Below are positions 1 through 64,000 of a DNA stretch of 64,000 bases, piece by piece (the stretch's first letter is position 1; each line of letters starts with the position of its first letter). Where the stretch lies: the NCBI GenBank assembly GCA_938003925.1, contig CALKWQ010000016.1, positions 16,363-80,362 of the forward strand, in the 5' to 3' direction. This stretch comes from an uncultured bacterium (GTDB taxonomy: Bacteria > Patescibacteriota > Patescibacteriia > Patescibacteriales > UBA12465). The notes beneath the pieces are model-generated. The model was given only the letters and a program-made list of their open reading frames with translations. It was not told where the DNA came from and ran no database searches. The translations under genes were made by a program, and so were the position numbers.

Positions 1-1
1 T

Positions 2-364
2 TTTGCAGTACAAGCATATGGGGTTGGTATAGACGATCTTGATAGGCTATGGGTTTATGATGCAGTTGGGCAATTACATTTAATGACTCCGTTTATACCA
101 GCGTCTGTTGAACTTGAGTATGGTCAAACTTCGTATGACTACCAAGGTGTGCCAATTAATTCAAATGTTAGTGTAAACGCATATGATACAAGCCATATAC
201 GTATAGCCAGACCAGTTACTCTAACAATAGAAGGCATAAATTGTCAATTTGAAGACGGAACTAGAACAAAAAATATTAGTACTAGCGCTGATACTAATAC
301 AATAGTTCCAATAATTATAACAGGATCAGGCTATTTTAGAATAGCTGCCACATTAGGAGTATAA
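2..364 (+). CDS. virion protein, 3' part of a gene that starts upstream of the window
   Basis: The frame of ORF 83..364 stays open back to nt 2 (FAVQAYGVGIDDLDRLWVYDAVGQLHL precedes the first Met), so the window edge cuts the gene. Its stop lies 1 nt before the next start. Confidence 0.5.
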   Translation, partial: FAVQAYGVGIDDLDRLWVYDAVGQLHLMTPFIPASVELEYGQTSYDYQGVPINSNVSVNAYDTSHIRIARPVTLTIEGINCQFEDGTRTKNISTSADTNTIVPIIITGSGYFRIAATLGV

Positions 365-365
365 T

Positions 366-941
366 ATGTTATTAACGGCTACTACTAAAGAAGGTGTGGT
401 TCATCTTCATGGTGGAGGCTTTAAAGAAGGCTTTATTCCAGTATTTACTAGTGGAATACATGTTACTTCTATTAGAAATGAAAAGCCATCAGCTATTATT
501 ATAGCTGATGGCTATGTCTCTACAAAAATAAATTGGGCGTGGTGTGTATCTTACGGTAAATTTTTATTAGGACATAATTTAAACTATACCAGTACTTATA
601 TAGGTGTAAGTGATAGAACCAGAGAAAATGCTCAAGCAGATCCATGCTATTTAGGCATAGAGGTAAAGAATAATACTAAATACTCAATAGGTGGTATGGT
701 GCCTATTGAGTATAAACTTACATGTATGCAGGGTGAATTTATATCAATACCTATTCCTGACTCTATGGGTTATATAGTATCAGTACCAGCTAATATGCTT
801 GGCCTTAGAGTCAGTAAAACTAATACTGCTATTAGTGGTATAGTTGAATTTCATGGTACAAAAATGTTTACAATAGGCACAAGCAATGGTAGCCTAATTA
901 ATATTATAATTAATTCTAATCTTATTAAAAGAATATATTAG
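366..941 (+). CDS. hypothetical virion protein (fibre-module neighbour)
   Basis: 191-aa ORF packed directly against its neighbours on the late strand. No motif recognised. Confidence 0.45.
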   Translation: MLLTATTKEGVVHLHGGGFKEGFIPVFTSGIHVTSIRNEKPSAIIIADGYVSTKINWAWCVSYGKFLLGHNLNYTSTYIGVSDRTRENAQADPCYLGIEVKNNTKYSIGGMVPIEYKLTCMQGEFISIPIPDSMGYIVSVPANMLGLRVSKTNTAISGIVEFHGTKMFTIGTSNGSLINIIINSNLIKRIY

Positions 942-949
942 GAGGCTTT

Positions 950-1447
950 ATGAGTAAGTATAGTTCAGAAATAATAGGTAATGAATTTTTAATAAAAGAT
1001 ACTAATAGTGGTATAACTATTATACGACAAATGTTCAATCCTGAAACAGGCTTAGATTTCGCCTCAGCTGAAGAGGCTACAGAATTTATGAATAGAACTT
1101 ATGGGTATATGCTTGATGAACAAGTTGAAGTAACTAATGATATGATTATTACATTTGGTAATACAGTTGTAAGTAAAGTATCAGAGCTATTAAATGAATT
1201 TGCACGTAGTTATAGATATGATAGCATAGATTCTATTAGTAAGTATATAAATATTTCCATTTCTGACTCAGATCCTGATGCTACAATAATGCAGAGGTAT
1301 AAAGATGAGGCTAATAATATGGCTAAGTATACTGCACAATGCTGGGCCTATGTAGAACGAGTTCTGCTTGAATGCACTATTAATAAACAGTTACCACTTA
1401 TTGAAGACATTATTAATAATATGCCTACTGTACCTAAACTAGGATAA
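950..1447 (+). CDS. hypothetical protein
   Basis: 165-aa ORF with AGGAGG 4 nt upstream of the ATG (ttaggaggctttATG). No motif recognised. Confidence 0.5.
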   Translation: MSKYSSEIIGNEFLIKDTNSGITIIRQMFNPETGLDFASAEEATEFMNRTYGYMLDEQVEVTNDMIITFGNTVVSKVSELLNEFARSYRYDSIDSISKYINISISDSDPDATIMQRYKDEANNMAKYTAQCWAYVERVLLECTINKQLPLIEDIINNMPTVPKLG

Positions 1448-1452
1448 TTAAC

Positions 1453-2043
1453 ATGGCTAGAACTGGTGTAAAAAGTTCACAAATTACAGATGAGTCTATA
1501 GAACGTCAGGACTTATGCTCAACTATAGAAGGAAAGTCTGTAATAAAAAAGATTATACCAGGAGCTGGTATTAGTATAGCCAGTACTGGTGCTGATCAAG
1601 GTACTGGCGATGTTACTATATCTGTAGATAGTAATAGTATCTATAATCAACAGATTTTTACTCAACCTGTTGAGTCTACTAATTGGACTATAGTGCATGA
1701 ATTGAATAGCTATCCTGAAGTAGTTATTATTGATGCTGACGGCAATAGAGTATACTGTGACCTAATTTATCACAATAATTCCACAGTTGAAGCAATATTT
1801 AAAGAAGATATTAGTGGTATTGCTGCTCTAACATCAACTAAACTACCACAAGTTGAGTTTATTCAATTTGAAGCTAATAGCATATGGTCAATACAACATA
1901 ATCTAAATCGTTATCCAGATGTCATTATACTAGACTCTAGTATGGATAATACACGCATATACGGTGATATAAAATACATAGATAATAATTCATTAGTTGT
2001 TTTATTTAATAGTGCTTTAACTGGTAGGTTATATCTTATATAA
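1453..2043 (+). CDS. fibre-associated protein with two tandem HNL-type beta-sandwich modules
   Basis: There is an internal duplication: NWTIVHELNSYPEVVIIDADGNRVYCDLIYHNNSTVEAIF versus IWSIQHNLNRYPDVIILDSSMDNTRIYGDIKYIDNNSLVVLF. The same module ends the next gene. Confidence 0.55.
   Translation: MARTGVKSSQITDESIERQDLCSTIEGKSVIKKIIPGAGISIASTGADQGTGDVTISVDSNSIYNQQIFTQPVESTNWTIVHELNSYPEVVIIDADGNRVYCDLIYHNNSTVEAIFKEDISGIAALTSTKLPQVEFIQFEANSIWSIQHNLNRYPDVIILDSSMDNTRIYGDIKYIDNNSLVVLFNSALTGRLYLI
1651..2025 (+). repeat. tandem protein-level duplication (~55 aa x2) of the W-x-I-x-H-x-L-N..P-x-V module
   Basis: Aligned by eye from the ORF translation, aa 67-122 against aa 134-191. Confidence 0.6.
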
Positions 2044-2053
2044 GGAGATAAAT

Positions 2054-3433
2054 ATGTCTAAGTTTTTAAATGGAATTGATCTAGCATTAACTGAGTTAAA
2101 AAATGCGTGCGTTCAAACATTAGCGTCAGATCCAACGTATAAAGAAGCTCAAGTATTTTATCATTCTGGACTAAAAACGCTTAGAGTAGGCTCTAATGGT
2201 AGTTTTGATTCAGCTGTACTTGAGAGTCAAAAAGGAGCGGCTAATGGAGTGGCTTCATTAAATGCTTCCAGTTTGGTAGTACAAAATCCAGCTAATGCAC
2301 AAGTTGCTGCTGGAGCGAGTAAGATACCAATAGCTGGAGTTGGTGGTAAGCTGGATGTGTCTTGGCTTCCATTGGGAACTGGTAATGGTATAGACGCTGA
2401 TAAACTAGATGGTCAAGATGGAGCATATTATCTTGATAGATCTAATCATACAGGTACCCAGTTAGCTAACACTATAAGCGATTTCGATACACAAGTAAGG
2501 GCTAATAGACTAGATCAGATGGCAGTACCTACAGCTGCCATATCTATGAATAATCAAAAACTAATTAACTTAGCCACACCAACACTTGATACTGATGGTG
2601 TAACAAAAGGTTATGTTGATGGTTTATTACAGGGTCTTGATGCTAAAGGCTCAGTTAAAGTAGCGACAGTGGCTAATATAACTTTATCAGGTGTACAAAC
2701 AATAGATGGTATTGTAGTGGCGGCTAATGATAGAGTTCTTGTTAAAAATCAAACTATTGCGTCTCAAAATGGCATATATACTGTAGCCGCTGGTGCATGG
2801 CTAAGAGCTTCAGATGCTGATACTTGGGCAGAGTTACAATCAGCGTATGTTTTTGTTGAACAAGGTACAGCACAATCAGATACTGGCTGGACTTGTACTA
2901 TAAATGCTAGTGGTACTTTAGGTACAACAGATATCACATGGACTCAGTTTACTTCTGCTGGAGATACAACTGCTTCTAATGTTAATACCTTAGGTATAGG
3001 TGTTTATAAACAAAAAACTGGAACAAATTTAGAGTTTAGGGGCATAAATGTATCAAGTAAGCTAAGTGCTACTTTAAATAATACTAATAATACTATAGAT
3101 CTAGATATTACTGAATCCAGTCTTTCTTTGACAAATATTGGTGGCACTCTTACTGTCGCTAAAGGAGGCACCGGTGGAACAACAGCAGCAGCGGCAAAGT
3201 CTAATTTAGGTTTTACTACTAAGTATGTACAAAATATAGGCGATGGTATAGCTACGTCTATAGTGGTAACACATAATTTAGGAACTACAGATGTATGTAT
3301 TGAGGTCTATGAAACTGCATCACCTTTTGCAAAAGTTTATCCTGATGTATTACATACAAGTACAAATACAATAACGCTTAATTTTGGACTAGCTCCTACA
3401 GCCAGTCAGTATAAAGTTGTAGTGATAGGATAA
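2054..3433 (+). CDS. tail fibre protein
   Basis: It carries motifs I recognise from phage fibres: GIDADKLDGQDGAYYLDRSNHTGTQ, DRVLVKNQTIASQNGIYTVAAGAWLRASDADTW and GGTLTVAKGGTGGTTAAAAKSNLG. The RBS is taaggagataaatATG. Confidence 0.75.
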   Translation: MSKFLNGIDLALTELKNACVQTLASDPTYKEAQVFYHSGLKTLRVGSNGSFDSAVLESQKGAANGVASLNASSLVVQNPANAQVAAGASKIPIAGVGGKLDVSWLPLGTGNGIDADKLDGQDGAYYLDRSNHTGTQLANTISDFDTQVRANRLDQMAVPTAAISMNNQKLINLATPTLDTDGVTKGYVDGLLQGLDAKGSVKVATVANITLSGVQTIDGIVVAANDRVLVKNQTIASQNGIYTVAAGAWLRASDADTWAELQSAYVFVEQGTAQSDTGWTCTINASGTLGTTDITWTQFTSAGDTTASNVNTLGIGVYKQKTGTNLEFRGINVSSKLSATLNNTNNTIDLDITESSLSLTNIGGTLTVAKGGTGGTTAAAAKSNLGFTTKYVQNIGDGIATSIVVTHNLGTTDVCIEVYETASPFAKVYPDVLHTSTNTITLNFGLAPTASQYKVVVIG

Positions 3434-3437
3434 CATT

Positions 3438-3917
3438 ATGGCACAAGATTTCAAAACGCCTATAACTGTAAACGGTGTCCCTGTTTCCATGCAGGGGCAC
3501 CAGCATGACTTTGATACTTTTCCAGTTCTATGTGCTAAAGTAGGAAAGTCAGCCACCCAGAACTATGCTGCTAACACCACCACAAAAGTTACATGGAATG
3601 TGTCACGCTTTAACAATGGCTTAACTGCTGATCTAGCTAATAGCAGGATTACAGTGCCACCAACCATTAGCGGTGTTGGAATATTTGATATTAGAGCTAA
3701 TATAGATCTTAGCGGCACATCAACCATGTATATTTATGTTTATGTTAATGGTGTGCTAGAAGATACGCCATACTATATATCTACGGCTTTAAACCAACAT
3801 TGGGTATCAACTATGCTTCAGTTAACTCCTGATGATTATGTAGAAATATATATTAGAGGTGGTACAGCTAGAACTATAAACACTATGTCATCATTTTCTA
3901 TTAGGCAGGTGGCATAA
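3438..3917 (+). CDS. possible C1q/TNF-like jelly-roll fibre tip protein
   Basis: The pattern GIFDIRANIDL...MYIYVYVNGV...STMLQLTPDDYVEIYI resembles the C1q-type beta-sandwich signature. The gene sits directly after the fibre gene. Confidence 0.4.
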   Translation: MAQDFKTPITVNGVPVSMQGHQHDFDTFPVLCAKVGKSATQNYAANTTTKVTWNVSRFNNGLTADLANSRITVPPTISGVGIFDIRANIDLSGTSTMYIYVYVNGVLEDTPYYISTALNQHWVSTMLQLTPDDYVEIYIRGGTARTINTMSSFSIRQVA

Positions 3918-4480
3918 TGATAGATTACTACGCATGTATAAAATTAAAATTTCCTACTATATCTGACACCGCTTTTGAACTAACAGACATAGATGGAAAT
4001 ATATCAATAACTAAATGGGATGAAGCTTATGGTCAGCAACCAACTATGCTTGAGCTAAATGATATACATCTTAGTGTTGTCAAAAAGAATGCTCTAGCAG
4101 AAGTAAAGGAGCTTAGAAGACTTGGACTAGACAAAGCTGCATTAAGCGCTGGCATATTAGCTATATATGATGGTAACTATTTAGCAGCGATAGAACTACT
4201 TGAACATAGAGAAACAACAGTCTTAAAAAATGGCATGACTGCTATTGATTATTTAGCTGGCTTTGGAGCAAAATTAGGTATGTCTGCCAGTCAATTCGCT
4301 AGCTATGTAGTGTCAGAAAATAGACGTGTTGGCCCAACTGCTTATGAAGTAGAAAAAATGTATTTAGCTTTAACATATGCTGGATGTGCTGAGCATAATA
4401 TTCCACCAATAAATGCAATGACTTCTGAAGAACAGATACTAAATGCTATAGATATGTATAAAACATTTTGCTGCATATAG
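3917..4480 (+). CDS. hypothetical protein (possible fibre accessory/assembly factor)
   Basis: Its ATGA start overlaps the upstream stop. The N-terminus KFPTISDTAFELTDIDGNISITKWDEAYGQQPTMLEL weakly recalls XkdW-type proteins. Confidence 0.4.
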   Translation: MIDYYACIKLKFPTISDTAFELTDIDGNISITKWDEAYGQQPTMLELNDIHLSVVKKNALAEVKELRRLGLDKAALSAGILAIYDGNYLAAIELLEHRETTVLKNGMTAIDYLAGFGAKLGMSASQFASYVVSENRRVGPTAYEVEKMYLALTYAGCAEHNIPPINAMTSEEQILNAIDMYKTFCCI

Positions 4481-4491
4481 GAGTTATACTT

Positions 4492-4992
4492 ATGGAACTA
4501 AAGCCTCTAGATATAGTATGTGTACACGGGTTAAGATATAATATGGCCCATTTAATGATTAAATGGCGTAGTCTTGATAATATAGTACACTGTTTTACCT
4601 TAAAAGACGAAGATGGCTATGGATATAATCCTTTATTCTCAGGCATGGAAATAGACCATATATCAAAATATAGTGGTAGATATGTCACTATTTGTAGGCA
4701 CAAGTATATACAAGAAGGTAAAATAAAGACTATTTTAGACTGGTGTGAGTCAAAATATAAGCTATCAAAAAAGTATGATTTTATTAACCAATGGCTATTT
4801 GGTTTTATACTAGGCTTTACTAGTAAAAGTTTAGTTAATAATGAGAACGCTTGGACATGTTCTGAATTTCCTTATTGGATGTTTCAAGATAATGGTGTTA
4901 GCATAACTTCTGTAGAAGAATCATTACCATTACCTAGACTATTTAAATATCATAATGACTTTGAAATAATTTTTGAAGGCAAATTACCTTAG
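4492..4992 (+). CDS. possible permuted papain-like (YiiX/NlpC-P60-type) cysteine peptidase
   Basis: The His-then-Cys order (NIVHCFTL ... NAWTCSEFPYW) is typical of permuted papain-like amidases. I prefer the ATG at 4492 (GGAG 8 nt upstream) over the track start at 4468. Confidence 0.4.
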   Translation: MELKPLDIVCVHGLRYNMAHLMIKWRSLDNIVHCFTLKDEDGYGYNPLFSGMEIDHISKYSGRYVTICRHKYIQEGKIKTILDWCESKYKLSKKYDFINQWLFGFILGFTSKSLVNNENAWTCSEFPYWMFQDNGVSITSVEESLPLPRLFKYHNDFEIIFEGKLP

Positions 4993-5101
4993 GAGGCTAC
5001 TATGTACCCTAAATTTTTTCCTGACTGATAAACTATTGGACCTAAGTATTGCTCAAGCAAAATATATCATTAAATTATTTGGGTGGTGTCTATTTTCCAC
5101 A

Positions 5102-5110
5102 TGATATAAA
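5102..5110 (+). promoter_or_regulatory. candidate extended -10 promoter element (TGaTATAAA)
   Basis: TGATATAAA lies 43 nt upstream of the ATG at 5153, in a 160-nt intergenic gap. No good -35 element is present. Confidence 0.25.
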
Positions 5111-5152
5111 ATGTTGGTTAATTGATACTCTTAATTATTAAGGAGATACTTT

Positions 5153-5995
5153 ATGAAGATGACACAAGAGAATTTATCTATAAATAAGGGCTTAGCTTTT
5201 AATACCGTTCTAGAGTATAAAGAGGATGGTAAAAAAGTTTTTATGGATTTTACAGACTATACTTTTAAGGCTCAGTTTAGAACTGCTAAAAATAACCTAG
5301 CTCCTTTAGTAGTGACAGTAGTACCTACCGTAGTAGGCCTTGGTCAGATTAAACTAAGCTTATCAGAAGCTCAAACATCTATGTTTCCTGGTACTGCAGC
5401 ATTCTATGATGTATTGGCAAAATCTAGTACTGGTAATCCAGAGCCGATTTTCCAAGGTACTGTTGCACTAACTGATATAGTGACACAATGGGAAAATACT
5501 CCTCCAATAACTACAGCCTCAGTACTGTCTGGTGTATATAATGTTAATAAGACTGTAGAACTTTCAGCTAATGAAGTAGGGGCTAAAATTTATTATACAG
5601 TCGATGGCTCAGTTCCTACTACCGCTTCATTACTTTATACTTCAGCCTTAACAATAGCTGAAACTACAACTTTAAAATTCTTTGCAGTTGATACCGCAGG
5701 TAATTTAGAGGCTGTTCAGTCTATTATTTATACAATAGACAAAATAGCTCCTACTACAGTATGTAATATTGTAGCTGACGCTTCCATAGCTACTACAGAT
5801 GATATTACTTTAACAGCAGATGAAACAGCAACTATTTACTATACTACTAATGGTACAACTCCAACTACAAGTTCTACTGAGTATACTGCTCCATTCCAAT
5901 TAACAGCTGGTAATTATACTATTAAGTTCTTTGCAGTAGATACAGCTGGTAATGTTGAAGCAGTTAAAACAATTTCTAACATTACTGTAGCATAA
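5153..5995 (+). CDS. Ig-like virion surface protein with two chitobiase/hexosaminidase-C-like (CHB_HEX_C-type) repeats
   Basis: Two repeats are visible: AKIYYTVDGSVPTTASLLYTSALTIAETTTLKFFAVDTAGNLEAV and ATIYYTTNGTTPTTSSTEYTAPFQLTAGNYTIKFFAVDTAGNVEAV. The gene has its own RBS (aaggagatactttATG) and is followed by two hairpins. Confidence 0.6.
   Translation: MKMTQENLSINKGLAFNTVLEYKEDGKKVFMDFTDYTFKAQFRTAKNNLAPLVVTVVPTVVGLGQIKLSLSEAQTSMFPGTAAFYDVLAKSSTGNPEPIFQGTVALTDIVTQWENTPPITTASVLSGVYNVNKTVELSANEVGAKIYYTVDGSVPTTASLLYTSALTIAETTTLKFFAVDTAGNLEAVQSIIYTIDKIAPTTVCNIVADASIATTDDITLTADETATIYYTTNGTTPTTSSTEYTAPFQLTAGNYTIKFFAVDTAGNVEAVKTISNITVA
5507..5995 (+). repeat. tandem ~80-aa domain repeat inside the 280-aa protein
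   Basis: Similarity is still visible at the DNA level: ttctttgcagttgataccgcaggtaat versus ttctttgcagtagatacagctggtaat. Confidence 0.7.
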
Positions 5996-6004
5996 TATGC
6001 AGAA

Positions 6005-6064
6005 AGTCTCAGATGAGACTCTAACAACCCGTAGCTTAAAAAGACAACTTTTAAGCTACGGGTT
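6005..6064 (+). terminator. double hairpin / intrinsic terminator candidate
   Basis: The first hairpin is AGTCTC-agat-GAGACT (6005-6020). The second is a 16-bp perfect stem, AACCCGTAGCTTAAAA / TTTTAAGCTACGGGTT (6026-6064). There is only a weak T-tract afterwards. Confidence 0.6.
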
Positions 6065-6098
6065 AAAGAGTTTATGAAAAATTTGGAGAGGCAAGTTT

Positions 6099-7385
6099 AT
6101 GAAACCAACAGCACAGGATCTACAGATAGTAAATAGCCGTTTACCGGGTACTAGCTTATCTGAGTCTCAAATTGAGATACTACCATTTAGACTATTTGAT
6201 AACCAGCAGACTGATAGATATACACATATGTCTATGGAAATGCTAAGAAAATTAGTTAAAGACGCTAATGAGGGTAAAATAGCTCTTAATAGTCTGCATA
6301 GGTCTAATTCAACTCTTCCTGTAGGTAGATCAGTAGAAGCTAGGCTTTTATCAACTGGTGATCTAACAGAAGTACAAGTTAAAATGTATGCAGTAACTGC
6401 TAGACCAGATGGTTCTATAATGGAAGATGGCAAAGATTTAGCCGACCGTTATAATACTGGTGCAGTATATGCTTGCTCAGCTGGTGTATATGTTGGTTAC
6501 TATAAATGTTCAATTTGCGGTAACGATATAAGAGACTGGCAAAACTGTGACCATTACCCTGGTGAAACATATGTCATAGACGAAAAGCCTACTACTTGTA
6601 CTGCTTTAATGACTGGTAAAGATATTCAAGATGGTATAGCTATGGATTGTGGTTGCTATGAGTGCTCAGCAGTAACTGCTGGTGGTGTCCGTAATGCCTC
6701 TATACTAACTGATACATTTAGTCAGTATGATAAGACTACAGATATTAAAGATTTTAAAAAAGCTCAATTTGATAAGTCATTATCAGATACTATAACACTT
6801 ATGCCATTTAGTATAGACAATAACACAAATAGGGAGGAAGTAAATATGTCTGATCAAGATAAGGGTCTGCTACAAAAAAATTATGAGCTAATTGAGGCTA
6901 AAGCTAAAGTAGATGTAGAGCTAGTGACAGTAAAAGCTGAATTCGCTAATGCTCAAACTGCATTAGCTAATGCTAATGCTAAGCTATCAGCTACTGAAAC
7001 CGAGTTTGAGGCTAGCAAAGTAGCTTTAGCTGATGCACTAGCATCAAAAGAAGAATTTGCTAAGAAAGTAGAGACAGCTGAAGCAGCTCTTTTAGCCACG
7101 AAGGAAGAATTTGAAACTAAGGAAAAAGGGTTTGAAGCTAGTAAAGCTGAGTTAGAAGCTTTTAAAGCTGCTTATATAGCAGTAGTTGAGGCTAATGGTG
7201 TTAAGATTAGTAGAGAAGCTGATTATTCTGCTAAAACAATTACTGAATTACTAAGTCTCAATGAAGAGTACTTAGCCGAAATAGCTAAACTTCCTTCTGG
7301 TCAGCAATCAGATTCAGGTGAAACTCAAATACCAGCAACTAATATTTATGCCGGTATTCCAGACGATATGTTTAAGTCTAACTAA
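6099..7385 (+). CDS. prohead protease / scaffold fusion protein
   Basis: The gene lies two genes upstream of the capsid gene. Its N-terminal globular half carries a Cys cluster (CSICGNDIRDWQNCDH). Its C-terminal ~180 aa form an A/E/K-rich coiled coil typical of scaffolds. The protease assignment rests on position and pattern only. Confidence 0.55.
   Translation: MKPTAQDLQIVNSRLPGTSLSESQIEILPFRLFDNQQTDRYTHMSMEMLRKLVKDANEGKIALNSLHRSNSTLPVGRSVEARLLSTGDLTEVQVKMYAVTARPDGSIMEDGKDLADRYNTGAVYACSAGVYVGYYKCSICGNDIRDWQNCDHYPGETYVIDEKPTTCTALMTGKDIQDGIAMDCGCYECSAVTAGGVRNASILTDTFSQYDKTTDIKDFKKAQFDKSLSDTITLMPFSIDNNTNREEVNMSDQDKGLLQKNYELIEAKAKVDVELVTVKAEFANAQTALANANAKLSATETEFEASKVALADALASKEEFAKKVETAEAALLATKEEFETKEKGFEASKAELEAFKAAYIAVVEANGVKISREADYSAKTITELLSLNEEYLAEIAKLPSGQQSDSGETQIPATNIYAGIPDDMFKSN
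6846..7385 (+). CDS. nested in-frame scaffold protein (internal start, lambda C/Nu3-like arrangement)
   Basis: GGGAGGAAG (6832-6840) precedes an in-frame ATG at 6846 (Met250), exactly where the coiled-coil region begins (MSDQDKGLLQKNYELIEAKAK...). Confidence 0.45.
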   Translation: MSDQDKGLLQKNYELIEAKAKVDVELVTVKAEFANAQTALANANAKLSATETEFEASKVALADALASKEEFAKKVETAEAALLATKEEFETKEKGFEASKAELEAFKAAYIAVVEANGVKISREADYSAKTITELLSLNEEYLAEIAKLPSGQQSDSGETQIPATNIYAGIPDDMFKSN

Positions 7386-7399
7386 TAAAGGAGAACACA

Positions 7400-7828
7400 A
7401 TGAACATCAGTCATCAAGGTATTGGTACAGGTAATGGTCTTACTTATGCTTTAGCAGCCGCTCTAGTAGTAGCGGCAGGTCAACAAGCATCTTTTTCTGC
7501 TTTTAATAAGCTGGCAGCTAGAACGGCTATTCAAGGCCAGGTTGATTTAGCTCAGCCAGGGCATAGACCAGTAGGAGTTTTTGTAGACTGCTCACCTAAG
7601 GGTACTTCTGGTACTGTAGAAACTACTGGTTTTGAATGGGTAAAATACACTGGGACTAATCCAGCCGTAGGCGATACAGTTACAGTTGGTGCAGATGGTC
7701 AAGTAACTTTAGTGGCCGCTGGTACTGGTCTTGCAGTAGCATGCACAGTTGCTGAGCTTACCCAAGGCACTTGGCAAGTAGATCAGGTAGATACTGCTAA
7801 TAAAATGGTTCTTATTAATCTAGGCTAA
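7400..7828 (+). CDS. small capsid accessory (cement/decoration, DUF2190-like pattern)
   Basis: 142-aa Gly/Ala/Val/Thr-rich ORF between the scaffold and capsid genes. RBS is aaaggagaacacaATG. Confidence 0.45.
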   Translation: MNISHQGIGTGNGLTYALAAALVVAAGQQASFSAFNKLAARTAIQGQVDLAQPGHRPVGVFVDCSPKGTSGTVETTGFEWVKYTGTNPAVGDTVTVGADGQVTLVAAGTGLAVACTVAELTQGTWQVDQVDTANKMVLINLG

Positions 7829-7850
7829 TAAGCTAATAAAGGAGATGAGC

Positions 7851-9053
7851 ATGAGTTTGCATGAAAAAATTAAGAATTTAACTAAGTATGGTACAGCCTT
7901 AGAAGTTCCTATGGCTACAAAGGAGCAAGGTCTAGACCATTATAAGCGCGCTTGTGATATGGGTATGACTTTATGGCAGTATTTTGAGCTAATTAACCCT
8001 TCAAAGCCAGGTGATACATTATCAGCTTTTGATCGTCAGTTACAAGCAGCTGGCATCATTACAAAGTCTGATGTTACTCGTGGCTTATTTGCATCAACTG
8101 GTGAGTACTTTTTCCAGTCTGATCGTCCAGGTTCAGCTATTCTTTTCCCAACTTTACTACAAAAAACTGCTCTTTGGGCTAAAATGAATCAAGTGGCTGA
8201 TATTAATAAAATTGTAGCCACTACTCGCACAATTGCTGGTACATCCAGCTACCAGTCACTGTTTATTGACGATTCAACTATTACTAATGGCCCTGGTCGT
8301 CATTTCCGTGTTGATCAACGTGGTAAGTTTCCTTCCGTTAAAATTGGCTGGAGTGAGTCAGCAAATGCTGTGACTAAGCATGGTGTTCAGTTAGATTGGA
8401 CATATGAGTTTGTTCGTAGAGCCTCTATAGAACTTATGTCAACTGTAGTGGCTCGTATTATGCTGCAAGACCAGCAAGAACTATTTAATGAGGCCATTAA
8501 TGTAGCCATTAATGGTGATGGTTCTGTTGCAAATCCAGCAGCAGTTGTTAAAAAATTCCGTACTGCTGGCACTGTTGGAGCCAATGATATTAAGCTAGAT
8601 ACAGCTACTGTAGCTGGTGAAATATCTTATGAAGGCTATTTAAAGTTTATTGGTGGGTTTAAACCATATAACATTAATGTTATTGTGGCCAACACTAATA
8701 CTTTGACTAAGCTTATTCTAATGGCCAAGCCTAATGTAGATCCTCTTGCTGTTATTACTACACTGCAAGAACCAAAATCACAAGGTACAGCCATGATGGA
8801 CAATTCAGTGCAAAAGCTATTCCCTAATGTAACATTCTATCCAGCAGATAATATGGCTGATAATGTTCTTTTAGGAATGGATACACAGTTTGCGCTAGAG
8901 CGTGTAATTGAGTTAGGCTCTGATCTACAAGAAGTATCTCGTGTAATTGAAAATCAGACTGAAGCTATGGTATTATCAATTGCTGATGGAGTATCTAAGA
9001 TTTTTACATCAGCTATGCAAGTCCTTGATTTTAGTGCAGCTCCTTTGACCTAA
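7851..9053 (+). CDS. major capsid protein
   Basis: 400-aa ORF after the scaffold and cement genes, with the highest local GC and a 13-bp GC-rich terminator after it. I prefer the ATG at 7851, because GGAG at 7841-7844 directly abuts the track start at 7845. Confidence 0.7.
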   Translation: MSLHEKIKNLTKYGTALEVPMATKEQGLDHYKRACDMGMTLWQYFELINPSKPGDTLSAFDRQLQAAGIITKSDVTRGLFASTGEYFFQSDRPGSAILFPTLLQKTALWAKMNQVADINKIVATTRTIAGTSSYQSLFIDDSTITNGPGRHFRVDQRGKFPSVKIGWSESANAVTKHGVQLDWTYEFVRRASIELMSTVVARIMLQDQQELFNEAINVAINGDGSVANPAAVVKKFRTAGTVGANDIKLDTATVAGEISYEGYLKFIGGFKPYNINVIVANTNTLTKLILMAKPNVDPLAVITTLQEPKSQGTAMMDNSVQKLFPNVTFYPADNMADNVLLGMDTQFALERVIELGSDLQEVSRVIENQTEAMVLSIADGVSKIFTSAMQVLDFSAAPLT

Positions 9054-9078
9054 TTATAGCATCTATTGATGTTATGAT

Positions 9079-9114
9079 CCTACCCGGCTAGCCGCCTCTC
9101 CCTAGCCGGGTAGG
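9079..9114 (+). terminator. intrinsic terminator-like hairpin after the capsid gene
   Basis: CCTACCCGGCTAG-(10 nt loop)-CTAGCCGGGTAGG forms a 13-bp perfect GC-rich stem in AT-rich DNA. Confidence 0.7.
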
Positions 9115-9131
9115 TTAAATATGGAGGTAAT

Positions 9132-9728
9132 ATGAAGCTAGGAGAAGTTAATGATTTAGGTTTTGGTTTTTGTGCTAAGTGTAAGGACTGGAAAGAACTA
9201 CCGAGTCTACATCCAGCTGATAAAAGAAAGCCTAGAAAGGAACGGAGAAGAGTTTGTGGAAAATGCTATGCGGCATTACAAAGAACTTCTGAACCGTTCT
9301 TCTTTGCAAGAAAGGCTATATCAGCGCATAAATCTATGGCTAAAGAAGGTGATTACGGCTTAAAGGACATAAAAGAGTTGCATAAATGGCAAGCTTTTCA
9401 TTGTCCATACTGTAATGATCCAATACATTATAATTTTACTATAGAGCATATTGTTCCTAGAGAAGAAGGAGGTAGAAATATTTTAAGTAATATTCTACTA
9501 ATATGTTCAAAATGTAACTCTAGTAAGCAGGATATTGAAACAATTCATTGGTTAGAAAGAAAAAGCTTTAAAATAAAGCCTAAATTTTTACTAAAAATTA
9601 AAGGAGCTTATGATGAGCACGGATTCGAGTTCAAAGCCAGCTGTAGCAACTGCCTCGGCAGCAGTAACAAAAGCATCTGCAGCAGTAACACCACAGGTCC
9701 AACAAAAGTCTGTATTACCAAAGTATAA
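9132..9728 (+). CDS. HNH endonuclease
   Basis: HNH core is HCPYCNDPIHYNFTIEHIVPREEGGRNILSNILLICSKCNSSKQD. The N-terminus has CxxC pairs (CAKCKDW, CGKCY). Confidence 0.85.
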   Translation: MKLGEVNDLGFGFCAKCKDWKELPSLHPADKRKPRKERRRVCGKCYAALQRTSEPFFFARKAISAHKSMAKEGDYGLKDIKELHKWQAFHCPYCNDPIHYNFTIEHIVPREEGGRNILSNILLICSKCNSSKQDIETIHWLERKSFKIKPKFLLKIKGAYDEHGFEFKASCSNCLGSSNKSICSSNTTGPTKVCITKV

Positions 9729-9900
9729 GTCTGAAGATTTTGATGGGGCTCCTATAGTTAAGTTAGCACTATTGACTCCTGATACTATGCAATATGACTC
9801 AAGATATAAATTAAAGTTAGATTCTACTGAGCCAGTAGAAATGCCGCTAACTCCATTTTTTGCAGAAAGACTTAACAAAACAATAAAGTTAGTAATATGA
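9610..9900 (+). CDS. hypothetical protein (Ala/Ser/Thr-rich N-terminus)
   Basis: 96-aa ORF with aaaggagcttATGATG. It overlaps the HNH 3' end by 119 nt in another frame and ends 8 nt before the endolysin start. Confidence 0.45.
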   Translation: MMSTDSSSKPAVATASAAVTKASAAVTPQVQQKSVLPKYKSEDFDGAPIVKLALLTPDTMQYDSRYKLKLDSTEPVEMPLTPFFAERLNKTIKLVI

Positions 9901-9908
9901 GGTTTTAA

Positions 9909-10445
9909 ATGTTTCCTACTAAGCCCAATTTTCAACCGATAACTTCAAATTCAGACCGTGAAAAACTATTCGGTAAGATAGAGTATATTTCTGCGCCTAT
10001 AAAAGGTAATCCAGAAAATATTTCTATTAAAGGGGATTGGGCTAGAAAAAATTTGTGTATTATAGACTTACCACAATTAATAGGAATTCAAGGCGCGCCT
10101 AATTCTGGTAAAATTCAGTGTCATATAAAAGTAGCTGATTCTATTAGATTTTTATTTTCTGAATTAGAAACATTAGGTCTATTAGATGATATACACTCAT
10201 GGGGCGGAATGTTTAATCCTAGATTCATACGTGGTAGTAAAACAGTTTTATCAAATCATGCTTACGGTACCGCTTTTGATATTAACGCTCAGTGGAATCC
10301 TTTAGGTAAAGAGCCTGCTGCAGAAGATACATTAGGATGTGTATATAAGATAGTTCCAGTGGCTAATAAGCATGGCTGGTATTGGGGCGGGCACTATTCA
10401 AAGCGTAAAGATGGCATGCACTTTGAATACGTGTATAGGGGTTAA
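9909..10445 (+). CDS. endolysin, peptidase M15 (VanY / L-alanyl-D-glutamate peptidase type)
   Basis: Zinc-binding signature SNHAYGTAFD (SxHxxGxAxD) plus DGMHFE (DxxH). Confidence 0.85.
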   Translation: MFPTKPNFQPITSNSDREKLFGKIEYISAPIKGNPENISIKGDWARKNLCIIDLPQLIGIQGAPNSGKIQCHIKVADSIRFLFSELETLGLLDDIHSWGGMFNPRFIRGSKTVLSNHAYGTAFDINAQWNPLGKEPAAEDTLGCVYKIVPVANKHGWYWGGHYSKRKDGMHFEYVYRG

Positions 10446-10446
10446 A

Positions 10447-10740
10447 GTGAAAAGTAAAATAAAAGATGTTGTAACAACTAATAATGATAGAATATCACAG
10501 TCAAAAATATGGGCTAATATAGGCAGTGCTGTAGCAACTTGGGCATTTATTTACATAACACTTCATGATAAAATGACCTGGGAAATATTCTTTGCTTATC
10601 TTGGTACAGTAGCCGGATTTACCCAAATTAGTAAATGGTTATCTTATAAATATGGAGGTCCACAATATGTGGACAATAGTGATAGAGTTAGCAAAAAAGA
10701 TATTGATGCCAAGTCAGATAAATTCGAACCAGGTGACTAA
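10447..10740 (+). CDS. holin (two transmembrane segments)
   Basis: GTG at 10447 has AGGGG 5 nt upstream and sits just after the endolysin stop. The TMDs are IWANIGSAVATWAFIYITL and WEIFFAYLGTVAGFTQI, followed by a charged C-terminus. The track start at 10372 lies inside the endolysin gene. Confidence 0.6.
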   Translation: MKSKIKDVVTTNNDRISQSKIWANIGSAVATWAFIYITLHDKMTWEIFFAYLGTVAGFTQISKWLSYKYGGPQYVDNSDRVSKKDIDAKSDKFEPGD

Positions 10741-10741
10741 T

Positions 10742-11110
10742 ATGGATCCTACTAGTATTGGACTATACTTATTAAAAAAATACTGGTGGGTACTAGTATT
10801 ATGCTGTTTTGTAATTTATACCTTTAGTTTAAAAAGCACAATATCTGATAATAATAAAACTATAAATAATCAACTAGCTACTATAGCTGTATTGCAAGCT
10901 GATATTTTGAGTTTTAAGTCAAAGATCGAAGCCCAGAATAAAGCTATAGATGAGCTAACACAAAAAGGAAAGGAGCAGGCATCAAGGCTAGAGTCTGCAA
11001 TAGCTAGAGTCAATGCTATGAAACCTGCTACTCAGGTAATTATTCGTGAGATATATTCAGACAAAACTAAGGATATTGAGCAGCTTTTGCTTAATGCTGT
11101 TAATGACTAG
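10742..11110 (+). CDS. i-spanin (inner-membrane spanin subunit)
   Basis: ATG at 10742 has AGGTGA 5 nt upstream. The protein has an N-terminal TMD (YWWVLVLCCFVIYTF) followed by a coiled coil. Confidence 0.65.
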   Translation: MDPTSIGLYLLKKYWWVLVLCCFVIYTFSLKSTISDNNKTINNQLATIAVLQADILSFKSKIEAQNKAIDELTQKGKEQASRLESAIARVNAMKPATQVIIREIYSDKTKDIEQLLLNAVND

Positions 11111-11357
11111 TTGTTGTTCTATATGTCCTCCGAAGTATATTGATAGACCAGTTGAAGTTAAGATACCAGTACCAGCTGAATGCAAAGTACCACCAGTTAT
11201 TGAACCAATAACTGATCCGTATAAAAAAGTATTAAAAGGTATGCTGGTAGAGGATATGATAAAAGATTTAAGAGCATCTAGAGTATTATGGCGTGAAAGA
11301 GCACTTAGCTTAGAGATTTTGCTTAATGCTTATAGACCTGCTAAAAAGGATAACTAA
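11046..11357 (+). CDS. o-spanin (outer-membrane lipoprotein subunit), overlapped architecture
   Basis: It starts inside the i-spanin gene in another frame. The signal peptide MRYIQTKLRILSSFCLMLLMTSC ends in a lipobox-like LMTS|C. The mature part is Pro-rich. Confidence 0.65.
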   Translation: MRYIQTKLRILSSFCLMLLMTSCCSICPPKYIDRPVEVKIPVPAECKVPPVIEPITDPYKKVLKGMLVEDMIKDLRASRVLWRERALSLEILLNAYRPAKKDN

Positions 11358-11806
11358 TGGAACTACAGATAGAATATCCACTAGATTATATGCAAGATCT
11401 TTATGCACTACTAGGTGTGTCTAGTGATGATTTATCTGAGGATGACATTATTACATTACCATTTGCTGGCACAGCAGAATTAAACCTAATTGAACTGGTT
11501 CCTAATGCTAAGGCTATATTAGAAGATACAGCTACTGCTGAAAGTACAAAAATTAAACTAACTATAGCTTTTATAAATCTTATTGCCTATTATGTATACC
11601 CGTCATTAAAGACTAAACTATTATATTCTGAATCTGACAATAAGACAATAGGCACTAGGTTTAAAGATGCGTTGTCTAGAGATAGAAATGAATTTAAAGC
11701 TGAAGCCATTAGACAGATATCTTCTACTGGTATTAGTTCTACTATTTCTGGTTATAGTTTATTTGAAGTAGTAACACCGGCTATAGACGTAATTTCAGGT
11801 GTATAA
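11357..11806 (+). CDS. putative head-tail connector/adaptor protein
   Basis: 149-aa acidic ORF, TAATG-coupled to the o-spanin stop. Called from its position between the head and tail genes. Confidence 0.35.
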   Translation: MELQIEYPLDYMQDLYALLGVSSDDLSEDDIITLPFAGTAELNLIELVPNAKAILEDTATAESTKIKLTIAFINLIAYYVYPSLKTKLLYSESDNKTIGTRFKDALSRDRNEFKAEAIRQISSTGISSTISGYSLFEVVTPAIDVISGV

Positions 11807-12387
11807 TGATAGCAAAAATAGCGAATAAAGAATCTAGCTATTTAGAAGCTTATGACTTACAGAATAATAGGCATAAGTTAAAGGTTTTAAATTTTACTGC
11901 CGCAGGAGCTAGAACATCTAAACTAGATAGACAATGTGTGGTTCCAATTAATTCTACTGTTATAGAAGGCACAGAATTAAAGTTGACTAATGATACTACT
12001 TTAGTAGTATCATTTAAAGAAGCTGACTGGTATAAAGGCAAAATAATAAGATATATCTTAGACTGCATAAATACTAATCAAATAGTTGATGTTTATAGAA
12101 ATACGCTTAAAAAAAGCTCACAAGGTGGATTAAGCAAGCAAGAAGAAGTCAAAATATATACGGCTATACCAGTTAAAGTAGGACTATATGACACAGCAGA
12201 GTCAAAAGAATCAAATATTATTATACCAAAGTATGTAATGTATTTATCAAAAAGATATGAGCTATTATCAGGTGATAGAGTAGTTATTAGTGATACTACA
12301 TTTGAAGTAGCAAAAGTTAATAGTTTCATGCATATTACGCCAGGCCTAATGGAAGTAAGATTTGATAAGGACCCTAGATGGCTATAG
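11806..12387 (+). CDS. putative head-closure / head-tail joining protein
   Basis: TAATG-coupled to the upstream gene. The C-terminus LSGDRVVISDTTFEVAKVNSFMHITPGLMEVRF fits the small beta-barrel pattern of head-closure proteins. Confidence 0.35.
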   Translation: MIAKIANKESSYLEAYDLQNNRHKLKVLNFTAAGARTSKLDRQCVVPINSTVIEGTELKLTNDTTLVVSFKEADWYKGKIIRYILDCINTNQIVDVYRNTLKKSSQGGLSKQEEVKIYTAIPVKVGLYDTAESKESNIIIPKYVMYLSKRYELLSGDRVVISDTTFEVAKVNSFMHITPGLMEVRFDKDPRWL

Positions 12388-12875
12388 TTAAACTTAGAGG
12401 TAAAATTAGGCTAAGAGCAAGTATAGCTAGCCTAAAAGTATTAAATAATAAGCAAAAACATGCTATAATAACAGTAGGCATACCTGGTTCTGGTAAAACT
12501 ACGTGGGCTGAACAGCAACAAAATTATGTAAATCTAAATCTAGATGACTTTAGAGAAAAAATATCTGGTAATGCTGCTGACCAAAATATTAACAAATTAG
12601 CTGTTGAAATGCGTGATGCTTTTTTAAAAAGAGCTATAAAAAAGCAACAAAATATAATTTTAAGCGACACTAATATAAATCCTTTTTTCAGAGAAAGATT
12701 AATAGATCAGCTAAAAACAGCTGGTTACAGCATAGAGTTAAAAGTATTTGATATAGCATTAGAAGAGGCCTTAAAACGTAATGCCAACAGAAGTAGAAAT
12801 GTACCAGAAGAAGTTATTATACGTATGTATAATCAATTAAAGGACCAGAATATACATGGATCCAGCAATAAGTAG
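12378..12875 (+). CDS. polynucleotide 5'-kinase, T4 Pnk kinase-domain homologue (no phosphatase domain)
   Basis: It aligns by eye with the T4 Pnk N-terminal domain at four points: GIPGSGKTTWAE (P-loop), NLDDFREKI, IILSDTNINPFFRERL, and KVFDIALEEALKRNANRSRNVPEEVIIRMY. No DxDGT phosphatase motif is present. Confidence 0.8.
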   Translation: MAIVKLRGKIRLRASIASLKVLNNKQKHAIITVGIPGSGKTTWAEQQQNYVNLNLDDFREKISGNAADQNINKLAVEMRDAFLKRAIKKQQNIILSDTNINPFFRERLIDQLKTAGYSIELKVFDIALEEALKRNANRSRNVPEEVIIRMYNQLKDQNIHGSSNK

Positions 12876-13317
12876 TATATCAAATATTTTATTATCTGTA
12901 GAAAAACTATTATGGGAGGTTATAGCCTGGCCAAATCAAGAGCTACTAATTAACAAGAATGACTATATGGCTAGAATTGAAGAGTTACAAGAAGCTAGAT
13001 CAGGTATTTTATGGAACGTTGAAGCTGTAGAAATGACGCATCACTATTCAGCAGAATTACAAGTTGGGTGTTCTACATTTCAAGACTTTGGTAATAAAAA
13101 ACTGTATAAATTAACTGATTGTATAAAATATTTATTAGACTCAACACTGTATATCCCAGTATACGACTATAGCCAAACTAATCCTGAATATTTTGAAATA
13201 AATAAGCTTGTTATAACTGGGCCTATAAAGTGGCTGCCTATATTTACTGAAGTTAATGAGTTTAAAACTAGTATGTTTATAACCAAAATTAAGTATGCTC
13301 AAACAGGCTTTAGATAG
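12856..13317 (+). CDS. hypothetical protein (possible tail terminator/completion, by position)
   Basis: 153-aa ORF overlapping the kinase gene by 20 nt, immediately upstream of the tail tube gene. Confidence 0.35.
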   Translation: MDPAISSISNILLSVEKLLWEVIAWPNQELLINKNDYMARIEELQEARSGILWNVEAVEMTHHYSAELQVGCSTFQDFGNKKLYKLTDCIKYLLDSTLYIPVYDYSQTNPEYFEINKLVITGPIKWLPIFTEVNEFKTSMFITKIKYAQTGFR

Positions 13318-13337
13318 CCAACAAAGGAGGAAGCAAA

Positions 13338-14255
13338 ATGGCAACAGATTTAATGATTGGTATTATGAAGGCCAGTATTAATGGTGGATCTATAGGTTCT
13401 TTAAAGAGTGGCTCATTGACACTTAAGCCACAGTATAAAGAGCATAAGTCAGGATTTCCTCAAATTACTGACATTAAGGTTCCAGAAATTATTACTGGTA
13501 CATTTAAGTTTGACTGTGAGGAAATTGGTTTAATTAAGGGCCATGCTGGTGCAGGTGTGGCTGCGCTTGGTTCTGGTGTTCCTTATAATGTTGATGTTGA
13601 TTGTGAGGCACCAACAGCACAAGGTGGTGCGTTTAAAATGACAGGCTCTGGTTATATTAAGGGCGTATCTGGTCAAGTAAACGCTAATGACTTTGGTGCA
13701 ATGTCAATTGAAGTAGACTGTGTTCCTATGGGTGGATCTAACTCTGCGCTTATTAGTTTCACTAATATGGCTGGGCCAGGATCAAATACAATTGCTGCAC
13801 CTAACTATAGTCATCAGGCTATTACATCAGATTCAGATAACTTAGCTTTTGGTACCCCAACAGTTAATGGTAGTAATTGTCGTTCATTTAACTTTAATGC
13901 AACAGGTAACTTTAAATACCATACTTCTGGATTTCCACCAGTTATTGACTTAGCTATTATGGAATCAAATGAGTTTACTCTATCTGCTGAATTTGAAGAT
14001 CCTTCAGCAGGCTTATTAACAGATGCATTAGCTGCTTTAACACCAGGTAATCTACCAGTAACCGGTAAAACCGTAGCTGGTATCTACTCAATTATTGGTG
14101 GTACTGACGTTACAGTGACTCTAAAGAATGCCATGGTTGAACCTGACTTATCATTTAACCCTGGTAATGATTGGAATGGTGTAACGGTTAAATGTACTGC
14201 ATTATTACCAAAAGGTACATTACCAACAGCTGGTTGGGCTATGGAAATAGCATAA
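13338..14255 (+). CDS. major tail tube protein
   Basis: It follows the canonical order tube, chaperone, frameshifted chaperone, tape measure. It has a strong RBS (aaaggaggaagcaaaATG) and a 13-bp terminator hairpin after it. Confidence 0.65.
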   Translation: MATDLMIGIMKASINGGSIGSLKSGSLTLKPQYKEHKSGFPQITDIKVPEIITGTFKFDCEEIGLIKGHAGAGVAALGSGVPYNVDVDCEAPTAQGGAFKMTGSGYIKGVSGQVNANDFGAMSIEVDCVPMGGSNSALISFTNMAGPGSNTIAAPNYSHQAITSDSDNLAFGTPTVNGSNCRSFNFNATGNFKYHTSGFPPVIDLAIMESNEFTLSAEFEDPSAGLLTDALAALTPGNLPVTGKTVAGIYSIIGGTDVTVTLKNAMVEPDLSFNPGNDWNGVTVKCTALLPKGTLPTAGWAMEIA

Positions 14256-14270
14256 TTTGCTAAATATAAT

Positions 14271-14303
14271 ATGCGGATTGTAATAAAATGTTACAATCCG
14301 CAT
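14271..14303 (+). terminator. intrinsic terminator-like hairpin after the tail tube gene
   Basis: ATGCGGATTGTAA-taaaatg-TTACAATCCGCAT forms a 13-bp perfect stem, followed by gttattat. Confidence 0.65.
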
Positions 14304-14346
14304 GTTATTATAAAGTAGTTTAAAAGTTACAGTGAAGCAAATAGGC

Positions 14347-14400
14347 TGAAACAGCGTTTATAAAGTAGGCTAGTATAAATATTAAGGTAATAAATAACAC
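14347..14400 (+). promoter_or_regulatory. conserved promoter-like cassette, copy C (TGAAACAG-N17-AGTATAAAT-N12-AATAACAC)
   Basis: One of three near-identical intergenic cassettes. It ends 22 nt before the ATG at 14423. Confidence 0.5.
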
Positions 14401-14422
14401 TAAATCACAAAAGGAGAGTAAA

Positions 14423-14998
14423 ATGGAGAAGTTAGCTGCTGGTAAATTTGGTATTACGCTTTCTGGAGAGGCACAGACAGTCGTAATTACATTTGGCTTA
14501 AGAAGTGATATATTACGTCTTATAACTAAAGCACAATTAGAGTATCGTAGCTTGTCTGCTAAAAGTATGTTACCTACTGAGATGAGAGCTAAACTAGCTG
14601 AGCTAGTAGAAACGTTAGACGCAGAAAGAGCTAAAGAAGAAAAAGATGAAGCACGTATTACAGAACTTCAAAACCAGGTAAATAAACTATATGAAGATTC
14701 TATTAAGATTATAGACGATAATAAGGATAAGCTCATTGAAGAACTTGCCTTAGGCTCTATAGATTTAACAGATAGTCTAATTGCTGACATTTTATCACTA
14801 GTGCTTACAAAACGTAATGATAAAGGTGAAGTAATAGGAAAAGTCTCTAAGGATGATATTTTATACGGCGCTCAGTTTGCTAATGATGGTGATGAGTTAC
14901 TTCAGTTAATTGAAGGTGTAATGCTATATTTAACTGACACACTAAAAAAAATTCAAGTAGTGAACCAAATGCTGACCAGTCTCGTAAAGAACGACTAG
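14423..14998 (+). CDS. tail assembly chaperone (gpG-like)
   Basis: 191-aa acidic helical ORF between the tail tube and tape measure genes. RBS is aaaaggagagtaaaATG. Confidence 0.65.
   Translation: MEKLAAGKFGITLSGEAQTVVITFGLRSDILRLITKAQLEYRSLSAKSMLPTEMRAKLAELVETLDAERAKEEKDEARITELQNQVNKLYEDSIKIIDDNKDKLIEELALGSIDLTDSLIADILSLVLTKRNDKGEVIGKVSKDDILYGAQFANDGDELLQLIEGVMLYLTDTLKKIQVVNQMLTSLVKND
14944..14951 (+). promoter_or_regulatory. slippery A8 run: programmed -1 frameshift (or transcriptional slippage) site
   Basis: The site reads C-TA-AAA-AAA-AT in frame 0. The -1 frame is open from 14950 straight into the 15082..15312 ORF. Confidence 0.6.
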
Positions 14999-15312
14999 CG
15001 GCTATTAGAAAGGCAAAAGGCCTACCTGAACCAGATGAGTCTAAAGATATAGAACTCACTATTTATGATTTAATACAAATTATGTGCAATAGTAATCCCC
15101 AGGTAGAACTAAACACTATCTGGGGTTACACACAGGAGGAGATTCTTCATCGTTGGGATATATGGAAGAAATTTGATATAGTAACTAGAATATTTGGTCC
15201 AGGAAAAAAGGAACAAGATGAATCACAGACCCCGGTAAATACTAATGCTACAATGTCTGCATTAGCCAATTTATTCGGGCCTAATTTTATGCAAAATCCA
15301 AGTGAGGGCTAG
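14950..15312 (+). CDS. -1 frame extension of the tail chaperone (gpGT-like C-terminal part)
   Basis: I translated the -1 frame by hand from 14950 (NSSSEPNADQSRKERLAAIRKAKGLPEPDESKDIELTIYDLIQIM...). It has no stop until 15312. The predicted fusion is about 296 aa. Confidence 0.6.
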   Translation, partial: NSSSEPNADQSRKERLAAIRKAKGLPEPDESKDIELTIYDLIQIMCNSNPQVELNTIWGYTQEEILHRWDIWKKFDIVTRIFGPGKKEQDESQTPVNTNATMSALANLFGPNFMQNPSEG

Positions 15313-15313
15313 C

Positions 15314-18300
15314 ATGGCAGCTAATAATTTTTCTAACAGTATTAAAGGCCTAGAGAACCTAGATAAAGAATCGTTACCTAGCAATGATCAGGCAATAGTT
15401 GATGTTACTGGTGAAGCCAGTATAAACGCTAGTGATGTTTCTCTTTTACTTAAACCAACTATAGACCAAAGGGCCTTTAAAGATGCTACTGATCAAGTAG
15501 AAAAGCAAGTAGCTTATATAAATAGGCTAATGGCTAGTGCTGGTCAAAAATCTGAAATTGGTAAAAAAGGCACGTACACATCTACAGCTGGCTTTGAACA
15601 AATAAACGCGGCTATGGCCCAGTTTAGTCAAACTGGTGACTATAGTAGCTTCACTACTGAATTAAAGAAACAGTTGGAAGTAGGAAGAAAAAAGTCTGGT
15701 AGTGAAGCTATGCGTAAGGCGGCTATAACAGCCGCTAAACAATTTAATACATTAACTATAGACGTAGAGAATACCTTTAAAGAGGGTGGTATTACAGGCG
15801 ATATACTGTCTATATCTAGTAAGCACAGTCAAGATAGTTCACCATCAACTATGATAAGAACAGACTATAAGAAACTTATAGCCTCTAGTATAAAGTATTG
15901 GGCCAATATTGGTAATCAAGCTAATGTAGAGTTATTAAAACAAGTAGAAGCTGGTCTAGACCAAGGCGCTAGCGAAGCTAGAAATGGTAATCCTAACTAT
16001 AGACTTGTTAATGCAGCTCAAATGCGTAGTGGTATAGTAAGCACTATTAATAGTAATCCTACCGCTACGCTACAAGGGGTTAACTTTTCTACTGATATTC
16101 AAAAATTAGTAAGTTTTATTGGAACTAAAAGCAAGGCAAGTACTTCAGCTTCAAATGCATTGTTAGGTGGTGTTAGTTTAGACCAGCAATTTATGAAGTA
16201 TTTTGGTCTTACTGATTTTACTCCTGGTAGATCAGTAACCCATATGGCTGACTTATTAGGCCTATTACCTAAAGTTTCTAAAGCACATGAAGGCGGATGG
16301 GACGTTGAAGTAACTGAACAAATAGGCGCTATTATACATTCATTAAGTGAGTATGAAAAAGGCCTAGCTGCCGGCAATACATCTATTCCACCAGTTGTTA
16401 AAAGTCTTAAAAGTAGACTTTCTCAGCCATCAGTTAGATCAGCATATCAGGGCAGAGTAATAGCTACTAGTGCTTTACAACACTTAAATCAAATAGCTAT
16501 AGGTAGTATACCGACTACAGAAGCTGCTGAAGAAAAGGCGTATAACCTAGTAAAAAATGTTTCTGCACAATCAGTAGGAAAATTAGTAGATTTTACTAGC
16601 CCAGAGTATAACTTACCTGCTACTAGTATATCTGATAGTCAGAAAGGTCTAGTTAAACAACAGCTAAGTGTATCTAGAGCAAAAGTGGCTAGTAGTGATT
16701 TATTTGATATAAGTCCAGATAGTGAAGGTCTAGAAAAGTATGCTATGCTACAAGCTGCTGCTCTAGTGCATCAATTAAGTGGCATAAAATATACAGATAA
16801 ACGTACACTTAGTCCTGATGATCAGGTTGGTATAGTTTCTGATGCGCTTTATAATAGATTAAATAGTGACTTTTCTCATAAGTTAAGAGATACTAATGGA
16901 CAAATTCATACAGGTGTTAGTGAGCATATAGACCTAGATAAAATAGTTTCAAATATAGATGGTCTATTAGTTAATAATGGTAAATTTACAGCGAACGCGT
17001 CTGGAGTAGGCACTCCTGATGCTACAGCTTTTATAGTTAACGCTGTTAAAAACGCTATATTAAGAGGCATAAATTCTGACCTAAAAATAGGTGGAATTGA
17101 TAATATAGCTTTAGATAAAACAGACTCTAGTCTTCCTAGAGAAGTGTTTCCAACACAAAGTGCTAAAAAGACAGATAATATTAGGCGTGATGTTGGCTTA
17201 AAGGCAGTATCTAAATTTATTCTTAGTAAAATTGGTACTGATGGTGAGCTAAATCTAAGCTCTGATAAGCTTGTTAGTGAAACTAGAAGACACATAGAAA
17301 ATGGTTTTTTTGAGCGAGATGAAAAAGAAGAATTAAGTAAGCCTACAACTGATAATGTTAATGCACTTACCGCGTATAAAGACTATGTTAGTAAGCTTAA
17401 TATAGCTAGGGGCTCAAATTATGAAAATACCTCAGCCCCAATAGACTACTTAACTAAGCATGGCTATAGTATAGTTAAACCACGTGAAGCCGGTGAAAAT
17501 GCTAATTATGAACATAGTGGTATACTAGGCCAAATGGAAGGACATCCAGATCTATTAGCTCATAGAGTGGTGCCTAAGCTAGATGGTAGCCTAGAACGAA
17601 GATACTTACTACCAGACATAAAAAGTCCTAATAAGCTACCAAAATCATTTAGTGATGTAGAAAATGATAACTATAGTCGTGAGTGGATAGCTCAAATAGT
17701 ATCGTATGCTCAGATGCTACCAGAGTCTATACGTAATTTTTTAGACATAGGCATATTAGCTGGTAAACCAAATGAACCAGGTAGTGAAGTTCTAGTTACT
17801 AAGCCATATAATGAGTTAGTTAAAAATCCAGTATGGGCAACATTAGTAGAAGAATTACATAAAGTAAAGGTAGGATCTGCAGCACATATAACATCATTAC
17901 CAAACAATATGTTACCAGCTGGCCCAGTACTTCAGGCAAACATAACAGCTGATGAGCAGAATAATGTTAATAGACTAATTAATGAAAGAAACGATATTGG
18001 CCCAAAATATGTTGAAAAATTAGTAAATTTGGCTAATAGGCGTGATGGTGCTTCTCAAGGTAGTTTAATATATGAGTATACTAAGCAAAATGTAACAGGT
18101 GGAGATAGCTTAAAATCAATAATAGATAGCATGTACAATGAGCACATATTTGGTCAAGTTAGTAAGGACCAATTTGCTTCTAATAGTTTATCTCTATTAC
18201 TAGAGGCCATAAATGTTCCAAAAGACAAGCGTAAAGATACTATCTTAGATAAATTAACAGGCAACTTTAGCCCAAACGAAACAATACAAAATAGACTAGT

Positions 18301-21300
18301 TGGTTTAGAGGTACAGGAAAAGCCTGATGCTCAACCTAAAATTTCTAAAATTACTAATGAGCAACTAAGAAAATACTTTAATAAAATGTCTAATAGCATA
18401 AATGAATTTTGGGCTGGGGCATTTGCTTCTGATGAATTACAGGGGAGAAAAGTATCAAATAAGTATGTTAAAACTCTTAATATAGATGTTGCAAATCAGG
18501 CTAGTTTACCAGGGGCTTTAAGCTTTGAAGACGCAGAACGTAGGGCTCGTATAGAAAAATCTCTATTAGCTGGCTATAATAGAGCAGACCTAGATGCACA
18601 AAATTTAGTATTTAGCGCAGAGGCTAAGAAAGCTGCTATAGGGACTTCAGGCGGCTCTAACTATTTACATACAGGTATAGCTCCTAATTATGCTAAAAAA
18701 TCAACTGATGGAGAAATAACTTATGAGGAAAGTATTGCTGAGGCTATACAGCGAAAGCAATACTATGCTACTCAACTTGACACATTTAAGGGTTCTAGTT
18801 CTACTTTTGATATACTTAATAAATTAAAGACTAAGGAAGACACTAAGCGTACATCAGACATAGCCGCAGAATTAAATAGAGTGCTTAGTCTACAGCATGC
18901 ATTTAATGAGTCTAATGAAGCTGATAAAGGAGCAACAGGTTTTCGATATGCTAGAGCATATCGTAGATTAGCGAACTTTAATGAGCCTAATATACTTAGT
19001 ATGGTTAGAGCTCCAGAAGATATGTTTAAGGATATGCCTGAATCATTTAGTACATCTTATGCAGAAGCTGCCAATAATTATAGTATTAACTCTCGTAGCT
19101 TTGTACCTACTAGCATTCAAAATAGTGATGAATTCTTAAAAAAATTAGAATCTAGAAAGAATAAGCTTTCATTAGATTCACAATTAAATAGATATATAGC
19201 TAGCTATATATCAGAAAATGAAGACACAAATCTTGAGCTTATTGGAACAAAATCAGACATAGCCAGTAAGCAAGAGGTAGAGGCTAAGGCTATAGCAAGT
19301 TTCTTGCAAAAGTACCAAAAACAGCCAGAAAAACAATCTGATGATCCAGTGTTATCTAATATACTAGCAGAACGTACAGACTTAGCCGATAAACATCAAA
19401 ACAATTTACAGAAACAGTTTAGAACAGCTGATACATTCGGTTTAAGCACAGAAAATTTAAGCCAGATTATTTCATCAGCTTCTACACTTTCATCTATTGG
19501 AGAGTTTAGCTCTATAGGCTCATATCTTGAAAAAGATATAATAGACTTTTCTGGTTCTAAACAATTAGCTCAGTTAAAAACAGCGGCTAATCTAAAACAA
19601 ACATCAAAATTATCAGGATCAGACTATCAACGGCAATTAGAAAATTATGCATCTAGTATAGCTGATCAAATAGCTGGCTTATTAGGCAACTCTAGTATTA
19701 TTGATTCTAAGACTAGTGGTAGTTTATACTCTACAGGAAGGAATGCTGAATCGGCTATAGCTAGATACACAAGTCTTAACTCATATATAGAACAAAAAGA
19801 ATTATTAAAACAGGAAGTAAGCCAAGATGACTATGAGTCTAGAGATAGGCTTAAAAAAGAGTTAAGTAGTTATAGAACAGATTTTGAAACGTTAGCCGAT
19901 CCTTCTGTTAGACTTACAAGCTTAAAAGATAAAATTATAACAAGCGATAGTTTACAAGTTTTTAAGCCAAGCTATATAGCTGATAAAGCCGATAGACTTA
20001 GTAAGTTACAAGATATGTCGTCAAGTTTACGCCTAGCTGTCGATCAGGGCGATATGTCTACTACACCTGAACTGTTAGATAATTTTGTATCATTACACAA
20101 GTTGTATAAAAAATCAGGATTAGACTATACTAAAGGTGGCTTAACTATAAGTGATATAATGTCACAGTATGACACTAGTAAGTCTATTTCTTCAAATTTT
20201 GGTGTAGATGGTGAACTAACTAATAAAGGTAACCAGTTTGTAGTAGCTTCACAAACACTTAAGTCTAGCTCTAGCGGAGCTAATAAATTTGATGCACTAA
20301 TAACAAAAGAAAAAGCAGCTTTAGCCGCAGTTAGAGAGCTTGAATCAGCTTTTACAGCAATAAGTAATCCTGACTTAGGTAAAATAGAGTCAGAGTTTAG
20401 AAACCTTTTAGAGACCATAAATGCAGATACTACGGCTCTATATAAACTGGAAGAAGCTAAAAAAGCAGCTGGAGGAAAACTATCAAGTCAAGACGAAAAT
20501 AAACTGGCTATTGGAAAAGAAAGAGTGCAGGCTAATATAACTACTGCACAAGAACTAGCTGAAAAAATGAAGCAAAAAGATAGAACAAAGGGCTTAACAG
20601 AAGCTGATTGGAAAGCTCAAGTAAGAGACGCTAGCCTAGAGCGTGAAGATCAGAAATATAGTCTTAGATCTAAAGCAACTAATCTTAATGCACTTATAGA
20701 CTCTGGTAAAGTTGGTAGCTCAAACAGATATAACGCTACACACGCGGAATTTGAAGAAGCAATAAGATTAGCCAAAGAGTTAGAAAGTCTCGGAGTAAAA
20801 ACTGGTCATGATAATAAAACTTCATTTGGTTTATACTCATCATCACAGCTTGAAACAATGATGAGCAATAGTGGCCATAGAGGTAAGCAACACTTAAGTT
20901 TTACTGAAGGCTTAGTAGATCAAGCAGCATGGAAAATGCAGTTTGGTGGTGCTGGCGTTGTATTAGGTGGTTTAAGCGCGTTAACTGTTGGAGGCTTTAG
21001 CGAAGCAAAAAAGTTTGAAGAGGACATGAAAAATGTTGAGCTAGTATCACAAGCTTCAACTATTCAATTAGATCAGCTTAAAAATAAAGTAGTAGAGTTA
21101 TCTACTACTTTCACTAATACTCCAGCTCAGCTTAGTGATGGTTTAATAATTTTAGGCCAAGCTGGTTATAAAGCTGCTGAATCATTACAGCTTCTAGGCC
21201 CTATAGCTCAACTAGCTACAGCAACAATGTCTGATTTAAAACAAGCTGCTGATATTACAACAACTGTTTTAATGTCATTTGATAAGCCAGTGGCTAATGC

Positions 21301-24300
21301 TGCTGAAGTAACTAATACATTAGCTGCAGCTACAATAGAATCTAAGTTAGAACTATCATCTTTAGGTACTGTACTAAACTATGTAGCTTCAACCGCACAT
21401 ACAGCTGGTATGTCACTTGAAGAAACTGAAACAGCTATGGGTATCATGTCTAATGCTGGTGTTAAAGCATCTACTATTGGTACTTCATTACGTAGCATTT
21501 TAGGTACATTAATAGCACCTACTGCTGCATTTAATAATGAATTGGCTAGAATAGGCTTAACAGCAGACGATGTAAATCCACAGATAAATTCAATGTCTAC
21601 TATTTTACAAAGGTTACATTTTAAAGGCTTTAATGTAGAGAATGCATACCAAGGTCTTGATAAAAGAATTGCCGGTAATATATCTACTTTAATGGCACAA
21701 GCTGATCAGTGGGATAGCTTCCAGTCTAAGATTACAGGTACTGATACTGCTGAAGCTATGGCCTATGGGCAAATGGATACATTTGGAGCTCAGTCTAAAA
21801 GACTAAGTAATACTTTTGATACTACTAGAATAGGTCTAATGTCTGGTGCTCTAGAGCCACTCAAAACTGCGGCTATGGCATCAAGTGAAGTATTAGAACT
21901 TATTGGCAAAGCTGCTGAAACTTCTACAGGTAAGGCTATAACTAGCTTCGCCACTACTGGTTTAGCCATAGGTAGTTTTATATCTATTTTAGGTGGTTTA
22001 AGATCAGCAGGATCTACTATACTTCCAGCACTAGGTGATGCAATTAAAGGCTCAGCTGCCCAGTGGCTTATTAGACCTACTGGTGATACTACGTCTAATT
22101 ATTTTAAAAATAAAACACAGTTTGTTTCAGCTGATAGTAATTTAGGTAAAATACTTAATACAACAACTGATATAAATAAACTACCAGTTAGTCAGCAAAG
22201 AATGCATCAAACAATAACATCACTTGGCGGTATGGCTTTTAATCTTCCTACATTAGCTATAACTGCTGGTCTTGGCTTAGCATGGGCTGGGTATAGCTCA
22301 TGGAAAGATTCTGACTTACCTGGTTTAGGAACTGGTAAAAATAGAATGATTGAGTCTAAAAGAAGCGCTGATAACCTTTCTGGATATATAGCAACCCTAG
22401 AAAAAGCTTCACAACAGCAGCGTAAATTAGCTCTATTTAACAGGGGTGAAAATTCTAGTAGTACAAGGGCTTTTGATGAAATGCTTATTAATACTGGAGT
22501 ATTTGCTAGTGTAAATGAATTAGGACAAACAGTAACGGCGGGCTATAAGTCAAATAAAGATATGGGAATTTTAAAACTGGTAAAGTCTAGGGATAGTATT
22601 GATCTAAAAACTTCACTTAGTATGGCAAAAGATGTGCAAAGAACTAAAACTTCAAAAGAAGAAATAGACTCAATGTTCAATTTTGCGCAAAAAAGTTATG
22701 ATACGGATAAAGAAGCTATTTCAGATGGTGGTAGACAAGCTTCTACCATGGTATCCGATTTGGCTATACGTAAATTAAAACGAGAAGGAAAATTTTATGA
22801 TGTAGACGCAGTTTTAAAAGAGGCAAATAATGCAGCACCAGGTGGAAGTCAGATGGCTCAGAGTATTAGAAATAATATACTGGCTGCGCATGAAGAGGCT
22901 ATGACTGTGCCTAATATGAGAGAGTCTAAAACTAGCCAAGCTCAAGATGCATATAGAGAATTACAGAGAATTGATGAAGATATTAACTTATACTCTTCTT
23001 TATTGAGTGGTAAACAGTTAAACGAAGGTGAGTCTAAGAGGGCTAAGAGTGTATTGCCTGAAAGGGCTAAGGCTTTTTTAAAACCAGTTATGAGTGATGA
23101 AAAATTTTCAAAAGCAATAGCCGAAGGCGGTTCATTTAATTTATTATATAAGCATGCGCTAACAGGGCTAGAAAAAGATGGTGATACTGATAAATTCTTT
23201 AATGCTATGCAAGTAATTGCAGCTGGTAGTGGATCTGCTAAAGGTACTAATATAAGAAAAGAATTTTCAGATGATCTTACACGTGTCCTATCTAAAAAAG
23301 GCTCTCAAGAAAGAATGGATGAATTAGCTAGACTAGGTAAAGATGCTGTATTTGAATCACCAGAAAAAATAATGGATAGATCAACATATTCTGAGTCTAG
23401 AACTAGGTTTATACAAGAAGGTACTTTTAAACTAGATAGATTTATTAACGCTAATGAAAAGCTAAAAGCTGCAAAATCTAAACAGTCTAGTTTAACAGCC
23501 GGTACACAGGAATATGATGTAGCTAGTAAAGCTGTAGAAGAGGCAAGGTCTTTATTAGAACGTCAAGAAGCAGAATTAAAACCATTCTTAACAGATAGTT
23601 TTAGATTTATGCTGCCTAATACAAATGATTCAAATAGAAAGTTTTTACAAAAAACTAGAGGATCCATTGGAATTGTTGGCTCAATGGGGCTGTCTAGTTT
23701 ATCATCTGATCAATATGATGATTTTGCTGAAAAAATGGATAAGCTTAGAGTAAGGCATGAGGAAACATTAAACCAAGATATAGTTAAAGGTAATATAAGT
23801 ATAAAACGTAAGGTACAGTTACAATATGAACTAGATGTAAAAGATACCTTACATGAAATGATTCTAAATGCTAACAAAGATGTATTTAAATACTCTGAAC
23901 TAATAGGTAGTAGTATTAAGCAGTCTATGGAGGCTTCCATAGGTAGTAAAACTCTAAAATTAGATTTTTCAAAGGTAGAAACAGATATAGAAGCCAGCAA
24001 TACTATTAGTAATATGAAGCTAGCTGGTAGATCAGTTGTTTCTAGAACTCCAGCTAATTATTTAGAATTTAAGAGTAATAGCTACAACAGCTTAATGCAG
24101 TCACCTATTGATAGCCTAAATATTCCTAAGTTTAGCCAAGATGCTATTTACCTAGTATCTACAGATGCTCAGGTAGAAAAGCTAAATAATAATCTGCGTA
24201 CAACTCTTGATATTCTAAACGAGACAAAAACTAGTCTAGCTATTACAAAAGCTCAAGATATTAGCAGTCTTGCTAATATTAATGATTCTGACTTAAGCAG

Positions 24301-27300
24301 ACAAAAGACCCTAGATCTTGAAGAAAAATACATTAATGGTAGAATAGAGGCTAATCAACGGGCTTTTAGTTCTATTAAACAAATATTAGAAGAAGAGATA
24401 AGACTAAGGGATCAGCTAGTAGATAAGATAGCAAAGGCAAAAGATGCACAAGCTGAGTCAACAAGAGACATTAGAGAGGTGTCTAAATCTTTATACAAAT
24501 CTGCTGGTATTGATGTAAGTGAGGATCCTAAAAAATTATTAGATAGCTTAAAAGCTAAAGAACAAGAGTATAATAAAAGAGTAGCTGGAGGTGATGTTGA
24601 AGGAGCTAATAAAATTATAAGCTCAATGAAGTCTGATGAAGTAAAAGAGCTAACATCAGGTCAATACGCAAATTACTATGTAAAAGAAGCTGGAGATATA
24701 TTTAGTAGAATGGAGAAAAAGCAGCCTGAGTTATATAACAATTATACATCAAATTTAGTAGAGAGAACTAATGCATCAAATAATACTTTAGATAGTGCTA
24801 GAGGTGATCTGGCTAAATTAATTTCAGACAGCATTCAACTAGCTAAGGATAAAGGTAGAATAAATGATGAACAAGCTTCAATATATAAAGATAAGTTTGT
24901 TAAACGCTTAGAAGCTAATAGTGGTAATCAAGAAATTGCCTCTTCAGTATTTACTGATTTTGCTAAGACACCAGTTTTACAGGAAAAGATGTCTGAAGGT
25001 ATGAATATAGAAATTATATTTAAACACTTAGCCGATGTTATTGGTACATCATTAAATCCTACAATAGACAAAGCAACTGAAGAACTTAAAAAGTTTATAA
25101 CTCAATTAAATAGCTTTGTGCCTATGTCTAAGCAGTCATTGAGTGATGTTACACCAACTGAGCAGGACGTAACTAAACTAATAGGTAATGATGCTGCAGA
25201 GGCTTTAGGTATTGGCAGCTTTAAAATGCCTAGGCTAATAGCAGAAAATAAACATAATAATGTAGATGGTTGGAATACTGGTAATGAGATACACTATACA
25301 GATAAAAAATCATTAATACATGAATTAATACATTCTAAAATAGCCTCTGAGGGTAAGCAATTTAAAGGCAATTACGCAGAAAAAGAGCTTGCTGAAGAAT
25401 TTGAAGTTAATAAAAGAATGGTACAGATGGGCCAACTTAATAGGTCTGATGTAGAGGATAGATTTGGCTTAGGACTTGATGCTGATTCTTCAAACCTTTC
25501 TTCTGAGCAGCTAAATAGCTTAATGGGCTCTAGGGCTAGTAAGCAGTATGCACAAAAAACTAGATATTCACTTAATGATGAAGTACTAGCTAATTATAAT
25601 AGTCAACCCCAATGGAAAAGAACTACATCTAATGTAGTTCACACGGTACTGCCGGCAGTTTCAGCAACTATAGGAGGTTTAGTCGCTGGCGCAGCAGCCA
25701 CACCAGAAACATTTGGAGTAGGTACAGTACCAGCTGCTGCAGCTGGTGGTGCTTTAATGTATGGTGCTGGTAAACAAGGGTCTAAACTGATAGATAAGTA
25801 TGTATTAGGCCTACCTGATAAGGAACTACCAAAATTCAACAATCCTATTATTAATTCAGCGTATGAGGCTACGTACGATGTGGCAGAAGGCGCGGCTATG
25901 GAAGCTGGTGGTGTTCTTATGGCAAAAGGATTAGAATATGCCAGTCCATATGCCATTAATGCTACTAGAGCTATTGCTAAACTAGGAAAATCTAAGCAAA
26001 AAGTTAGTGTTAGTAATAATAGCTTAACATCTGCGCAATATGTTCATACAAGTGGTAGACCTATAGCTGAACTTAATCAGGATAGTACTCTGTTTGTATC
26101 TCCGATAGATAATATAGAAGCTTCTCTAGCTAGGTTAAATAGTGGAACCGCTATAACTTATGGCGTGCGTGCTGAAAAATCTGCTAATATATTTGATATA
26201 ACTAATATGGCTAATAGAAAAAAGTTTATAAAAGCCTATGTAGAGGCCAATAAGAATGAATATCCAAATATGTCTAAAAAAGAGCTAATGCCTAAGCTTA
26301 GAGATAAAGCTGCAGAAATATTTGATGGAGCAAATACTACTATTAATGGAGAACTGAAGCATGGTGAAAAACAAGACTTTCAGTACTTAGAAGATGGCAG
26401 CCATGAAATATTACCTACTATTAGACGTACTTTAGACCACTTAGGTGCCGATGGTTTAAAAATGAAAGACGCAGGTAATCCGGCTATAGCTATATTTAAT
26501 AAACACAAGTTTAATGTAACTGGACCAAATGGAACAAAAGTTCCAATTATGGGAGAAGAAGTACCATTAAGAAATATATTTGAAACACCAGTAGAAGCTG
26601 TAGCCTCACAAATAAAAAATAATAATCCTGCATATAGATTTAATGCAGACCCAGTTTTAGGCATGTATGATTCAGTAAAAAATATTTCAACTCCGGCTAG
26701 ATGGGCCAAACTTAGATCATTATCACCAGCAAGAATGATGAAAAACTTAACTGGTGAAGAAGCAGTTAAAGCATCGGCGTATGCAACAACAAAATTAGCC
26801 CTAGCATCCTCAGTTGGAGGTGGTAGTCAATTATTTAACTCATTAATTATGACTACTGATAAAAAAGAGCCAGCTAAAACTATTGAGCAAACAATAGCTG
26901 AATCAAAAGAAAATTCAACAGGTATATCTAATGAATCTTATGCTAGAATAGAAAAAGCACAAAATGAAAGAGCAGCTTTAGAGTCTAATAGATTAACAAC
27001 TATAGCTAAGAAAAAAGATAGCCGTAATAATGCTTTATATAGTCTAAATCCAGAGGCTGCATCAGATAGTTCAATAAGTGAAATGATGGCTAAATCTAGT
27101 GAACAGCAGACACAGTTTGATATATTTGAGACCAAAGGGGCTACCGGGCTTTCAAAATATCTAAAGAAACAGGGCGCTACAAAATCAGAGATAGCTGATA
27201 GAGTTAAATATGTTGGAGAAATAGTAGAGTCAAGTAAAAATAGTGCCGTTGTAAATAGTGGTATACAGCAATCATCAACACACTCTAATATATCGACTAA

Positions 27301-27925
27301 AGATGCGCAAGCTAAACAGTTTAATGGTGCATCATTAGCAGTATTTGGACCAACTTTAGACAAAGAAACTAATAGTGATATTTTTAGAGACAGATATAAT
27401 AAAGCTGTTAATGAATATGGTCAAATTAGAACGTCTATTATTGGCATAGATGGTAAAATAAAGTCAATAGGTATTAATGCATCTGCTTTTGAAAGAGACG
27501 AAAATGGTGGATATAAAACAAGTATAGGTAATTCAACTACTTATTTTAGTAAGGATTCAGATGAGGCTAAGGTAATAGAGGCTCAAAAAGGATACTTAAA
27601 AAATCCAGTACCAAAGTTTTCATTAGCAGATGAAGCAGTTAAGGCACCATTGAGTTCTACTGAATCTGTAACCAATTCTAGTGATAAGCTAATAGCCGCA
27701 CTTGATAACTTACGCTTAGCTTTTGAAAAAAATCCTTCTACTAGTACAGAAAAAGCTTCAAGTACAGGTAGTGTATCAGTTTCAGTTAATGCACCAATAA
27801 CAGTTGCTGGTCAGCAGTCTACGCAACAGGATGTATCAGTAATTGTTTCTAAAATATGTAATGATTTCTTTAATACTGAATTTAATGCTAGATATATAAA
27901 AGCAGTACAAACTGTGAGTTTATAA
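15314..27925 (+). CDS. tape measure protein (about 4,200 aa)
   Basis: Uninterrupted 12.6-kb ORF after the chaperone pair. It has a TP901-type core-like segment (FEEDMKNVELVSQ...GIMSNAGVKASTIGTSLRSILGTLIAP) and Gly/Ala-rich hydrophobic segments. I prefer the ATG at 15314 (GAGGG 5 nt upstream) over the GTG at 15302. Confidence 0.9.
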   Translation: MAANNFSNSIKGLENLDKESLPSNDQAIVDVTGEASINASDVSLLLKPTIDQRAFKDATDQVEKQVAYINRLMASAGQKSEIGKKGTYTSTAGFEQINAAMAQFSQTGDYSSFTTELKKQLEVGRKKSGSEAMRKAAITAAKQFNTLTIDVENTFKEGGITGDILSISSKHSQDSSPSTMIRTDYKKLIASSIKYWANIGNQANVELLKQVEAGLDQGASEARNGNPNYRLVNAAQMRSGIVSTINSNPTATLQGVNFSTDIQKLVSFIGTKSKASTSASNALLGGVSLDQQFMKYFGLTDFTPGRSVTHMADLLGLLPKVSKAHEGGWDVEVTEQIGAIIHSLSEYEKGLAAGNTSIPPVVKSLKSRLSQPSVRSAYQGRVIATSALQHLNQIAIGSIPTTEAAEEKAYNLVKNVSAQSVGKLVDFTSPEYNLPATSISDSQKGLVKQQLSVSRAKVASSDLFDISPDSEGLEKYAMLQAAALVHQLSGIKYTDKRTLSPDDQVGIVSDALYNRLNSDFSHKLRDTNGQIHTGVSEHIDLDKIVSNIDGLLVNNGKFTANASGVGTPDATAFIVNAVKNAILRGINSDLKIGGIDNIALDKTDSSLPREVFPTQSAKKTDNIRRDVGLKAVSKFILSKIGTDGELNLSSDKLVSETRRHIENGFFERDEKEELSKPTTDNVNALTAYKDYVSKLNIARGSNYENTSAPIDYLTKHGYSIVKPREAGENANYEHSGILGQMEGHPDLLAHRVVPKLDGSLERRYLLPDIKSPNKLPKSFSDVENDNYSREWIAQIVSYAQMLPESIRNFLDIGILAGKPNEPGSEVLVTKPYNELVKNPVWATLVEELHKVKVGSAAHITSLPNNMLPAGPVLQANITADEQNNVNRLINERNDIGPKYVEKLVNLANRRDGASQGSLIYEYTKQNVTGGDSLKSIIDSMYNEHIFGQVSKDQFASNSLSLLLEAINVPKDKRKDTILDKLTGNFSPNETIQNRLVGLEVQEKPDAQPKISKITNEQLRKYFNKMSNSINEFWAGAFASDELQGRKVSNKYVKTLNIDVANQASLPGALSFEDAERRARIEKSLLAGYNRADLDAQNLVFSAEAKKAAIGTSGGSNYLHTGIAPNYAKKSTDGEITYEESIAEAIQRKQYYATQLDTFKGSSSTFDILNKLKTKEDTKRTSDIAAELNRVLSLQHAFNESNEADKGATGFRYARAYRRLANFNEPNILSMVRAPEDMFKDMPESFSTSYAEAANNYSINSRSFVPTSIQNSDEFLKKLESRKNKLSLDSQLNRYIASYISENEDTNLELIGTKSDIASKQEVEAKAIASFLQKYQKQPEKQSDDPVLSNILAERTDLADKHQNNLQKQFRTADTFGLSTENLSQIISSASTLSSIGEFSSIGSYLEKDIIDFSGSKQLAQLKTAANLKQTSKLSGSDYQRQLENYASSIADQIAGLLGNSSIIDSKTSGSLYSTGRNAESAIARYTSLNSYIEQKELLKQEVSQDDYESRDRLKKELSSYRTDFETLADPSVRLTSLKDKIITSDSLQVFKPSYIADKADRLSKLQDMSSSLRLAVDQGDMSTTPELLDNFVSLHKLYKKSGLDYTKGGLTISDIMSQYDTSKSISSNFGVDGELTNKGNQFVVASQTLKSSSSGANKFDALITKEKAALAAVRELESAFTAISNPDLGKIESEFRNLLETINADTTALYKLEEAKKAAGGKLSSQDENKLAIGKERVQANITTAQELAEKMKQKDRTKGLTEADWKAQVRDASLEREDQKYSLRSKATNLNALIDSGKVGSSNRYNATHAEFEEAIRLAKELESLGVKTGHDNKTSFGLYSSSQLETMMSNSGHRGKQHLSFTEGLVDQAAWKMQFGGAGVVLGGLSALTVGGFSEAKKFEEDMKNVELVSQASTIQLDQLKNKVVELSTTFTNTPAQLSDGLIILGQAGYKAAESLQLLGPIAQLATATMSDLKQAADITTTVLMSFDKPVANAAEVTNTLAAATIESKLELSSLGTVLNYVASTAHTAGMSLEETETAMGIMSNAGVKASTIGTSLRSILGTLIAPTAAFNNELARIGLTADDVNPQINSMSTILQRLHFKGFNVENAYQGLDKRIAGNISTLMAQADQWDSFQSKITGTDTAEAMAYGQMDTFGAQSKRLSNTFDTTRIGLMSGALEPLKTAAMASSEVLELIGKAAETSTGKAITSFATTGLAIGSFISILGGLRSAGSTILPALGDAIKGSAAQWLIRPTGDTTSNYFKNKTQFVSADSNLGKILNTTTDINKLPVSQQRMHQTITSLGGMAFNLPTLAITAGLGLAWAGYSSWKDSDLPGLGTGKNRMIESKRSADNLSGYIATLEKASQQQRKLALFNRGENSSSTRAFDEMLINTGVFASVNELGQTVTAGYKSNKDMGILKLVKSRDSIDLKTSLSMAKDVQRTKTSKEEIDSMFNFAQKSYDTDKEAISDGGRQASTMVSDLAIRKLKREGKFYDVDAVLKEANNAAPGGSQMAQSIRNNILAAHEEAMTVPNMRESKTSQAQDAYRELQRIDEDINLYSSLLSGKQLNEGESKRAKSVLPERAKAFLKPVMSDEKFSKAIAEGGSFNLLYKHALTGLEKDGDTDKFFNAMQVIAAGSGSAKGTNIRKEFSDDLTRVLSKKGSQERMDELARLGKDAVFESPEKIMDRSTYSESRTRFIQEGTFKLDRFINANEKLKAAKSKQSSLTAGTQEYDVASKAVEEARSLLERQEAELKPFLTDSFRFMLPNTNDSNRKFLQKTRGSIGIVGSMGLSSLSSDQYDDFAEKMDKLRVRHEETLNQDIVKGNISIKRKVQLQYELDVKDTLHEMILNANKDVFKYSELIGSSIKQSMEASIGSKTLKLDFSKVETDIEASNTISNMKLAGRSVVSRTPANYLEFKSNSYNSLMQSPIDSLNIPKFSQDAIYLVSTDAQVEKLNNNLRTTLDILNETKTSLAITKAQDISSLANINDSDLSRQKTLDLEEKYINGRIEANQRAFSSIKQILEEEIRLRDQLVDKIAKAKDAQAESTRDIREVSKSLYKSAGIDVSEDPKKLLDSLKAKEQEYNKRVAGGDVEGANKIISSMKSDEVKELTSGQYANYYVKEAGDIFSRMEKKQPELYNNYTSNLVERTNASNNTLDSARGDLAKLISDSIQLAKDKGRINDEQASIYKDKFVKRLEANSGNQEIASSVFTDFAKTPVLQEKMSEGMNIEIIFKHLADVIGTSLNPTIDKATEELKKFITQLNSFVPMSKQSLSDVTPTEQDVTKLIGNDAAEALGIGSFKMPRLIAENKHNNVDGWNTGNEIHYTDKKSLIHELIHSKIASEGKQFKGNYAEKELAEEFEVNKRMVQMGQLNRSDVEDRFGLGLDADSSNLSSEQLNSLMGSRASKQYAQKTRYSLNDEVLANYNSQPQWKRTTSNVVHTVLPAVSATIGGLVAGAAATPETFGVGTVPAAAAGGALMYGAGKQGSKLIDKYVLGLPDKELPKFNNPIINSAYEATYDVAEGAAMEAGGVLMAKGLEYASPYAINATRAIAKLGKSKQKVSVSNNSLTSAQYVHTSGRPIAELNQDSTLFVSPIDNIEASLARLNSGTAITYGVRAEKSANIFDITNMANRKKFIKAYVEANKNEYPNMSKKELMPKLRDKAAEIFDGANTTINGELKHGEKQDFQYLEDGSHEILPTIRRTLDHLGADGLKMKDAGNPAIAIFNKHKFNVTGPNGTKVPIMGEEVPLRNIFETPVEAVASQIKNNNPAYRFNADPVLGMYDSVKNISTPARWAKLRSLSPARMMKNLTGEEAVKASAYATTKLALASSVGGGSQLFNSLIMTTDKKEPAKTIEQTIAESKENSTGISNESYARIEKAQNERAALESNRLTTIAKKKDSRNNALYSLNPEAASDSSISEMMAKSSEQQTQFDIFETKGATGLSKYLKKQGATKSEIADRVKYVGEIVESSKNSAVVNSGIQQSSTHSNISTKDAQAKQFNGASLAVFGPTLDKETNSDIFRDRYNKAVNEYGQIRTSIIGIDGKIKSIGINASAFERDENGGYKTSIGNSTTYFSKDSDEAKVIEAQKGYLKNPVPKFSLADEAVKAPLSSTESVTNSSDKLIAALDNLRLAFEKNPSTSTEKASSTGSVSVSVNAPITVAGQQSTQQDVSVIVSKICNDFFNTEFNARYIKAVQTVSL

Positions 27926-28686
27926 TGAGTCTTATTAGCTTAAACTTAGGCACAGTTAGATCTGAAATAAACGGTAAAAATTTAGGCTGTGTTACAGCTG
28001 TAGACTTAGATATGTCTACAGCTGTAGTATCTACGTATAAAAATGGTACAATAATAAGTCCAAAATCTCATAAGCTATTAAAACCTTACGGTGTATTATC
28101 TATAACTACTGAAGAATTTGGAAATGTTACTTCTATTATAGCCGATATGCTTAATAATTTAGCAGTTGATAGCATAGAGGCTGTTAATTTTGATTGCTTT
28201 AGCATTACTGGTAAAGTCTATTTAATTCCACAGTTTAGTTTTAGTCTTGGATCATGGACTTCTATAACAATAAAACCAATAGTTAAAAATTTTAATTTTG
28301 TTAATAAGCCGTCTCCAAGTAGCGTTATACAATCAATGCCTAATAGGGCTATTACTGATAATACTGACAATTTATGCTATGCTATTGATTTAAATGGTAA
28401 ATTATTAAGTAGTTTAACTTTTGATACTAAATGTAATTATGAGCTTATATTTGATAGCTATGAGCAAGAAATACTAGATTGTGTAATTAATTCCTTTAGT
28501 GTTGAAATAAATGCTGGGATAATAGATTTTGAATCAACTGATATACCTACTGAATTTGATCTAAATTTTAATCTAATTGGAGGCCTGTACCAGTTAAAGA
28601 TTAAAGATGCCATAGGTATACCACAGGGCTTTAAATCTTCTAAGGACTATAATACTTGGCATGTAAAAATAATAGGTAGTCTATGA
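27925..28686 (+). CDS. putative distal tail protein (position only)
   Basis: TAATG-coupled to the tape measure stop. It is the first gene after the tape measure. Confidence 0.35.
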   Translation: MSLISLNLGTVRSEINGKNLGCVTAVDLDMSTAVVSTYKNGTIISPKSHKLLKPYGVLSITTEEFGNVTSIIADMLNNLAVDSIEAVNFDCFSITGKVYLIPQFSFSLGSWTSITIKPIVKNFNFVNKPSPSSVIQSMPNRAITDNTDNLCYAIDLNGKLLSSLTFDTKCNYELIFDSYEQEILDCVINSFSVEINAGIIDFESTDIPTEFDLNFNLIGGLYQLKIKDAIGIPQGFKSSKDYNTWHVKIIGSL

Positions 28687-29258
28687 ATATTTTTAAGCTA
28701 GAAACAGAAGAAGGCTATTCTATATTTAATGGTATTAGTGTAGTTAATAAACACCTAATATCTTATTACAATTTTAATTTCTTAACTTCTCTGGCTACTG
28801 TAGCTTTAAAAAGAGATCAAAATGATAAAAAATTAGCTTACAATCAGTCTATTACAGGCCTATATGTTGATAAAGATTTAAATAAAATACCATTAGATGA
28901 TAGTAATGTAGCGTCCTTGTACAAACTATATAATGCCATTACATTTAATTTAGATGAAATTAGCTTAACACTAGCAGAATCAATATTGTCTAAATCGGCT
29001 AAAGCTTCTATATATATTGATTATATTTTAAAACTACATACTATGGCTAGTTCTGATGATATATCTAGTTATTCATATGCGAGTATAATCGCTAAAATAA
29101 ATTTGCTTAAGCAGCTTTTTGAACAAAATAAAATATCATGTAGCTTAGAAACACTAGATAGCTATACTGGTATATTAGCCCCTGCATCTGTAACTTATAC
29201 ATATAAGCCTAGTATAGGCTATGGTACTTTACAGGGAACAATTCTATATGAGTCTTGA
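28683..29258 (+). CDS. hypothetical tail-tip protein
   Basis: 191-aa ORF with an ATGA start/stop overlap. Confidence 0.5.
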   Translation: MNIFKLETEEGYSIFNGISVVNKHLISYYNFNFLTSLATVALKRDQNDKKLAYNQSITGLYVDKDLNKIPLDDSNVASLYKLYNAITFNLDEISLTLAESILSKSAKASIYIDYILKLHTMASSDDISSYSYASIIAKINLLKQLFEQNKISCSLETLDSYTGILAPASVTYTYKPSIGYGTLQGTILYES

Positions 29259-29814
29259 TGGTATGGATATTAGTATATCGTATTCTTCTTCATTTATTTT
29301 AGAAGAAAAACAATATTTACTAAGACAGTTTGTGGTTAATTCTAAATTAAGTACTGGTCATAGTATTATTGAACATAGTAATATGTTTGGTCAGAGAATA
29401 GTATTAAGTATTAACAAAAAAAAATTACCAGCAATTAGTATAAATGATGACAACATATATAAGGAAGTATACACTTATTATGAAGCAATAAGCATAAGCT
29501 ACGGTGCTAGGGCTATTAAAGATGTTACTAAGTATATAGCTATGGATACTGACTGTAAAAATTTTTATAGCGAAAGACGCAGACTACTAAGTTTAATTAA
29601 TAATGATAACATATCCATAGATAAGAAATTAACTTATATAACTGATTTAGAATCTTTAATAAGACCAGTACTTAATACACCTATAACTATTGATGGCTAT
29701 TCACATATGTTAGCGGAAGAAAATTCATTAGCTTTAAACAAGTGGACAAATGGTCCATACTATGATATATCTTTAAATATTATAGCTTATAAAAAACTAG
29801 ATTTAGGAGCGTAA
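29248..29814 (+). CDS. hypothetical tail-tip protein
   Basis: The ORF is open from 29221. The ATG at 29248 gives an 11-nt overlap instead of 38 nt. It contains an A9 run at 29416-29424. Confidence 0.45.
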   Translation: MSLDGMDISISYSSSFILEEKQYLLRQFVVNSKLSTGHSIIEHSNMFGQRIVLSINKKKLPAISINDDNIYKEVYTYYEAISISYGARAIKDVTKYIAMDTDCKNFYSERRRLLSLINNDNISIDKKLTYITDLESLIRPVLNTPITIDGYSHMLAEENSLALNKWTNGPYYDISLNIIAYKKLDLGA

Positions 29815-29815
29815 A

Positions 29816-30679
29816 ATGTCTATTCTATTATTTAAGGATGATGCACTAACACAACCAGTTAAAACTCCACAAAAATTTACTAGAGCCTCTACTTTGTCGC
29901 CATATCAGTCATTTACTTTAACTAAAATGAATGGGTCAGATATGGCTCATTTATACAGATATAATGGTATAACACATACTAAATTAGTGCAAGGAACTGA
30001 TTTCACACTTTCTGGTAATATAATAACTACTGCGGCATCTTTAGGGGCTACGGAAGTACTTATAGCTGTGCCAATTGATAGACTTAATCTAAACTTTGGT
30101 GGTGTATTTGGAGCTACTAAAACAAACACAGTATCAGTAGTATTTAAACGTGAAGCTGCTTATATGTATGATAATTTACTACTAGCTAGCGATGACTTGG
30201 ATAAAGAGCCTTTTGCTCAAAATTTAATAGATATGCCTTTTACATTCGTAGCCTCACAATCTGGTATAAACTCACTAGGTGAGGCAGTTGTAGGTTCAAA
30301 ATGTACAAGTCCACAATTAACCGGCTTAACTATTAATTCACTTGAAGGATATGCTCTTGTACTTAATAATACTTATATAGGTAAAATATTATCAAATGAT
30401 ACAGATAGTATAATTGTTAATAATTCTACCTATGCCAGGGTAGGTGAAGTAGGTGATGATCTTAGCATATTTTCAATAGGTTCATTATTATTTGCTCTAG
30501 ACATTAATGGAACTGTTCCAGCTAACGGTGATTTTAAACCAGTAATTAACTTACCAGATTTAGATCTTGGTAAAGATACAGTAAAAGTATGGATAAGAGA
30601 TACAGTAATAATTCCTGAAGTAGCAACAAATTATCCAAATATGGCTTTTAAGTTATCTGGTATTGAGTACCTAGCATAA
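29816..30679 (+). CDS. tail-tip protein, member of the shared C-terminal module family
   Basis: C-terminus is LLFALDINGTVPANGDFKPVINLP...AFKLSGIEYLA. Confidence 0.55.
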   Translation: MSILLFKDDALTQPVKTPQKFTRASTLSPYQSFTLTKMNGSDMAHLYRYNGITHTKLVQGTDFTLSGNIITTAASLGATEVLIAVPIDRLNLNFGGVFGATKTNTVSVVFKREAAYMYDNLLLASDDLDKEPFAQNLIDMPFTFVASQSGINSLGEAVVGSKCTSPQLTGLTINSLEGYALVLNNTYIGKILSNDTDSIIVNNSTYARVGEVGDDLSIFSIGSLLFALDINGTVPANGDFKPVINLPDLDLGKDTVKVWIRDTVIIPEVATNYPNMAFKLSGIEYLA

Positions 30680-31284
30680 TGCCTATAGTCCATATAGGAC
30701 ATAGTATTTTCTATAGTTGGGCAATTGAGCACGAGATAGAAAATAATTTAGCATTAAGTGGTATTGGTATATCAACAGAATTAAGCCAATACAGCTATCT
30801 TGAGCCGTCTAGAAGACTACCAACAGGTATTAGAATAAAAATTCCTGACTATTTAGTGAATAGTCTAACAACAGTATTTACGTATATAAACTCTAGCTGG
30901 AAGCAAATAAGTACTTTTAAACAATTTGGTAACATATTAGAGTTTCAAACACCTACTAGTGACAAGCTATTAGGCTTTTCTTATGGTTCTTTTTCTGACA
31001 TATACTATAAAAATGGAAGCTATGTATATGAATTTTATATGTCAAGATTAGATCATAGAGTGTATAAAAATATATCAATAGTAGCATCGTCACACTTAGT
31101 CCAAGAAAATATCACAATATATTTTAGTTTGTCTAAAATAGGCCCTTGGTATACTAGCTTAAGTTCTTATTCAATTATTCCAACTTTTTATGTTAAAGTA
31201 GTGGTTGATAATTTTCAACATATTGAGAATGAATTATTAATACCAACTGAAATTATAAGCATATCATGCTTAGTTTGTGAGTAG
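30679..31284 (+). CDS. tail-tip protein, member of the shared C-terminal module family
   Basis: C-terminus is ITIYFSLSKIGPWYTSLSSYSIIP... The gene is TAATG-coupled. Confidence 0.5.
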   Translation: MPIVHIGHSIFYSWAIEHEIENNLALSGIGISTELSQYSYLEPSRRLPTGIRIKIPDYLVNSLTTVFTYINSSWKQISTFKQFGNILEFQTPTSDKLLGFSYGSFSDIYYKNGSYVYEFYMSRLDHRVYKNISIVASSHLVQENITIYFSLSKIGPWYTSLSSYSIIPTFYVKVVVDNFQHIENELLIPTEIISISCLVCE

Positions 31285-31286
31285 TC

Positions 31287-32948
31287 ATGCTAAAATGTAC
31301 GGGTAAAATACGCATAGATACTGTTGGTATTGTAACTGGTTTTCAAACTAAGTTTTTAGCGGAGCTTAGTCCAGGTGATAAAATACAAGCCAATTCTACA
31401 GTATATGAAATAATGTCTATTTGTAATGACACTAGTCTACTTATTAACCAGGCTATAGAAATACCTGAATTAATAGACTATTACTTAATTGAAGCCAATC
31501 CTTATTTTAGATTATCTAATAAAGAAGTAGTTATTAGCAAAGAATCTATACCATTATTTTTAAATGAGGGCATAGGTAATAAACTTTCAATGGGCCAAGT
31601 TTTTACTGGTCAGTTTTTAGCAAAACAAAATCCTAATAATTATGTAAATCCTACAGTAGTAACATTACCAAATGGCTATAATTACATAACACCATATACT
31701 AATTTATCTTTTTGTAAAGTTAGTGAAAATTCAACTATAGCTACAGTACCAGATATAGGAATTAAAGTTAGTGTAATAAAAGATAAAGACTACATAGTTA
31801 TACCGACTAATTATGAAAATTTAGCAAGCATAAATTATCTTGTTATAGGCTTAAAAGTAAGTATTAATAATATTGAGTATACTGTAATTGATAAAACTTA
31901 TGCTGAATATAGTACTCCTGGTTCATTTACATACGTAGCCTATATAAAGGTAGATAAAGTATTTAACTACTCAGGTACAAATTTAAAAGTTATTATACCA
32001 GCTAACTATGATATTTTATATCCAGCTGGTACAATTGTTCAATTAAATGGCAAAATGTATACAGTAGAAAGTTCAGCGCCTAGTAGTATAACTTTTAAAT
32101 ACCCTATGTCTGCTAATGATATAGTGACTATTAGAAAGCCATTAGTTGGCTCATTAGTTGGTTTAAATAGCATAGTCTTTAGTAATATAGATTTTGATAA
32201 ATCATACCTATATAATAATAACTTAGTATATGTGCAAGAAATAAGAGATGAAAATGACTTATATGGCGATAGCATAGTATATGGGGAGTTAAAGACTATA
32301 AATAGAAGCTTTAGTTCACATGTTATAGCAAATGAACTAAATAAGCGCCAATTTACTGGGGTTGTTCATTTCGGCCTGCCTAATAATGGCTTTTATATGT
32401 ACAGTAAAGACGCTAGAGTTGATAGTAATAACTTAAGTCAAGTATATTTTTATGCACAAAATTATGGCATGCCAGTTATTAATCAAGTTGTAAAACTTGG
32501 TGACAAACTGCATAAAATAACTAATACCTATTGGTATTCAAGCTATACTTTAGCCTCTATAACTATAACACCACCAGCACTTAGTGGTAAATGTGTTATA
32601 GAAAGGCCTAATGACATAGCTTATGGTTCTTACTCTAGCCTAATAAAAGCTTTATGCTTAAAATTAGCAATATATAAACAAACTAATAGTCTATATCAGC
32701 TAGTAACAATAGATATGCTATATAAGCTATTTTTATACAGTATTAACTATGCTATTAATTTATTTGCTAAAGAGTATACTGTATATAATATGCATAATCC
32801 TGTATACTTTTCTACTAGTAAGTATGCAGCAGCTCCAATCTTATATACTGAAAGTTTTAGCATTTCTAAACATACGTCCTCTATAGGCTATGAGTATACA
32901 AATAGGCTGATAAGACGTTGTGGGCGCTATATCAGAGGGGCTAAGTAA
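31287..32948 (+). CDS. hypothetical tail-tip protein (553 aa) with repeated small-barrel motifs
   Basis: Repeats include TGFQTKFLAELSPGDKIQANSTVYEIMSICNDTSLLINQ, PAGTIVQLNGKMYTVESS and KLGDKLHKITNTY. Confidence 0.5.
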   Translation: MLKCTGKIRIDTVGIVTGFQTKFLAELSPGDKIQANSTVYEIMSICNDTSLLINQAIEIPELIDYYLIEANPYFRLSNKEVVISKESIPLFLNEGIGNKLSMGQVFTGQFLAKQNPNNYVNPTVVTLPNGYNYITPYTNLSFCKVSENSTIATVPDIGIKVSVIKDKDYIVIPTNYENLASINYLVIGLKVSINNIEYTVIDKTYAEYSTPGSFTYVAYIKVDKVFNYSGTNLKVIIPANYDILYPAGTIVQLNGKMYTVESSAPSSITFKYPMSANDIVTIRKPLVGSLVGLNSIVFSNIDFDKSYLYNNNLVYVQEIRDENDLYGDSIVYGELKTINRSFSSHVIANELNKRQFTGVVHFGLPNNGFYMYSKDARVDSNNLSQVYFYAQNYGMPVINQVVKLGDKLHKITNTYWYSSYTLASITITPPALSGKCVIERPNDIAYGSYSSLIKALCLKLAIYKQTNSLYQLVTIDMLYKLFLYSINYAINLFAKEYTVYNMHNPVYFSTSKYAAAPILYTESFSISKHTSSIGYEYTNRLIRRCGRYIRGAK

Positions 32949-33967
32949 TGCCAATACAGCTAATAACTGATACAGGAATGTTAGCTCCAGCTATTACTGA
33001 TCTATACCAATCATTAAGTTATATAGATTATGCTATTATTAACTCTAGAGTACCTGAAGGCTATGGAGGGTTTGTTATAGCCAATCCTAACTTAAACACT
33101 ATAAATAGCATGACTATATCAGATATAGAAGATACGTATGATTTATACATAAGTGATAGCTCTGTTGATATAGTAACTAATGTTAGATTTTCAACAAATA
33201 TAGCTTTAGTATTATTTGAATACAGTAATGACACGTATAGCGAATTTCCTGTTAATGTAATAGTCAGAGAAATTAGTATAGAGATAACTCCTCCGTGGGC
33301 TACTATTACTCCTGATCCATCTTTACAGTATACTGAGCCAACTGAATTTACTATAATACCTCCTATTGGGTATGACTATGCTATTGTACTAAACGATGCC
33401 TTTTATTTTCCAATGTTTCCATATAGCTCCGGTATAAATATGCATGATAAAGGTTTTATGCTTAGTGGTAACACTAGCCTAAAACTGTATAAAAATACTA
33501 AAATTAGTATTTTTTACTATAGTAATGCTTACTGGTCATACTATGCAACAATAGAGAATAAATCTGATGAATTTAATATAGCTATTAAAGAGCCTTTTAG
33601 CTTTACAATTATTGACTATGGAAAATTATGTTCGTTTAAAACTCCAATTAAAGCTATAGTAAAATTTACTGATATTTGTATTATAGAATTAAAAACAATA
33701 GACTTAGAGCTAAAACTAGAAGTTATAAACACAATTGAAATAAATGAAAATTTAACTCTAGAATTAGATATTTCTTCAAGTTGTGTAATTGAAATAAAAT
33801 CTATAAGCCCTAAAGAATTGGTTAGAAAATATATTTTTAAGCGTGAATTAGGCAATAAATCTGTATATTCATTCTACACTGATGATAACAACATACTAAC
33901 AAATAATATACTAGATGCTAATTTGTTTGATTTGGAATCTTCAGATGGTGGAGGCCAAGCTGCCTAA
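32948..33967 (+). CDS. hypothetical tail-tip protein (339 aa)
   Basis: TAATG-coupled ORF. No motif recognised. Confidence 0.5.
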   Translation: MPIQLITDTGMLAPAITDLYQSLSYIDYAIINSRVPEGYGGFVIANPNLNTINSMTISDIEDTYDLYISDSSVDIVTNVRFSTNIALVLFEYSNDTYSEFPVNVIVREISIEITPPWATITPDPSLQYTEPTEFTIIPPIGYDYAIVLNDAFYFPMFPYSSGINMHDKGFMLSGNTSLKLYKNTKISIFYYSNAYWSYYATIENKSDEFNIAIKEPFSFTIIDYGKLCSFKTPIKAIVKFTDICIIELKTIDLELKLEVINTIEINENLTLELDISSSCVIEIKSISPKELVRKYIFKRELGNKSVYSFYTDDNNILTNNILDANLFDLESSDGGGQAA

Positions 33968-36900
33968 TGTATTTTGATGCCCTAACAAATACTGTATATT
34001 TAGATAGATTTGTGTTTTCTAGCAAAACTAATTCTATAATAGGTGGTATTCATAAAGATAACTTATTTTTACAAAAAGTTCATCCAGAATGGGAAAATAT
34101 AGAATGGTATGTATTCTATATGCAAAGTTGGAACCTTTCTGGAAATTTTTTAATTAGGCTTCATTATAAGGCTGTAAATTTTGGAATTAAGAAAGATGGT
34201 TATGACTCTATTCAAGCTGAGATTAGACTTGGATATACATCGTATTATATAACAGAAGATAGTGAGGCTTGGATAGAGCAAGAAATAAAGGATGGAATGT
34301 CTGACTTCTATGTTTCTATAACTAATAGAACTTATCAAATTGTTATAGACGCATATTTAGAAATAGACTACCTAGAAGTAATGCCAATATTTCCACCATA
34401 TAATTGGACTGGTTATGAATATACTTTGCCAGCCAAAATATCTGGGGATAAGTATATAGATTCAAAGATAAAGCTATATGGCAGCTCAGACGACCCAGAA
34501 CTTTTACCATTATATACACTTGATGGTACACTACCAACTATTTCAAATACTAACTTAGAACATTTAGTTTATTATGATAGTGATAAGTATTCAGATATTA
34601 TTAAAACTCAAACTACTGTAATAAATTCTGATACTATTGTAAACCAAAGTGTACTATACATGAAGTCTTTATTTGATAGACTAAGTGGTTTTACACCATC
34701 TTACTATGCTTCTAGAATTATGCTATTTAGCAATACTAAACTTAGTAGTTATAATCCTATTAATAATAGCTTTATAGAAGATTTTAAACTAGGGCCTATA
34801 AAACTAGGCTGGAATAGTGAAGATAGTTTAAATAATGGATGGCAGTTCACATCTAATGGCCTAAAGACACCAATTATACGTGATGGAAGTTGTAGTATAT
34901 TTTCTACTAATTGGCCGGCAGATTTTAGTATAACTAGCATTACTGTAAATTATTCTATCTTAGTATCTGGCTCATTTAGTGGCAATTTTAGACTACGTTT
35001 AATGTATAGTGATGGTAGTTCTAGCTATGAAACATACTTAGATACTACTTTTGGTGAGCATATATTTAGTCTAACAAATTTAGATACCAGTTTTCCTTAT
35101 AATGGTTATTTAGGTTTTTCATATGATTCTTATGCCTATATGGGTGGTGATATAAACCAACAGATAACTATAAATGCTATTACATTTAGTCCTGAGTATA
35201 AAAAAGAACTTGGCACAGCACAGCTCGTTAATGGTACTGAATTATTTCCTAATAGCATACCTAGCCTAGACTGGCGGGCTACTGGCAATTGGCATTCATT
35301 TTTACAGCCAAGTTATTTTAGTGGCGACTATACTCTAAAATCTCCACCTGTACCAACTAACAAATATACTAAGTTTAGTTTAGAGTTTACATGTATAGAT
35401 GGTAGCTTAGAAATAGACTGGCTATGTCTAGTTAAAGGGTATGTTTTAATATGGCTGGATAATATACCTTTTACTAGTGATAAATTATATAACTATTTCC
35501 TACCGTTTAAAAAAACTATTGATGTATTAAGTGGAAGCCATACTATCTCCATTATGGCGTATAAATATAGTTGGCATACTGAAGATGACCAGTTTAGTTC
35601 AGTATATATAAATAGTATCAGCTACCCCACTGATAATGGTATAGAGGTATTTAATAACAATACTAAAGATAATTATAGTGTAAGTTATGAAAGTGGTGAC
35701 ACAGCATATTATTTTAGTTTTACACCAACAAATAGTCTGAACACTTGGAATTGGGAAGCTGTATCTAATGTATTAAATATGCCAGATATAAAAGCTTTTG
35801 GATCTACTGTAATAGGTACAGAAGTAAATACACTTAGCATAACAATTCCTCTTAGTAAAGGGCAATATGTTACTGCATATGGTTATACTAATTACCAACC
35901 ACCAGCTATAGTATGGTATGATTTTAGTCAGAGTCCTGGTATAATAGAGTATTATGGATACTACCATAAACTATACATAGATTGTAGTTGGGGTGGAACT
36001 CAAGAACAATATGACAACTATGGTATAGATGGTTATAGAGTTATTAATTGGGGAACTTATTTCTCATTAAGAGTCCCATATAACAATTTAGGCGCATCGT
36101 ACTATGTTAGTCTGCCAGAAGATGTACCTGTACCTGATACTGGAACTATATCGTTCAGTATAGTTGCCGATAATGTAGACTTTGAAGGTAGTCATTATTT
36201 TACTAAAATTATACTACCTACACCAACAGAAGAAATAATGGCTAATATTAGCCCAATAAATGATATTGTTATATTTCCAATACAAGTAGAATTTAGTATT
36301 AATAATAATTTAGATATATTATATACAACTGATGATACAGATCCAAAAATAAGTTTAACTAGTAAAATATATAGTGGTCCATTTAGCCTGACAGAACCAA
36401 AATTAATACGCTATTGTATAAAGGTTATTTCAACAGGTATATTTTTAGAAGGAGAATTTTCTAAGCTATACCTTGATAAAGAACTAAGTAATTTTGTAAT
36501 ACTATACGATACTTTTATGATAGGTATTGATAAGTATGTAAAATTTTATTCAGTACCTTGGCATATACCAATAGTTATTTTTCAGTCTGATGAAAATGGC
36601 CTAGTACCTACTTTTTATAAAGACCCAATTAAGCTTAGTCAAGGTCTTAATAGCTTTGCTATAACTACTCCTATTATAACTACTTTACAGAGTTATAATA
36701 AAGTTGAATCATTTCTATATAGCTTTGATTTTTTCAATACTATGCTATATAGTATTGAAAATGGTTTAGTATCTAATGATGGAACTTATAGAACATTACT
36801 ATATTCTATAGATTATGAAATTAGTGCATTCAAACCTAGCATAATACCATCTGTTTTACCAGGAGTATATTATAATAATTTTACTCTAACAGTTAGGTCT

Positions 36901-37740
36901 AATTTAGAAAATTATACAATTGACATTATGCGCAATAATTGGGAACAATTTAGCGATTTACTTATAGATAAAGACTGTAGTATATCATTAAGACTACTAG
37001 ATATAACAACTGGCATATACTATACTGAAGTATTTAACTATGAAATTAAAGCTACTGATACAGATTATATTAATTTTAGTTTTATAACTAGACTAGAGCA
37101 TAGTCTTATTAATTATAGCACTTTTATAAAACAGTGTTTAAGCTCAATAGACCAAAAATTTTCAACCTATATAACCAGCTTTAATTATTATAACTTAGCA
37201 GAAAAATCTGTTAAGTTACTGTATAGTGATTATACTAAGTATATATTAGATAATAATATAATCACCCTATTTTCAGATGAAGCAATGCAAAAACCATTTT
37301 CATTTCATTTTAATTTAGTCATACAGCCAAATGAATATTTATTAATACCAGATGAATATACTACTGTATATGTTAATGATTCTAGATTTTTAACCTATAG
37401 TCAGGATAATAATATTATACAATTCGGTTCTAAATTAGCCTCTAATACTAATTGTACAATAGTTCCTGATATGGCGTTAAGACTATGTGTTGAAAATTAT
37501 AAACAATATAGCAGTTCAGTAAAAGTATGGACAAATGTGCCAATAAATAATTACTTAATAGTAAATTCAGACTTTGTAGAATTAAGTAATGATAATGAGT
37601 CATACTCAAATGTGCTAAAATTGGCTAATAACTACTTATATATTAGATGTATAAAACCTAATAGTTTAGAATTAAATAAATCTATGCTTAATATAGCGAT
37701 AAAAATAATAGCATATGAGGAATATACTAATGAGCTTTAG
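33967..37740 (+). CDS. giant tail-tip protein (1257 aa)
   Basis: TAATG-coupled. It has CHB_HEX_C-like stretches (ILYTTDDTDPKISLTSKIYSGPFSLTEPKLIRYCIKV) and a weaker version of the family C-terminus (FVELSNDNESYSNVLKLANNYLYIRC). Confidence 0.55.
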   Translation: MYFDALTNTVYLDRFVFSSKTNSIIGGIHKDNLFLQKVHPEWENIEWYVFYMQSWNLSGNFLIRLHYKAVNFGIKKDGYDSIQAEIRLGYTSYYITEDSEAWIEQEIKDGMSDFYVSITNRTYQIVIDAYLEIDYLEVMPIFPPYNWTGYEYTLPAKISGDKYIDSKIKLYGSSDDPELLPLYTLDGTLPTISNTNLEHLVYYDSDKYSDIIKTQTTVINSDTIVNQSVLYMKSLFDRLSGFTPSYYASRIMLFSNTKLSSYNPINNSFIEDFKLGPIKLGWNSEDSLNNGWQFTSNGLKTPIIRDGSCSIFSTNWPADFSITSITVNYSILVSGSFSGNFRLRLMYSDGSSSYETYLDTTFGEHIFSLTNLDTSFPYNGYLGFSYDSYAYMGGDINQQITINAITFSPEYKKELGTAQLVNGTELFPNSIPSLDWRATGNWHSFLQPSYFSGDYTLKSPPVPTNKYTKFSLEFTCIDGSLEIDWLCLVKGYVLIWLDNIPFTSDKLYNYFLPFKKTIDVLSGSHTISIMAYKYSWHTEDDQFSSVYINSISYPTDNGIEVFNNNTKDNYSVSYESGDTAYYFSFTPTNSLNTWNWEAVSNVLNMPDIKAFGSTVIGTEVNTLSITIPLSKGQYVTAYGYTNYQPPAIVWYDFSQSPGIIEYYGYYHKLYIDCSWGGTQEQYDNYGIDGYRVINWGTYFSLRVPYNNLGASYYVSLPEDVPVPDTGTISFSIVADNVDFEGSHYFTKIILPTPTEEIMANISPINDIVIFPIQVEFSINNNLDILYTTDDTDPKISLTSKIYSGPFSLTEPKLIRYCIKVISTGIFLEGEFSKLYLDKELSNFVILYDTFMIGIDKYVKFYSVPWHIPIVIFQSDENGLVPTFYKDPIKLSQGLNSFAITTPIITTLQSYNKVESFLYSFDFFNTMLYSIENGLVSNDGTYRTLLYSIDYEISAFKPSIIPSVLPGVYYNNFTLTVRSNLENYTIDIMRNNWEQFSDLLIDKDCSISLRLLDITTGIYYTEVFNYEIKATDTDYINFSFITRLEHSLINYSTFIKQCLSSIDQKFSTYITSFNYYNLAEKSVKLLYSDYTKYILDNNIITLFSDEAMQKPFSFHFNLVIQPNEYLLIPDEYTTVYVNDSRFLTYSQDNNIIQFGSKLASNTNCTIVPDMALRLCVENYKQYSSSVKVWTNVPINNYLIVNSDFVELSNDNESYSNVLKLANNYLYIRCIKPNSLELNKSMLNIAIKIIAYEEYTNEL

Positions 37741-38515
37741 TATACCCAATCTAGACATACAATATTTAGAGTATAGCAGTAGGGATCCTATAAGTACTGA
37801 TTACCATTTATTTAAGCTTGGTCAAATCAGCATAAATTTTAATCAGTTCTATATTTATAACAGTAATAGTAATAAAATTATGCTAATAACAGACTGGGAA
37901 TTAATTAACTCTACGTATATAAAAATAAAACTTGATACTGATATTGATAAGTTTCATTCATCAGTAGGTACTAGGCATATAATACTTACTACGCAGTCTA
38001 GCCTAAATGTAGACTTTATAGATAAGACTGGACAAACAGGAGTTCAGTATGTATATGGTAAGTTTAGTATAAATAATGACTCTAGATATAAGTACATGAA
38101 TACCCATGTTGTTAGTACTGATTTATCTGTTGCCTTAAAGTCTAATAAATATCCTTATACTACAGAAAATATTAGTTATGTTAATGGTAGTCCTTCTAGT
38201 AATATATCACCACAAATAAGCGGCTATTATGATCCTAATAATTTTTGGTTATTTCATCGAAATAAGTATGTATCTAGCTGCAGCCTAAATGGCTATGTAT
38301 CAGGCTACAATGCGTCTAAAGGTATAGCCGAACTAGTGTATAAGGGAATAATAGAGTTTAGTCTATCTAGTTTAGGCCCGTGGTCTACTAGCTTAAGTAT
38401 AGGTAATATAGATCGCAATAGTTATAAACAAATTTTTTATAGATGTGGTAAAGATATATCAACGCAGTATAAAGCTTTAAATAGTTTAAAAGTGTTTATA
38501 ACGGAGGTAGTATAA
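37715..38515 (+). CDS. tail-tip protein, member of the shared C-terminal module family
   Basis: C-terminus is IIEFSLSSLGPWSTSLSIGNIDRNSYKQIFYRC...LKVFITEVV. An alternative in-frame start lies at 37730. Confidence 0.5.
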   Translation: MRNILMSFSIPNLDIQYLEYSSRDPISTDYHLFKLGQISINFNQFYIYNSNSNKIMLITDWELINSTYIKIKLDTDIDKFHSSVGTRHIILTTQSSLNVDFIDKTGQTGVQYVYGKFSINNDSRYKYMNTHVVSTDLSVALKSNKYPYTTENISYVNGSPSSNISPQISGYYDPNNFWLFHRNKYVSSCSLNGYVSGYNASKGIAELVYKGIIEFSLSSLGPWSTSLSIGNIDRNSYKQIFYRCGKDISTQYKALNSLKVFITEVV

Positions 38516-39348
38516 TGGCTTTAAATCTATATAATCATTCAAGCTGTGTAGCATCATCTAAAATATTGTCTGCTTACTGTGTAGAAATGAGCCAAGCTTT
38601 AACTATAGACTATAAACAATATTTAATACCTACTACTACTATGCTAACATCTGATTTATTAAGTGTTTACTTAGCAGTATTTAACGTAGACCATTTTGAT
38701 CTAATAAAGGTCAATTCTCAAGATATAACGCTACAAACAGGTAATAAAGTTACTATAAGTAATCAGCCAGTAGAATATATGCAACTACATAATAGAGTTA
38801 TGTTTATTCCAAAACTTCCTGCTAATTTATGCTATACAGGAGTGGATGGTTCAGTAGTTGAGAGTAAAAGACCATTATGGTTAAAGCGTTCTGATAGCTT
38901 AAAAGCTTATGATTATATATCAGTAACTAGTATAGACTATTTTTCAAAAATATATACAATAAAAGAATATCCTAATATTACTTTTGTTAATGGACTAGGT
39001 TCTGGGTTTTTTAATCTAACTTCTGACTATACTAATGTAGTTGTCGATTTTGATGGACAGCGTATTGGAACAGCTAGTAGTATTTTAAGCACTAGTACAT
39101 TACAGTTAGATACAAACTATACCTCGTCCGGTCCATCAAGAGCTTTTTTATATCATCAAGGTGATTTAGAATTTGCATTAGATAATAACGGCTCTCCAGG
39201 TATATGGTCTAGATGTTTAAATTTACCGGTAATAGACACAGATATACCAACTAAGTTTTGGTTTAAAAATTATAAAGAAGTAACCAGTCAATTATCAACT
39301 ACAGCTAATAACTCTATAAGAATATTAGGCACAGAGTTTTTATTATGA
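38515..39348 (+). CDS. tail-tip protein, member of the shared C-terminal module family
   Basis: C-terminus is GDLEFALDNNGSPGIWSRCLNLPVIDTDIPTKFWFKN...IRILGTEFLL. Confidence 0.55.
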   Translation: MALNLYNHSSCVASSKILSAYCVEMSQALTIDYKQYLIPTTTMLTSDLLSVYLAVFNVDHFDLIKVNSQDITLQTGNKVTISNQPVEYMQLHNRVMFIPKLPANLCYTGVDGSVVESKRPLWLKRSDSLKAYDYISVTSIDYFSKIYTIKEYPNITFVNGLGSGFFNLTSDYTNVVVDFDGQRIGTASSILSTSTLQLDTNYTSSGPSRAFLYHQGDLEFALDNNGSPGIWSRCLNLPVIDTDIPTKFWFKNYKEVTSQLSTTANNSIRILGTEFLL

Positions 39349-42300
39349 GATATATTAATGAAACTATAGCTTACTCTAGGTATAGCGAGTCTATAAAGAA
39401 GTTAGAACTAATAGCTGGAGGCTATTTAACTCTAAATAGTTCTACATTTACACCAACATTTACATTTGGCGCTAATAATAGTCCTTATCTTTACTCCTAT
39501 GAAGGAAGAGCTTTATACGCAGATATAAATAGAGATATGAAGCTTAGTGGTATATTTGATTATGCTAGAAATATATACTACGCTGATAAATTAGTGGTCA
39601 TGTTAGATGAATATTTAGCAGTATCTAGTGATAATATAAATTGGAATAAATTTAAACTACCAAGTAATAAATCTATAGTGCTAACATATTCTAATTTTTA
39701 TAACTCTTATGTATTTTTCAATGGCAGTGTATGTGTTAGTATTAATTCACCTGTGCTTAGATCAAATTCTTCTTATCCAAATTTTAAACTACCAGAAGAT
39801 TTTTTAAGCCTACCAACTGCAATAGATAGTGGGACTAATATAAGTGATATTGGCTATATTTGCAACCAAACTGGGTATTGGTCACCAAAACCAGTTTATC
39901 ACTTATGCTCTACTAGCTATATAGCAAGTAGCTACTCAGCATTTAAGGTAGCCAATTCTAATATTATAGACATAAGTATTTTTTCTGGCTTAGGTAAGCA
40001 TTGGGTTGATGGCATTTGGAGCTGGGAATGGTACGATTATGTTGGAGCTTTTGTTGATGACTATGAAAAAGTACAATTTTTTTCTTGCTCTAACGGTGAA
40101 ATATCATTTAGACTACTATCATCTAGTTCTTTATTACTAAATAATACAGTTCAAGCTAGTAGTATAGCTGTACCATCAGACACAGTCTACAATGTAATTC
40201 AATATAAATTTATATATGATAAAGATAGTATTAATCAAGCTACTAGTACACTACAGGTATTTGAGAAATATTACGCTGTAGCCAGTAATGGCTTATATGA
40301 ATTAACCTGGAATGGTATTAGTTTTGATTATTTATTTGTTTTAGCGGATACTTTTGATACAGTTCTATACTATACTACAGAATATGTAACAAAATGGAAC
40401 TATTATGGCTCAGCTATAGTAGGAATAGAAGTTCATAGGTTACATATATACTGTAAAAATGGTAAACATATAGTTGTAGACTCATCAGATAAATCAATAT
40501 CTACTATTTATGGCTCATTTAGCATGGGAGTAGAATTTAAATCATTTACTTTTTATGCCACTGAGGATCATTTATTCACATCTATTGATAATAAATTATA
40601 TAAATTAGCTAATTACAACAGTCTAGAATTAAAGGCTAGTATAGACTTTGATACTATAATAATGCGTAATCGTTGGATACTAACAGACTATAAGCTATAT
40701 TATTTAGACAATACACTGGGTATTAGTAATGCTATTGATCCATACTATACTAGACTTGGTGTATACTATAACAGTAGTAATCAGCCAGTATACTTCTCTA
40801 CTAGATATCATAGAAGAATAAGCATATACTATAATAGTTATGATAATAGCTATGTATTATTTGACTATGATACAAAGTATGAATATATAACTACTGATTT
40901 TTTAGTATTTAATGAACATAAGTATACAGAAGTTCCTTACACCAGTACGGCTACATTACTTCCTCAAATAACTAGTATTATAGAAATAAATAGCGTAAAA
41001 TATTTTATAAATGCATACTCTGATTATCCTATATTTAGAAAAGAAGTAAATGAGTATGTAGCTGGTTTTCAAAATGAACAGGTTATCAGCTCGGCTAAGT
41101 ATGCTATACCATATAATGGTTCAATACTGTCAGAAGTAACAAATTCTGTGGCTCAGTATGATACTACCTACTTACGCGCATTAATATCTAGTTACAGTGA
41201 GCAGTTGGTTGGTATATTAAAATCTAATGAGATTATAACTAGTATAAGCTATGAACAGCCAGAATATTTATTAGCATCTTTATCTATTAGAACTAATTTA
41301 TATAGAAGCTCTCATACAATATATACAGCTAGTCAAGCTATAATAATATCAGGTACTGCGCATCATGTTGACGCTAAACTAGCTATAAGACAATTAGACG
41401 ATACTATTGTATATGAACAAGTAGTTAGTGGGCTTAATTTTAATTCAGATATTAAAGTTTTATTCATTAATATACCAGATAACTATGTTGATCATTACTT
41501 AGATATAAAGTTTTATGCTAAAAAGAGTTATAATGACAGCTCTGCTAATATGCATTTTAGCATAAATGTGCATAAAATAATTAATGTAAGCTTTAAAGTT
41601 AGAGATGATTTAGGCCTAATAAAGTTACAATCTAATGAGCATATTATAAATGACTTTAATGATATAAACTATATTTTATCTGGCAATTGGCAAATGGTCA
41701 CTAATAGTCATATACAGTATTATATTAGTTTAGAGGATTTATTAGGCCTTAATACAGAGGCAGGTACTGACTATAGCCTATTTTATGATGGAGGACTGTT
41801 ATATCTAATAAAAAGAGTTCTAACCGCTAGAATATCTATTTATGAGTATAATTTTATTGGTTCTGTTAGTTTGACCAGTTTTAATAATGGAGTAGAATCT
41901 GAAGTATTTGATCAAAAAGTTTTAGACTGGTTTGATACTATTAAGCCTAATTTATTAAATATGTATACTAGCTACATGGGCGTTCTAACTATAAAACTAG
42001 TGTATAGTTTTTTAACAAATGGTTTAGCAGTTAATACAGGCACAGGTACCATTGATTTTAAATATCCTGCTAGTACCTCTTTTACAGAGCTTATAGCCAA
42101 AGATTCTAATAGAATCGCTATAAATAGCGACGGCTATTTTAGTTTAGAAACAAGATCATCTTCAGCAATAGGCACACAATCGCAGTATGGCTGGCATCAT
42201 TATATACTAATGCAAAAAATTAGTAGCTATAGTCTATTAGATATTTTATACTTTACTGTAGGCAGTAAAACTAGAATAGTTGCCTGTAACGTTAATGGTG

Positions 42301-44336
42301 ATATACTATATACAGATAGTATTTATCATAATTGGGTAACTAGTAATCTATCGCAGTATAAGTTAAACAAACTTATATATTTTGATAAAAATGGGTATAA
42401 ATTGGCTGTTTGTGGATCTAATGGTGAGTTATACATTTCTTTAGATTATGCCATTAGCTTTAATAAGATTACTATACCAACTAGTATAAACATTACTTGC
42501 ATGAGTTACTTTGGAACTAGACTATTTCTATTTGGTGACAATACTATATGTTTTAGTGATGATTTAACTAATTGGACACTTCTAGGCCATAATTTAGAAT
42601 TTTTACCATTAACTGCCTATATTAGCCAGTCTGTTCTATATGTTGGGTGTAAAGATGGCGTAATTATTAAAACTAATGATGGTACGTACTGGTCATATAT
42701 GTCTTCAAATACTAAAGCTGACATTAATAAATTTGTATATGCCATAGGAAATGTTAATTTTTATTATCCTAATCCTATATTTTATAGCCTAATAGCTAAT
42801 TTTATTGATAAAATAGACTATAGTAAAATACATAGTGGCGATTTAGTATACTTTAATAATGTAGAAACAGTAGTCCATGAAGTAACCAATGTTGCTATTG
42901 ATGGCTTTAATGTAACACCTTCTTATACAGGGGTATCTGTTGTACCAATGACTAAAATGCATGTATGGACAGACGTATTAATAAATCCAAAGTTTAAAAT
43001 TTACACAGATAGTAGCTGCACTAATGAGCTTCAACAACAGCTATATGTGTCTGCTACTAACAGCCTAATAGACACAGGTACTGATTATAGACTAGAAATA
43101 ACTTTTGAGTCTAATGACATACTTATGAATATATCGTATGTATGTGGTTATTTATGGTTAGATTCTACTAGTAGTTATAGTAATATAGTTTTTGAATTTT
43201 CGTCTAAAATTGAGCTAACTAATTATAAGACGGCTGTTTTTAACATAGCTTATACTGATATACCAATTGGTTATGATGTTAGAATGGAAAATATGAAATT
43301 TGTAGGCATTCCAAGTAATAGCCTATGGCTAGACTATTTTGCATCTACTGATGAAACAATAATATCTTATTTATATATAAAACTTATTGATGATACTTTA
43401 TATGATAATTTAACAATTACGTCTCGTAGCCAATATAGTAATACTAGATTTTTATTTAATTCTTTAATATGGAATGCCCAGCAATATGACAGTAGTAAGT
43501 TACATGGTTTTAACAGAACTAGAGCTATAGCCCCTAAAGAAAATAATGAGTACTGGCCACTTAGTAGTCCTTATTCTTCGCAGTCATTTTATAACGGTAT
43601 TGAGTTGGAGCTATCAGATAGTTTACTTAGGTATATATCTATAGGTAGCTATTGTATTAGTCATGGTGTATTAGGCATAGTATCTAGTATAGCTAAGCAG
43701 TCAAATAATAAGTATATAATAAATACTACTTACCCAAGTGGTATAACACCTTATAGCAATAGTGGTTTTTTATCTGAGACATATGCTAAGCATAACATAG
43801 TTTTAATTAATGGTTCAGCATCTCTAAGCCTAGGTGATAGAAGTGGAAATTATTACATTATAAAATCTATTGACTGCTCGTTTAGAGAGCTAAAAAACGT
43901 TACAAACGGTGTAATAATTTTTAATAATAGATGCTATACTAAGTCGCAACAATTAACTAGCTCAGGCTATCCTGGTGCTGGCTGGTACTACATATCAGAT
44001 ACTAGTATAGCTATACATGAGTTTTACTACTTTGATAGCTATAGGCTTATTTATAGCGTTCCAATTAGTGCATATACTGGTCAAGTTAGCTATATTAAGC
44101 TAGAAGACAATTTTGGCTATACAACTGATTCTTTACAGCCATTATATGATTTCGAGCCTGGAAACTTAGAATTTAGCTTAGACTCTGAGCCTAATAGTTG
44201 GGAAAGAATTTTAGACTTACCACAAATGACTAAAAATACTACTATAAAAGTTAATGTAAAACAAACAAGAGTAAATTTTAAACCAGGTCTTTTAGCCAAT
44301 ATTGTCACAATCCATGGTGTAGAATATTTAGTATAA
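39345..44336 (+). CDS. giant tail-tip protein (1663 aa) with Asp-box/BNR-like beta-propeller region and family C-terminal module
   Basis: Asp-box-like motifs include SSDNINWNKF, SDDLTNWTLL, TNDGTYWSYM and SLDYAISFNKI. The C-terminus is GNLEFSLDSEPNSWERILDLP...VTIHGVEYLV. Confidence 0.6.
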   Translation: MRYINETIAYSRYSESIKKLELIAGGYLTLNSSTFTPTFTFGANNSPYLYSYEGRALYADINRDMKLSGIFDYARNIYYADKLVVMLDEYLAVSSDNINWNKFKLPSNKSIVLTYSNFYNSYVFFNGSVCVSINSPVLRSNSSYPNFKLPEDFLSLPTAIDSGTNISDIGYICNQTGYWSPKPVYHLCSTSYIASSYSAFKVANSNIIDISIFSGLGKHWVDGIWSWEWYDYVGAFVDDYEKVQFFSCSNGEISFRLLSSSSLLLNNTVQASSIAVPSDTVYNVIQYKFIYDKDSINQATSTLQVFEKYYAVASNGLYELTWNGISFDYLFVLADTFDTVLYYTTEYVTKWNYYGSAIVGIEVHRLHIYCKNGKHIVVDSSDKSISTIYGSFSMGVEFKSFTFYATEDHLFTSIDNKLYKLANYNSLELKASIDFDTIIMRNRWILTDYKLYYLDNTLGISNAIDPYYTRLGVYYNSSNQPVYFSTRYHRRISIYYNSYDNSYVLFDYDTKYEYITTDFLVFNEHKYTEVPYTSTATLLPQITSIIEINSVKYFINAYSDYPIFRKEVNEYVAGFQNEQVISSAKYAIPYNGSILSEVTNSVAQYDTTYLRALISSYSEQLVGILKSNEIITSISYEQPEYLLASLSIRTNLYRSSHTIYTASQAIIISGTAHHVDAKLAIRQLDDTIVYEQVVSGLNFNSDIKVLFINIPDNYVDHYLDIKFYAKKSYNDSSANMHFSINVHKIINVSFKVRDDLGLIKLQSNEHIINDFNDINYILSGNWQMVTNSHIQYYISLEDLLGLNTEAGTDYSLFYDGGLLYLIKRVLTARISIYEYNFIGSVSLTSFNNGVESEVFDQKVLDWFDTIKPNLLNMYTSYMGVLTIKLVYSFLTNGLAVNTGTGTIDFKYPASTSFTELIAKDSNRIAINSDGYFSLETRSSSAIGTQSQYGWHHYILMQKISSYSLLDILYFTVGSKTRIVACNVNGDILYTDSIYHNWVTSNLSQYKLNKLIYFDKNGYKLAVCGSNGELYISLDYAISFNKITIPTSINITCMSYFGTRLFLFGDNTICFSDDLTNWTLLGHNLEFLPLTAYISQSVLYVGCKDGVIIKTNDGTYWSYMSSNTKADINKFVYAIGNVNFYYPNPIFYSLIANFIDKIDYSKIHSGDLVYFNNVETVVHEVTNVAIDGFNVTPSYTGVSVVPMTKMHVWTDVLINPKFKIYTDSSCTNELQQQLYVSATNSLIDTGTDYRLEITFESNDILMNISYVCGYLWLDSTSSYSNIVFEFSSKIELTNYKTAVFNIAYTDIPIGYDVRMENMKFVGIPSNSLWLDYFASTDETIISYLYIKLIDDTLYDNLTITSRSQYSNTRFLFNSLIWNAQQYDSSKLHGFNRTRAIAPKENNEYWPLSSPYSSQSFYNGIELELSDSLLRYISIGSYCISHGVLGIVSSIAKQSNNKYIINTTYPSGITPYSNSGFLSETYAKHNIVLINGSASLSLGDRSGNYYIIKSIDCSFRELKNVTNGVIIFNNRCYTKSQQLTSSGYPGAGWYYISDTSIAIHEFYYFDSYRLIYSVPISAYTGQVSYIKLEDNFGYTTDSLQPLYDFEPGNLEFSLDSEPNSWERILDLPQMTKNTTIKVNVKQTRVNFKPGLLANIVTIHGVEYLV

Positions 44337-44345
44337 GGAGAGTAT

Positions 44346-45794
44346 ATGTCAATACCATTAACTGAAGTAACAACTGTAGGCGGTCCTTTACCAGAGGGTG
44401 ATTTATGTCAGTATAGTTATGATCCTGTAACTAGTACTGTGTATTTAGCTAGACTAGTAGATGAATCATTTACTCCTGATAGGCAAGTTTTATATTTCAC
44501 TAAGCTAGGAACAGGCAGTAAGATAAAATTTAGCGGTAATTTATTTCCAGGAATAATAAAATATAATTTTACTTCATATTCTTCTGGTATAGTAGGATAT
44601 ATAAGTATAAAATATAATGATGAACTGATACTAAATGAGCCTCTAAAATCTAGTAATACATTTGATACACAAATATATGGTATAAATGAATTTGGCTTAA
44701 AAACTAATGACTATGGAATGTATGAAATTGAGATTAGTCAGTACATAACAAGTGCACATTTAATGATGGCTATATCATTAGAATTACCTACTAGTGAAAG
44801 CGGCTATACTACATATAGTAATCAATTTAATCAACTTCCAGCATTAAGCTTTATAAATTTTGATGACAGTCTTACAGTGGATTTAATAAATACTGAACTT
44901 TTTCAACAAGTTCCTATATCTAATTTTAACCAGATAAATACTTCTTGGGGGTATATAAGAAAAAATGCCAAGCATATAGCTTTACAAACAATAGCACCAT
45001 TTCCACCTACATTTTATGATAGTAACTGGTATGACCTAGTAGACTATAAAGAAACTAGTGCCTTTACTGCTCAATACGTACAATATAACGCATACGAATA
45101 TTTAGATAGTCTAGCCTATGAAACAACTCCAGATCTGTCTAAAGCTGTTAAACTAATAACAGATACACATGCTAGAACTAAGCCAACTTGCTATGACATA
45201 GCTATAATAACTCAAGAAACTAGTGATAGACAACTACTATGGAGATGCTTTAAAGAACAGCGTATATATAAACCAGCTACAGTAGAATATACTGTAGGTA
45301 TAAATATTTGGAAATCATCTGAGAACGTTTATAAGTATAAATCAGGTAAAATATTCTTTGGTGGAAAGAACTACAGTGGACCTTTAAATACTATTTTATT
45401 TGATAATGGTGATGGTATTACTTATAGTGAGCATGCTATACTTGATCTTAATGAGTTTCCAATAAATTCAAACAATGAAGTATTTGTGTATGATCATGTA
45501 TCTAATTATAGTTTAACAGCTCCTAAGGTATATTGCGTTTTAAATAAGCTTTCTGGTAGAATGGCTGAAATTGATGTAAATACAAAAACTATCAAGTATT
45601 TTACACTTGTAGTACCAATAGATCATGAAATACAAAAATTATTTTTTACTACAAGATTAATGTATACTGTTAAACATAGTAATAACTCAGATCTAAGCTT
45701 ATATGACGCTAATAATAATGGAGTATTATTACACACATTTGATCTTGGTACATACGACCCAAGTGTACAGCCACAATTTATGATAATAAACTAA
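44346..45794 (+). CDS. hypothetical tail-tip protein (482 aa)
   Basis: RBS is taaggagagtatATG. The N-terminal TSTVYLARLVD resembles NTVYLDRFVF at the start of the 1257-aa protein. Confidence 0.5.
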   Translation: MSIPLTEVTTVGGPLPEGDLCQYSYDPVTSTVYLARLVDESFTPDRQVLYFTKLGTGSKIKFSGNLFPGIIKYNFTSYSSGIVGYISIKYNDELILNEPLKSSNTFDTQIYGINEFGLKTNDYGMYEIEISQYITSAHLMMAISLELPTSESGYTTYSNQFNQLPALSFINFDDSLTVDLINTELFQQVPISNFNQINTSWGYIRKNAKHIALQTIAPFPPTFYDSNWYDLVDYKETSAFTAQYVQYNAYEYLDSLAYETTPDLSKAVKLITDTHARTKPTCYDIAIITQETSDRQLLWRCFKEQRIYKPATVEYTVGINIWKSSENVYKYKSGKIFFGGKNYSGPLNTILFDNGDGITYSEHAILDLNEFPINSNNEVFVYDHVSNYSLTAPKVYCVLNKLSGRMAEIDVNTKTIKYFTLVVPIDHEIQKLFFTTRLMYTVKHSNNSDLSLYDANNNGVLLHTFDLGTYDPSVQPQFMIIN

Positions 45795-45805
45795 AGGAGA
45801 CTAGT

Positions 45806-46297
45806 ATGAACTGGAATGGTGTATTTTCACTTAGTTGTAGAAATAAAATTACTGGTGTAAGAAAATGGACAGATACAGTCCATAATGCCTTAACTGATGA
45901 GGGTGAAAAAAATATACTTGATACATACTTAAGAAACTTAAATGTTCCTATTTCATTTTATATTGGTCTAACAAGTATGTCTAGTATAGATGAATCAACT
46001 ACTTTATTAAGTCTAACAAATGAAGTAATTGCAGCTGAATATTCTAGACAGCTAGTTGAACGATCAGCAACTGGCTGGCCTCAATTATTAATTGATACAA
46101 ATGACAATAATTTCCAGGCCATTAGTAAAGTAGTATCATTTGAAGCTAATACTTCATGGAGTATGGTAAATAAGTTATTTATGAGCACTACCAGTGATAA
46201 TTCTGGCTTATTGATATCATTTGGTAACTTATCAACAGATAGAACATTGGTAGAAAATGATATTTTAGACATAACATATAAAATAAAACTAGCTTAG
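45806..46297 (+). CDS. hypothetical small tail-tip protein (163 aa)
   Basis: RBS is aaaggagactagtATG. No secure motif. Confidence 0.5.
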   Translation: MNWNGVFSLSCRNKITGVRKWTDTVHNALTDEGEKNILDTYLRNLNVPISFYIGLTSMSSIDESTTLLSLTNEVIAAEYSRQLVERSATGWPQLLIDTNDNNFQAISKVVSFEANTSWSMVNKLFMSTTSDNSGLLISFGNLSTDRTLVENDILDITYKIKLA

Positions 46298-46304
46298 GTG
46301 ATAT

Positions 46305-48746
46305 ATGGAAGAGTTAATAGTAACTAATATAAGCTGTACTATAAGTGTAGAATCTTCATTACGTAGTTTATCTAATGTTAATGACAACATACAGTATAGT
46401 GATAGTAACTATTCAGCTCTCATATCAAATGAAGATGTAACTAGTATAGTTGTATATTCAGACTATACATTAGATAAGCGTAAATATTTAGAATATAGTA
46501 CAACTAACATCAGTGCTAGTTTATCTAGTACTGATGTTAGGGTATTTAGATCATTATATAGCTGTTTTAAAGGCTATAATACTTATCCATTGTTAAATAG
46601 AACATTACGAACCTTAATAAATTACGACTTTAGTAATAATATATTCTATTCTTCTATAGAAATGATGCTTATTAATACTACTCAGATAATCCTACAGGAT
46701 ACAGAATTGTATTATAGATTACTCTGTAGTAGTTTTATTTCTAACGTGCTACCTATGACTAGCGGTAATACTGTACCAGTCTATTCTACTAGTTTAAAAA
46801 AACTTAGTTGTAGCCTATTTAAAAGCTCTAGCATAAATATTTTAACAGCAACGCAAAGCATAGTTTATAGTAGCGACCAAAACAACTATATATGTCTATT
46901 GAGTAACAAATCAGGTGTAGTAGCCTTAATGGCTACTACACAAAGCTTAAATTTTATACAGCTAAAAGCTAATAATTATAGCTCATTAAGACATAGGTCT
47001 AGTGAATTGACAATACCATCTACTAGTCAAATTACTATATATTCTAGTAGTATAAAATTGTATAAAGTTAATGATATAAATTATACTAGTACAGTTATAA
47101 AGTCTAAAACAAATACTCAAAACTTAGTTTATGGCGGTGATAATACGTTCTATTCACTTAATGGATTTTTTAACTACTTTAGGTATAAATACCCTAGTTT
47201 AATGCCAAACTTATACACTGTGCTAATTGGAAATAAATTAATAAATATGTACAATAATAGTATGTCGTGTATTGAATCGCATAAAATAGGATATAAAAAA
47301 GTTCCTGTATCTGAAAATTTCCTAATTGACGCTAATGGCATTTGGTGCAGTAAGTTATCACTGCCTTTATTAGTATACGAAAATAAAGTAGTTTTTTTCT
47401 ATAATAGCAAACTATTTACGTATGACTTTAATAACATAACTTTTAGTGATTTAAATTATTATGCAAAAGATTATAATTTAGCCCCACAAAATGTGTCATT
47501 ATTTTACGATAGTCTATATGGCATGCCATATATATGCTGTGAATCAACAGAAGTTAGTCAAGAGCTGACTGAGCCTACTGAGTTTTGGAATTTCATACAA
47601 ATAGATAATATAAAAGAATTAATACCTCAAGATAGTATAGATGAACAAATCGATTATACACATGAATTATTTACTCCAACTGAATATATGATATCTGGCA
47701 TAATAGCTAGAAATAAAGATAAGTTTATTTTACAAGGATATAAAGGGGCTACTAATAAAGCCATCTTATTAGCGGATCTTTTATTTGACGGACAAGCTAT
47801 AACAGAATTATTTTCTTATTCTGGTTCTGATGTACTATACTGCTCATACCCATATGTTTACTACTCTAAACTTAATAAAGAGTTTAAATCATCATCTATA
47901 TATGATTCAATAGTTAAATTAAACTTAGATATAATGGATTATACAATAATAGAGCTAGAACATTTAGAATGTCATATAGAATATAATGATGGAGTATGGA
48001 TAGTTTATAAAGACAGACTAACACAAGCATATTATCTGGTTAAAGAAAACGAGCTAAGTAAAAAGATAAATATTACTGCGAATTTAAATCTTAATGATGA
48101 CTATATACTTGAGTTTAAAATATTTGATACATTTGTATATTTTATAACAAGTTCTAGAAAAATTTATGAACTAAACTATTATACAATGCAGAAAAGAGAA
48201 GTAGTTTTAACTGGTGTACCTATAAGACTTGTTAAATTTAATAAAACATTAGGCTGTGTATTATCTAGATATTCTACATATTTACTATTTGAAACTCTAC
48301 AACCAATAGAATGGTCCACAAATCAAACTGAATGGATTACTCCTAGTGATCTAAAAAAAGGTGAAATACTACAGCCATATGGCTTAAATAATTCAATATT
48401 GTTTAAAAGAAGTTGTCCAATAAAAACTATAGCTGACTATACAATAGCTGAACGTTCTAGTCTACGGTTTATTGAAAAAGAGGTTGTAGTAGTATCTAAT
48501 CATACAAAAGCTAATAATTTAGAAAGTATAGCTCCAATACGAGTTGGTATATGCTCACAACTAGTAGCTAGTGAAATTGATATGTCTATAATTAATCCAA
48601 AAACTACACAGATGTCTAGTATGGAATATTCAGAATCATTAAAGGTAGATAAGACTATTAGTAGAACAGGCGAGTTAGAGCTTAATATAGTTATGCCACA
48701 GTTTCCTGAGTCATTAGCCGGAGGATATAAAATTTATGCTAAATGA
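46305..48746 (+). CDS. hypothetical tail-tip protein (813 aa)
   Basis: RBS is taggtgatatATG, the same string as at 50510. No secure motif. Confidence 0.5.
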   Translation: MEELIVTNISCTISVESSLRSLSNVNDNIQYSDSNYSALISNEDVTSIVVYSDYTLDKRKYLEYSTTNISASLSSTDVRVFRSLYSCFKGYNTYPLLNRTLRTLINYDFSNNIFYSSIEMMLINTTQIILQDTELYYRLLCSSFISNVLPMTSGNTVPVYSTSLKKLSCSLFKSSSINILTATQSIVYSSDQNNYICLLSNKSGVVALMATTQSLNFIQLKANNYSSLRHRSSELTIPSTSQITIYSSSIKLYKVNDINYTSTVIKSKTNTQNLVYGGDNTFYSLNGFFNYFRYKYPSLMPNLYTVLIGNKLINMYNNSMSCIESHKIGYKKVPVSENFLIDANGIWCSKLSLPLLVYENKVVFFYNSKLFTYDFNNITFSDLNYYAKDYNLAPQNVSLFYDSLYGMPYICCESTEVSQELTEPTEFWNFIQIDNIKELIPQDSIDEQIDYTHELFTPTEYMISGIIARNKDKFILQGYKGATNKAILLADLLFDGQAITELFSYSGSDVLYCSYPYVYYSKLNKEFKSSSIYDSIVKLNLDIMDYTIIELEHLECHIEYNDGVWIVYKDRLTQAYYLVKENELSKKINITANLNLNDDYILEFKIFDTFVYFITSSRKIYELNYYTMQKREVVLTGVPIRLVKFNKTLGCVLSRYSTYLLFETLQPIEWSTNQTEWITPSDLKKGEILQPYGLNNSILFKRSCPIKTIADYTIAERSSLRFIEKEVVVVSNHTKANNLESIAPIRVGICSQLVASEIDMSIINPKTTQMSSMEYSESLKVDKTISRTGELELNIVMPQFPESLAGGYKIYAK

Positions 48747-50502
48747 TTACTATATAACGCTAGCTGCCGGTACTAGGGTAGGTGGTGCAAAGAAATATGG
48801 CTCTTTAGCCGAGCAATCAATGCATGAACAGCATTTATTAGAGCTTAAAAATTTATTAGGTGATAGGATAATAAGTTATGACAATAATACAGGCTTTGTA
48901 TTGGCTAAGTTATATGATGATGAAGCTAATGACATAGCTATAAAATCTTATATCTATAGAGTATCTAAAGTACCTGATATAACACTATGTCCTATCACTA
49001 ATTTCAGCAGTTATGCTACGTCTAGTTGGCATATGGGATTATTATCAAACAACATATATAGTCTTAATACAAGACTAATAAGTGGATTTAATCTTAGAAT
49101 AGATAAAAGACAGTATGGAATATACCCGATAGATTATGATTATGTAAATGAGCTATTAGTGCTTTCATCAGAAAATAACAAGCTATTGCATAATAATGAA
49201 TTTTTAAACTTTGAATATTCTTTTGATAGTAGTAATGAGATGGTACTAATAGATCTTAATGCTATACAAGATTTAAAGGAAGGTAACTATTACATAGTGT
49301 ATAATATTATTAGTAGAATATTTACAATAAGTAATGTATTAACTTCAAACCTAATAGTCATAGGTAGTGTAGACCTAAAGTTAAATAATAGCAGTATAGT
49401 CGGTTATTATTCTGCATATAGTGATAAATTTGATATAGTTGAGCTAAAACTTATATCTGATTTTAATCACTATATAACAGCTTATAACGGAAGTGATGTT
49501 GAAGTAATTATAGGCGATACACACATAGACTATAATTTATCAGAATTTGACAATAGGGCTACTTTGTTGTACAATCCATATTCAAATATTTTTAATACTG
49601 CGTATATAGGTGAATTAGACACTGGCTATGCTAGTCATGGTACATTAGTAGCTTGTGCTTTGGCTGGTAAAACCTATGGTATGGCTAAGCATGCAAAAAT
49701 ACTTGGAGTTACCTTATTTGATTATTCTGAGGGCGAAAAAGCAGATGGCTCTAGTGTAAATCCATCTGATAAAGTTTTAATTGGTCTTCAGTATATAGCA
49801 GGGTATATAGATACCAAAAAAGTAACTGGTAATCTTTCGCCAACTGTTGTTAATCTAAGTATTAAAATGTCATCAACTATTCCAGAAGTTGATGACATAA
49901 TAGAGGCTATGATAGAAGATGGTGCTGTAGTAGTTATAGCTGCTGGAAATGATAATATAATTAATAATCATTCACCCTATAGTGAAAATGCTATAATAGT
50001 GGCTTCATGTGATAACAATTTAAAGCCATCTTTATTTACAGAGTATGGGCCAAGAATAACAGTATATGCTCCAGGTGAAAATATTGCAGGCCTAATGAAT
50101 GGTGGTGTTCCACATACATGGTCTGGAACATCAGTAGCCTGTCCAATAGTAGCTGGTTTATGCGCAATTTATTTGAGTATGTGCCCAGAAAGCTCAGTTA
50201 AAGACGTAAAAATAGCCTTAATTAATAACGCTGTTAAGGCTATTACGTATAATAAACTGTATACGACTAACTTATTTATGCAGCATATTAGTTATGGCTA
50301 TCATGAAAATACTAATATTAAACTGGCTAGTCTTAGTAATAAAATAATTTTATCACTAAAACCGTATCTAACAAATTTTGATGATGAGCCAGACTATGGT
50401 AATAGCATAGAACTAACTTTAGATGACCTAATGAATACTATAATTTCTATCGGCAGCATAGAGTCAATAGATATAGGAACTATGTTTAAACTACAAAGAT
50501 AG
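48736..50502 (+). CDS. subtilisin-like serine protease (peptidase S8) with ~250-aa unknown N-terminal domain
   Basis: Catalytic motifs occur in the correct order: VIIGDTHID (Asp261), SHGTLVACALAG (His301), AAGND, and WSGTSVACPIVAG (Ser466). Confidence 0.8.
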   Translation: MLNDYYITLAAGTRVGGAKKYGSLAEQSMHEQHLLELKNLLGDRIISYDNNTGFVLAKLYDDEANDIAIKSYIYRVSKVPDITLCPITNFSSYATSSWHMGLLSNNIYSLNTRLISGFNLRIDKRQYGIYPIDYDYVNELLVLSSENNKLLHNNEFLNFEYSFDSSNEMVLIDLNAIQDLKEGNYYIVYNIISRIFTISNVLTSNLIVIGSVDLKLNNSSIVGYYSAYSDKFDIVELKLISDFNHYITAYNGSDVEVIIGDTHIDYNLSEFDNRATLLYNPYSNIFNTAYIGELDTGYASHGTLVACALAGKTYGMAKHAKILGVTLFDYSEGEKADGSSVNPSDKVLIGLQYIAGYIDTKKVTGNLSPTVVNLSIKMSSTIPEVDDIIEAMIEDGAVVVIAAGNDNIINNHSPYSENAIIVASCDNNLKPSLFTEYGPRITVYAPGENIAGLMNGGVPHTWSGTSVACPIVAGLCAIYLSMCPESSVKDVKIALINNAVKAITYNKLYTTNLFMQHISYGYHENTNIKLASLSNKIILSLKPYLTNFDDEPDYGNSIELTLDDLMNTIISIGSIESIDIGTMFKLQR

Positions 50503-50509
50503 GTGATAT

Positions 50510-52723
50510 ATGAGTGATGCTATAACTAAAGACATAAGTATTTCTGGCTTTAATAACCCAGATAATGTTACTAAACTTGATATTTCTCTATCTGAATCTG
50601 GCGGAAATATAGCATATACTAGCATTAAGGATAAAAATGTATCTGTAGATGATAGTATAGTCATTCAAGGTGTAAAAGCTAATGTCTATAAATGTGGACA
50701 GTTAAATAATGCTATTGACATAGTATCGGCCGAAGTTGGTAGTAAATCAACTCAAAAGAATGTAGCAATTTTAATGCTAGAAGATGAAGCTAAGTATTTA
50801 CCTTATAAAGTATCAGATGTTATAGCAGTATTTAAACAAAAGACCGGTATTAATATAAGCTATAAAGGTTATGACCTTTGTATAGAGAGTTTTCAATTTT
50901 CAGGCATAGCAAAAGACTGTATTCATAGTATAGCTAGTTTAGTGTTTGGTACTATTAGCTATAATAGCTTAGATGATTCATACACTATTATGGCTGGAGA
51001 CTACATAGCGTCTTCTAGTAAAAACTCTCTTACCATAGAGCCTGAATATATTAAAAGCATAGAAACATATGTGGAAAAAAATAATTCAGTATCACAATTT
51101 GGTTTAATGCTACTTGAAGTGGCAAAAGAAATAGCCAGACTAAGACAGAGTATAATTGACGTTACAGCATCTATAGACGAGGATGCAAATACTAGAATAT
51201 TAAGTGATACTATAAACTTTAAATTTGGTGGTGCAGGTGGGCATAACTATATTCCAAATGATATAGATGTAGAAAGTACAGAATGGGATATATGGTATGA
51301 AGACGAGCTAGGTAATAAATGGGTCAACCCAGTTAAAGCAGCAGAAGAAAAAAATGACCCCAAATTTGTATCTAAACAAAAGTTTTATTTTAAAGTTGAA
51401 ACACTTGAAGAAACAATAACTATAGCTGATAGTAGCCAATCTGGCTATACGGTAAAAAGAGGTAAGAAACGTGGTCTTAGATCAATAGGCGTTGGAACTA
51501 GTCTGTATGTAAGATTAAAGAATATTACATCAACAAGTAACATAGTCGGTAAAGGTTTTTTAATAAATTTACAAACTTTAGGCATGCCTTCTTTAACTAA
51601 ATATTTAGAAAATAAAACACAAGGAGCTTCTGCAGATGATAAATATGATGATGGCTATCATGTACTGTATGAAGTAGAGACAAAAGAAATAAAAGTTAAA
51701 GACAATAGCTCTAATGTTGTCGAATCATTATATGTGCCGTATCTAAGAATAACCAGTCCACCTGGTATTTATAACGCCATATTAGCTGCTTTAACATCAA
51801 AATTAGGCAGATCACCTAATAGTTTTGAAATAAATGATGCAATGACTAAGCAATTATACAGTGTTAATATAGAACTAATGTCAACTGAAACTGACTACGG
51901 TAAATTACTGTATGTAGGTTTTCAAGATAAATATGGCAGAGTAATAACCACTAGTAATCAGGTTACACTAATTTCTGGAAAAGATAATACATCATATTAT
52001 GCTCCTTTAGAAGGCATGGATATTAGCTTTAGTACTACACAGACAAGTACTGATACTAACTATAATCCACAAATTTTTGACGAATATTTTACTGTTTCAG
52101 AAATATCTTCTAAGCTTGAAGCTGCATACAAAGATTTATACAATTTGGCTATTATGCAAGATAAAGTATGTATGTCTAAAAATACTGACTTTCCTAAATT
52201 TTTATACGAAGTATTAGATCCTCCTATTGCTGGAAATGCATATGGTAGAGTAGTTGGTATTATACTAGGAGAAAAAGAGCCAACAGAAGACTTATCTATT
52301 AATGCATTTGTAACAACTGATAGACAAAAGAAAAGGCTAGAGAGAAAACTAAAAGCTCTTGAATGTCGTATAAATCTAATAGTAAAAACTATGAATAGAA
52401 CATCCTCAGTTGTTACTCTATCTGATGTAAAGAATCATTTAAGAAATATTATAAATTATGAGGCTATACTGTATGAGGTAAAAAATGAGTCAATAGCCAC
52501 TATGCAAACTTTAAAGACTAACTTAGATGAACATATTAATTTCTTTTTAGATAATTTAGGCTTGGCAGAAGCTAGCTCAAAACATATGGTTAAAGTAAAA
52601 ACTTTAATTACTAGTTCTATACCTCCAATTGGTACTACTATTAAGTGTGATAATGTGCAATTTACTCTTAAGTCTGTAAATAGTTCTGGTTTAGAAATAG
52701 ACTTTGAGGGTGAGCTATTATGA
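50510..52723 (+). CDS. hypothetical tail-tip protein (737 aa)
   Basis: RBS is taggtgatatATG. No secure motif. Confidence 0.5.
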   Translation: MSDAITKDISISGFNNPDNVTKLDISLSESGGNIAYTSIKDKNVSVDDSIVIQGVKANVYKCGQLNNAIDIVSAEVGSKSTQKNVAILMLEDEAKYLPYKVSDVIAVFKQKTGINISYKGYDLCIESFQFSGIAKDCIHSIASLVFGTISYNSLDDSYTIMAGDYIASSSKNSLTIEPEYIKSIETYVEKNNSVSQFGLMLLEVAKEIARLRQSIIDVTASIDEDANTRILSDTINFKFGGAGGHNYIPNDIDVESTEWDIWYEDELGNKWVNPVKAAEEKNDPKFVSKQKFYFKVETLEETITIADSSQSGYTVKRGKKRGLRSIGVGTSLYVRLKNITSTSNIVGKGFLINLQTLGMPSLTKYLENKTQGASADDKYDDGYHVLYEVETKEIKVKDNSSNVVESLYVPYLRITSPPGIYNAILAALTSKLGRSPNSFEINDAMTKQLYSVNIELMSTETDYGKLLYVGFQDKYGRVITTSNQVTLISGKDNTSYYAPLEGMDISFSTTQTSTDTNYNPQIFDEYFTVSEISSKLEAAYKDLYNLAIMQDKVCMSKNTDFPKFLYEVLDPPIAGNAYGRVVGIILGEKEPTEDLSINAFVTTDRQKKRLERKLKALECRINLIVKTMNRTSSVVTLSDVKNHLRNIINYEAILYEVKNESIATMQTLKTNLDEHINFFLDNLGLAEASSKHMVKVKTLITSSIPPIGTTIKCDNVQFTLKSVNSSGLEIDFEGELL

Positions 52724-55377
52724 GCACAATAAAAGAGTATATTAATAACCAAATACTTAATTCTACTAATAGTAGTAGTTCTGGTCTGTATAAAAGAATA
52801 GATAAGAAAATAAGTGATTTTAAAAAAATGTTAGACAATGGTGCAGTGTCATTACCAGGCCAGACTGGTATTGATAAATTAGTAGCCGATAGAGTATTAG
52901 CACTATATGTACCAGCACACGCAGATAATAATAGCACTCAAATAAAGCCTAGTCTAGAAGTAAAAAAGTCTAAAAATGTATTTTCTCCCACTAGAGAAGA
53001 GGCATTTCAATTTGATGGTTTTATATCATGGGGTGGAAATGACGCTTTTATATGCCCATGGTTGACTGAATTTATAAGTCCTGACTCAGACGGTATATCA
53101 TCAAATCCATACGAGCCTTCTCAATCTTATGACTATATAGAGTTTAGTAGGGATATAAAATTTAATTCTAGTTCTAGGCTAGTATCACAAAATAGACAAA
53201 TAGTTTTAGACTTTAATTCTATCTGCTCTTTTAATAAAGATAGTAAAAAACTTATATTTGGTTTTCCTAATGATAGTGCATCGTTTACAGATGAAACAAA
53301 AGCTTCAAAAGTGATAAATCTATCAACATATATTACAGAGCAATATTGGTGTATTGGAAAAATAAAGCTTGTAAAAGACTTTTTAGTAATACAAGTAATA
53401 TCCTTTAATAGCGAAAGTGATTTAAATCTATTTGAGAGACCAAATTGCTGCGCCTTAACAAAAGATGAGGGTAAGTGCTATACGGCTAATTCATACCTAT
53501 TAGTGGTTAATATAAATTCTCAATCAGTAAAAAAATTAACAAATAATTTAGCAATAGCTCAAAATAAAGTAGACATTATTAGTGGTTATACAGATTTTAT
53601 TATACATAAAGAAAAAATATTTGTTATTAAAACAGAAAGTACAAATAGTGTAGAGTTTAAAGGTTTTATGCTAGGCACAAAACCAAAAGTTAGTGGCTAT
53701 GTTAAGCTGAATAAACCATTAAAATATAGCCTAATTAATTGTAAGCTAGCATTATATGAGCTAAATCCAGTTGATACTAGCTTAAAAAAATTATGTAATA
53801 TAGACCTACCTACAGAGCTAAAAAATGATAGATTTGGTATCACTGGTAGCAGGGCTGTTGTTACAACAGCTAAATTAGCTGCCAATGATATATGTCCTTA
53901 TACTTTTTATGTACAGGTATTTTATGAACTAATAGCCCAACTACCTTATGACTATGAAAAAGACTTTTATGGCCATCCATTTTGGGAAGCTGGCCTTGGT
54001 AAATTATTACGAACTGACTCTTCTAAACTTAATGATTTTTGCTATAATGAAGACAAAGCTGAGAATATAAACTATCTTTATGGTACTTTACTAGTAGCAC
54101 CAGCAGAAAACATAAGCTATGGTGCTGTTGTTAAAATAGCTGGTCACTTATATGCCGAAATTCCATTTAAGCTTGATAATGACATTTATGAGAATAAAAG
54201 CTTATCAAGTCTTGATATAATATATGAGACAGTAGATGATGCTAGGCCTGGGTATGATCCTAGAAATAATAATTGGGAAGTATGGGATTATGGTGAAGGA
54301 AACATAACAGCTGGTGATATATTTGTTATATGGCATTTAGCTAGTAGCTATTTAGGTTCTGGTAGTAAATATACGGAAGCTATTGTGAATGCATTAGGTT
54401 TAAAATTAGAAGACACAGCTCATCCTGTGTACGTAGAAATAGCTAAGAAAAAAGAAGCTAAAGAAACATTAACCACCTTTGCTAAAGCTATTACTACAGG
54501 TGGTATATATAGCATAATTTCTGAACGTTCACAATCTAAATGGTCACAATCTTTAAGCATAGGTAGAGGCGCGTACTCTTTTCCATTTGAAAGACGATAC
54601 GCCTATTTTGGCGGTAATAGAGGCTCATTTGATTATCCTATTAGTGGTTATAATTCTAGTCAGGATACTTTCTTAGTAACATTTACTCATGATGATTTAC
54701 CGCTTGATGGCAATAGAGGCCCTAATAAAGCTAGACCTATTTTAATTTTAGGCGGTTTAGGCATGCATCCTGATCCATGGAAATTAATGGGCACTTGGGG
54801 TGAGCAGTTGTCACAATCGCCACTATCTGTTGAAGTATGGTCGTATGATACAGTAAATGGTAATAACCTGTCTGAATTTTCACATTGTAATAGCGACTCC
54901 CAACCAAAAGTGTATATGCAGGGACATGAAATACCATTAGGTACAATAGGCTATTATAGCACCACATATGATGCTTCAGATCCAGCTAATCAAGTATTTC
55001 ATGGTATGTATCCATTGCCACAAAATGGCATAAATATAGATGATAATGGACATAAGATAGAATCTAACGCGCATATTTTTAGCGATATAAAGATACCACT
55101 TGATGATCCATTTACCATATATTATGTACTATTTATGTATAAAGAGGAATATGACACAGATGATAAGAAGTATAAGGTTAAAAATCATATATTAGAAAGT
55201 AGAGCTTATAAAATAAATCCATATAAAGATAGCTCTTATAATGGATTCTCTCAGATGAGATTAGACACCGCTAAAGCTATGGCTTATTGGTGGAGTAAAT
55301 ATGTGCCGGCTAAGTCCACAGACCCAGTTCCCTGGTTTGGACCTAGCCAGCTAGATTTACATATTAGCATACGCTAG
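52720..55377 (+). CDS. hypothetical tail-tip protein (885 aa), last gene of the late strand
   Basis: ATGA-coupled. Its 3' end overlaps the converging SbcC-like gene by 14 nt. Confidence 0.5.
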   Translation: MSTIKEYINNQILNSTNSSSSGLYKRIDKKISDFKKMLDNGAVSLPGQTGIDKLVADRVLALYVPAHADNNSTQIKPSLEVKKSKNVFSPTREEAFQFDGFISWGGNDAFICPWLTEFISPDSDGISSNPYEPSQSYDYIEFSRDIKFNSSSRLVSQNRQIVLDFNSICSFNKDSKKLIFGFPNDSASFTDETKASKVINLSTYITEQYWCIGKIKLVKDFLVIQVISFNSESDLNLFERPNCCALTKDEGKCYTANSYLLVVNINSQSVKKLTNNLAIAQNKVDIISGYTDFIIHKEKIFVIKTESTNSVEFKGFMLGTKPKVSGYVKLNKPLKYSLINCKLALYELNPVDTSLKKLCNIDLPTELKNDRFGITGSRAVVTTAKLAANDICPYTFYVQVFYELIAQLPYDYEKDFYGHPFWEAGLGKLLRTDSSKLNDFCYNEDKAENINYLYGTLLVAPAENISYGAVVKIAGHLYAEIPFKLDNDIYENKSLSSLDIIYETVDDARPGYDPRNNNWEVWDYGEGNITAGDIFVIWHLASSYLGSGSKYTEAIVNALGLKLEDTAHPVYVEIAKKKEAKETLTTFAKAITTGGIYSIISERSQSKWSQSLSIGRGAYSFPFERRYAYFGGNRGSFDYPISGYNSSQDTFLVTFTHDDLPLDGNRGPNKARPILILGGLGMHPDPWKLMGTWGEQLSQSPLSVEVWSYDTVNGNNLSEFSHCNSDSQPKVYMQGHEIPLGTIGYYSTTYDASDPANQVFHGMYPLPQNGINIDDNGHKIESNAHIFSDIKIPLDDPFTIYYVLFMYKEEYDTDDKKYKVKNHILESRAYKINPYKDSSYNGFSQMRLDTAKAMAYWWSKYVPAKSTDPVPWFGPSQLDLHISIR

Positions 55378-57409
55378 CTTTACCATTTAATTCTTGTACA
55401 GTGATTAATTTATCAGCATAGTGCATTTCAACAGGTTTATGCGTAATATTTATGATTTGTGGTATAATATCTTTGAGCTCTAATAAGCCCTCTAAAGTTT
55501 GTTTTGTACGGTTATCATCAAAAGATGATGAAATTTCATCTAGAATTATAAAGCCAAGACTGCTAACTAATTTATTACTTCTTAATGTAGCTATAGCTAG
55601 TCTAAGACAAAGATTAGCCAGATCATTTTCAGAACCTGATATAGTAGAAAGTTTTCTTATAAAACCTTGATGCGTATTTATTATTATTTCATAGTCATTA
55701 CTGAGCTGAAATGATGAGTATCTATTTTTAGTAACCTTATGAAATAGTGTTTCGGCTACTGAGGCTATCATTGGTCTTATTTTAGCTGTTAGATATTTTT
55801 TAAACTTTACATAAGTTTCATAATAATACTTTAGTTCAGCTAATTGCTTACTAACATCATCAATTAGTTGTCTTATATTATTAGCATTCTCCACTGCCTT
55901 GCGCAATTCTTGTATCCTACCATCTAGCTTGGCTATGTTTGTTAAAATTGACATAGCCAAGTCCTTCCTTTCCTTTAATTCATTAGATAGTCTTTGTAAT
56001 TCTAGGCTAGAGCTATTAATATCATTGTATAAACACTGCAATTGTGACTCATTATACTCTTGAGCTATTTCTGACGCTCTTATTTTATTCTGGTTAATAA
56101 CCTCAATTTTTTGCTTCAATAGTTCATAACTATGCTTTAGTTCTTTATATTTTGATTGATTAAGTCTTATTTCATCAATTTCAGTTTCAACTAGCTGTTT
56201 TTCTTCTGCAGAAAATTCTACTTCAATAAATTTAGCTTTTAGCTCATTTCTTCTATCTAATTCTGCAATATAAGCGGAATATAATGAGTTCAGGCGGGAA
56301 AACTCAATTTGTTCAGCATTATAAGCATCGATAGCCGGCTGACCATTTGTTTTGGCATGGCCAACTGATTCTTCTAATGATTTTATAAGTCCGTCAACAT
56401 CTGCGATCTCCGTTAAGCAGGTAGGACATACTGTCAATCCACGTAACTTACGAACAGTGGCTAAGTTACTTTCAGCAACGGAAATCGCAGTATAAGCCCA
56501 CTCTGGTTTTTCAGGAGCTGTTGGCTTATCTACGACTGTCAATTCTTTTTCTAACTCACTCTTTATAAATGACATTTTAGCACTTAGTATTTCTAGCTTT
56601 TTTAGCTCCTCAAGTCTTGCCAAGAAATTACCAAAATCTTTTACAACAAATGATTCAAAAGCTTCCTTAGCTTCTTCATAACCAGTTACAGGTTCTAAAT
56701 CCAGTCTTGCCAGTTCCTTTTTTAAACTTTCTAATTTTGTAGCCTTAACCCTAGTGTCTTCAATCTGTTTTCTCAGTAAATTAACCGGTTCTTCATTTAT
56801 TTCAATAGGAACTAAGTTAGCCCTTTCTATTTGAGCAGTAGTTAATTCGTCTGATAAATGATCTGCGTCCTGAGCAGCTGATAGGAGACCTTTTAATTTT
56901 GAATCAAGATCATCTATATCACCTTTAAGCCTAGTAAGAACTTTATCTATGGCATGAATTTTGAGCATCTTTTCAATAGTCTCCTGCCGCTTACCAGGAC
57001 GCAGAGCTGAAAAAGCAGCAAGTTCTTTTTGACGAACATAATGTCCTAAACGGAAACCAGCATGTGTAACACCAGTAATTTGTGTAACATACTTTGTTAC
57101 GTTGGCTTTATAATCTGCTACTAGCTCACTTCCTTTGAATACTTTTGCAGCTACAGCATCTCTTCCAACTTTATACTCATCAAAAGATAAAACTACACTA
57201 CCACTAGACTTACCATCTGTAATCCATGCATTACCAGTGTCACGGAGAGCCTTTGCGCCAAAAAGTGCAAATTCAATAGCTTCTGGTATAGTACTCTTAC
57301 CAGCATTATTAGCTCCGACTATAGTGTTTACACCTGGAACAAATTCTATTACGGTATCGTGGTGTTGCCTAAAGTTTGTTAATCTTAGTTTAGATATCAT
57401 CTTCTTCAC
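55364..57409 (-). CDS. Rad50/SbcC-like recombination ATPase
   Basis: It has a Walker A motif (GANNAGKST), a central zinc hook (VCPTCL) in a long coiled coil, a signature motif (LSGSENDLANL), a Walker B motif (FIILDE) and an H-loop (ITHK). The ATG at 57400 (MISKLRLTNF) is a likelier start than the GTG at 57409. Confidence 0.85.
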   Translation of the reverse strand: MKKMISKLRLTNFRQHHDTVIEFVPGVNTIVGANNAGKSTIPEAIEFALFGAKALRDTGNAWITDGKSSGSVVLSFDEYKVGRDAVAAKVFKGSELVADYKANVTKYVTQITGVTHAGFRLGHYVRQKELAAFSALRPGKRQETIEKMLKIHAIDKVLTRLKGDIDDLDSKLKGLLSAAQDADHLSDELTTAQIERANLVPIEINEEPVNLLRKQIEDTRVKATKLESLKKELARLDLEPVTGYEEAKEAFESFVVKDFGNFLARLEELKKLEILSAKMSFIKSELEKELTVVDKPTAPEKPEWAYTAISVAESNLATVRKLRGLTVCPTCLTEIADVDGLIKSLEESVGHAKTNGQPAIDAYNAEQIEFSRLNSLYSAYIAELDRRNELKAKFIEVEFSAEEKQLVETEIDEIRLNQSKYKELKHSYELLKQKIEVINQNKIRASEIAQEYNESQLQCLYNDINSSSLELQRLSNELKERKDLAMSILTNIAKLDGRIQELRKAVENANNIRQLIDDVSKQLAELKYYYETYVKFKKYLTAKIRPMIASVAETLFHKVTKNRYSSFQLSNDYEIIINTHQGFIRKLSTISGSENDLANLCLRLAIATLRSNKLVSSLGFIILDEISSSFDDNRTKQTLEGLLELKDIIPQIINITHKPVEMHYADKLITVQELNGKASVC

Positions 57410-58418
57410 CCACCAGTTCTGCTATAGCCTCTTCTAAATAGACTAAAGCTTTATGATCATCACAAAAATGTTTAAATTCTGTTATCAAATCAAAATTGGC
57501 ATCTATATGGCTAATTTCTACTTCTTCATGACCAACCTTAATTAAGTCATAAATTAAGTCGCCTTTAAAATTCACACACACGCTATCAATAGCGGCTAGA
57601 CAAATTGAATACTCAGAATGGGGTAAATAATTTACAACTACTTTATAGATACATTGTTCGTCTAGATCGTGAAGTCTATCAAGTAGATCATTAACACCAG
57701 ACCATGAAATGTCTATTCGCTTCATTAATCGTGGCTGTGGAATAGGCACTAGCTCAACCTTATCATCAATTAAATACACAAATCTAGGACCTAGTTCACC
57801 AAAATTTAACTCCATTGTAGACCCAGTTATATACACATTATCATTTAGTATAACTGGACTATGCTGATGTCCTATAAAAATCCTTTTACAGTACTTAGTA
57901 AGATGATCTAGCATCTCTTGATCTATATTTAGATCATTTGGACCTAAATCCAACTTACTTAGAGTCATTGAATGCAACATACACATATCTGCATATGTAT
58001 CTATGCTTAGAACAGCTTCTCTAAATTCTTTTTGAGACTTCATATGTGGAATGGCTATATAGCCATTTCCATACTCAATTTTGAAACTATTGTGTATTGT
58101 AATATTGTGTCTTTCTTCAAGAACATCTAATGCAGATACACTAGTATAAGTCTTAGTGGAATCGTGATTACCTCCAAGAATTATAAAGTTTATATCTGAG
58201 TATTTGTTGAAAACTGCATGCGCTGCTTTCTCAACCCAATTTGGCCAAGTAGTATCATCTATTAGATCTCCTACTTGAAGTATAGTTCTTACTCCTTTAT
58301 CATAAAGGAGTTTTACTGCTTGTTCAAAGCACCATGTACATTCCTCAGTACGTCTGGTACTATCATAGGCTTTAAAGCCTAAATGTGCGTCTCCTATTAC
58401 TCCGTATGGCATGAGCAT
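57390..58418 (-). CDS. Mre11/SbcD-like nuclease
   Basis: Calcineurin-type phosphoesterase motifs are GDAHLG, VGDLID, GGNHD and IGHQH. RBS is GGAGGTaaagttATG. Confidence 0.85.
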   Translation of the reverse strand: MLMPYGVIGDAHLGFKAYDSTRRTEECTWCFEQAVKLLYDKGVRTILQVGDLIDDTTWPNWVEKAAHAVFNKYSDINFIILGGNHDSTKTYTSVSALDVLEERHNITIHNSFKIEYGNGYIAIPHMKSQKEFREAVLSIDTYADMCMLHSMTLSKLDLGPNDLNIDQEMLDHLTKYCKRIFIGHQHSPVILNDNVYITGSTMELNFGELGPRFVYLIDDKVELVPIPQPRLMKRIDISWSGVNDLLDRLHDLDEQCIYKVVVNYLPHSEYSICLAAIDSVCVNFKGDLIYDLIKVGHEEVEISHIDANFDLITEFKHFCDDHKALVYLEEAIAELVGEEDDI

Positions 58419-58618
58419 AACTTTACCTCCATTGCTGAGATAAGCGCATCAGCATTGAATATTGTATTTTTAATAGTTTCATCATCTAATGAAGTAAATG
58501 AAAAGCCATGAATAAATGAACTCATAACCATAGCTTCAGCTGAGGAGTTAGCATTAACTATCTCTTGTTGAAGATTATTATCATGAAAAGATACATAGGC
58601 TACTACATATGTTTTCAT
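58397..58618 (-). CDS. hypothetical protein (73 aa)
   Basis: The ORF overlaps the SbcD-like start. No motif recognised. Confidence 0.45.
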   Translation of the reverse strand: MKTYVVAYVSFHDNNLQQEIVNANSSAEAMVMSSFIHGFSFTSLDDETIKNTIFNADALISAMEVKLCSCHTE

Positions 58619-58740
58619 TAGTATTCGTCCTTTCCAGTTGATAACTGCTTTATTCGTTCTTCCTGTTGTTGCTTCTTAATACGCTCTTTAATACACTTAG
58701 GGTCGGTACAATCTTTTACTCCGTGAGTAGTACATTTCAT
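58618..58740 (-). CDS. small ORF (40 aa) not in the ORF track: MKCTTHGVKDCTDPKCIKERIKKQQQEERIKQLSTGKDEY
   Basis: Hand-translated. GGAG lies 7 nt upstream. Its TAA stop shares a base with the ATG of the next gene (TAATG). Confidence 0.45.
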   Translation of the reverse strand: MKCTTHGVKDCTDPKCIKERIKKQQQEERIKQLSTGKDEY

Positions 58741-58742
58741 AT

Positions 58743-58946
58743 CTATCTCCTATAAAATGGATTTCTAAAATTTCTTCTTATAAAATACTCAACTATATAG
58801 TTATAAATTCCATACGGCCAACAAATAATAGCAAATATAAAAGTTTCAAATGGTACATATTTAGTGTGTTTTAGTGATGTGCTAAGGTGAATTACGCAGA
58901 TAATTAGGCCTATAGCAAAGTAAATACCAAAATATAGGGCTATCAT
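58743..58946 (-). CDS. small membrane protein (2 TM)
   Basis: Hydrophobic segments are MIALYFGIYFAIGLIICVI and FIFAIICWPYGIY. Confidence 0.5.
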   Translation of the reverse strand: MIALYFGIYFAIGLIICVIHLSTSLKHTKYVPFETFIFAIICWPYGIYNYIVEYFIRRNFRNPFYRR

Positions 58947-59161
58947 GGCGCCACTCCTAATTTATATAGCATTTCTATAGCCGCAGCTTTTGGTACAACA
59001 AATTTTGGTAAGTTATAATATACGATAGCAGAACCTAGCATGAATATTATACTGGCTAGCTTATTCTTAAATAAGCCAGCAAGTAGAAAGAATAAACCTA
59101 ATAGAATATAGCACACAGCTTTAGCCTTTGCATAGTCTGTAAAAATTTCTAGTTCAATCAT
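58943..59161 (-). CDS. small membrane protein (2 TM)
   Basis: Hydrophobic segments are VCYILLGLFFLLAGLF and ASIIFMLGSAIVYY. It is ATGA-coupled to the next gene. Confidence 0.5.
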   Translation of the reverse strand: MIELEIFTDYAKAKAVCYILLGLFFLLAGLFKNKLASIIFMLGSAIVYYNLPKFVVPKAAAIEMLYKLGVAP

Positions 59162-59226
59162 TGTAAGTACCTTTCATATAATGATATTAATATTGAGCCA
59201 ATAACCAGAATTATATATATATAGCC

Positions 59227-59412
59227 TCATACTTCTATTACCTTGGCTTCAGTTACATCAATTATGTTGTACCAAATAACACATTGCTGATTCATGAGCT
59301 GTAATAAGTCTTTTCTAGCCGCTTCTTCAGCTTTATCTTTAGATCCACTATATAGTCTAGACTGCTTACCATGGTCTAAAGCTTCATATAAAAGAATAAT
59401 AGATATATTCAT
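59227..59412 (-). CDS. hypothetical protein (61 aa)
   Basis: The ORF overlaps the stop of the HD protein gene by 4 nt. Confidence 0.4.
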   Translation of the reverse strand: MNISIILLYEALDHGKQSRLYSGSKDKAEEAARKDLLQLMNQQCVIWYNIIDVTEAKVIEV

Positions 59413-60131
59413 ATAATCCCCAATCTAGTAAGATCTACTCTCTTTCTTGAAGCCATGTAATCTGCTAAATGAACTATTTGCTCAATATCAGTAAAACTAT
59501 GTGGCCAAAACTTTTGTCCTACTTCTAATGGATTACAATCAGTAGAACCAGTAGCCCATCTACCCATATGCCATCTAACACCTTCTACTAGGGCATTAAT
59601 AGCTTGGCTATCATATTTCTTTGCAAGCCATCTTAAATTAGTTGAAGCTACTATATCATGCGGTTCATCCATAGCCTTACCAATATCATGAAGCATTAGA
59701 GCTCCAATTATAATGTCTCTATGTTCTACAGGCGTATCATACGCGTAGAATAATTCTTTAGCGAAATAAAGTGTGGCTAAAATATGTCTAACTAGCCCAC
59801 CTATTCCATTTGATTGACTAGGATGGTGCTTGCCGGTGGAACTAGCTGCTATTGTATGAAACTTACTAGGTATCTTATTAAAGACTTCAATTATAAAAGT
59901 AACAATTTCTTTATTATCTATAAAACCCAATTGTTTAAAGAGTAAGCTAGAGTAATATAAGTAGCTGTGCTCACCAAGAAATTCTATATATTCTTTTTCA
60001 TTAGTAGCCAGTAACTTATATTCACCACCAAATGTAACTAAAGCTCTATCACACTCTATGTTATAGAATAAAGTTAAATCCTGATTAAAAGGTGTTGCGT
60101 ACGTTGGTGCCACTATTTTAACCTCAAACAT
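59409..60131 (-). CDS. HD-domain phosphohydrolase
   Basis: The spacing HILATLYF...ALMLHDIGKAMD fits the H..HD signature. Confidence 0.7.
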   Translation of the reverse strand: MFEVKIVAPTYATPFNQDLTLFYNIECDRALVTFGGEYKLLATNEKEYIEFLGEHSYLYYSSLLFKQLGFIDNKEIVTFIIEVFNKIPSKFHTIAASSTGKHHPSQSNGIGGLVRHILATLYFAKELFYAYDTPVEHRDIIIGALMLHDIGKAMDEPHDIVASTNLRWLAKKYDSQAINALVEGVRWHMGRWATGSTDCNPLEVGQKFWPHSFTDIEQIVHLADYMASRKRVDLTRLGII

Positions 60132-60582
60132 CTTTAGACCTTTCTAGGCATTCGCCCACTATAACCTCAGCAGTTAGTTTAATAGGAGTCATTTGTGCCC
60201 AGTATATACCAGCTTCACCAGATTCTTTTATGGTGAGCATTAGTCTACCAGGAATAAAATACCATTGCCATTCTGGAATTTTCACTATCAGAAAAAGGGA
60301 ATGGCCACCTGCAGCAAGGACACGCATTGCGCCTATCCACTGAGATGGCCTAACATCTTTAAAATAGAACTTATCTTTATACTCAGAAGACTTTATCTCA
60401 CAAATTGCGAATTTGCTTTGAAATATAAACCATAAGTCTGATGGCTGATTTTGAACTACATTTCCTCCGGCCTGGTAAGTATCAGTAAAAGTTTTAAAAT
60501 AAAAGTCTTTTCTAGAATCCATAAAAACTTTTAAAACTTTCTGTACTCTATCCTGTGCCTTCTTCCAGTTTTGGTTGGACAT
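60124..60582 (-). CDS. PD-(D/E)xK nuclease, RecU-like Holliday junction resolvase
   Basis: PSDLWFIFQSKFAICEIKSSE...FYFKDVRPSQWIGAMRVLAAGGHSLFLI parallels the RecU core (D...E-x-K, Q, GG). Confidence 0.55.
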   Translation of the reverse strand: MSNQNWKKAQDRVQKVLKVFMDSRKDFYFKTFTDTYQAGGNVVQNQPSDLWFIFQSKFAICEIKSSEYKDKFYFKDVRPSQWIGAMRVLAAGGHSLFLIVKIPEWQWYFIPGRLMLTIKESGEAGIYWAQMTPIKLTAEVIVGECLERSKDV

Positions 60583-60703
60583 CTATAACCTCAATTATAT
60601 GCTGTGTTAGTAGTAAATTTGAATCATTTCTATAGATACATTCTAGACCCAATTGCTTATGGGCTAAGTAAATTAGCTCATTAAGAGTAAGTTTAATTTT
60701 CAT
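60548..60703 (-). CDS. small ORF (51 aa) not in the ORF track: MKIKLTLNELIYLAHKQLGLECIYRNDSNLLLTQHIIEVIDVQPKLEEGTG
   Basis: Hand-translated. GGAGGG lies 5 nt upstream of the ATG at 60703. It overlaps the next gene start by 35 nt. Confidence 0.45.
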   Translation of the reverse strand: MKIKLTLNELIYLAHKQLGLECIYRNDSNLLLTQHIIEVIDVQPKLEEGTG

Positions 60704-60824
60704 TGCTACCCTCCAACTTAACTGAAAATAAATTTGTTAATCTATCACTAGCCGTGACTGAGGCTACTTTTGGTGTATCTATTGTTATACGCTTATTTAT
60801 ATACTCTTGTACTGCTATAATCAT
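60693..60824 (-). CDS. small ORF (43 aa) not in the ORF track: MIIAVQEYINKRITIDTPKVASVTASDRLTNLFSVKLEGSNEN
   Basis: Hand-translated. GAGG lies 5 nt upstream of the ATG at 60824. It overlaps the next small ORF by 11 nt. Confidence 0.4.
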   Translation of the reverse strand: MIIAVQEYINKRITIDTPKVASVTASDRLTNLFSVKLEGSNEN

Positions 60825-60849
60825 TGTTGCCTCATTTATTATTAGCTCA

Positions 60850-61053
60850 TTATTGCCCTTCATTTGAATCCTCCAAGGCTAATGTAGCTCCAACATAGGC
60901 AAATGCCAATAGAGCTAATGTACCATAGTTTGCTATCAGTTTATTCATATCTATTATAGCATTATCAAACATAGTTCTTTCTTCATTAGAAAGACCACTA
61001 ACTGTCTGTCTAATTTCCTCAATAACGGCCATATGTTGTTCTTTTTCAATCAT
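60850..61053 (-). CDS. small protein with C-terminal TM segment
   Basis: I prefer the ATG at 61053 (AAGGAGA 7 nt upstream) to the track start at 61089, because that extension would cover promoter cassette A. The TM segment is YGTLALLAFAYVGATLAL. Confidence 0.5.
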   Translation of the reverse strand: MIEKEQHMAVIEEIRQTVSGLSNEERTMFDNAIIDMNKLIANYGTLALLAFAYVGATLALEDSNEGQ

Positions 61054-61072
61054 TATCATTCTCCTTGAAATA

Positions 61073-61125
61073 GTGTTATTATTAAGCAATGGTTATATAC
61101 TAACTGATTATAAAATGCTGTTTCA
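61073..61125 (-). promoter_or_regulatory. conserved promoter-like cassette, copy A (TGAAACAG-N16-AGTATATAA-N12-AATAACAC)
   Basis: Read on the - strand, it ends 19 nt before the ATG at 61053. Confidence 0.45.
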
Positions 61126-61164
61126 AATATACTGTTTTAAGTATAAATAGTAATCATTTAGCGA

Positions 61165-61869
61165 TTAGTGGTCATTTTCGCCATATACCATATCTGCCCA
61201 GCTTTTATATGGCTTACCACAGCACATTTTTCCTTGATCGCATTTTCCTTCAGTAACACAGGCACAACCACCCATTTTAATACATTCACCGAAACCAGCT
61301 TGATCAATTGCCTGTAACATACCTCTAATGTTTTGTAAAGATTCTGGTGTATTTCTACGACAAGCCCGTTGTGGCATAATAATACAAACTATTTCACGAA
61401 GGTTAAACTTTGCGTATAAATGATTAGACGCAGCACCAGGAAGAACATATCTGGCATCATCCTTACCAACATAATGTTTTAATAATGTATAAGTTTCGTT
61501 AATCTTTTCCATTAGGAGCTTATAAACACCTGAGGCCTGTTCATGATTCTCAATTGACTCTGGAATTACATACGGAAAGTTATCATGATCTTGATATTGC
61601 TGGGAGCCAGAAGTATAAGAGGCTACGCGGTGTCTAGTTATTTGTGATAAAAATACACGTGAGGTACTTTCAAATATAAATCCAAAGTCTGCACATTCTA
61701 AAAGAGAAGTATGACCCATATCAATGAGAGCTCTCATTATCTTAAGGCCTGCTTCATGTGAAGTTGGTTTAAATGCTTTTTTATGCTGTGTTAATGATGC
61801 TAGTCCACCTATCACTGCAGGAACATCAAAATCTGGTTTAGTTATTAGCAATACCTGACTATTTTTCAT
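61165..61869 (-). CDS. thyX: FAD-dependent thymidylate synthase ThyX-like
   Basis: The ThyX motif region is TRHRVASYTSGSQQY (RHRxxSxxxxSx, with Q where I expect R). Length is 234 aa, with a Cys-rich C-terminal tail. Confidence 0.75.
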   Translation of the reverse strand: MKNSQVLLITKPDFDVPAVIGGLASLTQHKKAFKPTSHEAGLKIMRALIDMGHTSLLECADFGFIFESTSRVFLSQITRHRVASYTSGSQQYQDHDNFPYVIPESIENHEQASGVYKLLMEKINETYTLLKHYVGKDDARYVLPGAASNHLYAKFNLREIVCIIMPQRACRRNTPESLQNIRGMLQAIDQAGFGECIKMGGCACVTEGKCDQGKMCCGKPYKSWADMVYGENDH

Positions 61870-61892
61870 AAAATCTCCTAATTTAAGAACAA

Positions 61893-61946
61893 GCGTTATT
61901 ATAGGTCTTAGTATTTATACTGACTAGTATCTACAACACTGTTTCA
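61893..61946 (-). promoter_or_regulatory. conserved promoter-like cassette, copy B (TGAAACAG-N17-AGTATAAAT-N12-AATAACGC)
   Basis: Read on the - strand, it ends 23 nt before the thyX ATG. It contains TATAAT, with TAGTCA 17 nt upstream of that. Confidence 0.5.
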
Positions 61947-61969
61947 ATAATGCTGTATAGATGTAACTT

Positions 61970-62371
61970 TTAAAGCTGTAATGTTGTCCCACTAATGTAA
62001 CGCTCATATTCATGTTTTCTTATACTAGAAAGACAACAAGACTTAAACTTTTTACCGCTACCACATGGACAAGGCTCATTTCTACCAGTTTTAGCCACTG
62101 GCTCTGATAGAAATGGTTTTTGCTTAACTTTTAAAAGCCCAAGACATAAGCCTATTCTAGCCTCTTCATGAGTAAGTGTATTTACCCTTTTTAGTAAAAG
62201 AGACCTAATATGAGTATTACAATCATCTAGAGATAGAATATCAGTTGTTACACCAGATATAGCTAGCAAATGACCATACGCCTCAACTGCTCTAGACTCT
62301 TCTACATTATAGAATCTTGCTAGCTTTTCAATTATAGGCACTGCTTTTTCCATCATAGCTTTTAGTTCCAC
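61970..62371 (-). CDS. SEC-C motif protein
   Basis: The C-terminal [16 protein letters not shown] is the SEC-C zinc-binding motif. The start is a GTG with AAGGAGGT 5 nt upstream. Confidence 0.7.
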
Positions 62372-62508
62372 TATTTACCTCCTTTAGGAAACTGAACATC
62401 AAATCTTAGAACTTCTCCACACCAATAAGCTTTTACAGAAACATCTACTAATTTAATATCTGACCTTTGGCCAGGTCTATTAATGAGCTCATCAAATAAG
62501 TTTGACAT
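62371..62508 (-). CDS. small ORF (45 aa) not in the ORF track: [45 protein letters not shown]
   Basis: Hand-translated. Its stop TAG overlaps the GTG of the SEC-C gene (TAGTG). Its ATG overlaps the stop of a 6-codon mini-ORF (TAATG). Confidence 0.4.
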
Positions 62509-62527
62509 TAAATCTTTAGCTTTTTCA

Positions 62528-62995
62528 TTAGTATTCAATTTTAACCTCCGTTTGAAGATCTGGACCCATCATTACCCAGTGATCACCAGTCATATCATCC
62601 ATGTATACTACAGCAGTAAGCTGCATATTCTGTAGGGCTTTAAGGCAGTCACAGCATGGCCGTTTGGTAACGTAGAAAATAGAATTAACTATACTAGTGC
62701 CAATAAGACTAGCGGTAATTATACAGTTAATTTCTGCATGTACTGCTGGACAAACTGTAAAATCTTTTTTACCGTATTTTTGCTTATGCTCATCAAGTTT
62801 ACATGGATAACAATTGGCCTGAGAACTGGGGGCACCATTATACCCTGTACTAACAATACGATTATGCTTAATAGCTATACAACCATGTTGCTTTCCCTCT
62901 GGGCATTTAGAACCGGTGGCTATTTGCATAGCCACCGATAAATAGTATCCATTTTTATCTTTACGCTGAAGGACCTGATAATCAGTATCCATCAT
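62528..62995 (-). CDS. dCMP deaminase
   Basis: Zinc motifs are HAEINCI and PCCDCLKAL. I prefer the ATG at 62995 (GGAGACAGG upstream) over the track start at 63028. Confidence 0.8.
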   Translation of the reverse strand: MMDTDYQVLQRKDKNGYYLSVAMQIATGSKCPEGKQHGCIAIKHNRIVSTGYNGAPSSQANCYPCKLDEHKQKYGKKDFTVCPAVHAEINCIITASLIGTSIVNSIFYVTKRPCCDCLKALQNMQLTAVVYMDDMTGDHWVMMGPDLQTEVKIEY

Positions 62996-63620
62996 CCTGT
63001 CTCCTATGATTTTCTTTATTCTTAGCAAAATAATAATTTATAATATCTTGCTTAGTCATACCAAGGCTATAGCATAGTTTAAAATTATACCATAGAGCTT
63101 TTTGCATATCTTGCTCAATAACAATAGGTAATTCAGATGTAGCTATATTAGGGTATGATTTCCAAGTTTTCCACGGCAACAGTTCTATTAGTTCTGTTAG
63201 TACATCTAATAACTTATTACATGACTGTTTAATTTCAGTAATATCAAATGCATGATTAGTTTCAGGCACATCCTTTAGAAGCTGTTCTATATGATCCTCT
63301 GTAAAAGAAAGTTCTAAAGCTATGTTAAAAATAAAATGAAGAACATCTATAGCTTCCATCTTCATTTCTTTAACTGAAGATTCAAAATCGCTAAGATTAG
63401 TTGGAGTAAGCCAGTCCTGTAGTTCTTTTAGCTCTGCACTGGCACAAAAATACCAGTATATACACTTTTTAGCCGTTAGATGTGCATTAATGCTAAAGTC
63501 TGTATTAATAGCATTAAGCCTAAGTTGTAATCTTTTTTGGGCTAAAAACATTTCATACATAGGACGTTCTAGTCCTATTTCAATAATTTCAAGACCTGCG
63601 CATATATTATTATCCGCCAT
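62982..63620 (-). CDS. all-alpha dimeric-type dUTPase (dUTPase_2 / MazG-like NTP pyrophosphatase family)
   Basis: EAIDVLHFIFNIALEL, LLPWKTWKSY and the C-terminal YYFAKNKENHRRQDDGY match my recollection of the dimeric dUTPase pattern. Confidence 0.6.
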   Translation of the reverse strand: MADNNICAGLEIIEIGLERPMYEMFLAQKRLQLRLNAINTDFSINAHLTAKKCIYWYFCASAELKELQDWLTPTNLSDFESSVKEMKMEAIDVLHFIFNIALELSFTEDHIEQLLKDVPETNHAFDITEIKQSCNKLLDVLTELIELLPWKTWKSYPNIATSELPIVIEQDMQKALWYNFKLCYSLGMTKQDIINYYFAKNKENHRRQDDGY

Positions 63621-63629
63621 ATCACTCTC

Positions 63630-64000
63630 CTATAGTGTGTATTCAGGAATCCCTTTTTGTTTTCCGAAATTAATGCCAACTGTTAATTCTGATTCCATAT
63701 GTGTTCTAAGACCAGCTGGAGTGTGTGCCATATGCTTATGTACAATATGGGCTACATCTTTTAAAGCTGAATCTTTAACATAAAAAACATTTTCATCATG
63801 AATTGATGCAAACATAACAGCGTCTTCAACTGGAATATGCTCATTATAAATGTTTATAATAGCACGCTTAAGAATTTCAGCACATGTGCCTTGAATTGGA
63901 TAATTAGTAGCAGCACGCTCTGCATCAGATCTCTTCCAAGATTCTCTAGCATGAATATCTGGAAGATAGTACCTTCTACCATACAAAGATTTTACATATC
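63630..64000 (-). CDS. family A DNA polymerase, C-terminal fragment (gene continues beyond the window)
   Basis: The frame is open to nt 64000. SLYGRRYYLPDI, NYPIQGTCAEILK and SIHDENVF correspond to the Pol I motifs GRRRYLPDI, QGTAADI and HDE. Confidence 0.85.
   Translation of the reverse strand, partial: YVKSLYGRRYYLPDIHARESWKRSDAERAATNYPIQGTCAEILKRAIINIYNEHIPVEDAVMFASIHDENVFYVKDSALKDVAHIVHKHMAHTPAGLRTHMESELTVGINFGKQKGIPEYTL

Follow-up and report, generated by a model that had tools for sequence, protein, structure and literature searches.

A peptide-tagged polynucleotide 5'-kinase in a hypervariable slot among neck and tail genes of an uncultured siphophage, with a possible role as virion-delivered cargo

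Among the described enzymes, the T4 polynucleotide kinase-phosphatase (T4 Pnkp, PseT; PDB 1LY1, 1LTQ) and the kinase modules of bacterial RNA-repair proteins are most closely related to the protein reported here. Essential for the T4 kinase are the residues K15, S16, D35, R38, D85, and R126, with Asp35 acting as general base, Arg38 binding the 3'-phosphate of the acceptor nucleotide and Arg126 contacting the β-phosphate of the NTP (PMC2831316). The C-terminal DxDxT 3'-phosphatase domain of the T4 enzyme also forms one of its tetramer interfaces, and the gene is located among early genes. The kinase module of Clostridium thermocellum Pnkp (CthPnk, PDB 4GP6/4MDE) is compact with about 170 aa and, like Capnocytophaga Pnkp1, represents a domain of a bacterial RNA-repair protein having phosphoesterase and ligase-type modules or partners (Hen1, Rnl).

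Two further kinds of described systems bear on the genomic setting of the kinase. Genes for polyvalent proteins adjoin virion genes, and injection of the encoded products into the host is predicted (Iyer, Burroughs, Anand, de Souza and Aravind, 2017; PMC5512222). These proteins string 2–15 effector domains together in one giant polypeptide, drawing on a rapidly shuffled repertoire that typically includes protein kinases, Pol-β NTases, DdrB-like ParB domains and zeta-like kinases (PMC5512222). Besides, short N-terminal peptides can be sufficient for capsid targeting, as is the case for the first 30 residues of P1 DarB and for the capsid-targeting sequence (CTS) of T4 IPIII, and the cargo of such signals includes anti-defence enzymes (PMC9024508).

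The locus described here belongs to an uncultured siphophage with a genome of about 145 kb, from which a stretch of 64 kb, in the following called the window, was analyzed. In its late region, a 165-aa ORF starting with ATG occupies a position, the slot, between two conserved genes of the neck/tail-joining cluster:

11806..12387, plus strand: left boundary of the slot, gene for a conserved 193-aa protein with the invariant C-terminus ..GLMEVRFDKDPRW (alignment, synteny).

12367..12371, plus strand: AAGGA Shine-Dalgarno sequence of the kinase gene, 6 nt 5' of the ATG (read from the sequence).

12378..12875 including the stop codon, plus strand: gene for the 165-aa tagged polynucleotide 5'-kinase (ORF listing, PHROG 505, T4 Pnk match, dN/dS).

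12856..13317, plus strand: right boundary of the slot, gene for a conserved 153-aa protein (alignment, 24 homologues).

The kinase ORF shares 10 nt with the upstream and 20 nt with the downstream ORF, and its Shine-Dalgarno site sits within the final codons (..DKDPRWL) of the 193-aa gene. As the ATG precedes the stop codon of the latter by 7 nt, the arrangement is typical of translational coupling, and the kinase gene appears to be coupled in this way on both sides within the head-tail joining cluster. A location in the head-tail joining operon had already been proposed in an earlier, sequence-only reading of this DNA and is borne out by these overlaps as well as by a weak match of the 193-aa protein to the head-tail adaptor family phrog_615 (4.7e-5). 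The 153-aa protein shows a mean column identity of 83% in the alignment and has no match in Pfam, PHROG or PDB; its gene lies ahead of the one for the putative major tail protein, a position that makes a function in tail termination or completion probable. When compared with PDB profiles, neither neighbor gave a significant match, and the structural roles of both are assigned mostly by position. Promoter or terminator enrichment setting the kinase gene apart from its operon was not found. Against orthologues, the kinase gene is under purifying selection (dN/dS of about 0.10–0.30). The 193-aa protein cannot be joined to the kinase by −1 frameshifting, since the TAG stop at 12375–12377 lies in the kinase frame directly 5' of the ATG.

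The enzymatic part of the protein comprises the following features:

12456..12857, plus strand: kinase domain, residues 27–160, P-loop phosphotransferase fold of the T4 Pnk/CthPnk type (AF2 pLDDT of about 90 over this range; Foldseek).

12477..12500, plus strand: P-loop GIPGSGKT, residues 34–41, with K40/T41 corresponding to T4 K15/S16 (alignment to T4 Pnk).

12543..12554, plus strand: D56...R59 within NLDDFR, corresponding to T4 D35/R38 (T4 Pnk alignment; roles from PMC2831316).

12663..12671, plus strand: SDT, residues 96–98, with D97/T98 corresponding to T4 Asp85/Thr86 (T4 Pnk alignment; PMC2831316; relatives).

12777..12818, plus strand: RNANRSRNVPEEVI, residues 134–147, with R134/R138 corresponding to T4 Arg122/Arg126 (T4 Pnk alignment; PMC2831316; relatives).

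The ORF product is almost certainly a T4-Pnk-type 5'-OH polynucleotide kinase domain and not a member of another P-loop kinase family. In a phmmer search against the PDB, the closest match among solved structures is 1LY1, the kinase domain of T4 Pnk (E 2.7e-15), followed by Pnkp1 (E 8e-9) and CthPnk (E 3e-7), and the PHROG 505 profile "polynucleotide kinase" is matched with E 1.3e-29, covering only profile positions 2–144 of 295. The AF2 model (pLDDT 83.5) retrieves exclusively polynucleotide kinases from the PDB at Foldseek ranks 1–23 (CthPnk, T4 Pnk and Pnkp1), the top fold match being CthPnk (4gp6, E 1.7e-10, TM 0.73, rmsd 1.9 Å; 1ly1, E 1e-9), while PSTK appears from rank 24 on. Among Pfam families, AAA_33 is matched (E 3e-20, 73.4 bits), but so is Zeta_toxin with 52.9 bits against a cut-off of 22.3, which could be taken for a zeta-toxin-like or other small-molecule P-loop kinase, e.g., a UDP-GlcNAc kinase weakening the cell wall; zeta-like kinases fused to MuF do occur in phages (PMC5512222). 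However, the Zeta_toxin score stays below those of AAA_33 and PHROG 505, zeta toxins are absent from the phmmer PDB search at E < 1 and emerge in Foldseek only at rank 42 or lower (E 7e-6, 16% identity), behind the 23 polynucleotide kinases. Moreover, none of the acceptor residues specific to T4 (R38, D85/T86, V131/P132/V135) is missing. On this search ranking and these acceptor-site residues, a zeta toxin or small-molecule kinase was ruled out, leaving it an extremely improbable identity for the protein. Hence, the assignment to polynucleotide kinases made in the sequence-only reading is upheld at the profile level, and so is its motif-for-motif match to T4 Pnk, as every motif that it listed is present, together with the ORF and the overlaps of 10 and 20 nt. 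Searching for defense-system homologues with PADLOC resulted solely in a P-loop-level match to AriA (4e-4).

Alignment with T4 Pnk extends over T4 residues 2–145 at about 31% identity over 130–146 residues. Both enzymes have in common the fold, the P-loop, Asp35, Arg38, Asp85/Thr86 (in LSDTNINP of the window kinase), Arg122/Arg126 and the Val131/Pro132/Val135 pocket for the 5' nucleobase, the latter two elements being represented by KRNANRSRNVPEEV, with V142/P143/V146 (NVPEEV, within RNANRSRNVPEEVI) as the pocket residues. Thus, all six residues essential in T4 are found, whereas the T4 insertion holding Glu57 is missing. Among 162 relatives, K15 is invariant and the S16 position is always S or T, while D35 is kept in 161, R38 in 160, R126 in at least 160 and D85 in 130 of them; the base-pocket residues vary more. 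From fold, family and residues, the kinase is probably catalytically competent, and the catalytic set as well as the acceptor pocket are complete in the window protein and in five of six orthologue groups. The sole relative among the 162 in which the general-base Asp is replaced, by Asn, is the orthologue P0005 (loci L001–L003, 8 contigs), which also carries P143K, so that catalysis may be dispensable in one lineage.

The protein stops at residue 165, directly after the kinase fold, and therefore lacks the DxDxT phosphatase domain of T4 Pnkp, as had been noted before. The kinase-only state as such is not exceptional, since of the 161 nearest relatives 109 have fewer than 210 aa; with kinase-only relatives being common in metagenomes, the truncation itself is ordinary. 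In contrast to the T4 system, the window does not show linked RNA ligase or tRNA genes. Scanning its non-overlapping ORFs of at least 50 aa, with four lysis/structural ORFs (9909–11357) compared with PHROG only and the 191-aa and 76-aa ORFs (14423–15312) left out, gave no match to RNA ligase or HAD phosphatase families, in agreement with the previous observation that a ligase is missing from the window. Likewise, no tRNA gene was found within the 64 kb, and the 10 kb upstream of the window (L011) do not hold a Pfam-annotated gene. The partner search beyond the locus, which covered the window plus these 10 kb of the approximately 145-kb genome, consequently did not reveal a ligase or phosphatase; partners may exist elsewhere, as about 70 kb of the genome lie outside the searched stretch.

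These results bear on canonical RNA (tRNA) repair, in which the kinase would represent the 5'-healing half of a split Pnkp-ligase pathway, a 3'-healing enzyme and a ligase being encoded elsewhere in the genome or supplied by the host, and operon position and tag would be incidental. The family membership agrees with such a role, as T4 Pnkp and CthPnk act with ligases in RNA repair. In cultured phages, the closest deposited homologues are Pnkp proteins of about 290 aa encoded next to RNA ligase and tRNA genes in non-structural regions, and one untagged kinase-only relative is also located among non-structural genes. Processing of 3' ends is conceivable for an HD-domain protein of the window (59409–60131, minus strand), which faintly resembles YhaM (E 0.012), and the unsearched part of the genome offers room for further components. 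A kinase alone, however, cannot repair the 2',3'-cyclic-phosphate/5'-OH breaks produced by anticodon nucleases, and a repair pathway leaves unexplained why the same tag is found on unrelated cargo, such as a protein kinase and HTH repeats, in one slot and why one orthologue does without the catalytic base. With ligase, DxDxT phosphatase and tRNA genes missing from the window, we regard this pathway as quite unlikely, and the T4-style repair by Pnk plus Rnl1 after anticodon-nuclease attack, to which the sequence-only reading had referred, is not supported by the gene content of the window.

The 26-aa N-terminal extension is the most informative feature of the protein:

12378..12455, plus strand: N-terminal tag, residues 1–26 (MAIVKLRGKIRLRASIASLKVLNNKQ) (alignment of relatives, slot loci, pLDDT).

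It is an alternating hydrophobic/basic peptide around an invariant Gly, with seven Lys/Arg and no acidic residue among the 26 aa, and predicted to be intrinsically disordered (AF2 pLDDT < 50 for residues 1–22). T4 Pnk does not have this extension; among the 161 nearest relatives, only P0001 and P0016 align over query residues 1–25, and the tag was not detected in any non-syntenic relative. Within the window, it is found once. A downstream start skipping the tag was ruled out, since neither ATG nor GTG or TTG occurs between 12378 and the P-loop and the tag is kept as protein across unrelated cargo. Nucleotide identities at codon positions 1, 2 and 3 of the tag amount to 0.61, 0.61 and 0.44, respectively; with third positions being least conserved, it is maintained as protein, and a nucleotide-level element was rejected on the same grounds. 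The sequence-only reading had overlooked the extension.

Fixed between the genes for the 193-aa and 153-aa proteins, the slot is a conserved hypervariable position. The loci compared, a small and entirely metagenomic sample, number 24 and represent about 11 related lineages; in each of them, the intervening ORF uses the same ATG, which overlaps the upstream gene by 10 nt, the AAGGA/ATG geometry is identical, and the product opens with an alternating basic/hydrophobic peptide of about 20 aa. The same tag pattern thus stands at residue 1 of 10 otherwise unrelated architectures ranging from 161 to 549 aa. The occupants include:

Kinase alone, including the window protein.

P0162, 549 aa: kinase, NTase-like domain and C-terminal domain.

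P0016: kinase and HTH_31/HTH_3 repeats.

L023–26: Kinase-PolyVal protein kinase (E 7.6e-22).

L014 and L022: proteins with a DGH[HQ]R motif, ParB-like.

L027: NTase-like domain without kinase.

L016 and L028: unknowns.

Recent module swapping is indicated by P0016 and P0162, which have almost the same kinase domain but unrelated C-terminal halves. The NTase-like domains of L013 and L027 are motif-based candidates, with only E 0.03–0.3 to class II CCA/A-adding enzymes and no Pfam family matched, and L027 is without two of the three NTase carboxylates. Likewise, the ParB-like designation of L014 and L022 refers to the motif only, with no Pfam or PDB profile matches. Single-sequence AF2 prediction of the 549-aa fusion P0162 (pLDDT 38) did not give a usable model.

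At the place of the slot, siphophages usually encode a tail-completion protein similar to gpZ or SPP1 gp16.1, and tag plus any globular domain might therefore simply be structural. According to the gene order in lambda and SPP1, four small genes are usual between capsid and tail-tube genes; in the window, only three small genes other than the kinase gene lie between capsid and putative tail-tube genes. A structural neck/tail-completion protein with an exapted kinase fold and vestigial enzymology would be in line with this count, with the coupling to structural genes on both sides and with the retention of P0005 on 8 contigs despite loss of the general base. On the other hand, a structural subunit would not tolerate being swapped for unrelated domains of 161 to 549 aa, and neither the purifying selection on the kinase domain nor the conservation of catalytic set and acceptor pocket mentioned above would be expected from vestigial enzymology. 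Accordingly, we give this possibility very little weight.

For the slot as a whole, we see about an even chance that it is a late-expressed cargo slot, in which the tag docks an enzyme to the virion for delivery together with the genome, the cargo being a 5'-kinase in the present case. That the kinase is active, expressed late, loaded into the virion and delivered, as well as what it acts on in vivo, we infer along the following lines. Coupling on both sides would result in late co-expression of the kinase gene with neck and tail genes, and the tag would attach whichever domain follows it to the virion during assembly, either at the neck or at the end of the packaged DNA. With the tagged gene lying among neck and tail genes, docking may take place at the neck, in the tail lumen or at the DNA end instead of at the prohead core. 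Loaded in this way, the enzyme would reach the next host along with the DNA and be active there ahead of any phage gene expression. What the present phage delivers would be an activity phosphorylating nucleic-acid ends at the 5' side. The γ-phosphate of an NTP would be transferred to the 5'-OH of single-stranded RNA or DNA, by which 5'-OH breaks might be made ligatable or degradable or RtcB-type resealing might be blocked, for the purpose of counter-defense or host takeover. The idea of a late-expressed or even packaged function, put forward in the sequence-only reading, is strengthened by the conserved hypervariable slot, the shared tag and the Kinase-PolyVal occupant, while packaging itself is something we infer.

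Action without packaging has to be considered as well. A late cytoplasmic enzyme could phosphorylate 5'-OH RNA and thereby trigger its degradation by host RNases that depend on a 5'-monophosphate, in the manner of T4 PNK following cleavage by RegB, or could act on DNA ends during packaging, with the tag serving as nucleic-acid-binding arm. According to Durand et al. (2012, as cited in PMC9409239), T4 PNK stimulates the endoribonucleases of the host as well as the decay of mRNA. A role in mRNA decay needs kinase activity alone, and the charge of the tag is compatible with RNA or DNA binding. In the same late region, a gene for a DNA-cleaving enzyme is present:

9132-9728: HNH endonuclease gene.

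However, HNH and terminase cuts normally leave 5'-phosphates, and a RegB-like endoribonuclease was not identified in the window. As cytoplasmic action also leaves unexplained the fixed place between neck and tail genes and a cargo repertoire of the kind known from proteins with predicted delivery, it is considered unlikely.

Compared with T4 Pnkp, CthPnk and Pnkp1, the proposed cargo kinase is distinguished by its virion-gene context, by being free-standing save for the tag and, in relation to T4 Pnkp, by the additional basic tag of 26 aa and a gene placed in a neck/tail operon instead of among early genes. With the polyvalent proteins, the slot shares the proximity to virion genes and the Kinase-PolyVal domain (L023–26), the likeness to the Pol-β NTases, ParB-like domains and P-loop kinases of their repertoire being by motif only. 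The window protein has a single effector domain, P0162 and P0016 possess two or more, and the MuF, portal, MPTase or ArdC hub domains of polyvalent proteins, as well as any other known virion-anchoring domain, were not detected in the window protein. Whereas polyvalent diversity consists in domains strung in one giant polypeptide, the slot is diversified by alleles that replace one another at a fixed locus, each behind a short shared peptide. In this latter respect, the tag is reminiscent of the T4 IPIII CTS and the P1 DarB N-terminus, which are likewise short N-terminal peptides common or transferable to unrelated cargo (PMC9024508). Sequence similarity to these signals is not found, though, and the tag is strongly basic and strictly alternating.

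More far-reaching, and on balance somewhat doubtful, is the view that the tag is a portable virion-loading and delivery signal that marks out one hypervariable locus for effectors among the neck genes of a siphophage clade, uncultured and with genomes of about 145 kb, by which its members exchange ready-to-inject enzymes. While the enzyme as such belongs to a thoroughly studied family and is not remarkable within it, the novelty lies in its setting, with interchangeable cargo at one locus behind one short peptide and coupled to virion genes. If the peptide were indeed a loading and delivery tag, it would be a new kind of targeting signal beside the T4 and P1 capsid-targeting signals, providing a simple sequence rule for spotting injected effectors in metagenomic phages and a compact handle for putting foreign proteins into phage particles, and the slot would be the modular single-locus counterpart of polyvalent proteins. 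In addition, a 5'-kinase could then serve as early weapon without phosphatase or ligase partner, and an injected polynucleotide kinase would be the first enzyme meeting the nucleic-acid-cleaving defenses of the host, with bearing on how phages deal with host nucleases leaving 5'-OH ends and with RtcB-type repair.

Among 50,697 deposited phages, no close DNA relative of the stretch was found, and the capsid protein of the window shows at most 28% identity to that of any cultured phage. Siphophages of this clade encode tape-measure proteins of more than 4,000 aa.

The genes around the kinase gene form a late, structural block with the following features in the window:

7845-9053: major head protein (phrog_3922, 2e-49)
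9132-9728, plus strand: HNH endonuclease, directly 3' of the capsid gene
9909-11357, plus strand: lysis cassette of M15 endolysin, holin-like membrane protein (phrog_1322) and two overlapping spanin-like ORFs
between lysis genes and 193-aa ORF: 149-aa ORF
11806-12387, plus strand: 193-aa ORF, weak head-tail adaptor match (phrog_615, 4.7e-5)
6 nt upstream of the kinase ATG: ribosome-binding site AAGGA
12378-12875, plus strand: kinase ORF, ATG start, 165 aa
12856-13317, plus strand: 153-aa ORF, directly after the kinase gene
13338-14255: putative tail-tube protein, 305 aa, after the 153-aa ORF
from 14423 (start of the first gene): chaperone-like pair, after the putative tail-tube gene
15302-27925, plus strand: tape-measure protein, 4,207 aa (12.6 kb; PhageMin_Tail, 3.9e-33)

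The ORF listing reproduces exactly the kinase coordinates given in the sequence-only reading and the overlaps of 10 nt with the 193-aa ORF and 20 nt with the 153-aa ORF. The kinase ATG lies 7 nt ahead of the stop codon of the 193-aa gene, and a ribosome-binding site with an ATG just inside the end of the upstream gene is the customary geometry for translational coupling. The kinase gene is located inside the neck/tail cluster in a layout typical of such coupling, and no promoter or terminator signals separating it from the structural block were found. A frameshift extension of the 193-aa protein can be ruled out because a TAG stop abuts the ATG in the kinase frame.

The encoded protein is very probably a 5'-OH polynucleotide kinase of the T4/CthPnk type (CthPnk, the Pnk module of C. 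thermocellum), judging from sequence and predicted fold. Profile searches, proposed earlier as a check for another P-loop kinase family, returned Pfam AAA_33 (3e-20) and PHROG 505 'polynucleotide kinase' (1.3e-29, profile positions 2-144 of 295, i.e., the kinase half only). Among solved structures, the best sequence match is the T4 Pnk kinase domain (1LY1, E 2.7e-15), followed by full-length T4 Pnkp, Capnocytophaga Pnkp1 and the C. thermocellum module. In an AlphaFold model (16 sequences), residues 27-160 are confidently predicted (mean pLDDT 83.5), and a Foldseek comparison with the PDB gave polynucleotide kinases at all of ranks 1-23, with O-phosphoseryl-tRNA kinase thereafter and the first zeta toxin at rank 42. 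On sequence and fold, as far as these can decide, a zeta toxin or small-molecule kinase is ruled out.

Mutagenesis established that T4 kinase activity needs Lys15, Ser16, Asp35, Arg38, Asp85 and Arg126 (PMC2831316). These align with K40, T41, D56, R59, D97 and R138 of the window kinase, and the 5' nucleobase pocket Val131/Pro132/Val135 corresponds to V142/P143/V146, so that by residues and fold the domain appears catalytically complete. Across 162 aligned relatives, Lys15, Asp35, Arg38 and Arg126 are each retained in at least 160, the residue at the Ser16 position is S or T throughout, and Asp85 persists in 130. Purifying selection acts on the gene (dN/dS 0.10-0.30), somewhat more relaxed than on its two flanking genes (0.03-0.22). 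Since all testable defining features are found, the protein belongs to the T4/CthPnk kinase-domain family, as the sequence-only reading had proposed.

The absence of a 3'-phosphatase domain, likewise noted there, holds as well: the protein ends directly after the kinase fold and therefore has no DxDxT domain, which places it outside the bifunctional Pnkp class. This kinase-only state is not unusual by itself. Exhaustive searching of 1.84 billion representative proteins with HMMER yielded 6,117 matches at E < 1e-3; of the best 161, 109 fall below 210 aa and 40 are as long as Pnkp-type proteins (260-330 aa).

Neither an RNA ligase, in agreement with the earlier reading, nor a HAD phosphatase was detected among the scanned ORFs. 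This search compared non-overlapping window ORFs of at least 50 aa, concatenated into pseudo-proteins, with Pfam and/or PHROGs (PHROG only for the four lysis/structural ORFs at 9909-11357; 191-aa and 76-aa ORFs at 14423-15312 excluded). ARAGORN found no tRNA genes in the window, and the 10 kb upstream of it hold no Pfam-annotated genes. The minus-strand early/replication block encodes SbcC, SbcD, a Holliday-junction-resolvase-like protein, an HD-domain protein, ThyX, dCMP deaminase, a dUTPase_2/MazG-like protein and the end of a family-A DNA polymerase. Among these, the HD-domain protein (59409-60131, minus strand; PHROG 5889 of unknown function, 2e-31) shows a faint match to YhaM/Cbf1 3'-5' exoribonucleases (E 0.012); no other window protein is a candidate for processing 3' ends together with the kinase. 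A contig of 144.7 kb is on record with an identical protein, so the window represents less than half of the genome, and about 70 kb lie outside the 64 kb plus 10 kb covered. Canonical Pnkp-ligase repair with partners encoded in this remainder is improbable, leaving the N-terminal peptide and variable gene position described below unexplained. The textbook arrangement is seen in the cultured phages carrying the closest deposited homologues, Streptomyces phage Circinus and Pseudomonas phage phiPMW, where a Pnkp of about 290 aa has an RNA ligase and tRNA genes as neighbors in regions that are not structural, in contrast to the window. A kinase-only relative without the N-terminal peptide (P0009) is likewise located among non-structural genes.

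Residues 1-26 of the window kinase, MAIVKLRGKIRLRASIASLKVLNNKQ, have no counterpart in T4 Pnk and are aligned by just 2 of the 150 best relatives. This tag is unstructured in the AlphaFold model (pLDDT below 50), and its pattern occurs a single time in the six-frame translation of the window. For a survey of the gene position, relatives of both flanking genes were searched and the intervening gene was read. Kinase orthologues at 98-56% identity occupy the same location with the same 10-nt and 20-nt overlaps. Across 24 loci from about 11 lineages, all metagenomic in origin, the gene in this slot is variable (161-549 aa), its start ATG being always identical and inside the upstream gene. All slot proteins begin with the short basic peptide M-A-(I/V)-x-(I/L/V)-(K/R)-G-(K/R)-(I/L/V)-(K/R)-(I/L/V)-(K/R)..., in which Gly is invariant, with a Pro following in the non-kinase proteins. 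Here, first and second codon positions both have a pairwise nucleotide identity of 0.61 and third positions one of 0.44, pointing to constraint on the peptide rather than on DNA or RNA. Everything after the peptide is freely replaced by unrelated domains:

Contents of the slot (numbered relatives, P; loci, L), each following the tag
Window, P0001-P0005: kinase
P0162: kinase, NTase-like domain and C-terminal domain
P0016: kinase and HTH_31/HTH_3 repeats
L023-26: Kinase-PolyVal, a Ser/Thr/Tyr-type protein kinase (E 7.6e-22, above the Pfam cut-off)
L014, L022: domain with the motif DGH[HQ]RA.LA..LG..IP and P0162-type C-terminal domain
L027: NTase-like domain, no kinase
L016, L028: unknown domains

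The tag-kinase halves of P0016 and P0162 are nearly identical and their C-terminal halves unrelated, which indicates recent module exchange. P0162 (L013, 6573-8222) and the L027 protein (2797-4011) share the NTase-like domain of about 250 aa. Its head motif VGGTTRSILSGKKYRDLDLV matches class II CCA/A-adding enzymes at their catalytic motif, with an E of only 0.03-0.3. These enzymes also provide the top five matches to PDB profiles, at the same motif; in L027 two of the three carboxylates are missing. The NTase-like and the ParB-like (L014, L022) slot domains had no Pfam match, and both assignments are putative, by motif. If the former is real, its fusion to the kinase would point to RNA-end chemistry for the slot. 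In three lineages, the slot gene is followed by a 54-60-aa ORF (L016, 5819-6001; L023, 3834-3998; L028, 3822-4004) with a tag-like end (RKIRLKVNFK, RKIKIKVI and KIKLRVTIK, respectively); the window has none.

In the favored reading, the tag would be a docking signal fixing whatever follows it to the assembling particle, most plausibly at the neck or the packaged DNA end in view of gene position and peptide charge, and the docked enzyme would be delivered with the genome. Precedents make this reasonable: phage polyvalent proteins, with protein kinases, Pol-beta nucleotidyltransferases, ParB-like domains and zeta-like P-loop kinases as characteristic domains, have their genes next to those of the virion, and their injection has been predicted (PMC5512222); short N-terminal peptides suffice for cargo loading into T4 and P1 heads (PMC9024508). 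Tag-mediated virion loading is given a chance just short of even, and its combination with the kinase assignment an even one. A kinase delivered in this way would phosphorylate the 5' ends of single-stranded RNA or DNA, and this could make 5'-OH breaks ligatable, prevent RtcB-type resealing or expose RNA to 5'-monophosphate-dependent decay, the last being described for T4 PNK after RegB cleavage (Durand et al. 2012, as cited in PMC9409239). The strongest rival, itself rather unlikely, is an enzyme that acts late in the cytoplasm and is not packaged, its tag serving as nucleic-acid-binding arm. A purely structural role would suit a slot located where tail-completion genes usually sit. It would also suit P0005 (L001-L003; L001 gene 7701-8186; 8 contigs), the slot orthologue of a sister lineage, which alone among the 162 relatives has Asn for the general-base Asp (window D56, T4 Asp35) and in addition bears P143K in the base pocket; it may bind ends while being catalytically dead. 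A structural role is nonetheless highly improbable, as replacement by such diverse domains is not expected of a structural subunit.

The tag-docking reading likens the window protein in its working to polyvalent proteins, from which it is formally apart, being single-domain and without a hub domain. The kinase itself is an ordinary enzyme adding to a known family. To our knowledge, the tagged single-locus cargo slot is a new twist on packaged effectors, capsid-targeting sequences and polyvalent proteins; slot and tag are unexpected, cleanly defined in sequence and lead straight to experiments.

Megablast found no close cultured phage, and identity of the capsid protein to those of cultured phages does not exceed 28%. 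Window, L001 and L002 carry the HNH gene, which is missing in the otherwise syntenic L003, L004 and L007; this suggests a mobile or dispensable insertion. The lysis cassette, one spanin-like ORF of which bears a lipobox-like LLMTSCC, sits between major capsid and connector genes and not at the end of the late region, an order conserved in relatives. Most relatives have two tandem paralogous putative tail-tube genes of about 300 aa (L001, 8628-9512; L013, 8684-9571; L014, 8370-9272; L016, 6468-7364; L023, 4459-5358), while window, L004 and L006 have just the second. In the 167-nt gap between this gene and the chaperone-like gene, a perfect palindromic hairpin with 13-bp stem (14271-14303) may act as terminator or attenuator setting the tube-to-chaperone expression ratio.

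Tape-measure proteins usually scale at about 0.15 nm per residue, so that 4,207 aa predict a tail of about 0.6 μm; relatives have 4,030-4,616 aa (L001, L004, L023, L027-type contigs and L028). Near its C-terminal third, the window protein has an HExxH-like motif (LIHELIH) that Pfam does not recognize. In the distal tail/baseplate block, giant neighbors of 1,257 and 1,663 aa have no family matches except Ig-like CHB_HEX_C/Fn3_assoc repeats, and the 588-aa protein beside them (48736-50502, plus strand) carries a subtilase domain (Peptidase_S8, E 5e-23).

Follow-up and report, generated by a model that had tools for sequence, protein, structure and literature searches.

RNase III processing sites have reportedly been described in phage T7 (R0.3, R1.1 and others; Dunn & Studier 1983) and in the Bacillus phage SP82 (Panganiban & Whiteley 1983). 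Such sites are irregular hairpins of ~60 nt, several per genome, which lie between cistrons a short way ahead of a ribosome-binding site and are found in early as well as late gene blocks. On bacterial chromosomes, the REP/BIME and Correia palindromes occur in hundreds of copies, are mobilised by RAYT or other transposases, are bound by proteins, and have been proposed to stabilise upstream segments of mRNA. In phage T4, late promoters lie inside hairpins that sequester the Shine–Dalgarno sequence or the AUG of genes e, soc, 49 and I-TevI (PMC3014915). In the PeSLs of T4-type phages, which mediate shuffling, a stem–loop terminator precedes a promoter close to the sigma-70 consensus (TTGACA-N17-TATAAT) (PMC2839356, PMC4122927).

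Here we describe a cassette of about 62 nt that occurs three times in the window, by which we mean the whole 64-kb stretch of DNA analysed. These three sites are the window's share of an intergenic cassette found throughout an uncultured phage clade, and on sequence grounds the cassette is clearly a gene-expression signal. It is repeated, conserved across the clade, bounded by inverted repeats, regular in its placement between genes and tied to variable gene modules. We offer its function as a lead rather than a result. The best reading, to which we give a probability of roughly 0.4, is an intercistronic stem–loop that would punctuate transcripts and whose AT-rich loop may also harbour a promoter.

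The cassette resembles each of the known systems in part. It is like the T7 and SP82 sites in its size, its intercistronic placement, its association with both gene classes and the partial sharing of sequence between copies, but its arms are far more conserved than RNase III needs, pairing in the window copies is too weak to make them credible as substrates, and there is no sequence homology. With the nested late promoters of T4 it shares a TATAAATA-type box between the strands of a hairpin upstream of a gene, a layout that homing-endonuclease genes use, and in both cases transcripts started inside would lack the 5′ strand. Unlike in the T4 hairpins, the Shine–Dalgarno sequence of the cassette lies outside the arms except in L289-1 (a copy in a relative) and its predicted accessibility is unchanged, TATAAATA is exact in only 4 of 21 copies, and neither gp55 nor gp33 was seen in the ~90 kb of clade DNA examined. 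Like PeSLs, the cassettes are short, repeated and putatively regulatory, flank small variable genes and show exchange between copies; unlike PeSLs, they contain no pair of terminator and sigma-70 promoter, the palindrome itself would enclose any start site, and the phage lineage has T5-like replication genes and a siphovirus-type tail rather than being of the T4 type. Finally, the cassettes are imperfect intergenic palindromes within operons, near stop codons and in either orientation, as are REP/BIME and Correia elements, but in contrast to those bacterial repeats each phage genome has only a few, 19 of the 21 copies share the orientation of the gene that follows, and the called genes include no transposase.

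Table 1 Features of the window associated with the cassette, with coordinates on the 64-kb stretch.
Feature	Coordinates	Strand	Description
Terminator-type hairpin	14271–14303	+	Canonical; lies between the major-tail-like gene and copy C, close to the latter
Upstream box, copy C	14319–14331	+	TTTAAAAGTTACA; exactly 15 nt before copy C
Copy C core	14347–14407	+	61 nt; pattern and profile matches
Copy C 5′ arm	14347–14358	+	TGAAACAGCGTT
Copy C central box	14372–14379	+	AGTATAAA
Copy C 3′ arm	14396–14407	+	AACACTAAATCA
Gene served by copy C	14423–14998	+	191-aa protein before the tape measure ORF; tail assembly chaperone position
Tape measure ORF	15302–27925	+	Single ORF of 4207 aa, giant tape measure protein; PF10145 on orthologues
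Gene served by copy A	60850–61053	−	67-aa membrane-associated protein (phrog_18620); start ATG 61053
Copy A core	61066–61125	−	60 nt; pattern and profile matches
Copy A 5′ arm	61125–61114	−	TGAAACAGCATT
Copy A central box	61101–61094	−	AGTATATA
Copy A 3′ arm	61077–61066	−	AACACTATTTCA
thyX	61165–61869	−	Flavin-dependent thymidylate synthase, PF02511; copy B upstream, copy A downstream
Copy B core	61886–61946	−	61 nt; pattern and profile matches
Copy B 5′ arm	61946–61935	−	TGAAACAGTGTT
Copy B central box	61921–61914	−	AGTATAAA
Copy B 3′ arm	61897–61886	−	AACGCTTGTTCT
Upstream box, copy B	61962–61974	−	TTTAAAAGTTACA; exactly 15 nt before copy B

Copies C, B and A lie where a first-pass annotation of this DNA had placed them (14347 on the plus strand, 61946 and 61125 on the minus strand) and have the sequences it gave, save that its first box, TTGAAA, reads CTGAAA at the start of copy C. 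The unit of ~54 nt that it described was correctly located, with the 3′ border to be moved 7 nt further on (14407, 61886 and 61066). By itself TGAAACAG occurs seven times in the window against 2.1 expected; the composite TGAAACAG-N16/17-AGTATA has exactly three sites, those of the cassettes, where 0.01 would be expected, and none of 100 shuffled sequences contained as many. A profile built from 20 cassette copies detected no fourth copy in the window. All three copies are intergenic, although gaps of more than 25 nt between genes number only ~9 in the window, and each faces its downstream gene. The interval from cassette 3′ end to start codon, annotated as 19–23 nt, measures 22, 23 and 19 nt for C, B and A, respectively. 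The last of these values holds once the small gene is taken to start at its true ATG, 7 nt after AAGGAG, and not at TTG 61089 of a mechanical ORF list; the 3′ arm of copy A abuts this AAGGAG ribosome-binding site. The proposal of a genuine, non-random cis element is borne out, the element being orientation-biased and located just upstream of ribosome-binding sites, and so is its reported presence in both the structural and the nucleotide-metabolism blocks, at the tape-measure operon and thyX. Copies C and B are in addition preceded by an upstream box (Table 1), which at copy B overlaps the TAA stop codon (61972–61970) of a gene with a SEC-C motif. Cassettes of the clade usually have such an arm-like box; in relatives it reads AAAGTYACR(NN)GTTTCA and looks like a further repeat of the 3′ arm, the third arm-like sequence of the unit.

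The ends of the cassette are imperfect inverted repeats, a feature absent from the first description. Among the window copies, the first 12 nt conform to TGAAACAGYRTT and the last 12 to AACRCTnnnTCA, and these arms pair at 8 of 12 positions in copy C and at 9 of 12 in copy B. On the mRNA-sense strand of copy A there are 7 of 12 standard pairs, or 9 when two terminal A-U pairs are included; on the opposite strand all 12 positions pair if G-U is counted. Every full copy in the clade measures 60–63 nt and runs from (T/G)GAAAC to GTTTC(A/C), with arms of the form TGAAAC(A/T)(G/A)CGT... and ...ACGC(A/T)GTTTCA on either side of an AT-rich centre. In L122, L123, L198, L291 and L300 the arms are perfect over 12–17 bp (GGAATCAGCGTTAT...ATAACGCTGATTCC). 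The two arms are about equally conserved and are the best conserved part of the cassette, above the TATA box. Conservation of the loop is moderate (AGTA...TATAAAGG in the window clade), and the central TATA present in every copy is its one universal feature.

Loci of relatives were recovered from IMG/VR, ENA, Logan and NCBI assemblies with cassette-flanking proteins as queries. A profile search of 278 kb of clade DNA found 20 full copies, all intergenic, and a further full copy in IMG/VR (L300) brings the total to 21, 18 of them beyond the window; one truncated copy was found at L287. The profile gave 0 copies in 870 kb of unrelated thyX-bearing viral contigs, a negative control composed of distant thyX phages (≤44% identity) from an IMG/VR thyX-profile search. 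Exact-pattern scans of IMG/VR with the motif as first annotated returned chance single matches and the L121 contig only, and when GTDB genomes were scanned for the palindrome with perfect arms, six unrelated GC-rich palindromes came up and neither a host nor a prophage. A protein-based scan of genome contigs yielded no relatives, and that of metagenomes one usable fragment. Cultured phages gave no DNA match, and their PolA proteins are at most 32% identical, so no annotated relative is available to supply a promoter or terminator annotation.

The clade is uncultured, with contigs of 134–165 kb, and carries a T5-like gene set (PolA, flap endonuclease, SNF2 helicase, primase, SbcCD, dUTPase, dCMP deaminase and thyX) together with many HNH genes. 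ARAGORN found no tRNA genes in the 64-kb window, unlike T5 with its tRNA-rich regions. The giant tape measure ORF is common to the whole clade, with orthologues of 4133–4494 aa. By the usual rule of thumb of 1.5 Å per residue, the protein in the window would correspond to a tail ~0.6 micrometres long. The structural block, on the plus strand, and the block for replication and nucleotide metabolism, on the minus strand, converge at 55364–55377, where their terminal ORFs overlap by 14 nt. The head–tail block also contains a Zeta_toxin/AAA_33 kinase-like gene (12378–12875, +) and a Peptidase_M15_4 gene (9909–10445, +), both named from Pfam matches on identical genes in L193; one relative has a 371-aa Kinase-PolyVal protein in place of the kinase-like gene.

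Placement of the cassette is tightly constrained across the clade. Nineteen of the 21 copies face and abut the downstream ribosome-binding site and end 12–27 nt from the start codon, with the ribosome-binding site 0–16 nt outside the arms (22 nt in the inverted copy L288-3) and L289-1 as the exception. All relatives examined, to a protein identity as low as ~63%, have a cassette at the orthologous place before the chaperone gene, and closer relatives have cassettes both upstream and downstream of thyX. The distant relatives L288, L289 and L292 carry them at other junctions, in particular around accessory genes between sbcD and sbcC, in the order sbcD-cassette-orf-cassette-sbcC; this cargo differs between L288/L292 and L289. 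In the window clade, sbcD and sbcC overlap and lack that cargo, and the arrangement B-thyX-A is found instead. The element precedes the tail chaperone/tape measure genes, which are of late type, as well as thyX and sbcC, which are of early type, and in this it is unlike a temporal-class promoter. Two copies are inverted with respect to flanking genes, L288-3 (18194–18254 of L288) and the copy in L300 (1126–1186). They begin 0–8 nt after the upstream stop codon, are separated by ~90–110 nt from the nearest real start that follows, and are directed at convergent coding sequence, into its 3′ end. Their inversion, their position next to stop codons and their rank among the most stable hairpins fit a hairpin role that is independent of orientation.

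Some copies show signs of possible mobility. In L198, an HNH endonuclease gene (9359–9979) directly follows the 3′ arm of cassette C and precedes the chaperone gene, and in the same genome a remnant of an HNH C-terminal coding sequence directly follows cassette B (L205, ~9893–10000), which suggests that homing co-converts or targets the cassette. As the insertion between cassette and chaperone gene is tolerated, the element would act at the level of the operon and not on one ribosome-binding site. Paralogues are also more alike than orthologues: L198C and L205B, from one genome, are 79% identical, against 53–60% for orthologues, and copies within one genome evolve in concert. Such behaviour could in principle belong to a functionless selfish or relic repeat, one that has spread from one intergenic site to another either as a REP/MITE-like palindrome or through co-conversion by homing endonucleases, in line with the variable cargo that the copies flank (sbcD/sbcC in the three distant relatives, thyX in the window clade), the closeness of paralogues and the truncated copy at L287. 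We consider this very unlikely, given that orthologous positions such as that upstream of the chaperone gene are kept to ~63% protein identity, that the copies adhere strictly to one length range and to one placement with respect to ribosome-binding sites, and that neither target-site duplications in the inspected flanks nor a transposase among the called genes was found.

We then compared pairing across 20 copies. The outer helix is 76% paired, against 33–40% with the partner slid; both sides have changed in 9 of 15 pairs, and 0 of 500 shuffles match its covariation score. The inner stems vary in sequence even between copies of one genome and often still pair, for example as UAGGCU/GGCCUA in L195, UAUAGUAGGC/GCUUACUAUA in L204-B and AUAGCUAU/AUAGCUAU in L204-A, with z < −2 in 9 of the 20 copies; the window copies have no inner stem. 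Against a conserved stem–loop, RNAalifold returned no consensus structure for the 20-copy alignment, and the balance of G-U pairs and A-C mismatches revealed no consistent strand bias over the same copies. The outer stem has 7 G-U pairs against 21 A-C mismatches on the sense strand, which favours the antisense, the inner stems are at least as good on the sense strand in most copies and strictly better in 13 of 20, and the overall fold is better on the antisense in 10 of 20. A single folding strand was rejected, since the outer and inner stems disagree. The sequence of the arms is, moreover, conserved beyond what pairing would demand: the 5′ arm is intact in the window and L121 although its partner, the outer 3′ arm, has decayed, and its C6 is far better conserved than the base it pairs with.

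Two further arrangements of the arms were considered. The upstream box and the 5′ arm are 76% complementary and show no covariation beyond shuffles (352 of 500 do as well), so an alternative covarying hairpin formed by them is unsupported. The possibility that each arm is a palindromic operator of its own (AAC-N3-GTT) was rejected, as L122-type copies break this motif and keep perfect long-range pairing. Rfam gave no match at gathering thresholds on the window and only chance-level matches on the cassette regions.

The same observations bear on whether the palindrome is read as duplex DNA, with the upstream box and both arms as sites for a clade-specific protein (an operator, repressosome or activator) or as a target for recombination or a homing endonuclease, and with the hairpin as a by-product of symmetry. 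Protein recognition leaves unexplained why inner stems differ in sequence and yet pair, and a dimeric regulator would not typically have half-sites 50 bp apart; no DNA-binding protein emerged as a candidate, and the inspected flanks contain no direct repeats. For these reasons we regard a protein-bound DNA site as quite unlikely, even though it would account for arm sequences conserved across the whole clade, the tight spacing of 60–63 bp, folding without strand preference and a third arm-like box at a fixed distance without covariation. Concerted evolution in one genome (79% versus 53–60%) and the HNH gene or remnant directly after the 3′ arm in two of its copies are also in its favour.

The predicted stability of the hairpin differs greatly between the window and its relatives. 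The window copies fold no better than shuffles, with z of −0.18 for C, −1.44 for B (−11.7 kcal/mol) and +0.68 for A on its sense strand, which counts against a stem–loop function there. Their stems have largely decayed while three sequence blocks persist: GAAACAGCGTT, AGTATAAATAT and AATAAC are kept in the window and in L121, and so are the 5′ arm and AGTATAAATA. The strong folds of relatives (L122, L123, L198, L291 and L300) have energies between −22 and −29 kcal/mol and z near −7, including −27.7 kcal/mol and z −6.8 for L122 and z of −7.1 and −7.4 for L300; L289-2 has a z of −4.5, and the most stable fold of all, −34 kcal/mol, is that of L288-3. Judged by the RNase III criterion of ~20 bp of mostly continuous double-stranded RNA, L122, L123, L198, L291, L288-3 and L300 reach 15–19 bp in the outer and 4–9 bp in the inner stem, and window copies C and A do not.

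At position C, the cassette coexists or alternates with a separate terminator hairpin. In the window, L121 and L195 the terminator hairpin is strong (−27 to −30 kcal/mol) and the cassette weak (−2 to −16 kcal/mol), whereas L122, L123, L291 and L198 have no terminator and a strong cassette (−22 to −28 kcal/mol). This complementary distribution, which rests on only ~2 independent lineages, suggests that the two hairpins can substitute for each other. The cassettes are not themselves intrinsic terminators, as no U-tract follows the hairpin: the 3′ arm is typically followed by TAA..., and the terminator scan does not call them. Elsewhere in the window, strong GC-rich perfect hairpins of unique sequence at ~6026–6064 and ~9079–9114 (+) come after genes 5153–5995 and 7845–9053, have no clear U-tracts and stop ~10–35 nt before the next ribosome-binding site. 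Their placement is like that of the relatives' cassettes, and such hairpins just upstream of ribosome-binding sites are consistent with the stem–loop function proposed above.

A long intergenic element upstream of the flap-endonuclease region is likewise conserved in position (L204, 5154–5260; L205, 4500–4620; L288, 5139–5273; L289, 4203–4330; L292, 5005–5130). Its terminal arms pair over 10–15 bp, and a T-run follows it in L204 and L205 but is absent from the L288, L289 and L292 loci. The element, which lies outside the window, could be a terminator or a structured RNA.

The first-pass annotation had proposed a phage-specific promoter, rightly doubting a standard sigma-70 signal: TGAAA and TATAAA are 21–22 nt apart and there is no fixed −35/−10 pair. 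Scoring against sigma-70 gave TAGTCA-17-TATAAT (10 of 12) in copy B and TTGAAA-18-TAGTAT (9 of 12) in copy A, at different positions, and no pair inside copy C. No −35/−10 pair occupies one conserved position across the copies. The octamer likened to T4 late promoters, TATAAATA, is exact in window C and window B as described, but clade-wide only L121C and L195C join them (4 of 21); copy A carries TATATAAC instead, and in most relatives the box is TATAAAGG or some other variant of TATA. Against the layout of an ECF sigma site (a GAAC/AAC-type −35, a strict spacer of 16–17 nt and a CGT/GTC-type −10), window B, L121, L123, L198 and L291 show GAAAC or GGAATC, 16 nt and GTC; other copies read GCT, GCC, ACC or ATT there, and the −10 column is weakly conserved. 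No gene for a sigma factor, an RNA polymerase or a gp55- or gp33-like protein was found in the ~90 kb of clade DNA examined, and a 910-aa gene beside the helicase gene, considered as an RNA polymerase, is a primase. A MerR-type long-spacer promoter and a CRESS-type nonanucleotide origin were considered and set aside for their unfitting position or copy logic.

Canonical sigma-70-type promoters (TTTACA or TATACA, 17 nt, CATAAT/TATAAT/TATTAT) do occur in relatives, where they precede a small gene after the SNF2 helicase gene and are conserved (L204, 4196–4276; L205, 3516–3587; L288, 4043–4115). This shows that the host uses standard promoters and, host-type promoters being recognisable in the clade, that the cassette is not one of them. 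In T5, sigma-70 promoters serve all gene classes (PMC7472727), and T5 therefore offers no precedent.

What is left of the promoter proposal is a phage-encoded or phage-modified polymerase specificity factor that would recognise the 5′ arm with its GAAAC, perhaps together with the upstream box, and melt the central TATA(A/T)A, with the 3′ arm as 5′ untranslated region. A cis element before genes was correctly foreseen; conserved complementary ends, two inverted copies and the stable hairpins of relatives are not what a promoter leads one to expect. Nor is it easily reconciled with the variable position of any −35/−10 pair, with arms of about equal conservation that surpass the TATA box, with inverted copies aimed into the 3′ end of a convergent coding sequence, with early-type and late-type genes both served, or with the lack of a sigma, RNA polymerase or gp55-like gene in the ~90 kb examined. 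It nonetheless keeps weight, above all for the window phage, because the hairpins of the window are degenerate and selection has kept the annotated sequence blocks: GAAACAGCGTT, AGTATAAATAT and AATAAC outlast the pairing in the window and L121, and C6 of the 5′ arm is conserved much better than its partner. The 19 copies that face a gene at 12–27 nt from its start codon, the location of copy C after a terminator, and the HNH gene directly downstream of a cassette, as if borrowing its expression signal, also fit a promoter. So do the central TATA of all copies, with TATAAATA exact in four, and a 5′ half that is loosely ECF-like (GAAAC/GGAAT, 16 nt, GTC) in several; given canonical TTTACA-17-TATAAT promoters elsewhere in relatives, the cassette would be a second class. 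We hold this promoter reading to be a strong rival, next in probability after the stem–loop.

Our preferred reading is that of the intercistronic stem–loop. The cassette would be transcribed within polycistronic messages and its stem–loop would mark the end of one cistron's RNA and the start of the next, as a processing site for a double-strand-specific (RNase III-type) enzyme, a hairpin protecting 3′ ends or an insulating hairpin, the mode of action of T7 R sites and bacterial REP elements. The conserved sequence of the arms suggests that a phage or host protein may read them as well, and the AT-rich loop may hold an internal start site, in the manner of the T4 late promoters nested in hairpins. 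The phage of the window would have retained the sequence-specific part, with a separate terminator hairpin now preceding copy C. Sequestration of the ribosome-binding site gains no support: the unpaired probability of the region from Shine–Dalgarno to start codon is similar in full-length transcripts and in those starting at the 5′ arm or in the loop, which, with arm conservation beyond the needs of pairing, counts against the stem–loop. We infer from sequence each of the steps involved, namely transcription of the cassette, folding in vivo, cleavage or stabilisation of the RNA and any internal promoter.

These elements may also be combined in a bifunctional, semi-mobile module. The GAAAC arms of the 62-nt palindrome would be read by a clade-specific factor, the stem–loop would end or process transcripts, and a start in the loop would re-initiate them; the module would move with accessory genes and homing endonucleases between junctions in an undescribed clade of ~145-kb T5-like siphophages with tape measures of ~4200 residues. 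We rate this combination as rather unlikely.

For the biology of the clade, the 62-nt profile provides a specific marker, with 0 matches in 870 kb of other viral contigs, and the arm motif points to a putative trans-acting factor. Mobile regulatory cassettes, so far represented by the PeSLs of T4-type myoviruses, would, if the present reading is true, also be represented in siphoviruses of a distant lineage, where their architecture differs. If the element is a hairpin for processing or insulation, whether or not a start site is nested in it, it would give a concrete, sequence-defined handle on how an uncultured phage clade that is abundant in metagenomes divides its long operons, for example in setting the ratio of the major tail protein to the chaperone and tape measure.

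Follow-up and report, generated by a model that had tools for sequence, protein, structure and literature searches.

The length of a phage tail is set by its tape measure protein (TMP), at about 1.5 Å per residue. Thermus phages P23-45 and P74-26 have TMPs of 5,002-5,006 aa and a tail of nearly 1 µm. In P23-45 gp96, the first ~1,100 aa form a folded virion RNA polymerase (PMC10770324). In Gordonia phages Hotorobo, Monty and Woes, a TMP of 3,327 aa accompanies a tail of 540 nm, equivalent to 1.62 Å per residue (PMC4982279). TMP C-termini have been located at the tail tip in other phages (PMC11948020). Here, we describe a TMP gene from a 64,000-nucleotide stretch of uncultured DNA (the window). 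Coordinates of all features are in Table 1.

A single uninterrupted gene encodes the TMP

The window contains an ORF of 12.6 kb, on the + strand, that starts at 15302 (GTG) or 15314 (ATG) and ends at 27925. Note that the ATG is 5-6 nt past a GAGGG sequence and 1 nt past the stop codon of the chaperone -1 frame. We therefore assign a product of 4,203 aa. The stop codon overlaps the next start (TAATG, 27923-27927). The original prediction, made from the window alone, was that this ORF is one gene, and its 4,203 codons are indeed uninterrupted. We conclude that the locus has a single, bona fide TMP gene of 12.6 kb.

The central part of the product identifies it. TIGR01760 matches aa 1897-2220 (nt 21002-21973), with 103.4 bits against a cut-off of 28.8 (E 1e-29). 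Similarly, PF10145 matches aa 1925-2102, with 115.4 bits against a cut-off of 33.2 (E 4e-33), and is matched by all five members of the protein family described below. PHROG TMP profiles align from ~aa 1473-1690 as far as ~aa 3047. Gly/Ala-rich hydrophobic stretches lie near the core at nt 20936-21007, 21932-22033 and 22223-22291 (aa 1875-1898, 2207-2240 and 2304-2326), and the relatives have segments comparable to those adjoining the core. The prediction had placed a TP901-type core, with such segments, at ~20.9-22.3 kb, and both are found there. Judged by these matches, the product is a TP901-type tail tape measure protein.

The gene was also predicted to occupy the canonical slot, after a tail tube gene and a frameshifted chaperone pair. 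The core matches, the A8 run and the open -1 frame all agree with this position, and the chaperone pair is real. The slippery site and the -1-frame peptide are kept across six related loci. Briefly, CTAAAAAAAAT and the T-frame peptide TIWGYTxEEILHRWxIWKKFDIVTRIFG are found in L001, L002, L003, L011 and L012; locus L010 has A6 in place of A8. For the tail tube gene, position and conservation support the prediction, but the product has no family match in Pfam, PHROGs, a PDB profile search or tblastn against 50,697 phage records. This putative tube protein shares 80-88% identity with its orthologs from six related loci, whereas the TMP is only ~30% identical. Aligning its N-terminal and C-terminal halves with hhalign, from a 13-sequence alignment, gave P=0.007 and 22% identity over 101 colinear columns. 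The protein may be two-domain, as are P74-26 TTP and T5 pb6, which form trimeric, pseudo-hexameric tubes. On the other side of the TMP gene, a gene of 274-284 aa is found at the same place in all relatives; family searches with the product from the window gave no match. The tail module also encodes an S8 subtilase.

Table 1. Positions of the TMP gene, its regions and its neighbours in the window.
Feature	Position (nt)	Strand	Basis or remarks
Putative major tail tube protein, 305 aa; paralog 'b' of a pair present in relatives	13338..14255	+	Directly upstream of chaperone pair; conservation
Tail assembly chaperone G, 191 aa	14423..14998	+	Position; ORF of 191-205 aa kept in all related loci
A8 slippery run (14944-14951) and -1 frame extension giving G-T fusion chaperone	14944..15312	+	-1 frame open from 14938 to 15312
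Tape measure protein (TMP) gene	15314..27925	+	4,203 codons plus stop; product identical to database protein P0040; colinear with P0041-P0044
TMP aa 101-1250, family-specific N-terminal extension, motif-rich	15614..19063	+	13.9% invariant columns; motifs
TMP aa 1251-1860, helix-prone pre-core segment, extensible	19064..20893	+	Few invariant Gly/Pro; indel hotspot at aa 1401-1500
TMP aa 1861-2240, TP901-type core and flanking hydrophobic segments	20894..22033	+	PF10145, TIGR01760, PDB 9g8s_w; 380 aa
TMP aa 2241-3300, ruler-like segment	22034..25213	+	Length kept, sequence drifts
Further hydrophobic Gly/Ala-rich stretch, aa 2304-2326	22223..22291	+	Kyte-Doolittle scan
TMP aa 3301-4100, hypervariable C-terminal region	25214..27613	+	1.6% of columns invariant; 536-946 aa among relatives
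HExxH motif HELIH, aa 3336-3340	25319..25333	+	Sole HExxH in protein
Gly/Ala-rich hydrophobic module, aa 3431-3545	25604..25948	+	Shared with stand-alone phage proteins (HMMER)
Conserved C-terminal ~100 aa, VSVxVNAPITV...VTKICxxFFNxEF..RY..AV	27614..27922	+	Pair identity 0.28; 9 invariant columns
First gene after TMP, 253 aa, translationally coupled (TAATG overlap)	27925..28686	+	Presumed distal tail protein

Gigantic TMPs are conserved in a rare phage group

Searches for homologous proteins with aa 1-1200 and aa 3001-4203 found nothing, and only an exhaustive HMMER search of 1.84 billion proteins revealed the family. Four relatives (P0041-P0044), of 4,030-4,493 aa, are 28-30% identical to the TMP and colinear with it end to end. 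Their syntenic loci derive from four other samples (SRR22891767, ERZ1426842, SRR11449212 and SRR29054611), and synteny is also kept downstream. One variant of the family is present on 11 contigs; the protein from the window occurs on 2, which reach 144.7 kb. Hence, a gigantic TMP, of ~4,000 aa or more, is a conserved feature of these uncultured phages, a rare group whose contigs span about 120-145 kb.

All other core relatives that were detected have 681-2,090 aa, with none above 2,090 aa, and the close ones have 1,700-2,000 aa. The TMPs of the Gordonia (3,327 aa) and Thermus (5,002-5,006 aa) phages serve as literature comparators, and the TMP is, as predicted, exceptionally large. Among literature and database comparators, this is the second-largest TMP family after that of the Thermus oshimaviruses.

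The group is sparsely represented elsewhere. A megablast search of phage genomes with the gene, and tblastn searches of 50,697 phage records with aa 101-1800 and aa 2300-4203, gave no match. None of the cultured phages in the collection match the flanking parts of the TMP. The TMP found nothing in IMG/VR, where scans with the head protein, the tube protein or the N-terminal alignment recovered only 3-4 short contigs. A metagenome scan with the T-frame alignment detected only 2 contigs, and a scan of genome contigs gave no match. By head protein, the nearest cultured relatives are siphoviruses, and no sheath-sized gene was seen. The uncultured lineage is probably of siphovirus type, although the tube protein is without a recognisable family and the TMP matched in the PDB (9g8s) is from a myophage; its head protein and TMP core are distantly like those of Seuss and JWF.

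Regions of the TMP evolve differently

We aligned the five sequences (P0040-P0044) to compare conservation between regions. The core is the most uniform; it is exactly 380 aa and gap-free in all five, with 38% of columns invariant. The original prediction described the ~1,870 aa upstream as helical and rich in K, E, S and A. The upstream sequence is not uniformly of this kind, and aa 101-1250 has 2.5 invariant Gly or Pro residues per 100 aa, compared to 0.7-0.8 in the ruler-like parts (a difference of ~3-fold). The region is the best conserved outside the core, carries motifs such as DVENTF, GHPDLLA, RRYxLxDxKxP and LDIG, and has 1,150-1,245 aa among the relatives. HMMER searches of 1.84 billion proteins with aa 140-885 found no homolog beyond the TMP family, and N-terminal subregions of all five relatives had no consistent Pfam match at E<=10. 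On the basis of the conservation statistics and motifs, aa 101-1250 probably holds one or more folded domains and does not look ruler-like.

The pre-core segment can change in length. Using windowed self-BLAST, we found a tandem duplication of ~180 aa here in relative P0044 (E 3e-17). The same method gave a marginal internal match in the TMP from the window, between aa 754-813 and 1345-1402 (E 6e-4), and TRF detected no notable tandem repeats at the DNA level.

Sequence downstream of nt 22.3 kb amounts to ~1,875 aa, not the ~1,000 aa first stated. The segment aa 2241-3300 has only 4.7% of columns invariant, yet its length stays within 1,042-1,083 aa across the five relatives. Length that is held while sequence drifts is as expected of a ruler, and aa 2241-3300 looks, from the alignment, to be the clearest one. 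AlphaFold2 modelled aa 3004-3300 as long helices, but with low confidence. Note that the single-sequence models were unusable (pLDDT of 35.6 for aa 1-1200 and 39.0 for aa 3004-4203). Composition, Chou-Fasman and heptad profiles were given little weight, since they fail to separate the known RNA polymerase part of the P74-26 TMP from its remainder.

The hypervariable C-terminal region contains two features that the original prediction overlooked. The first is the HExxH motif. It occurs at the aligned place in three of the five sequences (HELIH in the window, HELRH in P0041 and HEAYH in P0044) and is lost from P0042 and P0043. By rough estimate, chance would give ~0.06 such motifs per protein. 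No peptidase family in Pfam or the PDB matches the region. The second is another hydrophobic Gly/Ala-rich segment, at aa 3439-3485 (nt 25628-25768). The module containing it, of ~110 aa, is shared with ~30 proteins of 213-900 aa (P0046-P0075), in which it lies near the N-terminus (HMMER E 7e-12 to 1e-4, from 1.84 billion proteins searched). The common motif is [HD]T.LP..G..GG..A.TPE..G.GT.PA..GA.GYA.GK...EGA..E.GG..GK..E.A.PY. These stand-alone proteins have no Pfam or PHROG name, with just one weak match in PHROGs. One of them, P0049 (900 aa), is the product of the gene that closes the structural module of P22-like podovirus contigs, behind a Phage_stabilise gene. Judged by gene order, the stand-alone homologs, on P22-like and SU10-like podovirus contigs, may be ejection proteins.

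Further along, a pattern at aa ~3560-3745 (YVHTSG...FVSP...AIAIFN) is, by eye, shared with P0041 and P0068. An H-Y-E ADP-ribosyltransferase-like reading of aa ~3560-3745 found no support in Pfam at E<=10 or by BLASTP. The final ~100 aa are conserved and, by analogy with other phages, presumed to dock on the tail tip.

A probable composite protein and its predicted tail

We consider it likely that the TMP, a single bona fide gene product of a lineage that is probably of siphovirus type, is a composite of five parts built around an ordinary TP901-type TMP. The first part would be an N-terminal extension of ~1,860 aa, with ~1,250 aa of folded, family-specific domain(s) followed by ~600 aa of extensible helix. 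The conserved core, with hydrophobic segments that may be membrane-active, would come next. The third part, of ~1,060 aa, has a conserved length rather than sequence, and would be the clearest ruler. A fast-evolving C-terminal region of ~800 aa would contribute the HExxH motif and a Gly/Ala-rich membrane module, ahead of the conserved C-terminal end. During assembly, the G and G-T chaperones would coat the TMP and its C-terminus would dock in the tail-tip complex. The tail tube would then polymerise along the TMP up to its N-terminal end, with tail length scaling with TMP length. On infection, the TMP would leave tip-first, and the variable C-terminal region and hydrophobic segments would breach the envelope and line the path along which the DNA passes.

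The tail set by the TMP is probably unusually long. Published calibrations predict ~630-680 nm when the entire chain is counted, and ~0.3 µm when only the ruler-like parts are (aa 1251-1860, the core and aa 2241-3300). It is credible, though short of an even chance, that the entire 4,203-aa chain is a ruler, extended or helical from end to end in the tube, with a tail of ~0.63-0.7 µm. A value of ~1.6 Å per aa fits both the Gordonia phages (3,327 aa, 540 nm) and P23-45/P74-26 (~5,000 aa, almost 1 µm). Since whole-length scaling predicts the P23-45 tail well, despite the folded RNA polymerase, the ~0.6 µm originally proposed stays plausible; ~0.3 µm is possible as well. The N-terminal region also varies by only ~8% in length between relatives. 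However, that proposal assumes every residue to be ruler, and two regions are unlike one. The density of invariant Gly and Pro in aa 101-1250, together with enzyme-like motifs, is not that of the ruler-like segments, and the range of 536-946 aa for aa 3301-4100, among close architectural relatives, does not resemble a length-determining element. In addition, the only periodicity picked up by a crude heptad scan, which is a weak method, was at aa 1900-2600 and 3000-3300.

A fusion of TMP and cargo, as in P23-45, is possible but rather unlikely. The N-terminal ~1,250 aa would then be a virion enzyme or effector that is delivered along with the DNA, leaving only the rest of the chain to measure the tail. 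P23-45 gp96 is the precedent, no other non-core part of the TMP is conserved as well as the N-terminal region, and relatives encode a polyvalent-protein-type kinase within the same structural module. Against this, the region has neither the conserved DxDxD motif nor similarity to the P74-26 TMP. It also has no enzyme match in Pfam, the PDB or PHROG, so no activity can be named for it. An RNA polymerase was rejected specifically, as DxDxD is absent from aa 1-1900 of all five members; the motif occurs only at aa 2622 in the TMP from the window and at aa 2761 in P0044, and neither occurrence is conserved. On a wider reading, about equally probable, a novel enzyme or effector that the virion delivers would be fused to the TMP as aa 101-1250, an unrelated analogue of the P23-45 RNA polymerase, and the hypervariable C-terminal region would be a fused ejection-protein cassette.

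Cleavage of a polyprotein is improbable. Its products would be an N-terminal protein, a C-terminal protein of ejection type and, between them, a normal-sized TMP (~1,500-2,000 aa) that gives an ordinary tail. TMPs are known to be processed, as for lambda gpH to gpH*. The size would suit the close relatives of the core, the C-terminal module occurs elsewhere as a stand-alone protein and the S8 subtilase is to hand. Conversely, no conserved cleavage motif was identified, and conservation extends to the extreme C-terminus, which would dock at the tip and lies ~2,000 aa from the core. Moreover, the strict length of the intervening 1,060-aa segment makes sense only if the core and C-terminus share one chain during length measurement. 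Finally, a fusion of at least two genes by assembly or sequencing error, raised by the original prediction as a possible refutation, or a pseudogene-like read-through, is an idea that stems solely from the unusual size and can be set aside, given five independent assemblies with colinear ORFs (4,030-4,493 aa) between the same neighbours, amino acid conservation that reaches both ends and covers the last 100 aa, and unbroken composition across the ORF.

Discussion

The TMP offers a second test, in a mesophile-type system, of the relation between tail length and TMP length above 4,000 residues, and of long-tube assembly. Five colinear sequences sort its regions into those conserved in length but free in sequence, those conserved in sequence and those that are hypervariable, giving a testable map of ruler and cargo. 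If the cargo reading is true, giant TMPs would be a general means by which long-tailed phages move cargo down the tail, rather than mere rulers. If the tail is ordinary, the rule of 1.5 Å per residue would fail for this TMP family, which is informative too. The common module ties siphovirus TMPs to podovirus proteins in ejection position; both may therefore share a membrane-penetration element. Note that, on the podovirus contigs, the module belongs to a separate protein, close to its N-terminus, and the phages have no TMP, while here it is embedded at aa 3431-3545.

Among solved structures, only gp59 of Clostridioides phage phiCD508 (PDB 9g8s chain w, 1,424 aa) has similarity to the TMP, and in the core only (E 2e-16 with the single sequence and 2e-18 with the family profile). 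This protein has a predicted three-helix transmembrane region and a C-terminal domain that touches the tip protein. It differs in being from a contractile-tailed phage, in having one third of the size and in that only a short piece has been modelled. The Gordonia phages also have a very long TMP gene, which takes up ~10% or more of the genome. The TMP described here is ~26% longer, and Gordonia phages are absent from the core matches listed.

P23-45 gp96 and P74-26 gp95 are, likewise, giant TMPs from a single ORF. In them, a large N-terminal part precedes the membrane and ruler parts, and the remainder has an HExxH-type motif and hydrophobic segments. However, there is no sequence similarity to the P74-26 TMP (the best BLASTP match, at E 0.083, is between low-complexity helical sequences), and the family is without a conserved DxDxD (DFDGD) RNA polymerase signature. 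The base composition of the window, which is low in GC, is mesophile-like and unlike that of the Thermus phages. Gigantism in this family arose independently of that in the Thermus phages.

The gp22 of Caulobacter phage Seuss (1,822 aa) has the same core domain, 32% identical over 284 aa, with adjoining hydrophobic segments, and its gene comes after a chaperone pair with a -1 frameshift. Among cultured phages, Seuss also has the head protein nearest to that in the window (26% identity). The TMP described here is 2.3 times the length of gp22, and its core starts at ~aa 1,900 compared to ~aa 445 in Seuss. For the sequences on either side of the shared core (~1,860 aa N-terminal and ~1,900 aa C-terminal), neither Seuss nor any of 50,697 phage records has a detectable counterpart.

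A single open reading frame encodes the tape measure protein

The original prediction was that one gene, of about 4,200 codons, encodes the tape measure protein (TMP). This is now confirmed, with corrections, while the inference of an exceptionally long tail is supported in part. The reading frame is uninterrupted and begins with either a GTG or an ATG codon (see table). The ATG is likely used, since it follows a Shine-Dalgarno-like sequence (GAGGG) and the upstream -1 frame stops one base before it; the product is then 4,203 amino acids long. The stop codon overlaps the start of the next gene (TAATG). Note that 4,200 open codons cannot arise by chance in DNA with 34% GC content, and no break in base composition was found inside the frame. 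PF10145 (PhageMin_Tail, Pfam) matches aa 1925-2102, with 115 bits against a cut-off of 33.2, and TIGR01760 (tape_meas_TP901, NCBIfam) matches aa 1897-2220, with 103 bits against 28.8. Matches to 11 PHROG tape-measure families jointly span approximately aa 1473-3047. Among solved structures, just one chain is similar, the TMP of C. difficile phage phiCD508 (9g8s_w). Gly/Ala-rich hydrophobic stretches lie either side of the core (aa 1875-1898, 2207-2240, and 2304-2326). Hence, the TP901-type core is where it had been placed by eye.

Features of the TMP and of other genes in the window. Genes are in window coordinates. Regions are in window TMP numbering, with statistics from an alignment of this protein and its four full-length relatives.
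Feature	Position	Strand	Invariant columns	Length (aa)	Remarks
Head-decoration-like protein	2054..3433	+		459	phrog_2647, E 3e-79
Head-module protein	5153..5995	+		280	N-terminus matches 'L-shaped tail fibre assembly' PHROGs
P-loop kinase	12378..12875	+		165	AAA_33, E 3e-20; Zeta_toxin, E 4e-14
Putative tube protein	13338..14255	+		305	tube position; 80-88% identical among relatives
G chaperone	14423..14998	+		191	A8 run 14944-14951, within final 55 nt
TMP gene	15302 (GTG) or 15314 (ATG) to 27925	+		4,203 (from ATG)	
Tail protein	33967..37740	+		1,257	carbohydrate-related Fn3_assoc / CHB_HEX_C_1 domain
Subtilase-domain protein	48736..50502	+		588	Peptidase_S8, E 5e-23
TMP N-terminal region	aa 101-1250		13.9%	1,150-1,245	invariant Gly/Pro 2.5 per 100 aa; DVENTF, NPxxxxQGVxF, GxSxxHMAxxxGxLP, EHxG..GHPDLLAxR, RRYxLxDxKxP, YAQxLP..I...LDIG
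TMP pre-core region	aa 1251-1860		8.5%	590-610 (781 in P0044)	invariant Gly/Pro 0.8 per 100 aa
TMP core	aa 1861-2240		38%	exactly 380 in all five	gapless
TMP post-core region	aa 2241-3300		4.7%	1,042-1,083	pair identity 0.17-0.37
TMP C-terminal variable region	aa 3301-4100		1.6%	536-946	hypervariable
TMP C-terminal end	aa 4101-4203		8.7%	103-125	conserved; VSVxVNAPITV...VTKICxxFFNxEF..RY..AV

The protein belongs to a family of giant tape measures

An assembly or sequencing error, joining two genes, could also produce so long a frame. We searched 1.84 billion representative proteins exhaustively with HMMER, using aa 140-885 and aa 3295-3748 as the query. The search recovered P0040, identical to the window TMP, four diverged full-length relatives (P0041, 4,493 aa; P0042, 4,133 aa; P0043, 4,030 aa; P0044, 4,311 aa), and two fragments (P0045 and P0068). 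Together with the window TMP, the four relatives form an alignment that is colinear from end to end, with 28-30% identity. All four have the same neighbours; their contigs, of up to 119.9 kb, come from four different samples. Upstream are a 153 aa protein, two paralogs of ~300 aa, G, and the T frame; after the TMP are proteins of ~275, ~197, ~195, 287, 204, and ~545 aa. A near-identical variant of P0041 occurs on 11 contigs (up to 134 kb), the window TMP itself is on two (up to 144.7 kb), and an IMG/VR relative (L001/L005) is colinear over its N-terminal 946 aa, up to its contig end. Fusion of genes by assembly error is therefore excluded. We conclude that this giant tape measure gene is real and conserved. 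Judging from these sequences, gigantism is a trait of the whole family, relatives of which are rare in public data.

Conservation differs between regions of the protein

Regions of the TMP differ in conservation and length (see table). For aa 140-885, no homolog was found beyond the giant family among the 1.84 billion proteins, and aa 101-1250 had no Pfam match, even at E<=10, in any of the five members. Conservation here is more like that of folded domains than that of a helical ruler lacking features. An RNA polymerase of the P23-45 type is excluded for the N-terminal region, since there is no conserved DxDxD motif.

Before the core, insertions and deletions concentrate at aa 1401-1500. P0044 has a ~180-aa tandem duplication just before its core (aa 1463-1638 against 1647-1826; 31-35% identity, E 3e-17 and 9e-14). 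Such duplication is the classical route to TMP lengthening, and this example shows how length changes in the family. After the core, aa 2241-3300 hold their length within ~2% while the sequence drifts, as predicted if this region is constrained as a ruler. AF2, run on single sequences, modelled aa 1-1200 and aa 3004-4203 with very low confidence. Secondary-structure proxies derived from composition did not pass a control with the P74-26 TMP. Overall, the protein looks like a mosaic, with at least ~800 aa, and possibly ~2,000 aa, for roles other than measuring.

The C-terminal variable region shares a module with other phage proteins

The phiCD508 structure shows the TMP touching the tip protein with its C-terminal part; lambda gpH and T5 pb2 likewise have this part at the tail tip. 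By analogy, we infer that the C-terminal variable region would reach the host envelope before the rest of the protein, and may help to penetrate it or to form a channel. The hypervariability of the region fits with host-specific adaptation. The sole HExxH motif of the window TMP (aa 3336) is here; P0041 and P0044 retain the motif while P0042 and P0043 lack it.

A Gly/Ala-rich hydrophobic module (aa 3431-3545) matches N-terminal parts of ~30 stand-alone proteins of 213-900 aa (E 7e-12 to 1e-4; HMMER, whole library). One, P0049 (900 aa), is the final structural-module gene on P22-like podovirus contigs. These encode P22 portal, scaffold, P22 coat, SU10 adaptor, Collar, and Phage_stabilise, then proteins of 220, 308, 360, and 900 aa (P0049), and an endolysin. 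P22 itself encodes its ejection proteins in this slot. Another, P0053, closes the structural module of a different small phage contig. None has a Pfam or PHROG assignment except P0050, which weakly matches (E 4e-4) the N-terminal part of the N4-type virion RNA polymerase family.

After the module, a pattern visible by eye (YHG/YVHTSG ... FxTP/FVSP ... GYDAV/GADGL ... AVFN/AIFN) is shared by the window TMP (aa ~3570-3745), P0041 (aa ~3740-4060, with a ~200-aa insert), and P0068 (aa ~120-345). BLASTP similarity is weak (E 0.07-0.8) and Pfam gives no match. The region may be a small, uncharacterised domain.

Chaperone and putative tube genes precede the tape measure gene

The -1 frame is open from the A8 run of the G gene as far as 15312. 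Related loci keep both the slippery site CTAAAAAAAAT and the -1-frame peptide (e.g. TIWGYTxEEILHRWxIWKKFDIVTRIFG). This corresponds to the classical arrangement of G and G-T chaperones.

The putative tube protein matched no known family in Pfam, PHROGs, a PDB profile search, or tblastn against phage genomes. It shows a weak sign of internal duplication (hhalign P=0.007), which recalls the tube protein of P74-26, a trimer of two-domain chains; as a side observation, this points the same way as a long tail. Tube paralogs 'a' and 'b' (~300 aa, 36-40% identical) occur in all six related loci (e.g. L001 9803..10690). Only 'b' is present in the window, where tblastn found no remnant of 'a'. Related locus L010 has a further gene (8465..9085; 206 aa, weak HNH match) inserted between its tube and chaperone genes; the window lacks it. 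There is no sheath-sized gene in the window gene context. Judged by the head protein, the siphoviruses Seuss, JWF, and Lumi are the closest phages in culture (~26% identity).

Other genes in the window and related loci

The head-decoration-like protein also matches several PHROG families of tail fibre or virion structural proteins. The kinase gene lies mid head-tail structural module. In the same slot (L010 4752..5867; L011, the P0044 locus, 1..420), some relatives have proteins of 371-381 aa that match PF18762 (Kinase-PolyVal), and others have genes of 214-549 aa. PF18762 is a domain of 'polyvalent' proteins, which Iyer et al. reportedly described in 2017 from phages and conjugative elements.

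GC content is 0.33-0.38 in 1..28000 (head genes through TMP) and 0.27-0.31 in 28000..54000. The drop begins directly after the TMP stop and spans ~26 kb of large genes, presumably for tail tip, baseplate, and fibres; the step may reflect module exchange. The subtilase-domain protein is among them. The 1,257-aa tail protein, which has a 1,293-aa counterpart with the same weak Pfam marks (L010 29337..33218), is likely a receptor-binding or glycan-binding protein. Strand and GC skew switch at ~55 kb, with genes at 55364..58418 (-) and 59409..63986 (-). These include an SbcC-like ATPase (E 2e-42), a metallophosphoesterase (weak), a thymidylate-synthase-like protein, and an NTP pyrophosphohydrolase, and are the start of a DNA metabolism module.

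Tail length and comparison with known tape measures

Typical siphovirus tails are 50-200 nm long. Scaling all 4,203 aa gives ~630 nm at 1.5 Å per aa, or ~680 nm at the Gordonia calibration of 1.62 Å per aa (PMC4982279), in line with the ~0.6 µm tail originally predicted. If only aa 1251-3300 (2,050 aa) measure, that figure falls to ~310-330 nm. Note that the Thermus calibration (~1.6-1.8 Å per aa) counts the whole 5,002 aa, of which the N-terminal ~1,100 are a folded virion RNA polymerase (PMC10770324). Both estimates are well above the typical range, and the TMP probably specifies an unusually long tail. We have good confidence in a length above 0.3 µm; for at least 0.55 µm, the chances are even.

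The size of the protein is, as first thought, exceptional. Outside the family, the best core matches in a collection of 5.8 billion proteins are 681-2,090 aa long and align over the core only. In the Seuss TMP (1,822 aa) the core lies at aa 444-723; the 4,203-aa window TMP has core matches at aa 1897-2220. No cultured phage record matched the regions flanking the core. In the literature, Gordonia phages Hotorobo, Monty, and Woes have TMP genes of ~9,970-9,984 bp (up to 3,327 aa) and ~540 nm tails, termed 'among the longest' (PMC4982279). Thermus phages P23-45 and P74-26 have a TMP of 5,002-5,006 aa and a tail of almost a micron. We found no similarity between the window and Thermus TMPs; hence, large size evolved independently. 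The window TMP, from a rare and uncultured phage lineage, is a known kind of protein that is new in size and architecture.
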